Source: Promethearchaeota archaeon (GTDB lineage Archaea; Asgardarchaeota; Lokiarchaeia; Sigyniarchaeales; SOKP01). From it: a stretch of DNA of 38,344 bases. Shown here piece after piece: positions 1 to 38,344 of the stretch; the stretch's first letter is position 1, and each line of letters opens with the position of its first letter. A model generated the notes under the pieces. That model saw nothing but the letters and a program-made list of their open reading frames with translations, did no database searches and had not been told where the DNA came from. The stretch is taken from the NCBI GenBank assembly GCA_011364925.1, contig RDOA01000035.1, positions 1-38,344 of the forward strand, read 5' to 3'. The position numbers and the translations under genes are program-made.

Positions 1-1187
1 TCAACTTTTTCTAAACTTGAATCAAAAGAGAGATTCGCTTCAGTTTTGTCCCAGAAACTACTAAATCGTAATGTAACATTTTTCAATAAAACTCCATCCC
101 CAATCTTTAGGACTTTTGATAACTCCTCCGCTTTTTCTCTCCAAGCAGTGACCCGGATGCTATCTGTGTCGTCACTTATCGTAAAACTTAATAAAGGCAC
201 TTCATCTCCAGATTTAAGGGTAACCTCTCTTAAATCATCAACTGTAGTTATTACGCCCTGAAATGAAGCATAATCCTTTTCATTTTGAACATCTTCAATT
301 TTTTCGATGAATTTTGCGTTTAAATCTAACTTTTTATCCAATTTAGTAATTTTCGTCGATGAAGTTGCGTGTACATCGATTCTATTCTCTGTAAAATTGC
401 TTTTTCTTGGATTTAAGTTTGTCAGTGAAATAAAATCTCCTTCTTCAATATTTTCAATCTTTTCGATATCGTCATTCCAGAAAGTAATTCTAATTTTGCC
501 TGTAGAATCTCTCAGTATTATTGAACTTACTCTACCAATTTGACCATCTTTTCTAGTGAATTCTTTTGAAGGGAAGCGATTCATAACCTTTCCTTCCGTT
601 GATGTAGACTCTAAATTTTCGGTGATGTCTTTTATCTTCACGAATTTATCTTTTATTTTTGGGTATTTTTTATAATCGACATCCTCAGGAGACAACATAA
701 TTTTACTAAATCTACCAATATGAACCTCTAATCCATTATTTCTTCCAGTCCTCGCAGTACCGTTAAGAATCTTAACGATTCCATTTTTTTCAAACCGATC
801 ATCGTTAAAAATACTTACTTGATCATCCCATAAAACAATTCGGATATCACCTGTATTATCATGGAGTAAAAATGATCCTACATATCCTGTTTCGCCATTA
901 TTTTTGTTAAAACTATTTACGTTGTAAATTTCTTTAATTCTTCCTATAATTACTATATTTTTCATGTTTAATGTAATATCCGATATGTTTAACTCTACTT
1001 CATCGAGCAGTTCTTGGTTTTCGCTTGTTACATCTACGCCTAACTCCTTTGCGATTACAAATAAAGCACCTTCGTCAGAGATTAAACCTTTTAATTCTTC
1101 TTTTTTCTCTTCTACTAAAGTTTGAATCTCATTTTTAGAAAGCCCAGTTTCTTCTACAATTTTCTTTATATAAGCTTCAGTTTTCAT
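1..1187 (-). CDS. rpa: Replication protein A large-subunit-like ssDNA-binding protein with multiple OB folds; 3'-partial, missing from the ORF track
   Basis: Manual translation from ATG at 1187: MKTEAYIKKIVEETGLSKNEIQTLVEEKKEELKGLISDEGALFVIAKELGVDV, the archaeal RPA/DUF2240-type N-terminus. Repeated OB-fold motifs follow (LHDNTGDIRIVLWD, LRDSTGKIRITFW, ISDDTDSIRVTAW). Still in frame at the window edge; GTG at 1196 is an alternative start. Confidence 0.9.
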   Translation of the reverse strand, partial: MKTEAYIKKIVEETGLSKNEIQTLVEEKKEELKGLISDEGALFVIAKELGVDVTSENQELLDEVELNISDITLNMKNIVIIGRIKEIYNVNSFNKNNGETGYVGSFLLHDNTGDIRIVLWDDQVSIFNDDRFEKNGIVKILNGTARTGRNNGLEVHIGRFSKIMLSPEDVDYKKYPKIKDKFVKIKDITENLESTSTEGKVMNRFPSKEFTRKDGQIGRVSSIILRDSTGKIRITFWNDDIEKIENIEEGDFISLTNLNPRKSNFTENRIDVHATSSTKITKLDKKLDLNAKFIEKIEDVQNEKDYASFQGVITTVDDLREVTLKSGDEVPLLSFTISDDTDSIRVTAWREKAEELSKVLKIGDGVLLKNVTLRFSSFWDKTEANLSFDSSLEKV

Positions 1188-1358
1188 TTCTTCCACTATA
1201 TATATAGTTTTGTCTATTCAAAATAAATTTAGAATTTATTCTTTAAAAATAAAATTATTTAATAATTAATTAATGACTATTTTAAAAAAAAAAGAGTATT
1301 TCATATCTGTAATTTGTCAATGTTTTTTTAATCCAAAATAAATAATTTTGTCGTAGCT

Positions 1359-2099
1359 ATGAAAAATTTCAAAATCATACCAGTAATTGACATCCTAAAT
1401 TCTAAGGCCGTTCACGCAATTAAGGGTGAACGAGAGAAATATAAACTTTTGAAATCGGTATTAGTAAATGAAACTGACCCGATAGAAATTGTTAGGCAAA
1501 TGAAGGATACATATTCAATTCCCGAAATATATATTGCGGATTTAGATGCGATACTCAAAGGAGAACCTAATTTTCATTTATTAGCCAAAATCTTTGAATT
1601 TCCTGAAATTAAGGTAATGCTTGATCCTGGTATAATACTAGTAAAAAGCATCCTTCAATATTCAACCTATAATTTAGGTTCATTAATTTTAGGTTTAGAA
1701 ACCATTCAAGATTTAAGTGTTATTTCTAGTTGCTTAGAAATCCTTGGCGTAGATAAAACGATTGTTAGTGTAGACATGTACAAAGAAAATATTCAAACTA
1801 ATATAAAAGAGATACAGCAACAAAATCCGATTGAAATAATTAAAAGAATTGAAGATTTAGGGGTAGAAAAAATAATTTTACTCGATCTTTATAAAGTTGG
1901 GCAAAAAATTGGCGGAATACCACCACTTTATCTAAAGATTAGAGAAAATTTCAGTGGGCAAATCATAGTAGGAGGTGGTATTAAGGACATTAAAGATATT
2001 GAATTATACATGGATAAAAATTTCTCAGGAGTCCTAATAGGAACAGCATTACATGACGGAACTATAGAAATCGAAAAATTAAAGATTTTTTATTTATAA
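1359..2099 (+). CDS. HisA/HisF-related TIM-barrel protein (hisAF-related family associated with methanofuran/H4MPT C1 cofactor gene sets)
   Basis: IIPVIDI..AVHA, YIADLDAI, IILLDL..VG, IIVGGGI and GVLIGTALH motifs; lies near mfnB rather than in a his operon. Confidence 0.75.
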   Translation: MKNFKIIPVIDILNSKAVHAIKGEREKYKLLKSVLVNETDPIEIVRQMKDTYSIPEIYIADLDAILKGEPNFHLLAKIFEFPEIKVMLDPGIILVKSILQYSTYNLGSLILGLETIQDLSVISSCLEILGVDKTIVSVDMYKENIQTNIKEIQQQNPIEIIKRIEDLGVEKIILLDLYKVGQKIGGIPPLYLKIRENFSGQIIVGGGIKDIKDIELYMDKNFSGVLIGTALHDGTIEIEKLKIFYL

Positions 2100-2109
2100 A
2101 CTAGTCAAG

Positions 2110-2640
2110 TTAATCAATAAAAACTACGCCAGAACCTGAAACATTCAAAGATTTTTTACATACAGGACATGCATGTTTCATTCTAACCCAATCTGTAAAG
2201 TGATCCTTATGAGCTTTCGCTTCACAAATTGGACACCCCGCTACTTCATCAAAAATTTCAATATTCTTTCCGCAAACAGCACATTTTGTTTTCGATGCCG
2301 TAGAGATTTTAATCGTCTCTTTCTTAATGTCAAGTACGACGCTATCAGTATTTTCAGCAGTAGGATTAATCTGTTTTAATTCAGTTTTCGTATCAACACA
2401 GAAGATAGTTCCTTCACTATCGTCCTTCCGATTTCCAATCCAAACTACTTTTCCCTTGAAATAACTGGAACCTTCATTTTCTAACGAAAGGTTTAATCTT
2501 CGATCTTCCATTACAAATGTTTGAATTACTTTAGTGTATTTTAATCCATCTAAATGTGAGGATATCTGTTTAATTACATCAAATGGTTCTTTAAATACAT
2601 CATCTGTTATGTCTACTTTCGTGATTTCTTTCGGGGACAT
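2110..2640 (-). CDS. Protein with C-terminal RING-like zinc finger
   Basis: C-terminal CAVC-x12-CPIC-x4-HKDH-x3-W-x6-CPVC; the W and CPxC are typical of RING E3 fingers. Confidence 0.7.
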   Translation of the reverse strand: MSPKEITKVDITDDVFKEPFDVIKQISSHLDGLKYTKVIQTFVMEDRRLNLSLENEGSSYFKGKVVWIGNRKDDSEGTIFCVDTKTELKQINPTAENTDSVVLDIKKETIKISTASKTKCAVCGKNIEIFDEVAGCPICEAKAHKDHFTDWVRMKHACPVCKKSLNVSGSGVVFID

Positions 2641-2843
2641 AATACATACATAATTTTTTTGATATTTAATAATAATTATATAATTTAAATTTTTATATCA
2701 TAAGGTTCTCCACAAATTTTGATTTATTTACGTTAATCTTAAAACCCAAGAAATTTTATAGCTTAATAAATAAACTATCTATTAGTAAAATATTCTCTTC
2801 TCTATTATGTTCAAATTCTAATCATTCACACACTCCATAAATT

Positions 2844-3578
2844 ATGCAGAAAAGGATCAAACTGTTGGTTAGCCCTAAAAACTTGGATGAAGCTAAAGTT
2901 GTAATCAGACACAACGAGGTTGATTATATCGACTGTAAGAATCCAAGCGAAGGATCTCTTGGAGCAAATTTTCCATGGATTATCAAAAGCATGAAGAATT
3001 TAATTCCATCAAATAGCTCTCAATTACTTAGCGCAACAATTGGAGATTTTCCTAATTTACCCGGTTCTGCATCATTAGCAGCTCTGGGTGCTGTGGTGGC
3101 TGGTGCAGATATTATCAAAGTAGGACTTAAAGGACCGAATACAGAAGAAGAAGGAATTTTTTTAATGGAAAAAGTAGTAAAAACAGTTAAAGACCATAAC
3201 AAAAATATAAAAATCGTAGTAGCTGGTTATGCTGACAAGATACGGATGGAAAGTTCCCCAGAATTTTTATCTCTTCCTACCATCGCAGCTGAGTCTGGCG
3301 CTGACATCGTTATGCTTGATACATTTATAAAAGACAGCAAAAATTTATTTGACTTTCTCAAAGTAAGCCAATTGAAACTATTTAAAAATAAAGCAAAAGA
3401 ATTTGGTCTCGAAGTTGCGCTTGCAGGAAAATTAAGCAAACATTTGCTCCCTAAAGTTAAAGAAATCTGCCCAGATATTATTGGCGTACGAAGCATGGTT
3501 TGTGAAGGTTTCGATAGAAATAACGGAATGATTAAAGACGCTCTCATAAAAGATTTAAATGAAGAATTAAATGCCTAG
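2844..3578 (+). CDS. mfnB: (5-formylfuran-3-yl)methyl phosphate synthase, methanofuran biosynthesis
   Basis: LLVSP, IDCKNPSEGSLGANFPW, SATIGD, ADIIKVGL, MLDT, ALAG and DIIGVRSMVC motifs of the MJ1099/DUF556 family. Confidence 0.92.
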   Translation: MQKRIKLLVSPKNLDEAKVVIRHNEVDYIDCKNPSEGSLGANFPWIIKSMKNLIPSNSSQLLSATIGDFPNLPGSASLAALGAVVAGADIIKVGLKGPNTEEEGIFLMEKVVKTVKDHNKNIKIVVAGYADKIRMESSPEFLSLPTIAAESGADIVMLDTFIKDSKNLFDFLKVSQLKLFKNKAKEFGLEVALAGKLSKHLLPKVKEICPDIIGVRSMVCEGFDRNNGMIKDALIKDLNEELNA

Positions 3579-3686
3579 GGGTAATTAAATCAAATATCAA
3601 AAAATTAATCCATTCTATCTACTCTGTTTACCTTTTTTTAGTTTATTTTAATAACATTATTTTGGTTACATTGATAAACTCTTAAT

Positions 3687-4526
3687 ATGTATAAGAAAGA
3701 ATTAGGAATCATTGGAACTGGAAAAATTGGTTCTGCCTTATTAAGAAGGTTGATTTCGACTAATACAATTGATCGAAGTAAAATAATTATCTTTGATATC
3801 GACGAAGATAAACGGAATAAGTTGTCCGAGGAATATAAAGTCGAGATCGCTCTAAACAATAAAGAATTAGTAAGATCCTCTCAATATGTTTTAATAGCTA
3901 TAATCCCCCAAGTTATAGATTCTGTCTTAAAGGAAATTGGCTCACACATCACAAACGAACAAGTATTAATATCGATTGCTGCTGGAGTTTCCTTTAAACA
4001 CATTAATAATTTTATAAATCCTGATGTGGGATTAATAAGAATAATGACAAATACTCCAGCGCTTATTGGTGCTGCAGCTACAGCAATAGCTCATAATGAA
4101 TACATCAAAGATTTTCAAATAGAATATGTTAAACGATTATTTAGTGCCGTAGGAATGGTTGTCGATTTAGAAGAAAGGCATTTGGATGCGGTAACCGGTT
4201 TATCTGGGAGTGGCCCCGCATACATCTTCATTATAATTGAAGCACTAGCAGATGGGGGTGTTAAAATGGGTCTACCTAGGAGCATCGCTTTAAAACTAGC
4301 GGCTCAAACCCTTTTAGGCTCAGCAAAACTTCTGTTAGAAACGGATATACACCCCGCAGCACTGAAAGATATGGTCGCCACCCCCGGAGGAACGACTATA
4401 ACCGCGATACACGAACTTGAGTCAGCAAAATTAAGAGCAACTCTAATTAGAGCAGTGGAAGCTGCGACATTAAAATCAAAATCATTAAATTCGGCTAAAA
4501 ATAACCATAATTCGGGTGATTTTTAA
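3687..4526 (+). CDS. proC: Pyrroline-5-carboxylate reductase
   Basis: GxGxxG, ISIAAG, TGLSGSGPAY and VATPGGTT motifs. Confidence 0.95.
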   Translation: MYKKELGIIGTGKIGSALLRRLISTNTIDRSKIIIFDIDEDKRNKLSEEYKVEIALNNKELVRSSQYVLIAIIPQVIDSVLKEIGSHITNEQVLISIAAGVSFKHINNFINPDVGLIRIMTNTPALIGAAATAIAHNEYIKDFQIEYVKRLFSAVGMVVDLEERHLDAVTGLSGSGPAYIFIIIEALADGGVKMGLPRSIALKLAAQTLLGSAKLLLETDIHPAALKDMVATPGGTTITAIHELESAKLRATLIRAVEAATLKSKSLNSAKNNHNSGDF

Positions 4527-4677
4527 TTTATTATTATTACTCTTTTAAATTTTTAGGGGTTTAAATAAGCGTTGTATAAGCATAAATTGTTTACATATAA
4601 AAGTTGAATAATAAAAAATTAAGTTATAGCAAAATAATGCTCTAATTTCTTACATTTTACCAATAAAGTGAGAAAAT

Positions 4678-4707
4678 ATGCCAGGACATAATCAAATTTT
4701 TCCATAA
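4678..4707 (+). CDS. Micropeptide copy 1, MPGHNQIFP (9 aa; most divergent copy)
   Basis: ATG CCA GGA CAT AAT CAA ATT TTT CCA TAA. AAAGTGA lies 6 nt upstream; same length and M-P-G...hydrophobic-P-stop pattern as three other intergenic ORFs. Confidence 0.65.
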   Translation: MPGHNQIFP

Positions 4708-4751
4708 ATGATGATCGCAAGTTGACCATCATATATTTTCTTTTCTTTTTT
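4708..4751 (+). terminator. Hairpin plus T tract after micropeptide copy 1
   Basis: ATGATGATC (4708-4716) pairs with GACCATCAT (4724-4732), 8 of 9 pairs, followed by TTTTCTTTTCTTTTTT. Confidence 0.55.
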
Positions 4752-4881
4752 CATTGAACTTTATAAGCTGATATTTCTTAGTTCTTCCGATTTAGTTGAT
4801 GTTTAAATAAATAGGCGTTAAATTCTGCTAAAATATACAATTTAAAGAATAATTTTTTTATATATTGTCGATTTCCTTTAA

Positions 4882-6099
4882 ATGTTTAAAATGGTAAACA
4901 TTACCAAGTTTGGAGAAGAATATTTGCTTTTAGCACTTCGGATTGGTAAACATATTAAAGGGTATGTTGATTTTTATATCGGTCCAAGAATTTTACAAGA
5001 TCGTGTTAATATTGAGGGCCTAGCTTCACCAAACAGACTTTTAACAGACTGTAAGAATCTTCAAAACAATTTGTTCGTTCAAGGCTATGACAAAAACCGT
5101 GAAAGATATTTAGAAAAAATGTTAATTGCTATGTCAACAACAATAGAATCATTAATCCATACAAATATACCTATTGAGGAGCAATTCTTAAGGTTGTATG
5201 ATGTTGTTTTACACCCAGTTAACGAGGTTGAGTTGGAGAATTTAAAAGAAGAAGTAGACGAAGCATATAAAGGTCAAGGAAGTCTTGAAGAAAGATTCGA
5301 AAGGTTAAGGTTAAAACGAAAAGTTCCAAAAGACAAGGTCTTCACATTTTTTAAAAGAGCTCTTAATATAACAGAAAATCGAACTGAAGAATTGTTTATT
5401 GATCTATTACCTAAAAATCAACAAATTTCGTTAGAGCTTACAAAAGATGAGCGTGAAGACAATATAAAATGGACATGTTATGAATGGTATTTAGGCAAAT
5501 GTCGTAGTCGATTAGTGGTTAATCCGAAATTTGATTTGTACTGGACAAATTTATTAACATTGTGCGCTCATGAAGGATACCCAGGACATCATACAGAATT
5601 TTCTTTAAAAGAATTAAAACTGTATCACGACTTAAATCAATTCGAACATTCAGTTTTACTCATAAATTCTCCTAAATTAATAATAAGTGAAGGAATAGCG
5701 GATCTTGCCGTAAATGTGCTTTTTTCTTATCGAGATCAAGTAGAAATTGGATTGAACGAATTTAGTCTAGATTTATTTAATGATGATCCTCTTGAAGTTA
5801 TGATTGCACAATATCGGTTAAAGCATAAAGTTTCAAGTTTTTGGTACAATTTTGCTTATCATGCTCTCATTGATAATTACACCGATGAGGAATTAATTAG
5901 CTATGGTAAATATTACGAGATTTTTAGTGAGAATACCCTAAGAAATCAAATAAAAAGATTAAATGATCCTGTATATTCAGTAAATTCTTTTACATATAAC
6001 CTAGGGATGAATATTATAAAAAAGAGGTATGGAGAGTTCCCTTCAGCCAAAAATTTTCGAACTCTATTGATTAATCCAATATTACCATCTGACTTGTAA
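4882..6099 (+). CDS. DUF885-like HExxH zinc metallopeptidase (short form, no obvious signal peptide)
   Basis: AHEGYPGHH motif, downstream SEGIA (third-ligand Glu) and C-terminal TYNLG motif, matching the DUF885 pattern. Confidence 0.75.
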   Translation: MFKMVNITKFGEEYLLLALRIGKHIKGYVDFYIGPRILQDRVNIEGLASPNRLLTDCKNLQNNLFVQGYDKNRERYLEKMLIAMSTTIESLIHTNIPIEEQFLRLYDVVLHPVNEVELENLKEEVDEAYKGQGSLEERFERLRLKRKVPKDKVFTFFKRALNITENRTEELFIDLLPKNQQISLELTKDEREDNIKWTCYEWYLGKCRSRLVVNPKFDLYWTNLLTLCAHEGYPGHHTEFSLKELKLYHDLNQFEHSVLLINSPKLIISEGIADLAVNVLFSYRDQVEIGLNEFSLDLFNDDPLEVMIAQYRLKHKVSSFWYNFAYHALIDNYTDEELISYGKYYEIFSENTLRNQIKRLNDPVYSVNSFTYNLGMNIIKKRYGEFPSAKNFRTLLINPILPSDL

Positions 6100-6306
6100 T
6101 AGATATATCAAAATGCTAATTTCAGTTTTACCACTGTTTTGCCAAACTTATATTTCATTTTCATTGATCTCATACTATTTTTTCGTATTTTAAATAATTA
6201 ATTTAAATTATAAAATTGAGTGAAGAAAAAATAGGGAAGTAAAATCGAAAATCGTATAAATTAATTAGATCTCTTCATAGTTTTAAAATCTAAAGGAGTG
6301 ATTAAA

Positions 6307-6336
6307 TTGCCTGGTGACGATGGTACATTACCATAA
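6307..6336 (+). CDS. Micropeptide copy 2, MPGDDGTLP (9 aa, TTG start)
   Basis: TTG CCT GGT GAC GAT GGT ACA TTA CCA TAA. AAAGGAGTGA lies 5 nt upstream; TATA-like GTATAAAT about 50 nt upstream. Confidence 0.75.
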   Translation: MPGDDGTLP

Positions 6337-6339
6337 TTC

Positions 6340-6403
6340 GGTGTTATAAGAGTGATTTAGATTGACACTCTTATTTATACGCCTCTTATTTTTCATTTTT
6401 TTT
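6340..6403 (+). terminator. Hairpin plus T tract after micropeptide copy 2
   Basis: Perfect 9-bp stem ATAAGAGTG (6346-6354)/CACTCTTAT (6366-6374), outer GGTGT/ACGCC, then a T tract. Confidence 0.65.
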
Positions 6404-6542
6404 ATAAAAAGTCATAATCATTAATTTCCAACTATTTCTAGGAGTTTAAATATTGAATTTGATACATATGATGAGTGTAGAAAGAATATAATACTTCTAT
6501 TCTATATTCAGTTAGTTTCAAGATTTAAAAAGAGTGATAAAG

Positions 6543-6572
6543 ATGCCTGGTGATACGGGTACTATACCTTAA
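6543..6572 (+). CDS. Micropeptide copy 3, MPGDTGTIP (9 aa)
   Basis: ATG CCT GGT GAT ACG GGT ACT ATA CCT TAA. AGAGTGA lies 5 nt upstream; BRE/TATA-like GAAAGAATATAATA about 55 nt upstream. Confidence 0.78.
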   Translation: MPGDTGTIP

Positions 6573-6581
6573 ATTAGCACC

Positions 6582-6644
6582 GCTTAGTAGAGCAGTTCAC
6601 GTGAATGCTCATTTTAAGCTTATTCTTTACTTTTTTCTTTTTTT
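6582..6644 (+). terminator. Hairpin plus T tract after micropeptide copy 3
   Basis: GAGCA (6590-6594)/TGCTC (6606-6610) enclosing palindrome TTCACGTGAA, outer GCTTA/TAAGC, then a T tract. It might also serve the convergent pantoate kinase gene. Confidence 0.6.
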
Positions 6645-6662
6645 ATAAGAAACAATATACTA

Positions 6663-7628
6663 TTACGACTTTACATTAAACTTGATAGTCTGGTTATCTT
6701 TAATTTTTAGATCAAATGTCTTAATTTCAGGCTTGTATGTGTTATAGACTTCAAATACTTTCTTTTCCTTTCCCTTTTTACAGAATACATAAACAGAGCG
6801 ACCTAACTGATTCATACTAGCACCTATAATATCCAGTTTGTATAATTCAATTAACAAATCCTCAATTTTATCCAAATGCAAAATTTCTAATATTTGTGTA
6901 TCTTGTACAAACTTTTTTGACACTTTAATAAAATTCTTGTAATTAGGTTTTAATAATAAACTATTCAAAGCAAATTTACCTGCCTGTTTTATCTTTGAAC
7001 TGAGGTATTCATCTGATAATATCGATTTGGTTTTTATTGGTCCAAAAGAACCACAAATAACTAAGAGATCCTCTGGACTCTTTAACCGTTCCTGCTTACA
7101 AGGATAACCAGGTTCCTTCAAAACACATAAACCACCTCCTAATTGCCCACAAACTGTCCCTAAACCTGTCTTATTCACAACCTCAGCAATATGAGCAATC
7201 CTTCCACATTCTAAATTCGTTAACTTTAAGTTCAATAATTTATTCAGTCCAAAAATCGTTCCTAATGCACCTGAACCACTAGCGCCATACCCACAACCAA
7301 CGGGAAGGTCAAAAAGGTGTTCTATTTTTACATTTATCGGGTGATCTATCAGCTTATTAACATAATTGAATATAAAATAAGTTGTCTCTGCTTTCTTATC
7401 CAATTTTTCTTCGTTGATATAAATAGTACACTGACTTTCCTCGCCCATTTCAAGTTTTTCATAGGATACTGCTGTTGTTCCTACTCCACTTACGTTAAAT
7501 CCAGCACCTCGAGAGCCGATCTTTTCCGGATTTGTAATAGGAACCCCATTTTCTTTATCTACGATTTCAAAAAAACCCGAAATGCGATGGGGAACTTCAA
7601 CGATAATTTTATTCTTACTGTTTACCAT
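6663..7628 (-). CDS. Pantoate kinase (GHMP kinase family), archaeal CoA pathway
   Basis: PHRISGFF, GSRGAG, LPVGCGYGASGSGAL, AHIAEV..KTGLG and ASMNQLG motifs. Confidence 0.88.
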   Translation of the reverse strand: MVNSKNKIIVEVPHRISGFFEIVDKENGVPITNPEKIGSRGAGFNVSGVGTTAVSYEKLEMGEESQCTIYINEEKLDKKAETTYFIFNYVNKLIDHPINVKIEHLFDLPVGCGYGASGSGALGTIFGLNKLLNLKLTNLECGRIAHIAEVVNKTGLGTVCGQLGGGLCVLKEPGYPCKQERLKSPEDLLVICGSFGPIKTKSILSDEYLSSKIKQAGKFALNSLLLKPNYKNFIKVSKKFVQDTQILEILHLDKIEDLLIELYKLDIIGASMNQLGRSVYVFCKKGKEKKVFEVYNTYKPEIKTFDLKIKDNQTIKFNVKS

Positions 7629-7701
7629 ATCCCGTAAAAATTTACACCATGCAATTTAATTATATGTATAATTAAAAAATAAAAGTCAATTATAGTTTAT
7701 T

Positions 7702-8409
7702 ATGACTAAGAATATTGTGATCAAGTTTGGGGGCTCTCTTCTCTTTTCTGAGGGGGGAATAATAAATTCTCAAAAAATCACTGAATTTTGCAATACTATT
7801 AAACATAAGAATGATTACAACTCAATTGTAATTGTATGTGGAGGGGGAACTATAGCTCGACAATATATTAGAGCAATTAGAGACCTTACTGGCAACGAAG
7901 TATTGTGTGATTTGGTAGGAATTGAAATATCTCGCGTAAACTCAAGATTATTTATTGCTGAAATGAAGGGATTAGCGTATCCTCAAGTTCCGACATCATT
8001 CGAAGAACTCTCACTTGCACTTGGAACACATAAAATAACAATAATGGGAGGTTTACAGCCGGGACAATCAACTACATCAGTAGCTATGACCGTTGCAGAT
8101 TATTTAAAAGCAGAAAAATTAGTTATTCTTACAGATGTCGACGGTATATACGATAAAGATCCAGATCTTCATAAAGATGCGAAATTAATGGAGACAATCT
8201 CGTACGATTCCTTACAAAAATTAATCTTAGACTCATCAGCAGATACGCAAGCTTCTGCTGGAGAATATCGAATTTTCGACGCAGTATCTTTACAAATTTT
8301 AAAGAGAAGTAGAATTAAAGTAATTGTAATGTCGGGAAAAAACCTTTCTCAATTCCAAAAATTATGGAATAACGAAAAACAGTTTATTGGCACGACAATA
8401 TCAAAATAA
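7702..8409 (+). CDS. pyrH: Uridylate kinase (archaeal type)
   Basis: VIKFGGS, CGGGTIARQYI, MGGLQPGQSTT and TDVDGIYDKDP motifs. Confidence 0.93.
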   Translation: MTKNIVIKFGGSLLFSEGGIINSQKITEFCNTIKHKNDYNSIVIVCGGGTIARQYIRAIRDLTGNEVLCDLVGIEISRVNSRLFIAEMKGLAYPQVPTSFEELSLALGTHKITIMGGLQPGQSTTSVAMTVADYLKAEKLVILTDVDGIYDKDPDLHKDAKLMETISYDSLQKLILDSSADTQASAGEYRIFDAVSLQILKRSRIKVIVMSGKNLSQFQKLWNNEKQFIGTTISK

Positions 8410-8487
8410 GTTTTTAAATAATAAATTATTAAAATTTGCTACAATTTACTAGCATAGTTGAAAACTTCATAAATAAGAGAAAAAAGC

Positions 8488-8721
8488 ATGTCTCAATCTA
8501 CATGGAAAGATCAAATCAAGAAAAAATGGGGACCGCATAGTCATTGTCCAATCTGCGGAAAAGCTATGCCAATGGACAAACAATTTTGTAGTCAAAATTG
8601 CCGAGATAATTACTACGCAAGCCAAAAAAAACAGAAGAAAAAAAGTAGAATTCAAATGTTAGTTATGGTTGGCATGATGGCTGTTTTAATGGTGTTTCTG
8701 TTATTTTCTTCTGGATTTTAA
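8488..8721 (+). CDS. DUF2116-like Zn-ribbon membrane protein
   Basis: PHSHCPICGKAMP....FCSQNC, a basic stretch and a C-terminal hydrophobic helix. Confidence 0.85.
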   Translation: MSQSTWKDQIKKKWGPHSHCPICGKAMPMDKQFCSQNCRDNYYASQKKQKKKSRIQMLVMVGMMAVLMVFLLFSSGF

Positions 8722-8814
8722 TGTTGAACTAACTATTTATAATTTTGTAACTGTAAAACATAAAAAACAAAATATTAAAAGTTAAATTAGAGTCAAAAAA
8801 TTTTAAAATACTTA

Positions 8815-8973
8815 GCAGGGATAACCAAGTTGGTCAACGGTGCCGGACTTTTGTGAGAAAAATCTCGCAACACGGATTCAAGATCAATATTCAATTTATC
8901 CGTTGATTGACGGAGTTTCTGATGGGATATCCGGTGAGGTAGCTCTACGTGGGTTCAAATCCCACTCCCTGTA
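8815..8973 (+). tRNA. tRNA-Leu(CAA) with two introns: about 8849-8877 (position 32/33) and 8883-8928 (37/38)
   Basis: Acceptor GCAGGGA/TCCCTGT with A73, anticodon stem CCGGA/TCCGG, long variable arm, T arm GTGGG-TTCAAAT-CCCAC. The loop CTCAAGA is reconstituted through micro-exon TCAAG (8878-8882); intron TGGG (8923-8926) pairs with CTCA as a BHB central helix. Confidence 0.85.
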
Positions 8974-9344
8974 TCGTTTGTTTTACCATTTTGTGATATT
9001 TCATTTAATATTTCTTTTAAAAACGAAATTAGGGGTTTAATAATCTCTTGATCGTTACTTATTGACTTTAAAAAGAGCAACAATAATACGGGGGCGTTGA
9101 AAAAAGAAGATAATTTTTCAACGATTATATTGCTTAAAATTCTCTGTTGTACTCCAAATAATTGATGCGTTGCCGCTGATACTTTTACATTTTCAATTGT
9201 AGGAGGGATTCCTAAAGTCACATTCCCAATACCCATACTTTCCTGGTCAGAAATAAGAACAAGATAACTTTTATGTAATCTAAAAATTGAAACATAAATA
9301 TTTGTTTTATCTAGCTGCTTCGATCTCTCAATAAGCGACTTCAT
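8955..9344 (-). CDS. Hypothetical protein, probable proteasome assembly chaperone PAC3/PAC4-like fold
   Basis: Pattern IYVSIFRLHKSYLVLISD....IGNVTLGIP...LFG..ILSNIIVEKLS..FNAPVLLLL resembles PAC4-family beta-beta-beta-alpha proteins; by eye only. Confidence 0.5.
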   Translation of the reverse strand: MKSLIERSKQLDKTNIYVSIFRLHKSYLVLISDQESMGIGNVTLGIPPTIENVKVSAATHQLFGVQQRILSNIIVEKLSSFFNAPVLLLLFLKSISNDQEIIKPLISFLKEILNEISQNGKTNDTGSGI

Positions 9345-9375
9345 TTTTAGTATTATTATTTTTGAAATTTATAAT

Positions 9376-10185
9376 TTAGAGCTTGATATTTACTTCTTTT
9401 AAAGCCTCGTTTACTCCATAATTCTCATGAACGATAAGATACAACGCTTTTACAACTTTCATAGGATTCTCTGCTTGAAATACGTTCCTCCCGTAAGCGA
9501 CTCCTGCACCACCAACATCAATAGATTGTTTTGTAATTTCTAAAAGATCTTTAATCCCAGCTTTAGCTCCTCCTGCAATAATAACTGGGACCATACACCC
9601 ATCAACTACTTCTTTAAAAGAATCGGGATCTCCGGTCCAATTTGTTTTTACAATATCAGCACCGAGTTCTGCAGCAACTCTCGCAGCAATTTTAACGACT
9701 TGAACATCATGTTCGTCTTCGATATTTTCTCCTCGGGGATACATCATAGCTAAAAGGGGTATTCCAAATTCTCGGCAATCTCTCGAAACTTGACCTAAAG
9801 TTTCCAACATTTCTGCGTCAGTTTTTGTGCCTATGTTTACATGTAAAGAGACACCATCTGCACCAAATTTTACGGCTTCCACAACATCGTTAACTAATAC
9901 TTTATAATTGGAATCAGGACTTAGAGAAGTTGACCCCGATAAATGGAGAATCAAACCAATATCTGGACCATATCCTCTGTGAGCATAAAGAGGAATTCCT
10001 ACATGACCTAAAACTGCGTTTGCTCCGCCTAAAGCAACTTTATTAACCATTTCACCTAAATCTCGATCAAGCCCTTTAATTGGTCCCTCAGTCAAACCGT
10101 GATCCATAGGAATTATGATAGTTCTTTTTGTTTCTCGGTTAAAAATCCTCTCTAATCTAATTCTTTTACCAATATAACCAGATAT
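9376..10185 (-). CDS. DhnA-type class I aldolase, probably 2-amino-3,7-dideoxy-D-threo-hept-6-ulosonate synthase (AroA'); N-terminus extended beyond the ORF track start
   Basis: PMDHG, GLILHLSGSTSLSPD, AMMYPRG, AELGADIVKT, IAGG and AYGRNVFQ motifs. The frame continues upstream as IGKRIRLERIFNRETKRTIIIP; the start codon is uncertain (ATA at 10185 proposed). Confidence 0.85.
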   Translation of the reverse strand: MSGYIGKRIRLERIFNRETKRTIIIPMDHGLTEGPIKGLDRDLGEMVNKVALGGANAVLGHVGIPLYAHRGYGPDIGLILHLSGSTSLSPDSNYKVLVNDVVEAVKFGADGVSLHVNIGTKTDAEMLETLGQVSRDCREFGIPLLAMMYPRGENIEDEHDVQVVKIAARVAAELGADIVKTNWTGDPDSFKEVVDGCMVPVIIAGGAKAGIKDLLEITKQSIDVGGAGVAYGRNVFQAENPMKVVKALYLIVHENYGVNEALKEVNIKL

Positions 10186-10298
10186 CGCTATGCCACCTTT
10201 AAAGCAATGTTTTTAATATGTATTTTAACTTTAGAATAATATAATATAATAAGTAGCACATTTTTAACTCTTTTAAAATTTTTGAAACTCCAAGTTTT

Positions 10299-10529
10299 AT
10301 GCCGGAATCAAGCGAAAGTTGTCCCAGTAACGATGATGAAGAAATAAACAGTTGCTACAACTGTGGTTTTAAAATTATTAATGTAAATCAAAAAGTATGT
10401 CAGAATTGCAATACGATTCTAAATCCAAACGATCTTAAGTGGAAATCTAGTTTTATATCATTTCTCATTTTATTATGCCTGATACCAATTCTTATAGCAA
10501 TAATTTCTGTCTTGACCTTGAACGAATAA
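10299..10529 (+). CDS. Small zinc-ribbon membrane protein
   Basis: CYNC-x10-CQNC followed by a C-terminal transmembrane segment. Confidence 0.7.
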   Translation: MPESSESCPSNDDEEINSCYNCGFKIINVNQKVCQNCNTILNPNDLKWKSSFISFLILLCLIPILIAIISVLTLNE

Positions 10530-10567
10530 TGAAATAATTTAGTTTTCTGATAGATTAATAACGTAAA

Positions 10568-11116
10568 CTATTTAGGAGAAAATACTACATCAGAAATACG
10601 CTGTCTGCGAATATCAAAATCATGATCAAGGTGAAGTGTAATGCAATGTTGATCCTTTTTTTGAGGATTTTTATGAACATAACTTATAGGGACAACAGGT
10701 AATTCAGATTTCAAAACAAAGGTCTTAGGGATAGGAACTGCAATAATTTCCCTACACCGCTCGCAATTTACTAACACAACTTTTGTTTTATCCGATTCAA
10801 GCTTTTTTATTTGTGTAATCAAATCAGCAGAGAGTCCAGGAGATTTAATAGTAATTTTATCCTTTCTTTTTGGTGATTCGGGAACTATTGGGATTTCTAA
10901 TTCTAAATCTTCTTGGATTGAGAAATCTCGTGTTTTGTCCTTAGGTATAGCTTTTTTTACATGAGTATCATGATTTTTAGAGGAAGTTTTATCTGAATGT
11001 TTCTTATCCTCTTCAGTTTTTGAACCTTTTTGAGTTGTTTTACCGGGATTCTCCACTATTCTCACTAATGCTGGTTGTTTAACTCCATATAAATTAAGCT
11101 TAATTACTGCTAACAT
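10568..11116 (-). CDS. Hypothetical protein with low-complexity N-terminus and C-terminal Cys/His (probable Zn) domain
   Basis: 182-aa ORF; CERC...YVH...HCITLHLD at the C-terminus. Start uncertain. Confidence 0.65.
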   Translation of the reverse strand: MLAVIKLNLYGVKQPALVRIVENPGKTTQKGSKTEEDKKHSDKTSSKNHDTHVKKAIPKDKTRDFSIQEDLELEIPIVPESPKRKDKITIKSPGLSADLITQIKKLESDKTKVVLVNCERCREIIAVPIPKTFVLKSELPVVPISYVHKNPQKKDQHCITLHLDHDFDIRRQRISDVVFSPK

Positions 11117-11133
11117 ACAAACTAGGAATAATG

Positions 11134-11739
11134 TTATACTCCAAATATTTGCCGTAGCTCAGCATATATTTTTGAAAGCTCCGAAATAATTGATGTATTA
11201 TTTTGCTGCAGATAATAATTGATGTATCCCGATAATCCCTCACTATCCTTAATCCATTCTAAGAAAGATTCTATTTCGCCTTTTAATTGAGGATCGATAT
11301 TAGCGCTAACAGCAGTGTTTGGACCGCTTGCAGTCCCTAACTGAGATCCAGGTTCCATATAGTTTTGTTTTGAGCTTAATTGTGAGAGTGCTCTTGCAGT
11401 GTCCATTGTGGCTCCCATAGGTTCACCGTCGGGCTCGAGATAAATGAGTAACTTATGCTCATCATCTTTTGCTCCCAAAATGTGACCTTCGCCTCGGATT
11501 GAAGTAGCTACTAACCTTTCTGAAGTACACTGAAGTACGGAGTATTTTACGCCCGAAATTATGATAAATTGAGCGTTCATGCTATTCCAGGTGGATATAA
11601 CTTTACCAACATCAGCACTAATGTCCCAGTTATCTGTTGAGTAAATGATTGTATCTCGTCCTTGAACTACAGCAGCTGCAATAATGCTGGGATCTTTTTG
11701 TAATAAATTGTAAATTACTGTGGCTGGATCAGCGGGCAT
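11134..11739 (-). CDS. Asgard profilin-domain protein with C-terminal extension
   Basis: IIYSTDNWDIS, ISGVKYSVLQCTSERLVATSIRGEGHI and LLIYLEPDG match my recollection of Loki profilin motifs (QTENWNIS, QGIKYMIVENTEERKIGTNITGKGH). Confidence 0.82.
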   Translation of the reverse strand: MPADPATVIYNLLQKDPSIIAAAVVQGRDTIIYSTDNWDISADVGKVISTWNSMNAQFIIISGVKYSVLQCTSERLVATSIRGEGHILGAKDDEHKLLIYLEPDGEPMGATMDTARALSQLSSKQNYMEPGSQLGTASGPNTAVSANIDPQLKGEIESFLEWIKDSEGLSGYINYYLQQNNTSIISELSKIYAELRQIFGV

Positions 11740-11842
11740 TTTTTTTTCAATTTTTTAGATTTAATTATCCTAGTGCAAAAATAATAATAATATTAGTATA
11801 AATATAATTATAAAATTTGTATTAAAAATTTTGGTTAATTAA

Positions 11843-12331
11843 TCAATCTTCCTTTGAGGTCTTAATGTTTATCCTTCCAAACTTAGGTTTATATTGAAAT
11901 TCATTGTTTTCAGAGTTAAATTTCTTCTGCTCATCTTTCTCATTGAAAACCAATCTGTTGTTTGTGAAAAGAAAATGCTCTAAATCATCTTTTTTTCTTT
12001 CCTTAATGTGATTTTGTAGCGATGTTTCCGTTTTAAACATCTTTCCACACACGGGACAACTTAAATAAGGATTTTCTAACAGACCTTTCGGTGGTTTAAC
12101 CACAGTTGGAAATTTTTTTTTCCTGTTGAATAAACCTTGTTCTTTCCGACAATAATGCCTCTGTAATTTTCCATATGGTGGATACTCAAAAAAGATTTTA
12201 CTCCCGTGAGTACACTCCCAATAAAGTACATCTGCTCCACATTTTCTGCAAGATGTCTTAAATGATCGTAAATAACAGTGTTTTCCGTGACTTTTATAAT
12301 TATGTCGCATTATATAATTAGAAATTTCCAT
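11843..12331 (-). CDS. Zinc-finger protein (N-terminal Cys/His cluster plus C2H2-like finger)
   Basis: CRKC...CTH...HYC and CPVCGKMF....LQNHI motifs. Confidence 0.7.
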   Translation of the reverse strand: MEISNYIMRHNYKSHGKHCYLRSFKTSCRKCGADVLYWECTHGSKIFFEYPPYGKLQRHYCRKEQGLFNRKKKFPTVVKPPKGLLENPYLSCPVCGKMFKTETSLQNHIKERKKDDLEHFLFTNNRLVFNEKDEQKKFNSENNEFQYKPKFGRINIKTSKED

Positions 12332-12478
12332 TTTATTAAAACATTTTGGTGAAACATCGTATACTAAAAATTGCTAATGTGTTTTTTATTAACTGATAAA
12401 TCCATAAAACGCAAACATTTAAAAGTATGAGTTTAATTATAGAATTTAAAGATTTGAAATATTTATGGGTATAAGTAA

Positions 12479-13408
12479 TTGGATCTTTCAATGCCTCAAA
12501 ACAATTTAAATTTATGCCCAGAATGTGGGAATACTAATTTAGTGGCTGACGACGCTCGCGGTGAAATTATATGCAATTTATGTGGACTTGTTTTAAGCCA
12601 AAAAATAATTGATTCTGGTCCAGAATGGAGAGCTTTTTCCTCAGAAGAGGCTAGTAAAAAAGTTAGAGTAGGAGCACCAACAACTTTAACTCTTCACGAT
12701 AAAGGATTAAGTACGATGATAGGTTGGAAAAATAAAGACGCATTTGGCAAAAGTATAAGTCCGAAAATGAAAGCTGAAGTGTATCGTTTGAGGAAATGGC
12801 ATGTAAGAACTAGAACCAATAAATCAATAGATCGCAATTTAGCTTATGCGATGAACGAATTGGATCGTTTTTCTTCGCAGCTTAATTTATCGAAAGAATT
12901 AAAGGAATCAGCAGCTCATATCTATAGAAAAATGGCGCATAAGAACTTAATAAGAGGAAGATCTATTGAGGCAATGCTTATCGCATCAATTTATTTATCC
13001 TGCAGACTAAACAACATCCCTAAAACTCTTGATGATTTTATTGAATTTGCACTAGTTGATAAAAAGAAGATAGCACGTTGCTATAGACTAATTTTAAACG
13101 AATTAAAAGTAAATATTCAAGTTTCATCCCCAATTAATTTCATTCCTCGATTTTGCGCAGAATTAAACCTCTCGGGGAAAACTCAAAATCGAGCTGCCGA
13201 ATTATTAAAATTGGCAAAAAAGTATCATATCACTGCGGGAAAAGCCCCCACTGGTTTAGCTGGAGCTGCTTTGTATGTTGCTGCAATCCAAGAGGGAGAG
13301 CGACGTACTCAGAAAGAGATATCACTAGCAGCAGGAGTTACGGAAGCTACAATAAGAAACAGGTATAAAGAGATTATTAATCACTTACGATTTGAGCTTA
13401 ACCCTTAA
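12479..13408 (+). CDS. tfb: Transcription initiation factor IIB
   Basis: CPECG..CNLCG Zn ribbon, GPEWRAF B-reader, LHDKGLST, LIRGRS and AGVTEATIRNRYKE cyclin repeats. Confidence 0.97.
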   Translation: MDLSMPQNNLNLCPECGNTNLVADDARGEIICNLCGLVLSQKIIDSGPEWRAFSSEEASKKVRVGAPTTLTLHDKGLSTMIGWKNKDAFGKSISPKMKAEVYRLRKWHVRTRTNKSIDRNLAYAMNELDRFSSQLNLSKELKESAAHIYRKMAHKNLIRGRSIEAMLIASIYLSCRLNNIPKTLDDFIEFALVDKKKIARCYRLILNELKVNIQVSSPINFIPRFCAELNLSGKTQNRAAELLKLAKKYHITAGKAPTGLAGAALYVAAIQEGERRTQKEISLAAGVTEATIRNRYKEIINHLRFELNP

Positions 13409-13447
13409 AATATTCATAGAAGGGAATCGCCTTTTTTATAGGATATG

Positions 13448-13597
13448 TTATCGGACTTTTATCCTTTTTATTACATCAGGGCGTTTCTTATATAGGATGC
13501 GGAATCCACAGTGAGAGCATTTAATACCAGGTAGTGCGTTTAATTCAGTTTTAGAAACTTCTTTCCCACAGCTTTTTCTAGCACATACATATTTCAT
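13448..13597 (-). CDS. rpoP: DNA-directed RNA polymerase subunit Rpo12/P (49 aa; below the ORF-track cutoff)
   Basis: Manual translation MKYVCARKSCGKEVSKTELNALPGIKCSHCGFRILYKKRPDVIKRIKVR; CxxCGxRILYKxR is diagnostic. Confidence 0.93.
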   Translation of the reverse strand: MKYVCARKSCGKEVSKTELNALPGIKCSHCGFRILYKKRPDVIKRIKVR

Positions 13598-13697
13598 ATG
13601 TGTAGAAATTAACCAAAGTTAAAATATTTTTCGTATTTAATTTCAATGGTTAGAAGAATTTCGAAAAAGGAAAAGAAACTAAGAAAATTAACTTAAA

Positions 13698-14513
13698 CTA
13701 GATATATAAGGACTTTCTCTTATCTTCAGTATCGATAAATTCAAAAGTATTGAGATCTTTTTCGAGTTGATCTCTTTTATCCTGAAGATTTTTGGTAATA
13801 TCATCGATATTATCTAAGGAATATTTCTTTTTAATTGGTAAAGTGAAAGATTTCTTAAGCATTTCTAATAAAGTTATTGAGGCTTTTAAATCGGTAACAT
13901 CCTCGTTTACCATAGCAATATTATCTGTTTCAGCTAAAAGAACAATTCCATCTAAATTAAACCTCGCTTTTGCTAACGTAGGGATTAAACCATTAGCACC
14001 TATAATTACTCCCTTCTGAATTTTTTCACAGTTATTTTTCTTTAGAAAATCGGTTAATAATTCTCGATTCGTCGAACTTACGTAAATTTTGGGAACTTTT
14101 ACATTTAGTTTTCGACTGTTTACTGGATACGCCCCTAAAGCTACTATCAGGTTTATTTTACTTTGGTAAATAATCTCTGCAAGAAAATTCGATATTTTAT
14201 ATATGCCTTTAGGTGTTAAACTTTGCGCATCGGCTGTGATTAAAAAGATATCTCTCTGTCTATTTGGATCTTTCCAGTATAATATCTCTGCTTTTGGAGC
14301 TGATAATAAACTATCATCAACTATAGCTCCCGCGGGGTAATCATCAAAAATAAAGTCCATAAAATTTTTCGCATCTAGTTGCCCAATTAAAGAATCTATT
14401 GCGAATTTTCCGACATCAGCAATTCCAGGCATCCCCAAAATGCAAATAGGGTTTACTATTTCACCTTCTTTAAAATCAAAGCGTTTAATTACCCTTATCC
14501 CAGACTCAGTCAC
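13698..14513 (-). CDS. PAC2-family proteasome assembly chaperone-like protein
   Basis: ILGMPGIADVGKFA, ITADAQ, IVALGAY, IIGANGLI and GIVLLAET motifs. Confidence 0.85.
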   Translation of the reverse strand: MTESGIRVIKRFDFKEGEIVNPICILGMPGIADVGKFAIDSLIGQLDAKNFMDFIFDDYPAGAIVDDSLLSAPKAEILYWKDPNRQRDIFLITADAQSLTPKGIYKISNFLAEIIYQSKINLIVALGAYPVNSRKLNVKVPKIYVSSTNRELLTDFLKKNNCEKIQKGVIIGANGLIPTLAKARFNLDGIVLLAETDNIAMVNEDVTDLKASITLLEMLKKSFTLPIKKKYSLDNIDDITKNLQDKRDQLEKDLNTFEFIDTEDKRKSLYI

Positions 14514-14714
14514 ATTTTTTCCCTTATGTCAATATTGTTGATAGTATTAGAGTCATAATTTTGGCTTTAAAATCAATGTATTATCCTAATAGACACATAA
14601 TTTATCGTAAAAGTAATATAAACATAATATCACAAAAAATTTATTTTTCAAAAAATCATTAAATATATCGGATTTTGTATCGATTATTTACAATACATTT
14701 TACATTTTTTAGAA

Positions 14715-15308
14715 TTGATTGGACTTCACTATAGTTGTATGAAATGCGGCACTTGTTGCCATGAAATTGAATTCAAAAAGAGAATTCCTCTATACCCTGA
14801 AGAAGCAGACAAATTAATAGAAATCGCAAAAGAACGGGGCATAGCCTTTAAGATCGTAGAAGATTTGGTTTTCCCTGATGTATTAAATAAAAAGATCCTT
14901 GTTGTAACTTACAAAATCAGACTGGACAATGAAACTCATGGTTGTCCCTTTTATGACCCAGAAAAAGGCTGTACAGTTCACGAAGTAAAACCATTAGCAT
15001 GCAAAGCATATCCCCTTGCTTTAAAACAAGTAGATGCTTTTAACTTTCAAATAAGCATTGATCCATTATGTAACTTTGTTGATGGTAATTACGATTTAAT
15101 AAAGGAAGCGGATTTTGCCAAAATAATAGAAATATTTAGGAATGAATACCCTAACGCCCAGGAACATCTTAAGAAAAACAAAAATCTAATGTTAAAAATT
15201 AAAGAACTCGAGTATGAGAAGAAAATAAAAATTTCGAGAGAAATATCGCTAGAGGAATTCAATAAATATCTAAAAGAATGGGACAGAGAAGAAATTACAA
15301 CAGAATAA
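14715..15308 (+). CDS. YkgJ-family cysteine-cluster (CxxCxxCC) protein
   Basis: CMKCGTCC, CPFYD...CTVHEVKPLACKAYP. Confidence 0.85.
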   Translation: MIGLHYSCMKCGTCCHEIEFKKRIPLYPEEADKLIEIAKERGIAFKIVEDLVFPDVLNKKILVVTYKIRLDNETHGCPFYDPEKGCTVHEVKPLACKAYPLALKQVDAFNFQISIDPLCNFVDGNYDLIKEADFAKIIEIFRNEYPNAQEHLKKNKNLMLKIKELEYEKKIKISREISLEEFNKYLKEWDREEITTE

Positions 15309-15313
15309 AACTG

Positions 15314-15958
15314 GTGATAACAGTAAGAAAATTCATATCTCTACTTTCTGGAGGTTTAGATAGCCCAATTGCAGCGTATGTGATGATGCAAAGAGGGTTT
15401 ACACCAATTTTTCTCTCGTTGCTAACTTCAGACGATTACGAACAATCAATGAAAAATAAAGTTCTAAACATTGTAAAAATTCTATCCGGATTTACCCAGA
15501 ATGAACTGAAAATATATTTTATTAACCACGATAATAACTTGGAAGGATTTAAACAGGTATGCGACCGGAAATTGACCTGTATTTTATGTAAAAGATTAAT
15601 GATTAGGATTGCTCAACAAATTGGAAGATTAGAAGGCACTAATATAATAGTTACTGGAGACATTCTGGGAGAACAAGCCAGCCAAACTTTGGACAATTTA
15701 TACTCATACCAAAATGTAATCCAAGATTTCATCCTTATCCGACCTTTAATAGGATGGGACAAACAGGAAGTAATTGATCTTAATAAAAAAATAGGGTTGT
15801 ATAAAATTTCTTCAGAAGCTTCAGCGGGATGTAAGTATAATCCTCAATACCCCGAAACTCACGCGAAATTATCTGAAGTTGAGGATTCAGAAAAAAAAGT
15901 TAATATTCCAAATCTAGTGAAAAAATCTGTTAATGATGCAGAAGTATTAAAATTTTAG
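15314..15958 (+). CDS. ThiI-like PP-loop sulfurtransferase catalytic domain lacking THUMP
   Basis: LLSGGLDSPIA, CILCKRLM, TGDILGEQASQTLDNL and RPLIGWDKQE motifs. GTG at 15314 is preferred over ATG 15278, which overlaps the upstream gene. Confidence 0.85.
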   Translation: MITVRKFISLLSGGLDSPIAAYVMMQRGFTPIFLSLLTSDDYEQSMKNKVLNIVKILSGFTQNELKIYFINHDNNLEGFKQVCDRKLTCILCKRLMIRIAQQIGRLEGTNIIVTGDILGEQASQTLDNLYSYQNVIQDFILIRPLIGWDKQEVIDLNKKIGLYKISSEASAGCKYNPQYPETHAKLSEVEDSEKKVNIPNLVKKSVNDAEVLKF

Positions 15959-16339
15959 GTTTAAATCTTCAACCAGAGTATCAAAATCCTCATTTTCTAA
16001 CTCCAACTCATTAAAATCATTTAAACCTTCACAAATCGCTTGAGCAACTAGGTGTTTACAGAAATTTCTAGCTCGCGCTATTACAACATTCTTATAAAAA
16101 TCCTGGCAAGAGCAATATAATCTTGGATATATCATGTGTTCACAATTTTTTCCTAAAGCTACCCAAACAACGCGATTCGAAGGTTTGTAATAATATTTCG
16201 TAATCCCTTTTTTTATTACTTCTAAAACTTTTTCAACTTTCCCTGGAAATATTGAATCTATAAGGCTAATTAACTCGTCATCTATAGCACTTTTGTTTTT
16301 AGCCTTTAAATAAATATCAAATAATAAATCTTTAGACAT
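15947..16339 (-). CDS. SWIM zinc-finger protein
   Basis: YCSCQDF-x11-CKHLVA SWIM motif. Confidence 0.85.
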   Translation of the reverse strand: MSKDLLFDIYLKAKNKSAIDDELISLIDSIFPGKVEKVLEVIKKGITKYYYKPSNRVVWVALGKNCEHMIYPRLYCSCQDFYKNVVIARARNFCKHLVAQAICEGLNDFNELELENEDFDTLVEDLNLKF

Positions 16340-16388
16340 TTGATTATCATATAGTAATTATAATAGATAAATAAAAAGGATCTAAAGT

Positions 16389-17693
16389 TTGTACAATATT
16401 TTATATTTCCCTACGAGATATTATCCTGCAATATCTGGAGCAGAATTCTACATCCAAAGCATTGCCGAGATTTTTTACTTTAAATACAAATACGAGGTAA
16501 ACATCTTTACTTCCAATGCAATTGATTTTAAAGGATTAAGGGAATCGAAAGGAAAAGTTATAAACATCGGAGAAAAATACTACAATTGCGTAAATAATTT
16601 AAAAATTATGCGTTTTCCTGTTAACTATAACATTTCTTTAGATGACAAACTAAACTATGTAAAAAAAATTCCGTCTTACAAGGATTTAGGATTATCTGAC
16701 GAGTGTCTAACAGAATATTTAAGGAATGGGCCTTACTTGGAAACCTTACTTGAAGACCTAAAACGCTTCACTAACATATCAATTGATCTGGTTCACTCAT
16801 GTTTTTACCCCTATTTTAACATAATCATGGCTTTAATGATAGGAAAACTTGCCAATAAACCAGCAATTTGTACCCCCTTCTTCCATTTTTCAAATCCTAG
16901 ATACCTCAACAAGTTCTATTTCGAACCGTTACAAAAATTTGATAAGATTGTTGCTTGCACTCATCTTGAAAAGAAGATACTAGTAGAACAACTTAATATT
17001 CCTGAAGAAAAAATACAAGTTATTTCTATGGGTGTTGACTACAAGAAATTTACTTCACCTGTGAAACAGAAAAATAAAAGTTTCAATTTCAAACAAAAAT
17101 ATTTTAAGTCAAACGAAAAAAATTATAAAATGGTACTTTTCTGCGGGTATAAAAATTACGAGAAAGGGGCAATTTCGATATTGAAAACTATTCCTTACAT
17201 CTTAAAAAAACATAAAAAAGTCTATTTTGTTTTTATTGGACCTTCTACACTTGCGTTTAATAGAGAATTAGCTAAAATTCAAAGAGATCTTGACATTCGC
17301 GTAATAAATTTAACCCCAGACAATTTAACTGGGTATTATGATGCAAAAAAAATAGCAGCTTTTAACGAAACTGATGTTTTCTTGATGCCTAGTCGAAGCG
17401 ACGCTTACGGCATTGCATTTTTAGAAGCTTGGGCTTCAAGCAAACCGGTTATTGGTGCTAACATAGGGGCAACACCAGAGGTTATTAGAGAAAACATTGA
17501 CGGGTTACTTGTTAGATTTGACGATCCTATTGACATCGCTGATAAGATTGTAACGCTACTAAAAAAAAAGCGCTTAAGGAGAACTTTAGGTTCAAATGGG
17601 AAAGAAAAAGTTGAAAAAAATCTCTCTTGGGATGAGATTGCAAAAAAAACAAACAAAATGTACCAACAATTAATATATAAACAAGAGGATTAA
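16389..17693 (+). CDS. Glycosyltransferase family 4
   Basis: YYPAISGAE, ISMGVD, EKG, DVFLMPSRSDAYGIAFLEAWASSKPVI motifs. Confidence 0.92.
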   Translation: MYNILYFPTRYYPAISGAEFYIQSIAEIFYFKYKYEVNIFTSNAIDFKGLRESKGKVINIGEKYYNCVNNLKIMRFPVNYNISLDDKLNYVKKIPSYKDLGLSDECLTEYLRNGPYLETLLEDLKRFTNISIDLVHSCFYPYFNIIMALMIGKLANKPAICTPFFHFSNPRYLNKFYFEPLQKFDKIVACTHLEKKILVEQLNIPEEKIQVISMGVDYKKFTSPVKQKNKSFNFKQKYFKSNEKNYKMVLFCGYKNYEKGAISILKTIPYILKKHKKVYFVFIGPSTLAFNRELAKIQRDLDIRVINLTPDNLTGYYDAKKIAAFNETDVFLMPSRSDAYGIAFLEAWASSKPVIGANIGATPEVIRENIDGLLVRFDDPIDIADKIVTLLKKKRLRRTLGSNGKEKVEKNLSWDEIAKKTNKMYQQLIYKQED

Positions 17694-17694
17694 A

Positions 17695-18915
17695 ATGAAA
17701 ACGATATCGGGAAATCCTTATTTAACCAAAAAGGATGGAGCTTTGCTCATAGATAATATTTCACTCAATGAACTTCTGAAAACTTATTCTACTCCTTTTA
17801 TGATATTTTTAGAAAATAGAATTAGAAACAACATTACCACCTTTCTTAAAGTTTTTGAATCTGCTTTTAATAACGCTCAATGTTTTTACTCTTTCAAGGC
17901 TAATTTCCTTCCGGAGATTTGTAACATTGTCCAATCTGAAGGGTTAGGTGCCGAATTAATTGGATTACCAGAATTGAAGTTAGCCCTAAAACTGAATTTT
18001 CCACCAGAGAAGATAATTGTCGGCGGACCTTATTTACCTCAACAACTTATTGAAAAATGCGTTAAAGAAGAAGTCAAAGAAATAGTCGTGTACAATCTGA
18101 ACGATTTAGTTAGAATAAATAGAATCGCTAAAAAACACAATCATATCCAAAAGATTTGCTTAAGAATTATGAATCAAAAATACGGAGCTAAATTAGGCAT
18201 TTACCTAAACCAAATAAATGTGAACAAGTTAAAAGAAATAACTAAAGAATGCGAACACCTTCGAATTACTACACTATTATCTCACTATTCTTCTCAAATG
18301 AATAATTCTGAGTTATTCACTAAAAATCTGAAAGTCATTTTAGACAATGCAAAAATTTTGTTCAATGCTGGTATTAAAGTAGAAAACATAAACTTGGGTG
18401 GAGGATTTCCCGAAGCTGCAATAATGCCAGAGAATCAGTTGAGAGAACTTGCTAAGAAGATAAAATCGCTTATAAATAATTTTGAGTTTAATTTCAATAG
18501 CATATATTTTGAACCCGGGCGTTATTTAGTTGGAGATGCTGGGTTGCTTATTGCTAAAATTATTAATATTACTGAAGATAGATGGATTTTCCTAAATGTA
18601 GGTAATCATATTTGCCCCAAATTTGCAAAATCTTCTATGAGGTTTTATAACGCTTCTAGAATTGAGGAACCACATAAATTTAAAACATCAATAGCGGGTA
18701 TTATTCCAACTGATCAAGATGTGTTAGCCAAAGATTACTTCTTTACCAACGACTTAAAGGAAGGAGATTTAGTTGTTATAACAAATGTAGGTGCCTATAA
18801 CCTAACTTTTTCTAACCGATTTCCTTATCTCCTTCCCAACGTAATACTTGTTAAAGATATAACTGCTATAAATATTTTCAATCCTTCTGTAAATCATGAT
18901 TTTTCTATCAATTAA
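17695..18915 (+). CDS. Group IV PLP-dependent decarboxylase (LysA-like), substrate uncertain
   Basis: YSFKAN (PLP Lys), HYSSQ, NLGGGF, FEPGRYLV and VGAY motifs; 1 nt from the GT4 gene. Confidence 0.85.
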   Translation: MKTISGNPYLTKKDGALLIDNISLNELLKTYSTPFMIFLENRIRNNITTFLKVFESAFNNAQCFYSFKANFLPEICNIVQSEGLGAELIGLPELKLALKLNFPPEKIIVGGPYLPQQLIEKCVKEEVKEIVVYNLNDLVRINRIAKKHNHIQKICLRIMNQKYGAKLGIYLNQINVNKLKEITKECEHLRITTLLSHYSSQMNNSELFTKNLKVILDNAKILFNAGIKVENINLGGGFPEAAIMPENQLRELAKKIKSLINNFEFNFNSIYFEPGRYLVGDAGLLIAKIINITEDRWIFLNVGNHICPKFAKSSMRFYNASRIEEPHKFKTSIAGIIPTDQDVLAKDYFFTNDLKEGDLVVITNVGAYNLTFSNRFPYLLPNVILVKDITAINIFNPSVNHDFSIN

Positions 18916-19033
18916 AATCCAAAGAAGATAGAATATAGCTATCGTATAAATTCTCTCTCTTTTTTAGGACTTTAAATAGGTTTTTTGAGTTAATATATTG
19001 ATTCAAAAATTTATATATACAGGAGTGAGATAA

Positions 19034-19063
19034 ATGCCTGGTGAACTAGGAACATTTCCTTAA
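19034..19063 (+). CDS. Micropeptide copy 4, MPGELGTFP (9 aa)
   Basis: ATG CCT GGT GAA CTA GGA ACA TTT CCT TAA. AGGAGTGA lies 5 nt upstream; TTTAAATA about 60 nt upstream; T-rich tract at about 19087-19102. Confidence 0.78.
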   Translation: MPGELGTFP

Positions 19064-19228
19064 TTAAATTTATTTACATTGTTATATTTTTCTCTTTCTT
19101 TATTAATATAAATAAATTCCCTAGAGCTTTCCCAGATATTTTGTAGGTAATATGTGAATATCATATTAATTCTAATTTTTTGTTTTTATTATTTCTATAA
19201 CTAAAATAATACGATCTGATGTTTTTTA

Positions 19229-20341
19229 ATGGAATCTCTAATAAGAAACGCTAAAAAACGAGATGTGGTTAGACCGGTTCGAGAGAATTTTGGATACGCT
19301 AATATAAAAATAGTAGGTTGTGGAGGAGCCGGAAATAATACGATAAATCGCTTAATGAAAATCGGGATAAGGGGTGCTAAGTGCGTAGCTGTGAATACAG
19401 ACCTTCAACACTTAGACAGTGTGGAATCTCATGTAAAAATGTTAATAGGAAAAAACTTAACACGTGGTTTAGGTGCTGGAGGGAATCCAGATATTGGTCG
19501 TGCGGCAGCAGAAGAATCACGAGAGGATATAACAAAAGTATTGAGAGAAGCAAACTTAGTATTTATTACATGCGGCGAAGGGGGTGGAACTGGAACTGGA
19601 AGCGCCCCTATAATAGCAGAAGTTGCCAAACTTGAGGGAGCGATAGTAGTTGGCGTGGTTACATTACCTTTTGATACCGAAATTGGGAGAATCGATAAAG
19701 CTCAAATTGGTCTTACCGAATTGAAAAAGTACGCAGATACATTAGTTGTTATCGACAACAATCGCTTATTAGATATTGCTCCAGATCTTCCAATAATAGA
19801 AGCATTCAGCGTCGCGGACGAAGTTTTAGCAACAATGGTCAAGGGAATAACAGAGACAATATCGTTACCATCACTTATAAACTTAGATTTTGCTGATGTC
19901 AGAACCATTTTGAGCACTGGGGGTGTAGCTATTGTAGGGGTAGGTGAATCAGGAGATAAGGATAACCGTGTAGAAGATGCTATCGAAGACGCACTTAACT
20001 CGCCTTTGTTAGATGTCTCCATCGATGGTGCAAAAGGGGCGTTAATTCATATATGTGGAGGAAATGATATGACTCTTGCGGAAGCAAATTCTGTAGCTAA
20101 AAAGATATCTGAAAAAATGGATGTAAACAATGCTATGGTGATATGGGGCGCTAGAGTTAATGACGAATTTGAGGGATATTTAAGAGTTATGCTCCTCATA
20201 ACGGGTATTAAATCTCCTCAAATTTTTGGAAAAAGTATATCAAGTCTTCCTTCTTTTGGTAGCACTGATTTACCCAAAAGCGTTAATGGGAGTAAATTGT
20301 CTAGCGACATTTTAAATATTAAAGAGCTTTCAGTTGATTAA
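19229..20341 (+). CDS. ftsZ: Cell division protein FtsZ
   Basis: VGCGGAGNN, NTDLQHL, GLGAGGNP, GGGTGTG tubulin signature and INLDFADV T7 loop. Confidence 0.97.
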   Translation: MESLIRNAKKRDVVRPVRENFGYANIKIVGCGGAGNNTINRLMKIGIRGAKCVAVNTDLQHLDSVESHVKMLIGKNLTRGLGAGGNPDIGRAAAEESREDITKVLREANLVFITCGEGGGTGTGSAPIIAEVAKLEGAIVVGVVTLPFDTEIGRIDKAQIGLTELKKYADTLVVIDNNRLLDIAPDLPIIEAFSVADEVLATMVKGITETISLPSLINLDFADVRTILSTGGVAIVGVGESGDKDNRVEDAIEDALNSPLLDVSIDGAKGALIHICGGNDMTLAEANSVAKKISEKMDVNNAMVIWGARVNDEFEGYLRVMLLITGIKSPQIFGKSISSLPSFGSTDLPKSVNGSKLSSDILNIKELSVD

Positions 20342-20381
20342 CTTCGTTTTTCGTACTCCTTTTTAAACTTATTTTGATAAT

Positions 20382-20741
20382 ATGTGTATGGATCGGAAAT
20401 ATAGTTTTGAAACTCAAAAAGAAATTAATACAGTTTTAGCGAGCTTTAACGAGTGGAAAAACTTATTTTCTATTAAAGTAGACTACTTCTACGAAGGATG
20501 GGGGATTTACTTGAAAGAAAAAAGCTTATATCCAAGAAGTATAGTGATTTTCAAGTCTTATTCAGAAAACAATTACGCAATTAAGAGTTTTGAAATACAC
20601 ACTAACAAAGGAAAAGAAATATATAAAGAACTTTACGTTAACGAGAATATTACCACTATGTCAGAGCTTTACACTGAAGTAAAAGAAATAATTTACGGGA
20701 AAGACATTCTGGGGTCAATTTCAAGCATTAGACAGGATTAA
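20382..20741 (+). CDS. Hypothetical protein
   Basis: 119-aa ORF filling the gap after ftsZ; no recognisable motif. Confidence 0.65.
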   Translation: MCMDRKYSFETQKEINTVLASFNEWKNLFSIKVDYFYEGWGIYLKEKSLYPRSIVIFKSYSENNYAIKSFEIHTNKGKEIYKELYVNENITTMSELYTEVKEIIYGKDILGSISSIRQD

Positions 20742-20777
20742 AAAGAGAGAATAATCATAAAACAAGGTTTTGAAATG

Positions 20778-21335
20778 TTAAAATTGAGGTTTATATAATT
20801 CCCTAAACTCTTCTTTCTTCTTTTCATTATACTTATTCTCTAAGAATTTAAATACTGAGTGGTGAGGCATCCCACTCAATAACATATTAACAGCCCTTCT
20901 TGCGATTTGCAAATTTTCATATTCTGCTATGATTGAGACCGTTTTTCCATAAACAGAAACATAACTCTCTGCGAACCTTTCTATTGCTTTACGCATTTCT
21001 CCATTTCGACCGATTATTCTTCCCTTTAGTCTCTTTATCTTCTTCTCAGACTTCCCTAACAAGTCGTACAAGTTAAAAACTTCTATATCAAATGTTTCAT
21101 CTAACAACTTCATAGCTTTTACGGGATTAAAACCTCTATTAATTGCGTTGACAACTTTTTGTGCCGTAAAAATGTTAAGTGGATTGTAATTTGAATGTCC
21201 AATCACAGGTTTCACTTCACAATCACCAGTTTTACTGTCCAAAACAATTTGAACGCCTAGAGTCTCTTCGATGTCTCCTTTTGTTTCTCCATTTTTTCCA
21301 ATAAGTACAGCAATTCTATTCTTTCCGATCTTCAT
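20778..21335 (-). CDS. Dim2/Pno1 KH-domain rRNA-processing protein
   Basis: RIAVLIGKNG, AINRGFNP..A, KGRIIGRNG and VYGKTVSII motifs; follows RIO1. Confidence 0.92.
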   Translation of the reverse strand: MKIGKNRIAVLIGKNGETKGDIEETLGVQIVLDSKTGDCEVKPVIGHSNYNPLNIFTAQKVVNAINRGFNPVKAMKLLDETFDIEVFNLYDLLGKSEKKIKRLKGRIIGRNGEMRKAIERFAESYVSVYGKTVSIIAEYENLQIARRAVNMLLSGMPHHSVFKFLENKYNEKKKEEFRELYKPQF

Positions 21336-21384
21336 AATACCATTTTTAAACTAATATCTTCAATAATGAACCGTAGTTTTTTAT

Positions 21385-22245
21385 CTAATCTAAATTAATT
21401 ACCTCGTAATAAAAATCTTCGGGATTTGGTACCTCTACTCCAATTTTTTCAAAATAATTAAAGATGTTCGTAATATCTCTAGCCAGATAAATTTCTGCCT
21501 TTGGGTGATGAATGGTTACTGCTTGTGATATATCAATTATTACTGGCTTTTGGTTGTGATAAAGGATATTAAACTCAGACAAATCTCCGTGCACTAAACT
21601 CGCCTTTTGATACAAACCTTTAATAAAATAAAGGATCTCATTTAATAGATTAACTGGATCTTTTGGTTCTTTAACTTCCTTTAATATGGGGGCTGGAATC
21701 GATTCAAACCCGATATATTCCATGATTAAAAGGTTATTTTTCACATAAATTGGCTCTGGTACGCTCAAACCTGCCTTATATGCTCTTTTAAGATTTTTAT
21801 ACTCTTTACTTGCCCATAGATATATGATTTTTGATACATTGTTTGGTACTTTCTTAAATCTTGGATCTCCGATTATATAATTTCTCATCCATTTTGAAGT
21901 ATTAGTATCGATTTTGTATATTTTTACTGCATACTCTTCATTATTTGGACTGTAAGCAAGATATACATTTGCCTCTTTCCCCGCAGAGATAATTCCTTCG
22001 ATTCGGTCTATAGTACCAGCTTTTAATAAATTATTCAGTTGAAAATATATTCTTTCATCTAATACAGAATCTACTGTAGCCCGTTTTTTTGTTTGATCCA
22101 CTTTTTTAATTCGTTTAAAATCGATTTTTTTCTTTTCTAAATCGTCCAAATCCTTGTCAAATTTATCAATAGCATCATATTCATCAACTCCATTTTCAGA
22201 ATCGTCATCTTTATCACCTGAAAATTCTTCTTGTTTCTTATCCAT
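21385..22245 (-). CDS. rio1: RIO1 atypical kinase
   Basis: ISAGKEANVY, AVKIY, WASKEYKNL, LVHGDLSEFNIL and IIDISQAV motifs. Confidence 0.95.
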   Translation of the reverse strand: MDKKQEEFSGDKDDDSENGVDEYDAIDKFDKDLDDLEKKKIDFKRIKKVDQTKKRATVDSVLDERIYFQLNNLLKAGTIDRIEGIISAGKEANVYLAYSPNNEEYAVKIYKIDTNTSKWMRNYIIGDPRFKKVPNNVSKIIYLWASKEYKNLKRAYKAGLSVPEPIYVKNNLLIMEYIGFESIPAPILKEVKEPKDPVNLLNEILYFIKGLYQKASLVHGDLSEFNILYHNQKPVIIDISQAVTIHHPKAEIYLARDITNIFNYFEKIGVEVPNPEDFYYEVINLD

Positions 22246-23166
22246 CTATTCCTCCCCTGTCACTTTCTTAATTACGAGTTTCTCATCAAAGAAATAGGAA
22301 AAATTTTTTACATTTTTAGTCAATTTTTCGTCTCTTAATATAACTTTATTTTTAGTTAAATTCTCTACAAAGTACTTTGAATCATTGATAAGAATATATT
22401 CATTTTTATTAAATGGGAGAAATTTCATCAGCGCTTTCAACCTATAGATATTTCTTCCCCTTTGGATGTCTCTTCCAACTAACTTTTTGGTTCTTTTTAG
22501 AATAAAAAAAAATTTTGATTTAATATGCGATATTATATGGTTTAACAACTCATTTGTGCTTAAATAGAGATCTACTCCCAAATTTTGGTCTTCGACTTTA
22601 GCAATGTATTGTTTATCGTCTTTGCTAAAAAGATTCTCAACGAACAAGGAAATATCGTCTAATGCATCCTTAATAACATCAAATTGATTCTTATCACTGA
22701 CGCGTAGTTGAAGAATCGACAAAAAGTGCATTCCCCCTCTTAAATTACTACAATTCTTACATAACTCATAATCAATAGTTACTTTTAGCGTTTCTTGGTG
22801 AGTAAAACTACGATTTTTTACCATCTTTCCTGTAACTGTGACTTCTACAGAATTTAAAAGATTTCTGGTTGAATACATAAAATTATTAAATGAGAATGAA
22901 AAATCGATTAAACCTTGCTTAATATAATGCTTTAGCAGAAATCGGTTTAGAACATCTTCAATTATAAGAAGAGTATCATTTTCAGAAGGCTCATACCACT
23001 CTTCTTTCTTTGAATATTTAAAGCAGTCGTTACATAGCTTAAAATTGTAGCTTTTAGGTAACTCAAATAAAGGGTTTTCTTTTAAATAACAATTGAAGCA
23101 CATACCAAAATGAGGTGCACTTTCATCTAGTTCTGAACCGCAAATCGCGCAAAATCTGTGAGGCAT
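22246..23166 (-). CDS. nmd3: NMD3 family LSU biogenesis protein
   Basis: CAICG..CFNC, CNDC, CKNCS...SILQLR, GVDLYLS and KLVGRD motifs. Confidence 0.88.
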   Translation of the reverse strand: MPHRFCAICGSELDESAPHFGMCFNCYLKENPLFELPKSYNFKLCNDCFKYSKKEEWYEPSENDTLLIIEDVLNRFLLKHYIKQGLIDFSFSFNNFMYSTRNLLNSVEVTVTGKMVKNRSFTHQETLKVTIDYELCKNCSNLRGGMHFLSILQLRVSDKNQFDVIKDALDDISLFVENLFSKDDKQYIAKVEDQNLGVDLYLSTNELLNHIISHIKSKFFFILKRTKKLVGRDIQRGRNIYRLKALMKFLPFNKNEYILINDSKYFVENLTKNKVILRDEKLTKNVKNFSYFFDEKLVIKKVTGEE

Positions 23167-23465
23167 TAAAACATCATTTTTATTGCCATTGGAATATTAT
23201 TTATCTTTCTCACTCCCTCTTTTGGCAGGAGTTGTAAAGCTATTGCCTTATTAGTGATATTTTCACCTACGATATTAAAGTACGACGCTTCTTTTAGAAT
23301 CTCTGCTGCTTGATCTATGTGTAAGAGTTCTCCCCCAAAAAATTTGGAGTTAATTTCAATCCTTAAATTCCCCTCAACATAAATTTGATCTAATAAGTCC
23401 TCATCGCAACAAGCGACAGTCTCAATGTCATTTCTTCTATGAATTTTAAGGTATACTTTCATCAT
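23166..23465 (-). CDS. DUF424 family protein (start revised to MMKVYLK)
   Basis: VACCDEDLL, FFGGE and NIVGE motifs; the ORF-track start overlaps aIF-2beta. Confidence 0.88.
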   Translation of the reverse strand: MMKVYLKIHRRNDIETVACCDEDLLDQIYVEGNLRIEINSKFFGGELLHIDQAAEILKEASYFNIVGENITNKAIALQLLPKEGVRKINNIPMAIKMMF

Positions 23466-23482
23466 CACACAATATTTTACAT

Positions 23483-23896
23483 TTAGTTTTCTCTTATTTC
23501 TTCCCGTGCACCACAAGCAGTGCATTTAAGAAAATTCTTTTTGCCTTCACGTTGAATTTCAGTATCTGGTTTATTACATATATTACATAACACAAACATT
23601 TTTGAATATTGTTCAATTAGCCTATTCAGTACTTGTTCTTTATAGATTCCTTTTAGAAATAACTGTTGTCCTCTTATTTCTCCCATTGTTCCGACTTTTT
23701 TCAGAAAAATACCGATAAAATGCTTACGATCTCTATTTAAAGTATTAATTATTTTGTTAAAGTTTGTAATATACGTGTTTTTAGCTTCAATTCTTATCTC
23801 AACTTTCGGAATTTCAAATCTGGATAATTTCTTCACATTATCGGGAATATTTTCATAGCCTTTCTCTAATAAATCATCATAATTGTTGATATCCAT
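23483..23896 (-). CDS. Translation initiation factor aIF-2 beta
   Basis: YDDLLEK.Y..IP, RFEIP, ITNF..I...LNRD, CNICNKPDT and CTACGA motifs. Confidence 0.95.
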   Translation of the reverse strand: MDINNYDDLLEKGYENIPDNVKKLSRFEIPKVEIRIEAKNTYITNFNKIINTLNRDRKHFIGIFLKKVGTMGEIRGQQLFLKGIYKEQVLNRLIEQYSKMFVLCNICNKPDTEIQREGKKNFLKCTACGAREEIREN

Positions 23897-23982
23897 ATTT
23901 ATCTACCTATCTTTCTATTTCTACAAATGTCAGTAATAAATCCTACAAAAATAATTTTACGGTTCTGAAAAATTAGGACAGT

Positions 23983-24741
23983 TCAATAGCATTGATATAT
24001 ATTTTCTTCTGTGGGATATATTCGTGATTCCATTACTAAATCGTTAATATATGTTTTAAGTTTACTCTCAGAAATCTTTAGCCGTTTTTGCAATTCTTCA
24101 AGGCTAATTCCGTTTCCGTCTTGGGAATATTCGTAAATTATGGAAAAGATATCTTCTTTGATAGAATCGACTTTAGAAGTCTCATTTTCTCCAAATATTT
24201 TATCAACATCAATATCGTCAGACAAATTATCAAAAAATGAATCTTCGTCTATAACAGCTTCAGATTCTTCAATATCTGGAATTTCATGCGTCTCTCCGAA
24301 TTTTATTTTTTTAATAACTTCAGCTTCCTGTAGTAAAACATAATTAGGATTGGTTATTTTTCTCATTGATTTAATAAAACGAATCTGTGATTTCTCATTA
24401 AATGATCCCACTCTACCTAAAACATCTACTACATCTCCTATATTGAAGTCTCGAAATTGATTTGGATCCACATCCCACTTAACAGCGGATATAATGCCTG
24501 TACCGTCATCAAGCTCAAACCTTAGATTTGTGTTTTCTTCTTCCGTCGGAGAATTTATATTATTTGTACTCCGACTAAGAAATTCTTCTTTATTAATAAT
24601 TGTCGCTATAAGTCTAATTCTTTTAAGTTCACCGAAAATAGTGAATAATGATTTTTCTTTGGCGTTATACCTACCTTCCATAAGATGTTTAACCCAACAA
24701 CGAATTGCGGGAGAAAACTCAAAAGTTCTAGATTCACTCAT
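23983..24741 (-). CDS. RPA32/RPA2-like protein (OB fold, acidic linker, C-terminal winged helix)
   Basis: RIRLIATI, FELDDGTGIISAVKW, GDVVDVLGRV; C-terminal GISLEEL...INDLVMESRIY. Confidence 0.8.
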   Translation of the reverse strand: MSESRTFEFSPAIRCWVKHLMEGRYNAKEKSLFTIFGELKRIRLIATIINKEEFLSRSTNNINSPTEEENTNLRFELDDGTGIISAVKWDVDPNQFRDFNIGDVVDVLGRVGSFNEKSQIRFIKSMRKITNPNYVLLQEAEVIKKIKFGETHEIPDIEESEAVIDEDSFFDNLSDDIDVDKIFGENETSKVDSIKEDIFSIIYEYSQDGNGISLEELQKRLKISESKLKTYINDLVMESRIYPTEENIYQCY

Positions 24742-24859
24742 ATTTGTTTTAATATAAAGTTTTTTGCTAAATTACCTTATTATTGACTACAATCTAATAT
24801 AGAAATGATTATTAAGCGTTAAATATAACTAAATTTTGCTTATAGAAGAAAAGAAAAAG

Positions 24860-25000
24860 TAGCGGGGGTTCGACTTTCATTCTGCTGGAACTCAGCAACG
24901 AAAGAATTTTGAACGAACGACTCTGACGCTAGCTCGTAAAAGGGCAAGCGTTCTCAGGGTTATGAGCCCTGCGGCATAAACCAGGCTAGCCCACCCCGCT
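24860..25000 (-). tRNA. Initiator tRNA-Met(CAU) with two non-canonical introns: 24921-24951 (46/47) and 24874-24907 (59/60)
   Basis: A1-U72 acceptor AGCGGGG/CCCCGCT with A73; anticodon arm CAGGG-CTCATAA-CCCTG with three G-C pairs; T stem GTTCG/CGAAC. Both inserts form BHB motifs with perfect 4-bp central helices (CTGA/TCAG and TTCA/TGAA). Confidence 0.92.
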
Positions 25001-25160
25001 TAGGTTTTTTCTTATGAATACCACACTTGAGTTATAAATCATATAATTAACTTAACTTTTAATTTCTTATTATTTTTAGAAGCGATTGTTGTGGTGTTTT
25101 TTTAGTTTAATATATATTAACTTACAATTATTTAAAATAAACTTATGATAACGAAAAAAA

Positions 25161-25889
25161 ATGGTTGACTCGCATACAAAGACTTTTTTTGGGCAAAATA
25201 CAGGGATTATAGTAAGTAGTTTTTCACGCACGGATCCTTTTACCTTTATACATTTCTTTAAAAGAAAACCTGATGGAACATGGGAAAAACCGTCATCAAA
25301 GGAGGGAAAATCAATTAAATTTTCGTTAGAAGAAATCGTAATGATTTTGCGAGTATTAAATCGTCAAACACCTAGTTGGGATAGTCAACATAACTATAAA
25401 GACACGACTACTTCCATTTCGTTCAATTGGGAAGATGAAGAAACCGAAGCATTATGGATTAATATAGGAAAATACTCAAAAAGACTTAATCTTGCTCAAA
25501 TTGAAATCTTTAGGTTACTTCTATCTCACATCCTACAAGAAAAAGTAATTCACTCAACGCATCCAAAAAAGATTGAGGGAAAAAGTAAATCTAAGAAAAA
25601 TCTTTCGTTAGAGACTATAGAAACCATAGAGTTCAAGAATCCTCTTAGTGAGGTTATTAATGTTAATGTAAACGAGTCAATAAATAGTAAAATCATAGAT
25701 GATGGTACGAGTAACATCAATGGATCAATTGTAGGAGAAACCGGCAAAGCATTTCTAATAAAGTTTGAGAATAATGAAGAGTGGATACCAAAATCGACAA
25801 TTAAGAATCACACCATTATACAAAATGCCAATTCCCAAAATTTTTTAATAGATAATTGGATTTTAAAAAAGCTTAATTTAATATCTTAA
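25161..25889 (+). CDS. Hypothetical protein; possible Whirly/PC4-like ssDNA-binding N-domain plus small C-terminal beta domain
   Basis: Repeated beta-strands-then-helix pattern (IKFSLEEIVMIL; KRLNLAQIEIFRLLL); C-terminal ETGKAFLI..EEWIPKSTI. Confidence 0.55.
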   Translation: MVDSHTKTFFGQNTGIIVSSFSRTDPFTFIHFFKRKPDGTWEKPSSKEGKSIKFSLEEIVMILRVLNRQTPSWDSQHNYKDTTTSISFNWEDEETEALWINIGKYSKRLNLAQIEIFRLLLSHILQEKVIHSTHPKKIEGKSKSKKNLSLETIETIEFKNPLSEVINVNVNESINSKIIDDGTSNINGSIVGETGKAFLIKFENNEEWIPKSTIKNHTIIQNANSQNFLIDNWILKKLNLIS

Positions 25890-25982
25890 ATAGACTTGTT
25901 AATCCGAACCAAAATATATAAGCTTAATTGCTTTTTTTAATTATCACCATTAATTGTATAACAAGTGATTTAGCAATTCTTT

Positions 25983-27779
25983 ATGAGTTTATTTAATCTT
26001 ATTACAGATATCGTTCTGCATCCTTGGTTTATCATTTCATTGACCTTTTGGATTGTCGTGCTCATACTTGTTCTTACATTAAAAAATAAAAAGGAAGCAT
26101 ACAGCTTTTTTTTTCCGTTATTAATCATGTTTAGAACAAAAAAGCTTAACCATTTTATTAGAAGAATCTCCAAAAAAGCCCCACGATTTTGGCGCACATT
26201 TTGGAACATAGGGATTTTCATATCTTTTGGATTTACAATATTTGGTTTTTTTTTCTTTTATATAAACATAGTCCAATTGTTTGTTAAGCCAAGTCCGGGA
26301 AATGTAATTACTCCTCTCATTCCGGGAGTTACTATCGATCTACCCACTTTATTTTATATAATTTTACCTTTATTGTTTATTGTGACTACTCACGAGTTTG
26401 CACACGGGATTTCTGCTAATGTTGATGGAGTAGAAGTTAAATCAACAGGAGTTATGGGCGTAGGAGTTTTCTATTTAATTGGATTTGGTGCATTCGTTGA
26501 AGTTGATGAAAGAGAGTTAAGATCATCAAAATATCATAGAAATACTCGCTTAAGAATTGCAGCAGCAGGGACTTTTGTAAACGCAATAACCGCGGGTATT
26601 GCACTGTTATTATTAATAAGTTATCCACTTTTAGTCTCTCCTCAATATACTCAAGTAATCCAAATTGGCAGCGTGTTACCTGCTCAAGAAGGAGGTTTTA
26701 ACCAAGGGAACCTTGAACCTTTCGATGCTATTATCGCTATAAAACACTCGACGGACCCTGATACTGATTTCCTCGCTTTGGACTTAAACCAAGGCATTGG
26801 TCTTACTTCAGTGCTAAACAACAACACAAGAATAAAAGTCTCCATAGGTGATAATTTAACATTTGGAACGTATAATCCCACAACTGATATTTATTCAAAG
26901 AAAAATGTAACCCTAGGACCTCGCTATGACCTAGGAATCCGTTACAAATATTTCACAAATGGTACGGGAATAGAAATCACTTATAACTATACAAGTGATT
27001 CTAAAACTAGTATCTTAATTACTCATGTCAATGGAACAGCTATAAATAGGACAGGTGGTGCCACCTTGGAGTTGATGTTGACTAATTTTAACTTAAAAGG
27101 TCTTAATTTAACCTCTAATCTTGGTAAGGATTATATTTTAGATGTTGAGGCCGTAGGAGTATTTTTAGGTGTGACAAACACTTATTATTGGCTGCCTAAA
27201 ACGGATTTAGCTAAATTCTTTACCAGTAGTTGGCCAGATTTTTGGCTAAAAGAATTAATTTGGCTTTTTATGATATCACTTTCAATAACTTTGTTTAACA
27301 TGATGCCTGTACCTATATTTGATGGCGATCGATTCCTAAAGGAGTTATTAGATTGGAAAATTGGGTTCGATTACAGCTCTAAAAGGAAGAAAAAGGATCG
27401 ATTGATCTATAGAGGCGAAGATACTGATTGCAAGCTAACAGAATATCGAGTGGAAGGAGTAGAATCCGTGAAAATAATATTAAAAGACGCTCAGAAAGGA
27501 GATCCAAATAGTGAGATCATCGTAGGAAGAGATAACTATGAACTTGTTGACAAAATAGGAGATGGATTCAAAGACACTGTAGTAGTCAATTTACCGGAAA
27601 CCGCAACGCTCAAAAAAGGTTCCATATTTGAAGTTACTTACGAATATTGGCATGACGACAAACGAAAAATCAAGAGCATTATAATAAATACTATAAGAAT
27701 TATAACAACAGTGGTCATCATTGGGAACTTCGTATTATCTTTTATAAATTTCGGATTTGGTTTTCCTCTGATTCAATAA
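25983..27779 (+). CDS. Site-2 protease (peptidase M50) with large extracytoplasmic insert
   Basis: HEFAH, GAFVE, RIAAAG..N and NMMPVPIFDG motifs; multiple transmembrane segments. Confidence 0.92.
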   Translation: MSLFNLITDIVLHPWFIISLTFWIVVLILVLTLKNKKEAYSFFFPLLIMFRTKKLNHFIRRISKKAPRFWRTFWNIGIFISFGFTIFGFFFFYINIVQLFVKPSPGNVITPLIPGVTIDLPTLFYIILPLLFIVTTHEFAHGISANVDGVEVKSTGVMGVGVFYLIGFGAFVEVDERELRSSKYHRNTRLRIAAAGTFVNAITAGIALLLLISYPLLVSPQYTQVIQIGSVLPAQEGGFNQGNLEPFDAIIAIKHSTDPDTDFLALDLNQGIGLTSVLNNNTRIKVSIGDNLTFGTYNPTTDIYSKKNVTLGPRYDLGIRYKYFTNGTGIEITYNYTSDSKTSILITHVNGTAINRTGGATLELMLTNFNLKGLNLTSNLGKDYILDVEAVGVFLGVTNTYYWLPKTDLAKFFTSSWPDFWLKELIWLFMISLSITLFNMMPVPIFDGDRFLKELLDWKIGFDYSSKRKKKDRLIYRGEDTDCKLTEYRVEGVESVKIILKDAQKGDPNSEIIVGRDNYELVDKIGDGFKDTVVVNLPETATLKKGSIFEVTYEYWHDDKRKIKSIIINTIRIITTVVIIGNFVLSFINFGFGFPLIQ

Positions 27780-27831
27780 TCATATCGATGTGATCTTCAT
27801 AAACAATCTTAATAACACCTATAAAGTTTTT

Positions 27832-28791
27832 ATGAAAACTGCTTCTTGCGACTATTGTAAATCTAAAACTATCGTTGTTCATAGAAAATACTCTGGTGAG
27901 TTAATTTGTACCAATTGTTTTACAACTAGAATCGAGAAAAACATCTCCCAAACAATTTCTAAATATAAAATGCTAAAGCCTCACGATAAAATCGTTGCTG
28001 CAATTTCTGGAGGAAAAGATTCTCTTGCGTTACTTTACAATCTGATTAAAATTCAAGAAAAGAATTACCGTTCAAAACCGATTACAGCAATCACCATAGA
28101 TGAGGGGATTTATAATTACAGGAGCGAAAGCATTAAAAACGCGACTGAATTTTGTAAAAAGCATGATATCGAACACATAGTCGTATCCTTTAAAGAACAG
28201 CTTGGCAAAACTTTAGACGAAATAGTCGAATTTAAAAAGAACACACCAGAATATAAATACGCATGCAATTTTTGCGCAACTTTTAGAAGAAGATTGTTGA
28301 ACGAAACGGCAAAACTACTAAAAGCTGATGTTCTCGCGATGGGGCATAACTTAACCGATATGGCGGAAACATTTCTAATGAACATTCTATTCAAAAGGTT
28401 TAGATTAATAGCTAACCAATATATATTTAAAGAAGAGCGTACAGAAATAGAAAAATTTTTCGTGAAGAGGATTACTCCTCTAATGAAAATTCCGGAGGAG
28501 GAAATTTATCTATATTCAAACTTGAAAAAGTTAGAGTATTACCCATCGCACTGTCCTTATAGAGAACAAGATCCCATTTTGAGAAAAAGGGTTCTTGATT
28601 TCATCCAAGAATGCAAAAAATTAAGCCCTGAGATCGAATTCAATTTACTAAATGGCTTTTTAGAGATGTCAGAAATCTTCTTTAATAACTATTCATCAAG
28701 CTCTTATAGAACATGTAATGAATGTGGATATCCTTGCGGTAATACGGGCATGTGTCTCTACTGCTCTTACTTAAAAGGGATAAAAGAATAA
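27832..28791 (+). CDS. TtuA/Ncs6(Ctu1)-family tRNA 2-thiolation protein
   Basis: N- and C-terminal Zn fingers, SGGKDS, IDEGI, CNFCATFRR, GHNLTD and CPY motifs. ATG 27832 preferred. Confidence 0.9.
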   Translation: MKTASCDYCKSKTIVVHRKYSGELICTNCFTTRIEKNISQTISKYKMLKPHDKIVAAISGGKDSLALLYNLIKIQEKNYRSKPITAITIDEGIYNYRSESIKNATEFCKKHDIEHIVVSFKEQLGKTLDEIVEFKKNTPEYKYACNFCATFRRRLLNETAKLLKADVLAMGHNLTDMAETFLMNILFKRFRLIANQYIFKEERTEIEKFFVKRITPLMKIPEEEIYLYSNLKKLEYYPSHCPYREQDPILRKRVLDFIQECKKLSPEIEFNLLNGFLEMSEIFFNNYSSSSYRTCNECGYPCGNTGMCLYCSYLKGIKE

Positions 28792-28793
28792 GG

Positions 28794-29777
28794 TTAAGTT
28801 ATTAAATAATTTCCAAACTCCTTCAATTTTTCGTATTCTCTGACTTCTTCCCGGAAAAGTGGTACTTCAATTATATTCTTTTTGAATCCTTGTTCAAAAG
28901 TTTCCTTAATTTTTTCTAAATTACGATGTTGCATCTTTCGCCTAGAGATACAAAAATCACATAAATCATCTACATCTTGATATAGATTGTTTACAACAAC
29001 ATTCGAGACAGGAATATTATATTTATACAATTCGTTTAAGAGACGACCCGTCTCTGAAATCGCCATTTCTTCTGGGATCATAACCACTACAAAGGAATTT
29101 TTCGTGGGGTCAGTAAGATCGTCCCTTGCTTTGACAATAGATTCTTTTAAGCGTTCGAGTACTTCTAACGAATTATCTTTCTTTCTTTCCGTACTCGTAA
29201 ACAAGCTCTTCATTAATCCCATAAGACTTCCTAGCTTTAATCTCATTTTCAACAATTTACCAATCCATCCTGATAATGTTTCCGGTAAGCTTAAAAACCT
29301 TAGTGTATGACCTGTTGGAGCTGTATCGAATATTACTAAATCGTAATCATGCTCAGTTTCAATAAACTCAAGAACCTTCAATAAAGCAAAAGCTTCGTCG
29401 ATACCGGGAGGGCTCATAGTTGCCATTTCTTGTATATCTTCCATTAAAGGCATACCACCCATCAAATCGGGCATATCGCTTCCTTCCAAGGGATTTATAG
29501 TTGTAAGCCCCTTGTACTCTGAAAAATCCGCTTTTGGATCTATCTCCAAGGCGGTTAAATTCTTAACTCCTGGCACTGGTGTTGCCTCACCCGCGGGAAG
29601 CTCGATTCCAAGACTATCTCCGAGCGAATGAGCGGGATCTGTACTTATAATTAAGGTATTTCGTCCGTGCTCAGCAGCCCAAATAGCAGCACTCGAAGCA
29701 CATGTGGTTTTTCCTACACCTCCCTTGCCTCCAAACATAATCATATTGAGTGATAATAACATCTCTCTTAAAGACAT
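28794..29777 (-). CDS. ArsA/Get3 (TRC40)-family ATPase
   Basis: GGKGGVGKTT, STDPAHSLGD, PGIDE, DTAPTGHTLRFL and CDFC; single domain. Confidence 0.93.
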   Translation of the reverse strand: MSLREMLLSLNMIMFGGKGGVGKTTCASSAAIWAAEHGRNTLIISTDPAHSLGDSLGIELPAGEATPVPGVKNLTALEIDPKADFSEYKGLTTINPLEGSDMPDLMGGMPLMEDIQEMATMSPPGIDEAFALLKVLEFIETEHDYDLVIFDTAPTGHTLRFLSLPETLSGWIGKLLKMRLKLGSLMGLMKSLFTSTERKKDNSLEVLERLKESIVKARDDLTDPTKNSFVVVMIPEEMAISETGRLLNELYKYNIPVSNVVVNNLYQDVDDLCDFCISRRKMQHRNLEKIKETFEQGFKKNIIEVPLFREEVREYEKLKEFGNYLIT

Positions 29778-29843
29778 AATTAAATTTTCCTTATAATCTG
29801 CTTTTATGATATGAAAATGAAATATTTTTTATGTAAAATAATT

Positions 29844-31130
29844 CTAATAAGTTAATTTAAAGCGTAATATTCCGACAATCCCTCCAAAGGTACTATATAA
29901 TGCTTCTCCTGACTCTGTTTGGGGAGATATAATCACAACTTCTGTTCCTACAGTTTCTGCGATAGCACCTAACTCTTCAATTAAAGAAATGGTATCTGAA
30001 ATACTAAACGAATTAGAACTGCACTCTGGACATACTTCCTCTTGAATTGATGACTCTAATTTATCTAAATCCGATTCTTTAGTAATCCGATGTTCTTGAT
30101 ATCCACAATTAGCGCATTCTACAGTCACTTTGTACGTGTCTAACTTTTCAGAGAGGATAAGTAAATCAACAGCACCGATATTTAATGCTTTTTGTACCTC
30201 TGTTTGACCATATACTGCCATTCCAGTGTCATTAGAGATTTCTTTATAAAATCTGTCCATTACTTCTTTTTCCTTAATATATTTTACGTTCGCGATTTTA
30301 TCTTTTACTCTATCAACTAAAGCTCTAATTCCTTCTGATCCACCATATCCAAGATCCACTACATCAATAATTTTCTCTCGAAGACGATAGTCAAGACTCT
30401 CATCATTAACAAACTTATCTTTTGATTGACCCGGGCCACCTATAAAAATTCCTTCTAAATCATCCATATCTAAATATAATTTGTTAACATCTTCTGATAT
30501 TCTCCTATAAAACGCTTTTTCACCTTCTTCGATTAATCGTTCGAATCTTCTCTGGGACTGACCTCCTGCACTAAATTTTCCATGTATCCCTGAAGTAAAT
30601 TCCCTTATTATCTCAATTTGGGTTCCACGAATAAAGCCAACAGCCGCTTCAGCTCTACCAACAACTATTAGACCATATGTTTCTTTTGGGCTCAACATTT
30701 CTTCCAAAGGTTCCAAATAGAATTCACTCGCACATCGATATCTAAAAGTTATTACTTTTTCTGGAGGATTTATAATATATAATTCATTCTTTTCAGTGCC
30801 TGGTGTATTGTTCTGAGGAATCGCCCCGGAAAACATAACTAATCCATTTTCTGGGACTTCATTTATATTCTTAAGCTGTCCTAACAAACTAGCGATGCTA
30901 TCCAATACATTTTTTCTTGTTAACTTTGATTTTATGTTTTGACTCTCACTAACTTCGTTCTTTAAATGATTGGTAACATCTGAAATTTTGCGATCATGTG
31001 GAATATAAACTGAAACTAACTCAGTATGAAACCCTCTTTTTTTCCTTAACTTATCTAAAACCTTTTTCGTATGATATAATTGTAAGTCTTTGCTCTTCTT
31101 TTCTTGCTTCGAACTCATATTAATCAACAA
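29844..31130 (-). CDS. prf1: Peptide chain release factor aRF1
   Basis: TELVSVYIP, NIKS, YRCASEF, GGQSQRRF and FGGIVGILRF motifs. Confidence 0.97.
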   Translation of the reverse strand: MLINMSSKQEKKSKDLQLYHTKKVLDKLRKKRGFHTELVSVYIPHDRKISDVTNHLKNEVSESQNIKSKLTRKNVLDSIASLLGQLKNINEVPENGLVMFSGAIPQNNTPGTEKNELYIINPPEKVITFRYRCASEFYLEPLEEMLSPKETYGLIVVGRAEAAVGFIRGTQIEIIREFTSGIHGKFSAGGQSQRRFERLIEEGEKAFYRRISEDVNKLYLDMDDLEGIFIGGPGQSKDKFVNDESLDYRLREKIIDVVDLGYGGSEGIRALVDRVKDKIANVKYIKEKEVMDRFYKEISNDTGMAVYGQTEVQKALNIGAVDLLILSEKLDTYKVTVECANCGYQEHRITKESDLDKLESSIQEEVCPECSSNSFSISDTISLIEELGAIAETVGTEVVIISPQTESGEALYSTFGGIVGILRFKLTY

Positions 31131-31211
31131 ACTTTTAAAGGTTGCAAAAAATTAATAGTTTTTGTTTATTTAAAACTATATAAACCGCAAGTTAATTAAA
31201 ATGGGATAAAA

Positions 31212-32015
31212 ATGAGCTTGAATAATACTATTAATGACGAAGTTCCCTTGGATCACCCTCGCTATGAAAGCTTAAAACATAGACATGAAATCATTGAAGG
31301 GATGAAAAAATTAATCGTTGCTGAAGCAGGACTTATCGCCCACGGAAGAGGAGAATGCTTTGATTATATATTAGGAGAATCAACTAGTGAAAACGCAAAA
31401 GAAGCTATAAAGGCTGCCATCGCGCTACTATATCACGCGAAACATCCAGTTATAAGTGTTAATGGCAATACTGTTGCTTTATGCCCTAAAACGTTAGTAG
31501 AATTATCGAAGATTATAAATGCACCTTTAGAGATTAACTTATTTTATAGAAAAGAGGGAAGAATAGAAGCAATTAAGAAAGTTTTAGAGGATGCGGGAGC
31601 TGAAAAGATACTCGGCATTGACGATACAAATATGGTCGAAATAGGAGAATTAACTAGTAATAGAAGAAATGTCGATCCTAACGGCATCAAAATCGCTGAT
31701 GTTGTATTTGTCCCTCTAGAAGATGGAGATAGAACCGAAGCCTTAAAAAAAATCGGAAAAAAAGTAGTTGCAGTCGACTTAAATCCAATCAGTAGGACAT
31801 CCTTATGGGCGGATATAACCATCGTAGATAACATTGTAAGAACATTGCCAGAAATGATTAAAATTGCTAAAAAGTTTAAAAACACTGAAGAAGAAAAATT
31901 AAAGAAGATTCTTGATAAGTTTGATAATAAAAAGAATATTCAAGCTTCTCTAAATACAATAATTGAATATATTAAAAAACAAAAAAAAGATGCTTTCAAA
32001 ATCTTAAAAAATTGA
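31212..32015 (+). CDS. 4-phosphopantoate--beta-alanine ligase (phosphopantothenate synthetase)
   Basis: HPRYESL, GLIAHGRGECFDY, PVISVNGN, VPLEDGDR and DLNPISRT motifs. Confidence 0.95.
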   Translation: MSLNNTINDEVPLDHPRYESLKHRHEIIEGMKKLIVAEAGLIAHGRGECFDYILGESTSENAKEAIKAAIALLYHAKHPVISVNGNTVALCPKTLVELSKIINAPLEINLFYRKEGRIEAIKKVLEDAGAEKILGIDDTNMVEIGELTSNRRNVDPNGIKIADVVFVPLEDGDRTEALKKIGKKVVAVDLNPISRTSLWADITIVDNIVRTLPEMIKIAKKFKNTEEEKLKKILDKFDNKKNIQASLNTIIEYIKKQKKDAFKILKN

Positions 32016-32119
32016 ATTTAAAGCATTTTTCCATTTAAAAAAGCTTAAAAAGTCATAAAACAATATTTTAATTAACAATTGTTTTAAAGTCAAGAACAAA
32101 AATTCGAGCTTATGCGATT

Positions 32120-32644
32120 ATGGGTACAGACAAAGAGACGCGTATTAATTATTCTGACAACATCAGTGATAACAAGCCTATAATCATAAGGAGATGCACT
32201 TTAGAGGACCTAGAAGCCGTTATCGATGTAAACGAAAGAGAATTACCGGAAGATTATCCCTATTTTTTCTATAAAAGCATATTGGATAATTACCCTGAAT
32301 CTTTCCTTGTAGCTTGCGATGATACCGGAAAGGTCATTGGATACATTATGTGGAGAGTTGAAAAAACTCCCGCAATACACAGTTTAAAGCTAATTAATAA
32401 AGGGCATCTCGTGTCTATAGCAGTATTAAAAGATTTTAGACGCCTAGGAGTCGCTACAGCCTTATTAAACAATTCTATGAAAAGTGTTAAAAAACATAAG
32501 ATACACGAGTTTGTTCTTGAAGTTAGAGTAAGTAATTATTCAGCGATAAATTTGTATAAGAAGTTTAATTTTACTACTAACAGTATAAAGGATAGATATT
32601 ATCGAGATGGAGAAAACGCCTATTTCATGACTCTAAAACCATAA
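32120..32644 (+). CDS. Ard1/RimI-type N-terminal acetyltransferase
   Basis: LPEDY, GHLVSIAV...RRLGVA, LEVRVSN..AINLY and YYRDGENAY motifs. Confidence 0.92.
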   Translation: MGTDKETRINYSDNISDNKPIIIRRCTLEDLEAVIDVNERELPEDYPYFFYKSILDNYPESFLVACDDTGKVIGYIMWRVEKTPAIHSLKLINKGHLVSIAVLKDFRRLGVATALLNNSMKSVKKHKIHEFVLEVRVSNYSAINLYKKFNFTTNSIKDRYYRDGENAYFMTLKP

Positions 32645-32649
32645 TCTCA

Positions 32650-33627
32650 CTACTCGAACGATTTCTCTAAACTTTTTACTAAAAAAGTCAATAACTCGTT
32701 TGCTGGGACTCTAATCCCTAAATCTTTAGCAAATTCTACAATTTTCCCGTTTAGAAAGTCGATTTCTGTAGGTTTACCCTTTAAAACATCTTGTAACATA
32801 GAGTTTTTATTGTCATATGTCCTTTCAGCAACCGAATACATAAGATCACAATAATTTCTATCTGAAAGGTTAATGCCTTTTAATTTTGCTACTTCTAAAG
32901 CTTCCTCAACAGTTCTACACATAAGTCGCTTCAAATCCTCGTTTTCTAAAAGCTGACCGTTCTTTAAGCGAGTTAGGGCACCTAACGCGTTTATTCCTAT
33001 GTTAACAAATGCCTTCTCCCAAGAACATCGACCTATATCTTCTACAATTTCAGTTTTTATTCCTCCCTTTTCCAATAATCTTTTGAATTGATGTAAATTC
33101 TCTTGAGATTGGGTAGGGAACGCAAATCCAATTTTTGTAAATCCTACACCCGTATGGGATACCACACCCGGGTTCTTAATCAGCGCACCATGCGATGTAA
33201 TAATTCTTATAATTTTGTTCTCACCGCAATTCTCTCTCACTTTTTCTTCGTTCCCTAATCCGTTTTGTAAAATTACTAACCAATGACACGACTTAACAAG
33301 TTCCTTGTATTCGATTAGTGCAGCTTCGCTATCGTACGCTTTAGTCGTTAAGAAGAGATAATCAAATTGATATTTTCTATTATTACCATCAACCTTGCTA
33401 AATTCTTCCATACTCTCATAAGCTTGAATATTAGGTAATAATGATTTTTTGTTAGTAGCGATTAATTCCAATCCATCCTTATTAATTGCGTCTCTATGAT
33501 CCTTTCTACAAAAAAATATAACCTTTAATGGATTCTCATCAGTATGAATTGAAGCAAGATAACCTCCAAATAAACTCCCAATAGATCCCGCTCCAATAAT
33601 GCCTATTTTCAACAATTCTCGGTTCAA
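32650..33627 (-). CDS. panE: 2-dehydropantoate 2-reductase
   Basis: GAGSIG, TKAYD, LQNGLG, WEK..VN..IN and NSMLQD...TEIDFLNG motifs. Confidence 0.93.
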   Translation of the reverse strand: MNRELLKIGIIGAGSIGSLFGGYLASIHTDENPLKVIFFCRKDHRDAINKDGLELIATNKKSLLPNIQAYESMEEFSKVDGNNRKYQFDYLFLTTKAYDSEAALIEYKELVKSCHWLVILQNGLGNEEKVRENCGENKIIRIITSHGALIKNPGVVSHTGVGFTKIGFAFPTQSQENLHQFKRLLEKGGIKTEIVEDIGRCSWEKAFVNIGINALGALTRLKNGQLLENEDLKRLMCRTVEEALEVAKLKGINLSDRNYCDLMYSVAERTYDNKNSMLQDVLKGKPTEIDFLNGKIVEFAKDLGIRVPANELLTFLVKSLEKSFE

Positions 33628-33692
33628 ACTCGAAAAAACTCTCCCTACTGATAAATGCGATCTGTGGATAATTTATAAGGTAAATTATTGGT

Positions 33693-34583
33693 TTAATTTA
33701 AAAATTTATCTAAGCCCGTTTGACCCGCTGAATAGGTTCCAGCTTTTTTCTTGATATCTAATAGGCTTACTTTATTAGGCTCGTTCCGCGGCTCTACATC
33801 TAATTCTCTCATCATCATTAAGGAATTTTTAGCTGCATATCCCGAAAAATGATTATTAAAATAAATTCCTACTCGATCGGTTCTATCTATTACTTCTTTA
33901 ATTGAAACAGCCCATTTTCTAATTTCTTCTCCCTTAAAAAAGTAATCAAACCAAATCTGTTTCCCATACCCGTGAAATCGTATATACGCAAGTTTTGGGT
34001 TTGTAATATCCATTCTAGGTGGTAATAAAGGTTCGATTACAGCACAATAAGTAAGTTCCTTCTTCTTCAGATAGTTAAAAACCTCGTCGTCCATCCAGGA
34101 TAAATGTCGGAACTCTAAAATTAAGTGATACCCCTCACTTTTCGGATTTCCCGGCCAATGTCGAATGAATTCTTTTAAAATACCAAAATGGTCAACCTTA
34201 TTAAAAGATGGCGGTAGCTGTATTAAAAAACCTAATAGTTTCTCAGACTTCATCAAAGGTTCCATCGCACCTAAAAATATGTCTAAATCATGTGAACATA
34301 AATCAACATCTAGCTTATTTTCGTGAGTTATCGACTTGAAAACTTTTGCAGTGAACAAAAAATCAGACGGGGTTTTATCTACCCAACTCTTTATAGTCCA
34401 CCTGGAAGGAATATTATAGAAAGTAGTGTTTATCTCATTCGTGTAAAAAATCTCCGAGTAGTAGGAAAGGTAATCTTCCTTCTTCAGACTTTTAGGGTAA
34501 AAAGGACCAACCCACTCATCGTAACCCCAACCAGAAGTCCCGATTAACACCTTGTTTTTCATGCTTCGCAAATTAAAAATCAA
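33693..34583 (-). CDS. DUF72 (YecE/UPF0759) protein
   Basis: IGTSGWGY..W...FYP, EINTTFY, LIQLPPSF, EFRH.SW, YIRFHG and YFNNH motifs. Confidence 0.92.
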   Translation of the reverse strand: MIFNLRSMKNKVLIGTSGWGYDEWVGPFYPKSLKKEDYLSYYSEIFYTNEINTTFYNIPSRWTIKSWVDKTPSDFLFTAKVFKSITHENKLDVDLCSHDLDIFLGAMEPLMKSEKLLGFLIQLPPSFNKVDHFGILKEFIRHWPGNPKSEGYHLILEFRHLSWMDDEVFNYLKKKELTYCAVIEPLLPPRMDITNPKLAYIRFHGYGKQIWFDYFFKGEEIRKWAVSIKEVIDRTDRVGIYFNNHFSGYAAKNSLMMMRELDVEPRNEPNKVSLLDIKKKAGTYSAGQTGLDKFLN

Positions 34584-34721
34584 CTTGAATTAAGATAAGA
34601 TGAATATTAAAGATAGTTTTGTTAGTTTTTTAAAATGAAAGTGAGTCAAAGTATTATAAATCCAATTCAATATTAAATTCATAACTTTTTTTAAAATCTA
34701 ATTGAACATGATGTATTATAT

Positions 34722-35279
34722 CTATACTACTCCCTTGAACTTAAATTCCTCTTCAGAAATAATACTAGTTGGACCGGTTTTAAACTCAACCGTCCATATG
34801 GATTGAGCTTCGACATAGAAGGGTGCTCCCATTTCCATCTTAATATCTTCCTTAGCAATCTCAATCGCTTCTTCAACTTTATTTAAAGGAACATCTGTAG
34901 CAAGAGTGGAATGAGGAACCCATGTTTGAGGGTCATCTTCAGCTTGAAAATCCTCAAAAAGCTCAAAAATTTTTTGTTGAATATCCAAAAGTTCGTTATT
35001 TGTCTTAGGATTGAGAAAGATTACGCTTTCCTCTGAAGAGAAAAAGCCAAAACTGCTAAATTGTATTCTAAATGGATTAGTTTTAATACAAAATTGCTTT
35101 AATCTCACTGTTGCTACTTGTAGATCGATATTTTCGTAGGAAGTAAGGGTTATATGCGGTACTACTAACTCATAATACGAATTGAATTTACTCTCTTTAA
35201 GTTTTCTGTGAACACGATTCAAAACTGATGTGCTCTCGTCATCAAATCCTAAAATTATTGCGACTGGCATAGTTATCAT
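34722..35279 (-). CDS. 2H phosphoesterase (2'-5' RNA ligase superfamily)
   Basis: Two HxT motifs, PHITL and PHSTL. Confidence 0.88.
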   Translation of the reverse strand: MITMPVAIILGFDDESTSVLNRVHRKLKESKFNSYYELVVPHITLTSYENIDLQVATVRLKQFCIKTNPFRIQFSSFGFFSSEESVIFLNPKTNNELLDIQQKIFELFEDFQAEDDPQTWVPHSTLATDVPLNKVEEAIEIAKEDIKMEMGAPFYVEAQSIWTVEFKTGPTSIISEEEFKFKGVV

Positions 35280-35434
35280 TCTTTTAAGGTTTTATAAAAC
35301 TTTTATAATTCTTCTCTAACTAAATATTTAATTGAAAAAGTTTAAATAATTCTCTCATCTAATATTAAACTGGCTTCGAATCTAAAATATTTCCGTCCCA
35401 AATTAAATCCAATACTTAAAAAAGATGAATATTA

Positions 35435-37057
35435 ATGGATGTAAACAAAGGTTTTGAAGATTTAGTTAAAAGAGGGATTGAAGAATATTTCAAACGTAAT
35501 CCAAGAATTGCTGTTCAATTTGGTAAAGAAGAATATGAAAGAATAGTAGAATCAGGATCGAAAGAACATATAGAGGAGAATCTAAAATGGTTTGGTCAGT
35601 GGATTAATGAGCTTAAGCAATTAGAAGTTGAAAAATTAAATTTCGAAAATAAAATTTCACTAAAAGCTCTAGAATACTATCACAATATCAATCTATTTAA
35701 CCATGAGGAGTTTCTTTTATGGAAAAGAGATCCTAATGGATTAGCATACTTTCAAGAGATTACATACCTTTTATTCCAGCGAAAGGGGCCAACAATAGAT
35801 TTAGCGGAAATTGTCATCATTCATATAAAAAAATTACCTAAATATTTAGAGGAATTCCAGTCTCGTTTTGATAAAACTCCGATTCCAATTGTATGGAGAG
35901 ATTTAGCTTTAGAAACAATTGAAACTACTCCTAAAATTTTAAAAGCTGTTGCTAAGGCATGTACCGAAACATCAGAAGTAAGCCCTACTCTTAAAAACGA
36001 ACTTCTTGAAGCCCTTAAAGAAGTTGAATCAGTTATCAAAAATCATGTAAAATGGATAAATAATCTACCCGTGGACACCAGCGAATTTGCCTGGGCTTTA
36101 GGACCTGAAAAATTCGATAAACTACTAAGTATACGGAAACTTCCTTGGGATCGAAAGACACTTCTATCAAAAGGGAATAGACTATTCAGCTTAGGATTTA
36201 AAAAAATTAAACGAATTCTTAAAGAACTCTATCCTGGTAAAACACTTAGCGAGGGAATTAAAGCATTTTTCGAAGAAGACTTAATCCCATCTTTTAAAGA
36301 AGTTCTCGAATACACTCAAAGTGAAGCAAAACGAGCAAAAAAATTCATAGAAAGCCATGATATTGCAACAATACCACTGGATAATTTGAAAATTATTGAA
36401 ACACCGCCCCATCTTGTACCAATCCTCCCAGCTGCTGCTTATGAACCAGCTCCCTATTTTAATAAAGAACAACCGGGAATCTTTATGATTAGTCCTACGC
36501 AAAAAGAATTTCAATCGTATACATATATTCCTCTTTGGATGGTCCATGAAGCTTATCCGGGACATCATTTGGATATCGCTAACAATAACGCTTTTGCTCC
36601 TCTCGTCAGACTGTTAGGGATATCTATGGAAACCGCCGAAGGATGGGCTATTTATTGTGAGGAAATGATGTTACAAGAAGGATTTTATAAAAATCACAAA
36701 AAAACCCAGCAATTAATTTCAGGAACTCAAGTAAGTGAAGCGATGACAATCATTTTGGATATCCAATTACACTGTAGGCAACGATCTATTTCAGATGCTA
36801 CTGAAACTTTAATGAATATATTATCAGTTAGTGAGGTTGCAGCTAAAGCGTCGATCGTTGATCATACTCGTGCTCCTGGCTATTCATCATCTTATCTTAC
36901 TGGAAAGCTCCTAATTGATGAATTACGTCAGGATCTAGAAGAAAAAATGGGAGACAAATTCACATTAAAATTCTTTCACGATACGATTCTTAGAAGTGGA
37001 GATTTACCATATTTCTTGTTGAAAGAGTATTTCGAAGAAAAAATAAAAAATCTATAA
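35435..37057 (+). CDS. DUF885 family HExxH metallopeptidase-like protein
   Basis: HEAYPGHHL, AEGWAIYCE, DIQLH, PGY..SYLTG and LKFFHD.IL..G.LP motifs. Confidence 0.9.
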   Translation: MDVNKGFEDLVKRGIEEYFKRNPRIAVQFGKEEYERIVESGSKEHIEENLKWFGQWINELKQLEVEKLNFENKISLKALEYYHNINLFNHEEFLLWKRDPNGLAYFQEITYLLFQRKGPTIDLAEIVIIHIKKLPKYLEEFQSRFDKTPIPIVWRDLALETIETTPKILKAVAKACTETSEVSPTLKNELLEALKEVESVIKNHVKWINNLPVDTSEFAWALGPEKFDKLLSIRKLPWDRKTLLSKGNRLFSLGFKKIKRILKELYPGKTLSEGIKAFFEEDLIPSFKEVLEYTQSEAKRAKKFIESHDIATIPLDNLKIIETPPHLVPILPAAAYEPAPYFNKEQPGIFMISPTQKEFQSYTYIPLWMVHEAYPGHHLDIANNNAFAPLVRLLGISMETAEGWAIYCEEMMLQEGFYKNHKKTQQLISGTQVSEAMTIILDIQLHCRQRSISDATETLMNILSVSEVAAKASIVDHTRAPGYSSSYLTGKLLIDELRQDLEEKMGDKFTLKFFHDTILRSGDLPYFLLKEYFEEKIKNL

Positions 37058-37148
37058 TTGGTAACCTGATGAAATGACCACTTCTCCTTATTAAAGTTTA
37101 TTAATACTGACCATAAAATTTTTAATTGAGAGATGACTTAACTATTTC

Positions 37149-37435
37149 GTCGATGAACTATTAATTTGTGATTTCCGTTTATCCCTATTAGCATCGACAA
37201 GTTATTGGATGTGAAAAATATCTCATCGATCCTGATGACGTACCGCCAATAATGGATACCGGCCCCGTGGAAGTGTATCAGAAGTGACTACGGTCAAAAT
37301 GCCTGATACTACAGGAAACAGGTGCCTAAGACGACCAATTCCTCGGTTAGCTTAGGGCTCCGGTTCAAGCACGAGCAAAAAAAATGAAAAAAATGAAATG
37401 TTTCGTGCTCAAAGGAACATACTCCCCATAGTATG
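37149..37435 (+). ncRNA. GC-enriched multi-hairpin region upstream of 23S rRNA (probable pre-rRNA leader, possibly a separate ncRNA)
   Basis: Stems GTCGATG/CATCGAC, TTATTGG/CCAATAA, GTATCAG/CTGATAC enclosing TGAC-TACG-GTCA, CCTAAG/CTTAGG, AGCACGAG/TTTCGTGCT and CATACT/AGTATG. Confidence 0.5.
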
Positions 37436-37569
37436 AAAATATACAATATTTTCGTCTCAATTTATAATTTCAAACGCAATTTCAATTTCGAAATTTGTTA
37501 GTATCGTCTCCGAATACACAAGCCTTTTCACAAGCAATCTGAATCTTTCCTCAAGTAGACGCCAATACG

Positions 37570-38344
37570 CCTACGCTATTTGGTGGATATCTTGGCTTGG
37601 GCACCGATGAAGAGCGTAACAAGCTGCGATAAGCTCGGGTTAGTCGCACGTAGACGCTGACCCCGAGATCCTCGAATCGGACATCCGCTTGCGGTCCAAT
37701 AATCCGCAAGATTCCCATTAGGGAAAGGGAACCCTGGGAAGTAAAACATTTTAGTACCAGGAGGAAAAGAAAACAACCGTGATTCCGTTAGTAACGGCGA
37801 GCGAAAGCGGAACAGATCAAACCGAATCCCTCGGGGAAAACCCAAGGGAAATGTGGAGTGTGGACCCCGTACGGCCTAACCAACGAAGGTGAATATCCCT
37901 GAAAAGTCAAGCCATAGAGCGTGACAGCCGCGTAACCGTAACTTGGAAGGCTGCTGCGAGGTATCCCGAGTAGTGCGGGGTAGTTTTCTCGTACGAATGT
38001 GCCAGATACACGCTGGTAAATCTAAATATGTCCCAAGACCGATAGCGAAATAGTAGCGTGAGCAAAAGATGAAAAGAAACCCGGAAGGGCCGTGAAAAGC
38101 GCTTGAAACCAAATAGCTTAGTAAGGATGCAGCCTGAAAGGATAGATTCTGCGCGAATGAGTTCTGGTGACAGAACATCAAAGCGCAGAGGACTAGGGTT
38201 GCATCATCAGTCTGGAATCATTGGCCAGGGAGTTTATAGTAGTGGCGAGCTTAAGTGTCTCGCGGCACGTAGGCATAGGGAAACCAATATTCTTGCAATC
38301 TAATTATCACATTAGGATGACCTTCGTACCTCGGAGTAGTTCTG
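37570..38344 (+). rRNA. rrl: 23S rRNA, 5' part (start approximate; runs off the window)
   Basis: Conserved LSU motifs GGTGGAT...GATGAAG, GCTGCGATAAGC, GAAGTAAAACATTTTAGTACCAGGAGGAAAAGAAA, GGCGAGCGAA and ACCGATAGCGAAATAGTAGCGTGAGCAAAAGATGAAAAG. Confidence 0.97.

Follow-up and report, generated by a model that had tools for sequence, protein, structure and literature searches.

Nine-codon genes in a Promethearchaeota contig and a possible peptide system of Asgard archaea

Four nine-codon open reading frames (ORFs) lie on the + strand of the stretch of Promethearchaeota DNA analysed here (38,344 nt, hereafter the window). The sequence evidence confirms them as real tiny genes, predicted to specify 9-residue peptides. 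Judging from the genes that accompany them and their kin, we lean towards the view that they are part of an undescribed, signal-like peptide system of Asgard archaea.

The four ORFs, their selection and their expression units

The ORFs encode MPGHNQIFP (4678..4707), MPGDDGTLP (6307..6336), MPGDTGTIP (6543..6572) and MPGELGTFP (19034..19063). An earlier note on this DNA had described them as 30-nt frames that end in Pro-TAA and have AGTGA upstream, and both points were verified. The start codon is ATG in all but the ORF at 6307, which begins with TTG. The AGTGA is 6, 5, 5 and 5 nt from the respective starts (4667-4671 for the first gene) and is part of GAGTGA in three. The 3′ end of the 16S rRNA of the Promethearchaeota genome (contig C86) is GATCACCTCC, which can pair with the AGTGA site.

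These ORFs are not due to chance, since Pro at both the second and the final position was found in 11 of the 1180 intergenic nine-codon ORFs of the genome versus 0 of the 4761 intergenic ORFs with 7, 8, 10 or 11 codons. All 11 read MPG...P and make up the family in this genome, and 94 distinct loci were collected from kin. The strict pattern was present in 9 of 41 genomes, and the reversed control gave 0 matches. Beyond the genus it yielded mostly singletons at chance level, those in genomes G256, G246 and G281 being real by context. The 82 viral loci that matched were single, had no cassette gene near and were judged to be chance. All counts in this study were taken over related genomes, and their independence is overstated.

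Selection on the peptide, as claimed earlier, is upheld by the avoidance of stop codons, the fixed length and synonymous variation in the fixed codons. In-frame stops occur at 3 of 94 loci when 29 are expected, the minimum in 2000 shuffles being 15. The distance from start to stop is fixed at 27 nt, and the third positions of the fixed codons show four-fold variation. Residues 4-8, on the other hand, are near-neutral, with a pN/pS of about 0.9. The proposed consensus M-P-G-x-x-(G-T)-hydrophobic-P held for the M-P start and the terminal Pro, but Gly6-Thr7 is not selected: Gly6 is present in 43 of 88 kin, and the copy at 4678 lacks both residues. The selected features are the length, the M-P start, the terminal Pro and the open frame. 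Among the peptides linked to a zincin gene (see below), the terminal residue is exactly Pro in 63 of 66 and Asn in none, as collected with a detector that demanded Pro within the last two positions.

The expression signals attributed to each ORF were recovered at every window copy as a TATA box, a ribosome site and a U-tract, giving together with the nine codons a unit of ~150-200 nt. The TATA-like boxes are on the + strand at 4560..4567 (TTTAAATA, 118 nt upstream of the start), 6189..6196, 6445..6452 and 18971..18978. An extended promoter motif was found in 39 of 89 peptide promoters versus 2 of 1348 other upstream regions. Downstream, each unit ends in a tail that resembles a terminator, but the hairpin is strong only in the 6307 unit (6340..6405, + strand, with U-tract; -15 kcal/mol, z -3.8). 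Those of the other three are weak (z -1.0 to -1.7), including the hairpin with U-tract at 4708-4752 and the hairpin at 6582-6619, which has a U-tract as well and is followed by a convergent GHMP-kinase gene; the family median z is -2.7. A scan for sigma-70 promoters and terminators was uninformative here, the host being an archaeon.

Two claims of the earlier note had to be given up. The flanks are not unrelated: one promoter motif and one family of hairpins recur across the units, and the nearest relative of the 6307 unit, flanks included, is the copy at C49:9753. Nor do the genes stand alone, as the units duplicate together with a zincin gene and are part of a larger cassette. In the window, the peptide genes at 4678, 6307 and 6543 flank such a gene (4882..6099, + strand). 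The one at 19034 has no zincin beside it and lies in the interval from a gene for a PLP-decarboxylase to ftsZ; this interval holds a zincin and two peptide genes in genome G008 and is an empty 115-nt gap in genome G234. Zincin-less copies such as this one remain intact. Co-oriented genes begin 165-174 nt downstream of the 4678 and 19034 ORFs. The idea that all cassette sites occupy one chromosome region was unsupported in 400 kb of the complete genome G234.

The large protein, exporters and modifying enzymes

The most constant partner of the peptides is a cytoplasmic protein of ~1200 aa, present in 117 of 134 genomes of the family versus 0 of 19 outside it. A peptide gene flanks it at 50 of 81 loci versus 4 of 436 control genes, two of these four being true members. 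At about 31 of the 81 loci, several with a major facilitator (MFS) gene, the detector used revealed no peptide. The genome of the window has its copy at C70:47914-51528, with a peptide and an MFS gene of its own. Searches of Pfam, PDB and PADLOC, and of NCBIfam with the N-terminal 405 aa, gave no match; Rgg-type TPRs also evade sequence search. Profile tests with hhalign found no internal repeat and an N-terminus unlike the zincin. A weak Atlas lead (0.81) points to a regulator, and the protein is a probable sensor for the peptides.

Export may follow two routes. At large-protein loci, short leaderless peptides adjoin an MFS transporter in 25 of 35 cases, whereas the leader-bearing forms have one in 2 of 18 and none in 16 of 18. 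The long precursors (n=21) have a basic N-region and a hydrophobic core that resemble a signal peptide, and in 13 of the 21 the motif [AGS]-x-[AG] is placed 7-12 residues before the end. The four window copies are without a leader. Ten family-5 substrate-binding proteins are encoded in this genome.

Genes for ThiF, YcaO and B12-radical-SAM proteins often adjoin peptide genes in kin, and methyltransferase genes are also found beside them. Two precursors beside YcaO have repeated cores (PHGGDGCP three times; PHGGKGCP twice plus one variant), from which the unit can be deduced as P-x6-P. This makes the octapeptide with Pro at both ends, proposed earlier as the product after loss of Met, the likely unit, and a signalling or modified-peptide precursor, as also suggested, is the role best supported. 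Modification appears to be optional, because many short-peptide loci are without a tailoring enzyme. A search at E<=1e-35 detected no ThiF orthologue in this genome and 41 of its genus; one adjoins related peptides in other genera. YcaO was not found in this genome. ThiF and linked zincins occur together in 0 genomes (expected overlap 2.3, P 0.07).

These enzymes bear on the alternative that survives best, which we nonetheless consider unlikely: that the peptides are RiPP natural products and not signals. They would be precursors of small compounds, cyclic or modified, that act as antagonists or bind metal and leave the cell through MFS or Sec. The zincin would be the tailoring or immunity enzyme that defines the class, and the large protein no more than a regulator of the cluster. 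The known RiPP enzymes in kin speak for it, as does an arrangement like that of microcin C (PMC12596934): a short peptide gene goes with ThiF and MFS, and several of the ThiF-linked peptides have Arg2. Fixed ends around a near-neutral centre resemble a precursor library. However, many loci consist of peptide, MFS and large protein with no enzyme, the near-universal partner is the large protein, and the zincins increase in number with the peptides rather than one enzyme serving many precursors.

The zincin and the proposed mechanism

The zincin of 405 aa has HEGYPGHH intact at residues 230-237, E270 downstream and no signal peptide; its gene is preceded by its own TATA-like box at 4802. Fold comparison gave Z values of 22 for DUF885, 14 for M32 carboxypeptidase, 12.7 for MATCAP and 12.3 for ACE, at 10-15% identity to solved members. 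The fold, the HExxPGHH motif and the downstream Glu are those of a gluzincin. Sequence searches in PDB and NCBIfam found no match, and its 22 bits against Pfam PF05960 are under the gathering score of 32.4. It is a DUF885-like gluzincin of a related subfamily, not a curated PF05960 member.

The association with peptide genes is confined to part of the zincin tree. Nearly all members of two related clades are accompanied by them, co-oriented in clade A (44 rows) and convergent to the zincin, with 9-12 codons, in clade B (13 rows). None was found at homologues outside these clades (0 of 16 basal Loki rows, 0 of 79 bacterial and other rows), and bacterial neighbourhoods hold housekeeping genes and no comparable peptides. 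The 13 of 13 genus genomes with zincins of at least 52% identity carry several peptide genes, versus 0-1 pattern matches in the remaining genomes. The zinc motif is intact in 59 of 59 peptide-linked zincins. Among the large-protein loci examined, a zincin never adjoins the large protein.

We propose the zincin as a candidate tailoring or turnover enzyme. With a carboxypeptidase-type fold and its zinc site intact, it would most likely act on the free C-terminal Pro of the peptides. Trimming of residues beyond Pro was rejected because its peptides almost never carry any. M32 enzymes may stop at Pro, a point on which the literature search returned no paper. A tailoring role, for example cyclisation or the removal of Pro, is plausible, if short of an even chance; signal turnover is a tentative role, and so, equally, is inhibition or regulation of the zincin by its peptide. 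That the two have no direct contact is improbable.

Inhibition has also been considered as the whole explanation, in which a Pro-ended peptide would plug the neighbouring zincin inside the cell, as in toxin-antitoxin or Rap-Phr pairs, with no extracellular need. We regard this as rather unlikely. Each cassette has about one zincin to 1-3 peptides, and zincin matches reach 10 per genome; the fold resembles ACE and M32, and ACE is inhibited by Pro-ended peptides according to PDB titles. The covariation between enzyme and peptide is weak (Mantel r 0.23, null maximum 0.19) and explicable by co-inheritance. Moreover, members of the family are found behind signal-peptide-like leaders or beside an MFS in genomes that have no linked zincin, PADLOC gave no match, and copies such as 19034 are intact without a zincin.

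It is very improbable that the ORFs are cis-acting leaders that stall at Pro-stop, a known stalling context, to control the downstream gene. The placement of 4678 and 19034 ahead of co-oriented genes would suit such leaders, but downstream of 6307, 6543 and many copies in kin there is a convergent gene or, in tandem arrays, a further peptide unit. In clade B the peptide and zincin genes converge, a TATA-like box of its own precedes the zincin gene of the window, and leader-bearing or repeated-core forms would be senseless in cis. A non-coding RNA or mobile-element repeat with an incidental ORF is more improbable still: whole units do duplicate with their flanks and the pN/pS of the centre is near 1, but stop avoidance, the fixed 27 nt, four-fold third-position variation, the lack of any Rfam match and homologous cores behind signal-peptide-like leaders all argue against it.

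The reading we favour, with modest confidence and from gene context, assigns the four ORFs to a peptide signal or RiPP-type system of one Promethearchaeota family, in which they would be leaderless members. The 9-mer would be translated and Met removal would leave the P-x6-P octapeptide, the short form exiting via MFS and the long forms via Sec. It would re-enter through an Opp-type importer and bind the ~1200-aa protein, which would change gene expression. The variable centre may provide strain- or locus-specific signals, and the zincin-peptide units would have multiplied in this lineage. A bolder version, which we consider doubtful, is that Lokiarchaeia possess family-wide peptide communication with a non-RRNPP receptor, in which C-terminal tailoring is done by a DUF885-type zinc peptidase (e.g. 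a metal-dependent macrocyclase) instead of ATP-dependent RiPP enzymes, giving each genome a library of as many as ~18 octapeptides capped by Pro.

If the favoured reading holds, it would provide a first case of cell-to-cell peptide signalling among Asgard archaea, which of all prokaryotes are the closest relatives of eukaryotes. The DUF885-like zincins, long orphans, would also gain named candidate substrates, and the 1200-aa protein conserved across the whole family would gain a ligand. A search of the accessible literature found no paper on Asgard archaeal peptide signalling or a DUF885 substrate. The proposal is cheaply testable, as the peptides have 8-9 residues and the zincin is a well-folded soluble protein.

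Comparison with known systems

The leaderless communication peptides of Firmicutes, SIP/LCP with RopB (PMC10518010), are similar in that an ultra-small ORF with a ribosome site, missed by gene callers, gives an 8-residue peptide without a secretion signal and adjoins, often divergently, a candidate cytoplasmic receptor gene. They differ from the present case in host, here an archaeon, and in peptide, here Gly/Pro-rich and polar with a fixed terminal Pro. The partner here is ~1200 aa with no RopB or TPR match, and there are linked MFS and tailoring enzymes and additional zincin-linked copies.

The RRNPPA cassettes (Rap-Phr, PlcR-PapR, NprR-NprX, AimR-AimP and Rgg-SHP; PMC9765709) are similar in that the peptide gene adjoins that of its partner, the propeptide has a signal peptide and a short mature part at its C-terminus, and cores may be repeated. 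One partner can have several peptide genes, and paralogous cassettes are many. As in these and the LCP systems, a peptide ORF with a ribosome site adjoins a partner gene here. In contrast, no TPR receptor was detected by sequence, the zincin fold is not TPR, and the peptides are paired with a large protein of no known class and with a zincin whose active site is intact; signalling is a proposed role here.

Among RiPPs, microcin C shares with kin the leaderless, very short precursor with a ThiF adenylyltransferase (MccB E 1.6e-18) and MFS (PMC12596934), but its precursor ends in Asn and those here in Pro. The YcaO class is matched in kin by YcaO beside Cys-containing repeated cores; the window genome differs from both in its lack of a detected ThiF orthologue and YcaO. 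The literature search found no RiPP enzyme of DUF885 type. The DUF885, M32, ACE and MATCAP gluzincins share the fold and zinc motif of 4882-6099, which differs in its length of about 400 aa and its score below the Pfam cut-off; bacterial homologues are without such peptides. None of the core pairings here falls in a described family; the logic of tiny peptide, exporter and cytoplasmic partner is known from Firmicutes.

The nine-codon genes and their expression signals

The four 9-codon ORFs reported in the earlier note (plus strand, 4678–4707, 6307–6336, 6543–6572 and 19034–19063) exist as claimed when the window is checked directly, and all four lack an in-frame leader. Names of close homologues assign the host to the Promethearchaeota (Lokiarchaeia). 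The window's genome contains 11 MPG...P genes, located on contigs C42, C44 (four), C49 (four), C70 and C86. When its intergenic ORFs were filtered for Pro at position 2 and at the end, all 11 of those with nine codons read MPG...P, and there were none of 7, 8, 10 or 11 codons. The strict pattern was present in 9 of 41 genomes and its reversed control in none.

The suggestion that selection acts on the peptide was upheld for its frame, length and ends, but not for its centre. In-frame stops were present in 3 of 94 distinct loci, compared with 29 expected by shuffling, and two of the three stop-bearing loci resemble chance matches in other contexts. The codons for Pro2, Gly3 and Pro9 vary freely at their third positions. 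Since residues 4–8 are near neutral (pN/pS about 0.9), selection is on length, ends and frame rather than on the centre. Judged from their sequences, the peptide ORFs are coding units. We conclude that the gene family is real, invisible to annotation and part of an undescribed archaeal system. One copy with an in-frame TGA at codon 6 (L078:1053–1082) retains its ribosome site and hairpin and is probably a broken copy. A shared 9-codon ORF, MPGMCGCPP, occurs on four IMG/VR contigs (L350, L356, L366 and L423) with no cassette genes near it, and is probably unrelated to the archaeal family.

A ribosome site was found in 78/88 peptide loci and a U-tract in 88/94, with a median hairpin z of −2.7 across the family. 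The motif TTTAAATA lies 63–118 nt upstream of all four window copies; its extended form was present in 39 of 89 peptide promoters versus 2 of 1348 other upstream regions. The flanks of the copies had been described as unrelated. Comparison showed that they are related, indicating that whole units were duplicated. The window also contains a gene for a profilin-like protein with a C-terminal extension (11134–11739) and an Rfam tRNA match (8815–8973), which spans 159 nt against a 71-position model and so probably represents a tRNA gene that contains a long intron.

The zincin partner

Window copies 1–3 flank a gene for a DUF885-like zincin (4882–6099), for which no signal peptide or membrane helix was predicted. 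Its predicted structure (pLDDT 95.6) matched DUF885 structures with Z of 20–22, followed by M32 carboxypeptidases, MATCAP and ACE with Z of 12–14. Within the genus, the genomes that have several peptide genes are the same 13 that have close zincin paralogues; the pair is likewise present in a genome of a second genus (G256). A tree of 158 homologues placed the enzymes with linked peptides in one derived group (SH-aLRT 92), which takes in four unlinked members. No linked peptides were found at the 16 basal Loki or the 79 bacterial and other homologues. The 9-mer genes are co-oriented with the enzyme in clade A, and clade B (33–38% identity) has convergent 9–12-mers such as MPHTGGIVP. Every one of the 59 linked enzymes has retained an intact zinc motif. 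Because 63 of 66 zincin-linked peptides end in Pro and the nearest characterised folds are C-terminal peptidases, the C-terminal Pro would most likely be the target of the zincin. The role of the enzyme could be tailoring, turnover or inhibition, which sequence alone cannot separate.

At the site of window copy 4, G008 has a zincin with two peptides and G234 an empty 115-nt gap; a zincin was likely lost from the copy 4 locus. The genome's fifth zincin is divergent (L219, on contig C34 at about 15080–16400) and is followed by the 9-codon variant MPSGNIIPE, where Glu follows the Pro. A conserved 91-aa ORF without a Pfam match (L190:3843–4118; also in L092, L193, L196 and L200) lies immediately 5' of several clade B zincins. 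A canonical DUF885 gene in the window (35435–37057, 197 bits), beside which no peptide gene was detected, offers enzyme assays a natural negative control.

The large protein, proposed export and candidate tailoring enzymes

On C70 the peptide copy has an MFS gene on one side and, on the other, a divergent gene for a large protein of 1204 aa. This protein was found in 117 of the family's 134 genomes and in 0/19 other genomes of the order. Using one detector throughout, 50 of 81 large-protein loci had a neighbouring gene for a Gly/Pro-rich peptide with Pro at or close to its end, versus 4 of 436 control genes. Profile searches of the large protein were blank, and an Atlas search gave a lead only, to HTH/AsnC proteins. 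MFS genes adjoin the short peptide forms in 25/35 cases and the long forms of 36–42 codons in 2/18 (Fisher P 3e-5, which overstates the contrast because kin are not independent). The long forms, such as P0304 with the final residues MPGCSESGP, begin with basic residues, contain a hydrophobic core and in many cases show a site of the peptidase-I type; L264, counted among the 18, is probably a miscalled short form. This pattern of MFS or leader would be expected from export along two routes. A sub-clade (L282, L287, L288, L289 and L291) has the large protein and MFS, but no peptide gene was detected in the interval; its peptides may have diverged, or its putative receptors may lack a signal of their own. 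A glycosyltransferase and PLP-decarboxylase gene pair occupies 16389–18915 of the window. In kin this pair is bordered on either side by zincin, large-protein or peptide cassettes (L031, L092, L190, L195, L200, L202, L280, L285 and L316), and it may mark an insertion hot spot or be part of the pathway.

In other genera, genes for ThiF, methyltransferase, B12-radical-SAM and YcaO proteins adjoin the peptide genes; neither a ThiF orthologue nor YcaO was found in the window's genome. The best non-E1 match of the ThiF is MccB. ThiF enzymes adenylate a C-terminal carboxylate (PMC12596934). Pro is the last residue in most of the peptides linked to ThiF, and two YcaO-adjoining precursors (L283 and L310) repeat a P-x6-P core with the length of the window peptides minus Met. 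No genome has both ThiF (present in 16) and linked zincins (present in 22), a weak result (P 0.07). A 9-codon peptide in G274 (L236:1415–1444) has a Gly-Gly end resembling ubiquitin and ThiS termini; its neighbours are an MFS gene on one side and a ThiF gene, which is interrupted, on the other, and further out lie a radical-SAM-like gene and the large protein.

A proposed mechanism and its nearest analogues

We propose that the 9-mers are most likely translated and would then lose Met; M24-family peptidases are present in the genome, with MetAP not told apart among them. The peptides would leave the cell via MFS, re-enter through Opp-type importers and bind the large protein, whose place as putative receptor is the least secure step. 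As products they are probably signals or of the RiPP type. Membership in microcin C was considered and fails. Our literature search, incomplete in its coverage, found no publications on the archaeal system. Its closest analogue is SIP/LCP-RopB, with a leaderless 8-residue signal encoded by a 24-bp ORF (PMC10518010). As in the archaeal system, RRNPPA cassettes have peptide genes placed downstream, cores that are repeated and an expansion by paralogues (PMC9765709).

Follow-up and report, generated by a model that had tools for sequence, protein, structure and literature searches.

The window analysed here, which is the whole 38,344-nucleotide stretch of contig RDOA01000035.1 from the Asgard archaeon Promethearchaeota archaeon, contains three nine-codon ORFs and a gene for a 405-aa protein with the motif HEGYPGHH, all on the forward strand, with proC on one side and a gene that probably encodes pantoate kinase on the other. 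The coordinates originally predicted for these co-oriented genes were exact, as was the arrangement in which the first small ORF ends 174 nt upstream of the HEGYPGHH gene (4882..6099) and the other two follow it in tandem. The upstream flank, proC (pyrroline-5-carboxylate reductase; 3687..4526, forward strand), was identified by Pfam P5CR_dimer (4e-41) and by TIGR00112 at 283.6 bits, above the cut-off of 196.75. The convergent downstream flank (6663..7628, reverse strand) matches Pfam GHMP_kinases_N and its best NCBIfam matches are pantoate kinase (E 1.5e-33, under the equivalog cut-off); the predicted position of the cassette between the two genes was borne out, the kinase assignment being probable. 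All features described below lie on the forward strand.

Copy 1 of the nonapeptide gene (4678..4707) encodes MPGHNQIFP followed by TAA and is preceded at a distance of 5 nt by an SD-like AGTGAG (4667..4672), a motif common to the family. Its terminator-like end (4708..4752) comprises a hairpin at 4708-4732, which RNAfold scores at -6.1 kcal/mol (z -1.2) and which is weaker than those of copies 2 and 3, and a T-rich tract at 4735-4752. A TATA-like T7ATATATT box (4853..4866) lies approximately 25-38 nt before the peptidase start, in a segment that is kept beside the peptidase in the closest relative; it is probably the peptidase's own promoter, which would make the mRNA leaderless or nearly so. 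Behind the peptidase ORF, a T-tract is read at about 6175-6191, and a second TATA-like box, TATAAATTAA (6255..6264), is located 43-52 nt before copy 2 and may serve as the promoter of that unit. An A/T-rich box is found at a comparable distance before other peptide units.

Copy 2 (6307..6336) has a TTG start, reads (M)PGDDGTLP-TAA, hence PGDDGTLP after the initiator, and is preceded by the SD-like GGAGTGAT (6295..6302) and followed by a hairpin and T-tract (6340-6383 and 6385-6403; 6340..6403 in all; -15.0 kcal/mol, z -3.7). Copy 3 (6543..6572) encodes MPGDTGTIP-TAA behind an SD-like GAGTGAT (6532..6538), and its hairpin (6582-6619; -13.2 kcal/mol, z -2.2) and T-tract (6620-6646), together spanning 6582..6646, abut the 3' end of the convergent kinase gene. 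A fourth member of the family, MPGELGTFP (19034..19063), is found elsewhere in the window with no peptidase adjoining and no strong hairpin (MFE -1.5, z -0.2), 165 nt ahead of the next gene. A search of Rfam over 4500-6700 returned no family, and the window as a whole gave only tRNA and LSU rRNA.

Alignment with the closest relative (L158), in which the peptidase is 80% identical and the synteny is the same, places copy 1 within an insertion of ~330 nt (4504..4835) that has an 18-nt direct repeat on either side (4485-4503 and 4818-4835). The insertion is not present in L158, where just 38 nt separate proC from the peptidase. No second copy of the insert was found in the genome, and a MITE origin was rejected on this ground. 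The ORF of copy 2 is identical in L158 at 30 of 30 nt, and its TTG start is retained in related PGDNGTLP units; the ortholog of copy 3 is MPGDAGTVP. The first ATG of the peptidase (4882) is missing from L158, hence the true start is likely to be the second ATG at 4891, giving a protein of 402 aa. The slot between proC and pantoate kinase is seen again in at least eight other genomes, and cassettes from different peptidase subclades are found at this position beside proC. Since the slot takes a single cassette in each genome, the adjacency to proC was treated as synteny and not as a proline-sensing link.

The peptidase

In its predicted structure the compact protein has the DUF885 fold, and it is probably a cytoplasmic gluzincin. 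The AF2 model has a pLDDT of 95, and its top structural matches (Foldseek, VIA) are the DUF885 structures 3iuk_B (Z 22.3, rmsd 4.2 A, 358 aligned residues), 3u24 (Z 19.5, 4.0 A, 346 residues) and 3o0y_B (Z 19.3, 3.6 A, 361 residues), with Foldseek E values of 1e-6 to 1e-4. The next tier consists of M32 carboxypeptidases, M3 oligopeptidases and ACE at Z 11-14.5; this likeness is at the level of fold only, since no Pfam or NCBIfam match places the protein in the M32, M3 or ACE families and the motif spacing differs. The description of the protein as DUF885-like was thus upheld by fold (Z 19-22) but not by the Pfam sequence threshold, the match to PF05960 over residues 116-244 reaching 22.0 bits (E 1.5e-4) against a gathering cut-off of 32.4. 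Weak DUF885 matches were obtained for 30 of 76 homologues, the best with an E value of 8.4e-6. Profile and single-sequence searches of PDB chains gave noise only, no NCBIfam model matches the peptidase, and all of its homologues, of which there are at least 769, are annotated as hypothetical proteins.

The motif HEGYPGHH (residues 230-237, 5569..5592), presumed to hold the zinc-binding and catalytic residues, spans the end of a helix at 221-231 and the start of another at 236-250 in the model. Its residues H230, E231, H236 and H237, as well as E270 (5689..5691), are invariant in alignments of 76 and 108 homologues, and E270 is a candidate third zinc ligand by analogy with the gluzincin fold. 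The motif had been put down as HExxH; the residues correspond instead to HEx4HH, as opposed to the canonical gluzincin HExxH with a downstream Glu. Residues specific to the clade include R146, F240, Q253, K265 and Y326. There is no N-terminal signal segment, and the fold begins at residue 3.

The DUF885 fold is widespread among proteins and has been solved structurally. Our literature search nevertheless found no functional study of the family, which is mentioned in passing and with no natural substrate; a search on Asgard small proteins returned nothing relevant. The solved DUF885 proteins (PF05960; 3IUK, 3U24, 3O0Y; Peptidase_MA gluzincins) are the structures most similar to the model along its entire length (346-361 aligned residues), yet they differ in being ~550-600 residues long rather than 405, and in being described as putative lipoproteins. 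Adjacent peptide genes, such as those present here, have been reported for no DUF885 protein.

The nonapeptide genes and their association with the peptidase clade

The peptide genes were searched with the strict pattern [ATG]TG-CCN-GGN-N15-CCN-TAA, corresponding to Met-Pro-Gly-x5-Pro. The pattern has four matches in the window and none in 100 shuffles, and the genome holds 11 strict ORFs in total, eight of which lie within 1 kb of four of its five peptidase paralogs. Four of the five paralogs have strict ORFs downstream and the fifth has MPSGNIIPE. The family amounts to approximately 85 members in a single genus; outside the genus the pattern gives sporadic single matches only.

Across 13 genomes of the genus, a strict MPG-x5-P-TAA ORF was found within 1 kb downstream and on the same strand for 45 of 49 close paralogs (at least 52% identity), although paralogous cassettes are not independent of one another and such counts overstate significance. 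The four exceptions are one paralog with a divergent 9-mer (MFHSGEVVP), two at contig ends and one gene fragment. All 13 genomes with the peptidase clade carry peptide ORFs (2-18 each), whereas 25 of the 29 genomes of the genus without the clade have none and the other four have one. The peptide-linked peptidase clade is monophyletic and the peptide motifs follow its subclades. Homologues in a sister genus, at 47-49% identity, carry MPGSVGTIP and MPHTEGIVP; no peptide ORFs accompany the clade at 44% identity or below, and no comparable micro-ORFs were found at 57-70 bacterial loci with homologues. The neighbours of the cassettes vary by locus (proC, ribosomal protein, SDR, small GTPase, glycosyltransferase), and a comparison of immediate neighbours revealed no conserved third gene.

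The original prediction had the peptidase bracketed by peptide genes, a picture that does not extend beyond this genome: 62 of the 63 adjacent ORFs are downstream and the sole upstream one is copy 1, in the insertion that L158 lacks. What is conserved is an order in which the peptidase gene comes first and one to three peptide genes come after it, and because the peptidase almost always has these genes behind it, the enzyme and the nonapeptides very probably work together. The synteny test proposed at the outset showed that placement relative to the peptidase orthologs is non-random, hence a peptide-plus-enzyme module is well supported by comparative sequence analysis. Of the activities first suggested for this system, cyclisation found no support; it was ranked low together with RiPP-type maturation, since no modifying enzyme is conserved nearby.

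Several features bear on the expression of the small ORFs. An SD-like site lies 5-8 nt upstream of every family ORF, and an unbiased count over cassette regions showed that small ORFs preceded by such a site peak at nine codons (96 in all, including 62 of the form MPG..P), the neighbouring lengths giving ~25-45. Hairpins 3' of the peptide ORFs average z -3.0 and start at a median of 2 nt past the stop, and the 24 nt after the hairpin are 62% T; with a hairpin and T-tract directly past the stop, short transcripts are expected. The nine-codon frame is common to three unrelated flank types (A, B and C), across which the start, the exact length and the TAA stop are kept, while the third positions of Pro2, Gly3 and Pro9 are free to vary and their first two bases are kept. 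When one mismatch was allowed in the search, constrained bases were changed in just 4 of 41 units, and three of these four variants carry a change of the stop to K or Y that yields 10-mers. As the wobble positions vary while the constrained positions almost never do, the nonapeptide ORFs are likely to be translated.

The five middle codons showed no enrichment of synonymous changes (23 synonymous versus 57 non-synonymous, 23.5% expected, p = 0.16). They appear to be nearly neutral or diversifying, which would also fit a peptide whose sequence hardly matters. Owing to its non-significance, this dN/dS-type comparison was not used as coding evidence, and the case for coding was built on frame, length and wobble pattern. 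About a quarter of the family members have no adjacent peptidase; examples are copy 4 of the window and the type-C units, which neighbour an MFS transporter and are positioned before its gene. A 1204-aa protein adjoining the type-C units has no Pfam match and no recognisable domain, its atlas scores (0.77 at most) being too low to use.

Proposed module and alternative readings

We tentatively favour, at slightly short of even confidence, a two-part module in which the peptides are the cognate ligands of the enzyme and most likely its substrates. Translation of the ORFs, cytoplasmic location, independent transcription, binding and cleavage are the steps that we infer for it. One part would be a cytoplasmic zinc peptidase with the closed helical fold of DUF885, M32, M3 and ACE-type gluzincins, a fold whose enzymes act on short peptides; the other would be the separately expressed nine-codon genes, each with its own SD-like site and hairpin/T-tract. 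Removal of methionine would convert M-P-G-x5-P into P-G-x5-P, the enzyme would recognise the peptides by their fixed length and by the conserved residues at either end, with the variable middle as the 'message', and cleavage would either inactivate or mature a bioactive or signalling peptide. No export signal was found in the enzyme or the peptides, and an extracellular signalling role would therefore require some exporter.

An extended form of this proposal, to which we give roughly half the credence, is a ribosomal, leaderless archaeal peptide system whose nonapeptides would be diversifying signals or peptide antibiotics, exported by MFS pumps such as those beside one branch of the family, and each paired with a paralogous cytoplasmic DUF885-fold peptidase that would quench the peptide or provide immunity to it. 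A parallel is offered by microcin C, whose mcc operon also encodes the MFS pump MccC and the immunity peptidase MccF. The resemblance lies in a tiny ORF (seven codons there, nine here) with an immediate hairpin and T-tract, and in the type-C branch preceding an MFS gene just as mcc has an MFS pump. A terminator right behind the seven-codon mccA gives rise to a short transcript in abundance, the reason being that the peptide serves as an enzyme substrate (PMC4231749), and mccA has kept its length but not its sequence (PMC6495379). The present system differs in having its peptide genes downstream of the enzyme gene, a gluzincin partner, an archaeal host and many paralogous cassettes per genome, and no MccB-type (ThiF/E1-like) adenylating or other modifying enzyme is conserved among the immediate neighbours of the cassettes. 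Leaderless communication peptides (SIP/LCP with RopB) are likewise short, encoded without a leader and active as signals (PMC10518010), and the cytoplasmic M3 oligoendopeptidase PepF, of a fold related to that of the present peptidase, shuts off a peptide pheromone by degrading it (PMC9173638). However, SIP/LCP peptides pair with an adjacent RRNPP-type receptor and not with a peptidase, pepF is unlinked to the pheromone gene, and no TPR-type peptide receptor or regulator was found beside the peptidase cassettes.

The same adjacency, co-phylogeny and co-occurrence would fit equally well if the peptides were cognate inhibitors or regulators, with a Pro-terminated nonapeptide filling the active-site chamber and restraining a potentially harmful cytoplasmic peptidase in matched pairs, as in enzyme-immunity or toxin-antitoxin systems. 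A C-terminal Pro blocks M32-type carboxypeptidases, which do not release it, so the peptides could equally be inhibitors, and Pro-terminated oligopeptides are classical inhibitors of ACE, to which the fold is related along with M32. One to three separately expressed peptide genes with stabilising hairpins per peptidase would yield a molar excess of peptide, and multi-copy, shuffling, fast-diverging modules have the look of conflict or addiction systems. Nevertheless, we know of no gluzincin under the control of a gene-encoded nine-residue inhibitor, units of the peptide arrays come and go between close relatives while the enzyme shows no sign of being lost with them, and some family members are present without any peptidase; we consider inhibition unlikely. 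Action of the ORFs in cis is rated marginally lower. Here a ribosome pausing at the Pro-stop would cover the base of the hairpin and tune local transcript termination or stability, much as arrest peptides or the mccA minigene do, and the adjacency would reflect co-duplication of the gene with a 3' or regulatory element. Arrest and leader peptides of the TnaC type end in Pro-stop and those of the Erm/Cat type are short drug-sensing leaders; shared with them are the short ORF, the fixed distance from conserved N-terminal residues to a terminal Pro-stop and the hairpin right behind, which starts at a median of 2 nt past the stop. The fixed length with only the ends conserved and a near-neutral middle is how short arrest peptides look, leader positions do exist (type C before the MFS gene, copy 1 ahead of the peptidase gene, copy 4 ahead of the gene that comes next), and termination and stability of mccA RNA are controlled by ribosome binding (PMC4231749). 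Yet most units, unlike these leaders, have no downstream gene to control and stand in tandem arrays behind the enzyme gene: 62 of the 63 peptidase-linked units lie downstream of it, with another unit or a convergent gene next in line and so nothing there for stalling to regulate; these 62 include neither copy 1 nor copy 4 nor the units of type C. The T-tract past the peptidase ORF and the A/T boxes before the units also suggest separate transcripts, and a role in cis leaves unexplained why the ORFs accompany a single peptidase clade and no other family of genes.

Should the ORFs not be translated at all, the 30-nt element would belong to a small RNA or to a repeat associated with terminators, and its open frame would be incidental. 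Such an origin would be in keeping with the conserved flanks and hairpins and with middle codons lacking a synonymous excess, and translation is itself deduced from sequence. We regard it as very improbable, given that frame, length, start and TAA are kept across three unrelated flank types with the wobble bases of codons 2, 3 and 9 left free, that an SD-like site is always 5-8 nt upstream, that the few variants read through the stop by a single codon, as would be expected if the frame is coding, and that no Rfam family matches the region.

Under the favoured substrate reading, the nonapeptides would be the first candidate natural substrates of DUF885-fold enzymes, and since candidates of nine residues are encoded beside the enzyme gene, synthetic peptides and mass spectrometry would allow a test. 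To our knowledge, neither signalling by gene-encoded peptides nor a microcin-like system has been established in Archaea; the present data offer hints of one, and its occurrence in the lineage closest to eukaryotes would draw wide interest. If the signal or antibiotic reading were true, the cassettes would represent the first Asgard system of peptide communication or competition as well as the first physiological substrates of the DUF885 fold. Even Pro-stop minigenes acting in cis, the least exciting of the surviving readings, would constitute a new archaeal regulatory device. Genes of nine codons are too short for ordinary gene calls and are therefore invisible to annotation.

Layout of the peptide genes

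The region 4678-6644 reads much as the original prediction described it, with three peptide ORFs and the HEGYPGHH gene on one strand (+). Copy 1 (4678-4707, +) encodes MPGHNQIFP-TAA, copy 2 (6307-6336, +) uses a TTG start followed by PGDDGTLP-TAA and copy 3 (6543-6572, +) encodes MPGDTGTIP-TAA, while the peptidase ORF of 405 codons (4882-6099, +) carries HEGYPGHH at residues 230-237. The upstream flank is proC (TIGR00112, score above cut-off) and the downstream flank is a convergent GHMP kinase gene that matched pantoate kinase models best, with scores under the respective cut-offs. The window contains four occurrences of the pattern start-CCN-GGN-N15-CCN-TAA, and 100 shuffles gave none. The remaining occurrence, copy 4 (19034-19063, +; MPGELGTFP), is separated from the peptidase by 12.9 kb and has the SD-like AGGAGTGA, and no significant hairpin was found at this copy (MFE -1.5, z -0.2). 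Elsewhere in the window, an Rfam tRNA match at 8815-8973 is, at 159 nt, far longer than a tRNA, so the gene probably contains an intron.

In the assembly as a whole (3.9 Mb, 33% G+C) there are 11 strict copies of the peptide ORF, each with an SD-like site (GGAGTGA, AGTGAG or GAGGT) 5-8 nt before the start. About 60 related loci of the same genus yielded 84 distinct units, which sort into three flank types (A, B and C) with upstream and downstream sequences that are unrelated between types and an exact nine-codon frame that is common to all. A hairpin begins at a median of 2 nt past the stop (mean z against shuffles -3.0; 83 units) and the next 24 nt behind it are 62% T. When all SD-preceded ORFs of 4-25 codons were enumerated without using the MPG pattern, a spike of 96 ORFs (62 of them MPG..P) appeared at nine codons, compared with 24-43 ORFs of 8 or 10 codons. 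At Pro2, Gly3 and Pro9 the wobble base is free to vary (codon 9: CCA 43, CCT 18, CCC 11, CCG 4). Residue preferences were seen at positions 4 (mostly Q/E/H/D), 6 (mostly G/D/N) and 7 (mostly T/I/A). The five middle codons gave no synonymous excess (23 synonymous against 57; p = 0.16) and are either diversifying or under weak constraint.

Fold of the adjacent enzyme

The first peptidase ATG (4882) is missing in L158, the locus of the closest relative found, so that the true start is probably ATG 4891, which aligns with the start of all paralogs. A TATA-like box (T7ATATATT) lies about 25-38 nt before ATG 4891, a position which suggests that the gene has its own promoter and a leaderless or near-leaderless mRNA.

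Neither an NCBIfam model nor sequence relatives in the PDB were found for the peptidase, and its database homologues are all labelled 'hypothetical protein'. A confident AlphaFold2 model built from 76 homologues (pLDDT 95, pTM 0.93) could be superposed along its entire length on the three DUF885 proteins of solved structure (Z 22.3, 19.5 and 19.3; about 350 aligned residues), followed by M32 carboxypeptidases (Z 13-14.5) and by a third tier of M3 oligopeptidases, ACE/ACE2, Dcp, neurolysin and MATCAP (Z 11-13). The protein had been called DUF885-like, which holds for the fold but not for membership of the Pfam family, where the match is sub-threshold (22 bits against a curated 32.4). The putative zinc motif, given as HExxH, is instead HEx4HH, which spans two helices; H230, E231, H236, H237 and E270 were invariant in all 108 sequences compared. 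The description that fits the peptidase best is that of a compact putative gluzincin with the DUF885 fold. The fold begins at residue 3 and a signal peptide is therefore absent; the enzyme is probably cytoplasmic, and some bacterial homologues have lipoprotein-type N-termini. In those enzymes of the DUF885/M32/M3/ACE fold group that have been characterised, a short peptide is enclosed and anchored by its C-terminus.

Association of peptide genes with the peptidase

A tblastn search with the 405-aa query identified five peptidase paralogs in the window's own genome (100, 65, 57, 54 and 41% identity), and 8 of the 11 peptide ORFs lie less than 1 kb from four of them. The fifth and most divergent paralog (41%; region of C34:16350-16379, locus L003) has the nine-codon MPSGNIIPE about 75 nt downstream, and its orthologs in other genomes (35-44% identity) showed no such nine-codon ORF. 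One of these orthologs, at locus L013, has a convergent 11-codon ORF, MPHGPGGTVIP.

Among 151 genomes of the order, the peptidase is confined to two genera of one family. Paralogs at ≥52% identity are present in 13 of the 42 genomes of the window's genus (49 genes, up to 10 per genome). Synteny, by which the original prediction proposed to judge the association, proved non-random: 45 of the 49 close paralogs are followed within 1 kb, on their own strand, by one or more strict peptide ORFs, a count that comes from related genomes and paralogs and does not represent independent trials. The four exceptions comprise one gene followed by a nine-codon MFHSGEVVP with the same SD, hairpin and T-tract, two at contig ends and one gene fragment. 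Conversely, 63 of the 88 peptide ORFs in the genus adjoin a peptidase, and two further "orphans" adjoin a fragment of one where a contig begins. Peptide ORFs are carried by every one of the 13 genomes with the peptidase clade (2-18 each); of the 29 without it, 25 have none and four have one, and the reversed pattern, used as a control, gave 0-1 matches in each genome. Genomes outside the genus had only scattered single matches, several with in-frame stops, except for a sister-genus genome in which a 47%-identical homologue precedes the match by 121 nt. A homologue at 49% identity is accompanied by MPHTEGIVP. No peptide ORFs were found in the clade at ≤44% identity or beside bacterial homologues (25-31% identity; Chloroflexota, Deinococcus, Acidobacteriota, Bacteroidota and others). 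A 46-enzyme tree groups the peptide-linked members in one monophyletic clade, and the peptide motifs track enzyme subclades, e.g. MPGQAGA[VI]P, MPG[QEH][ED]G[TI]GP and MPGxxDA[IVT]P. The pattern is consistent at every level examined, and no conserved third gene was found among the immediate cassette neighbours compared.

The L158 locus shares the order 4-HFC-P synthase, proC, peptidase, kinase and its enzyme is 80% identical. Its proC-peptidase gap is 38 nt with no upstream unit, and three units lie downstream: an extra MPGNPGTLP, a counterpart of copy 2 (30/30 nt identical) and MPGDAGTVP in place of copy 3. By alignment with L158, copy 1 sits inside an insertion of ~330 nt (roughly 4504-4835), which has an 18-nt direct repeat on either side (4485-4503 and 4818-4835) and has altered the C-terminal residues of proC (...SAKNNHNSGDF against ...SAKINNFKE in L158); no second copy of the insert was found in the genome. 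This insertion shows the manner in which the mini-genes spread and, together with the different unit set of L158, points to rapid gain and loss of units. The "bracketing" of the enzyme by peptide genes is hence a local accident, as copy 1 lies in an insertion absent from L158 and is the only upstream member of the 63 adjacent ORFs, the other 62 being downstream. In at least eight other genomes the proC-kinase slot is occupied by a cassette of a different subclade, and cassettes are relocated or exchanged whole.

A further unit in the window's own genome, MPGQDGIFP (C42:39368-39397, L004), sits some 340 nt upstream of a gene for a CoaBC-like flavoprotein; the contig ends only 83 nt away, so that there could be a peptidase just beyond its edge. 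The window cassette likewise abuts a CoA-pathway gene (pantoate kinase), which is probably coincidence.

Candidate roles of the peptides

The association is solid and unexpected, and no description of such peptidase-nonapeptide cassettes was found in the literature searched. It opens the function of a fold that has long been unknown (DUF885) to direct testing; the mechanism is inferred. Our tentative reading, which may well be correct, takes the nonapeptides to be cognate substrates of the enzyme beside them. That enzyme would read the peptide from both ends, with exact length, two conserved termini and a free middle, and would cleave it, the outcome being destruction or maturation; destruction would imply a quencher or immunity role, of the sort that PepF has towards a streptococcal pheromone (PMC9173638). 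This reading is suggested because the two-part module travels as a unit, because enzyme subclades keep their own peptide types and because a fixed length with both ends conserved and the middle free is expected of one measuring protein. That microcin C precursors are constantly 7 residues long is accounted for by the same reasoning (PMC6495379), and a tiny ORF with an immediate terminator hairpin is the mccA layout, which makes the RNA abundant relative to the enzyme (PMC4231749). The locus would work most like an mccA-type minigene-plus-enzyme pair, although no MccB-type enzyme is conserved among the immediate neighbours of the cassettes, or like a leaderless peptide served by an oligopeptidase of its own, although no RRNPP receptor was seen beside the peptidase cassettes.

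That the peptides instead inhibit the enzyme and are not cut by it seems unlikely. Action in cis only, through Pro-stop pausing beside the hairpin, is slightly less likely still. It loses weight because almost none of the peptidase-linked units has anything downstream that it could control, whereas leader and arrest peptides have a regulated gene there. Type C units (among them MPGNSGICP, MPGTADATP and MPGCADATP), which have their own flanks and a strong GC-rich hairpin, invariably precede an MFS_1 transporter gene at close range and are divergent from a ~1200-aa protein (1204 aa) without recognisable domains or a Pfam match. In the window's own genome the unit is at C70:47600-47629 (region C70:45999-51528, L005). 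The branch was also seen at loci L128, L132, L134, L137, L139, L140 and L142, and the layout is kept in at least eight genomes. Such a layout is compatible with peptide export and equally compatible with a leader-peptide role. Very improbable is the proposal that the ORFs are untranslated RNA repeats; their frame, length and wobble pattern are characteristic of an ORF that is translated, and their translation is predicted.

A relaxed search, permitting one mismatch among the eleven constrained bases, found that only 4 of 41 units deviate, one by Ala for Pro2 and three at the stop codon. In the latter (L091, L094 and L124, in other genomes) TAA is point-mutated to AAA or TAT and reading continues one codon to the next stop, giving 10-mers ending in PK or PY (MPGESDSIPK, MPGQDGFVPY and MPGQPGTFPK) that serve as natural tests of the need for a free C-terminal Pro.
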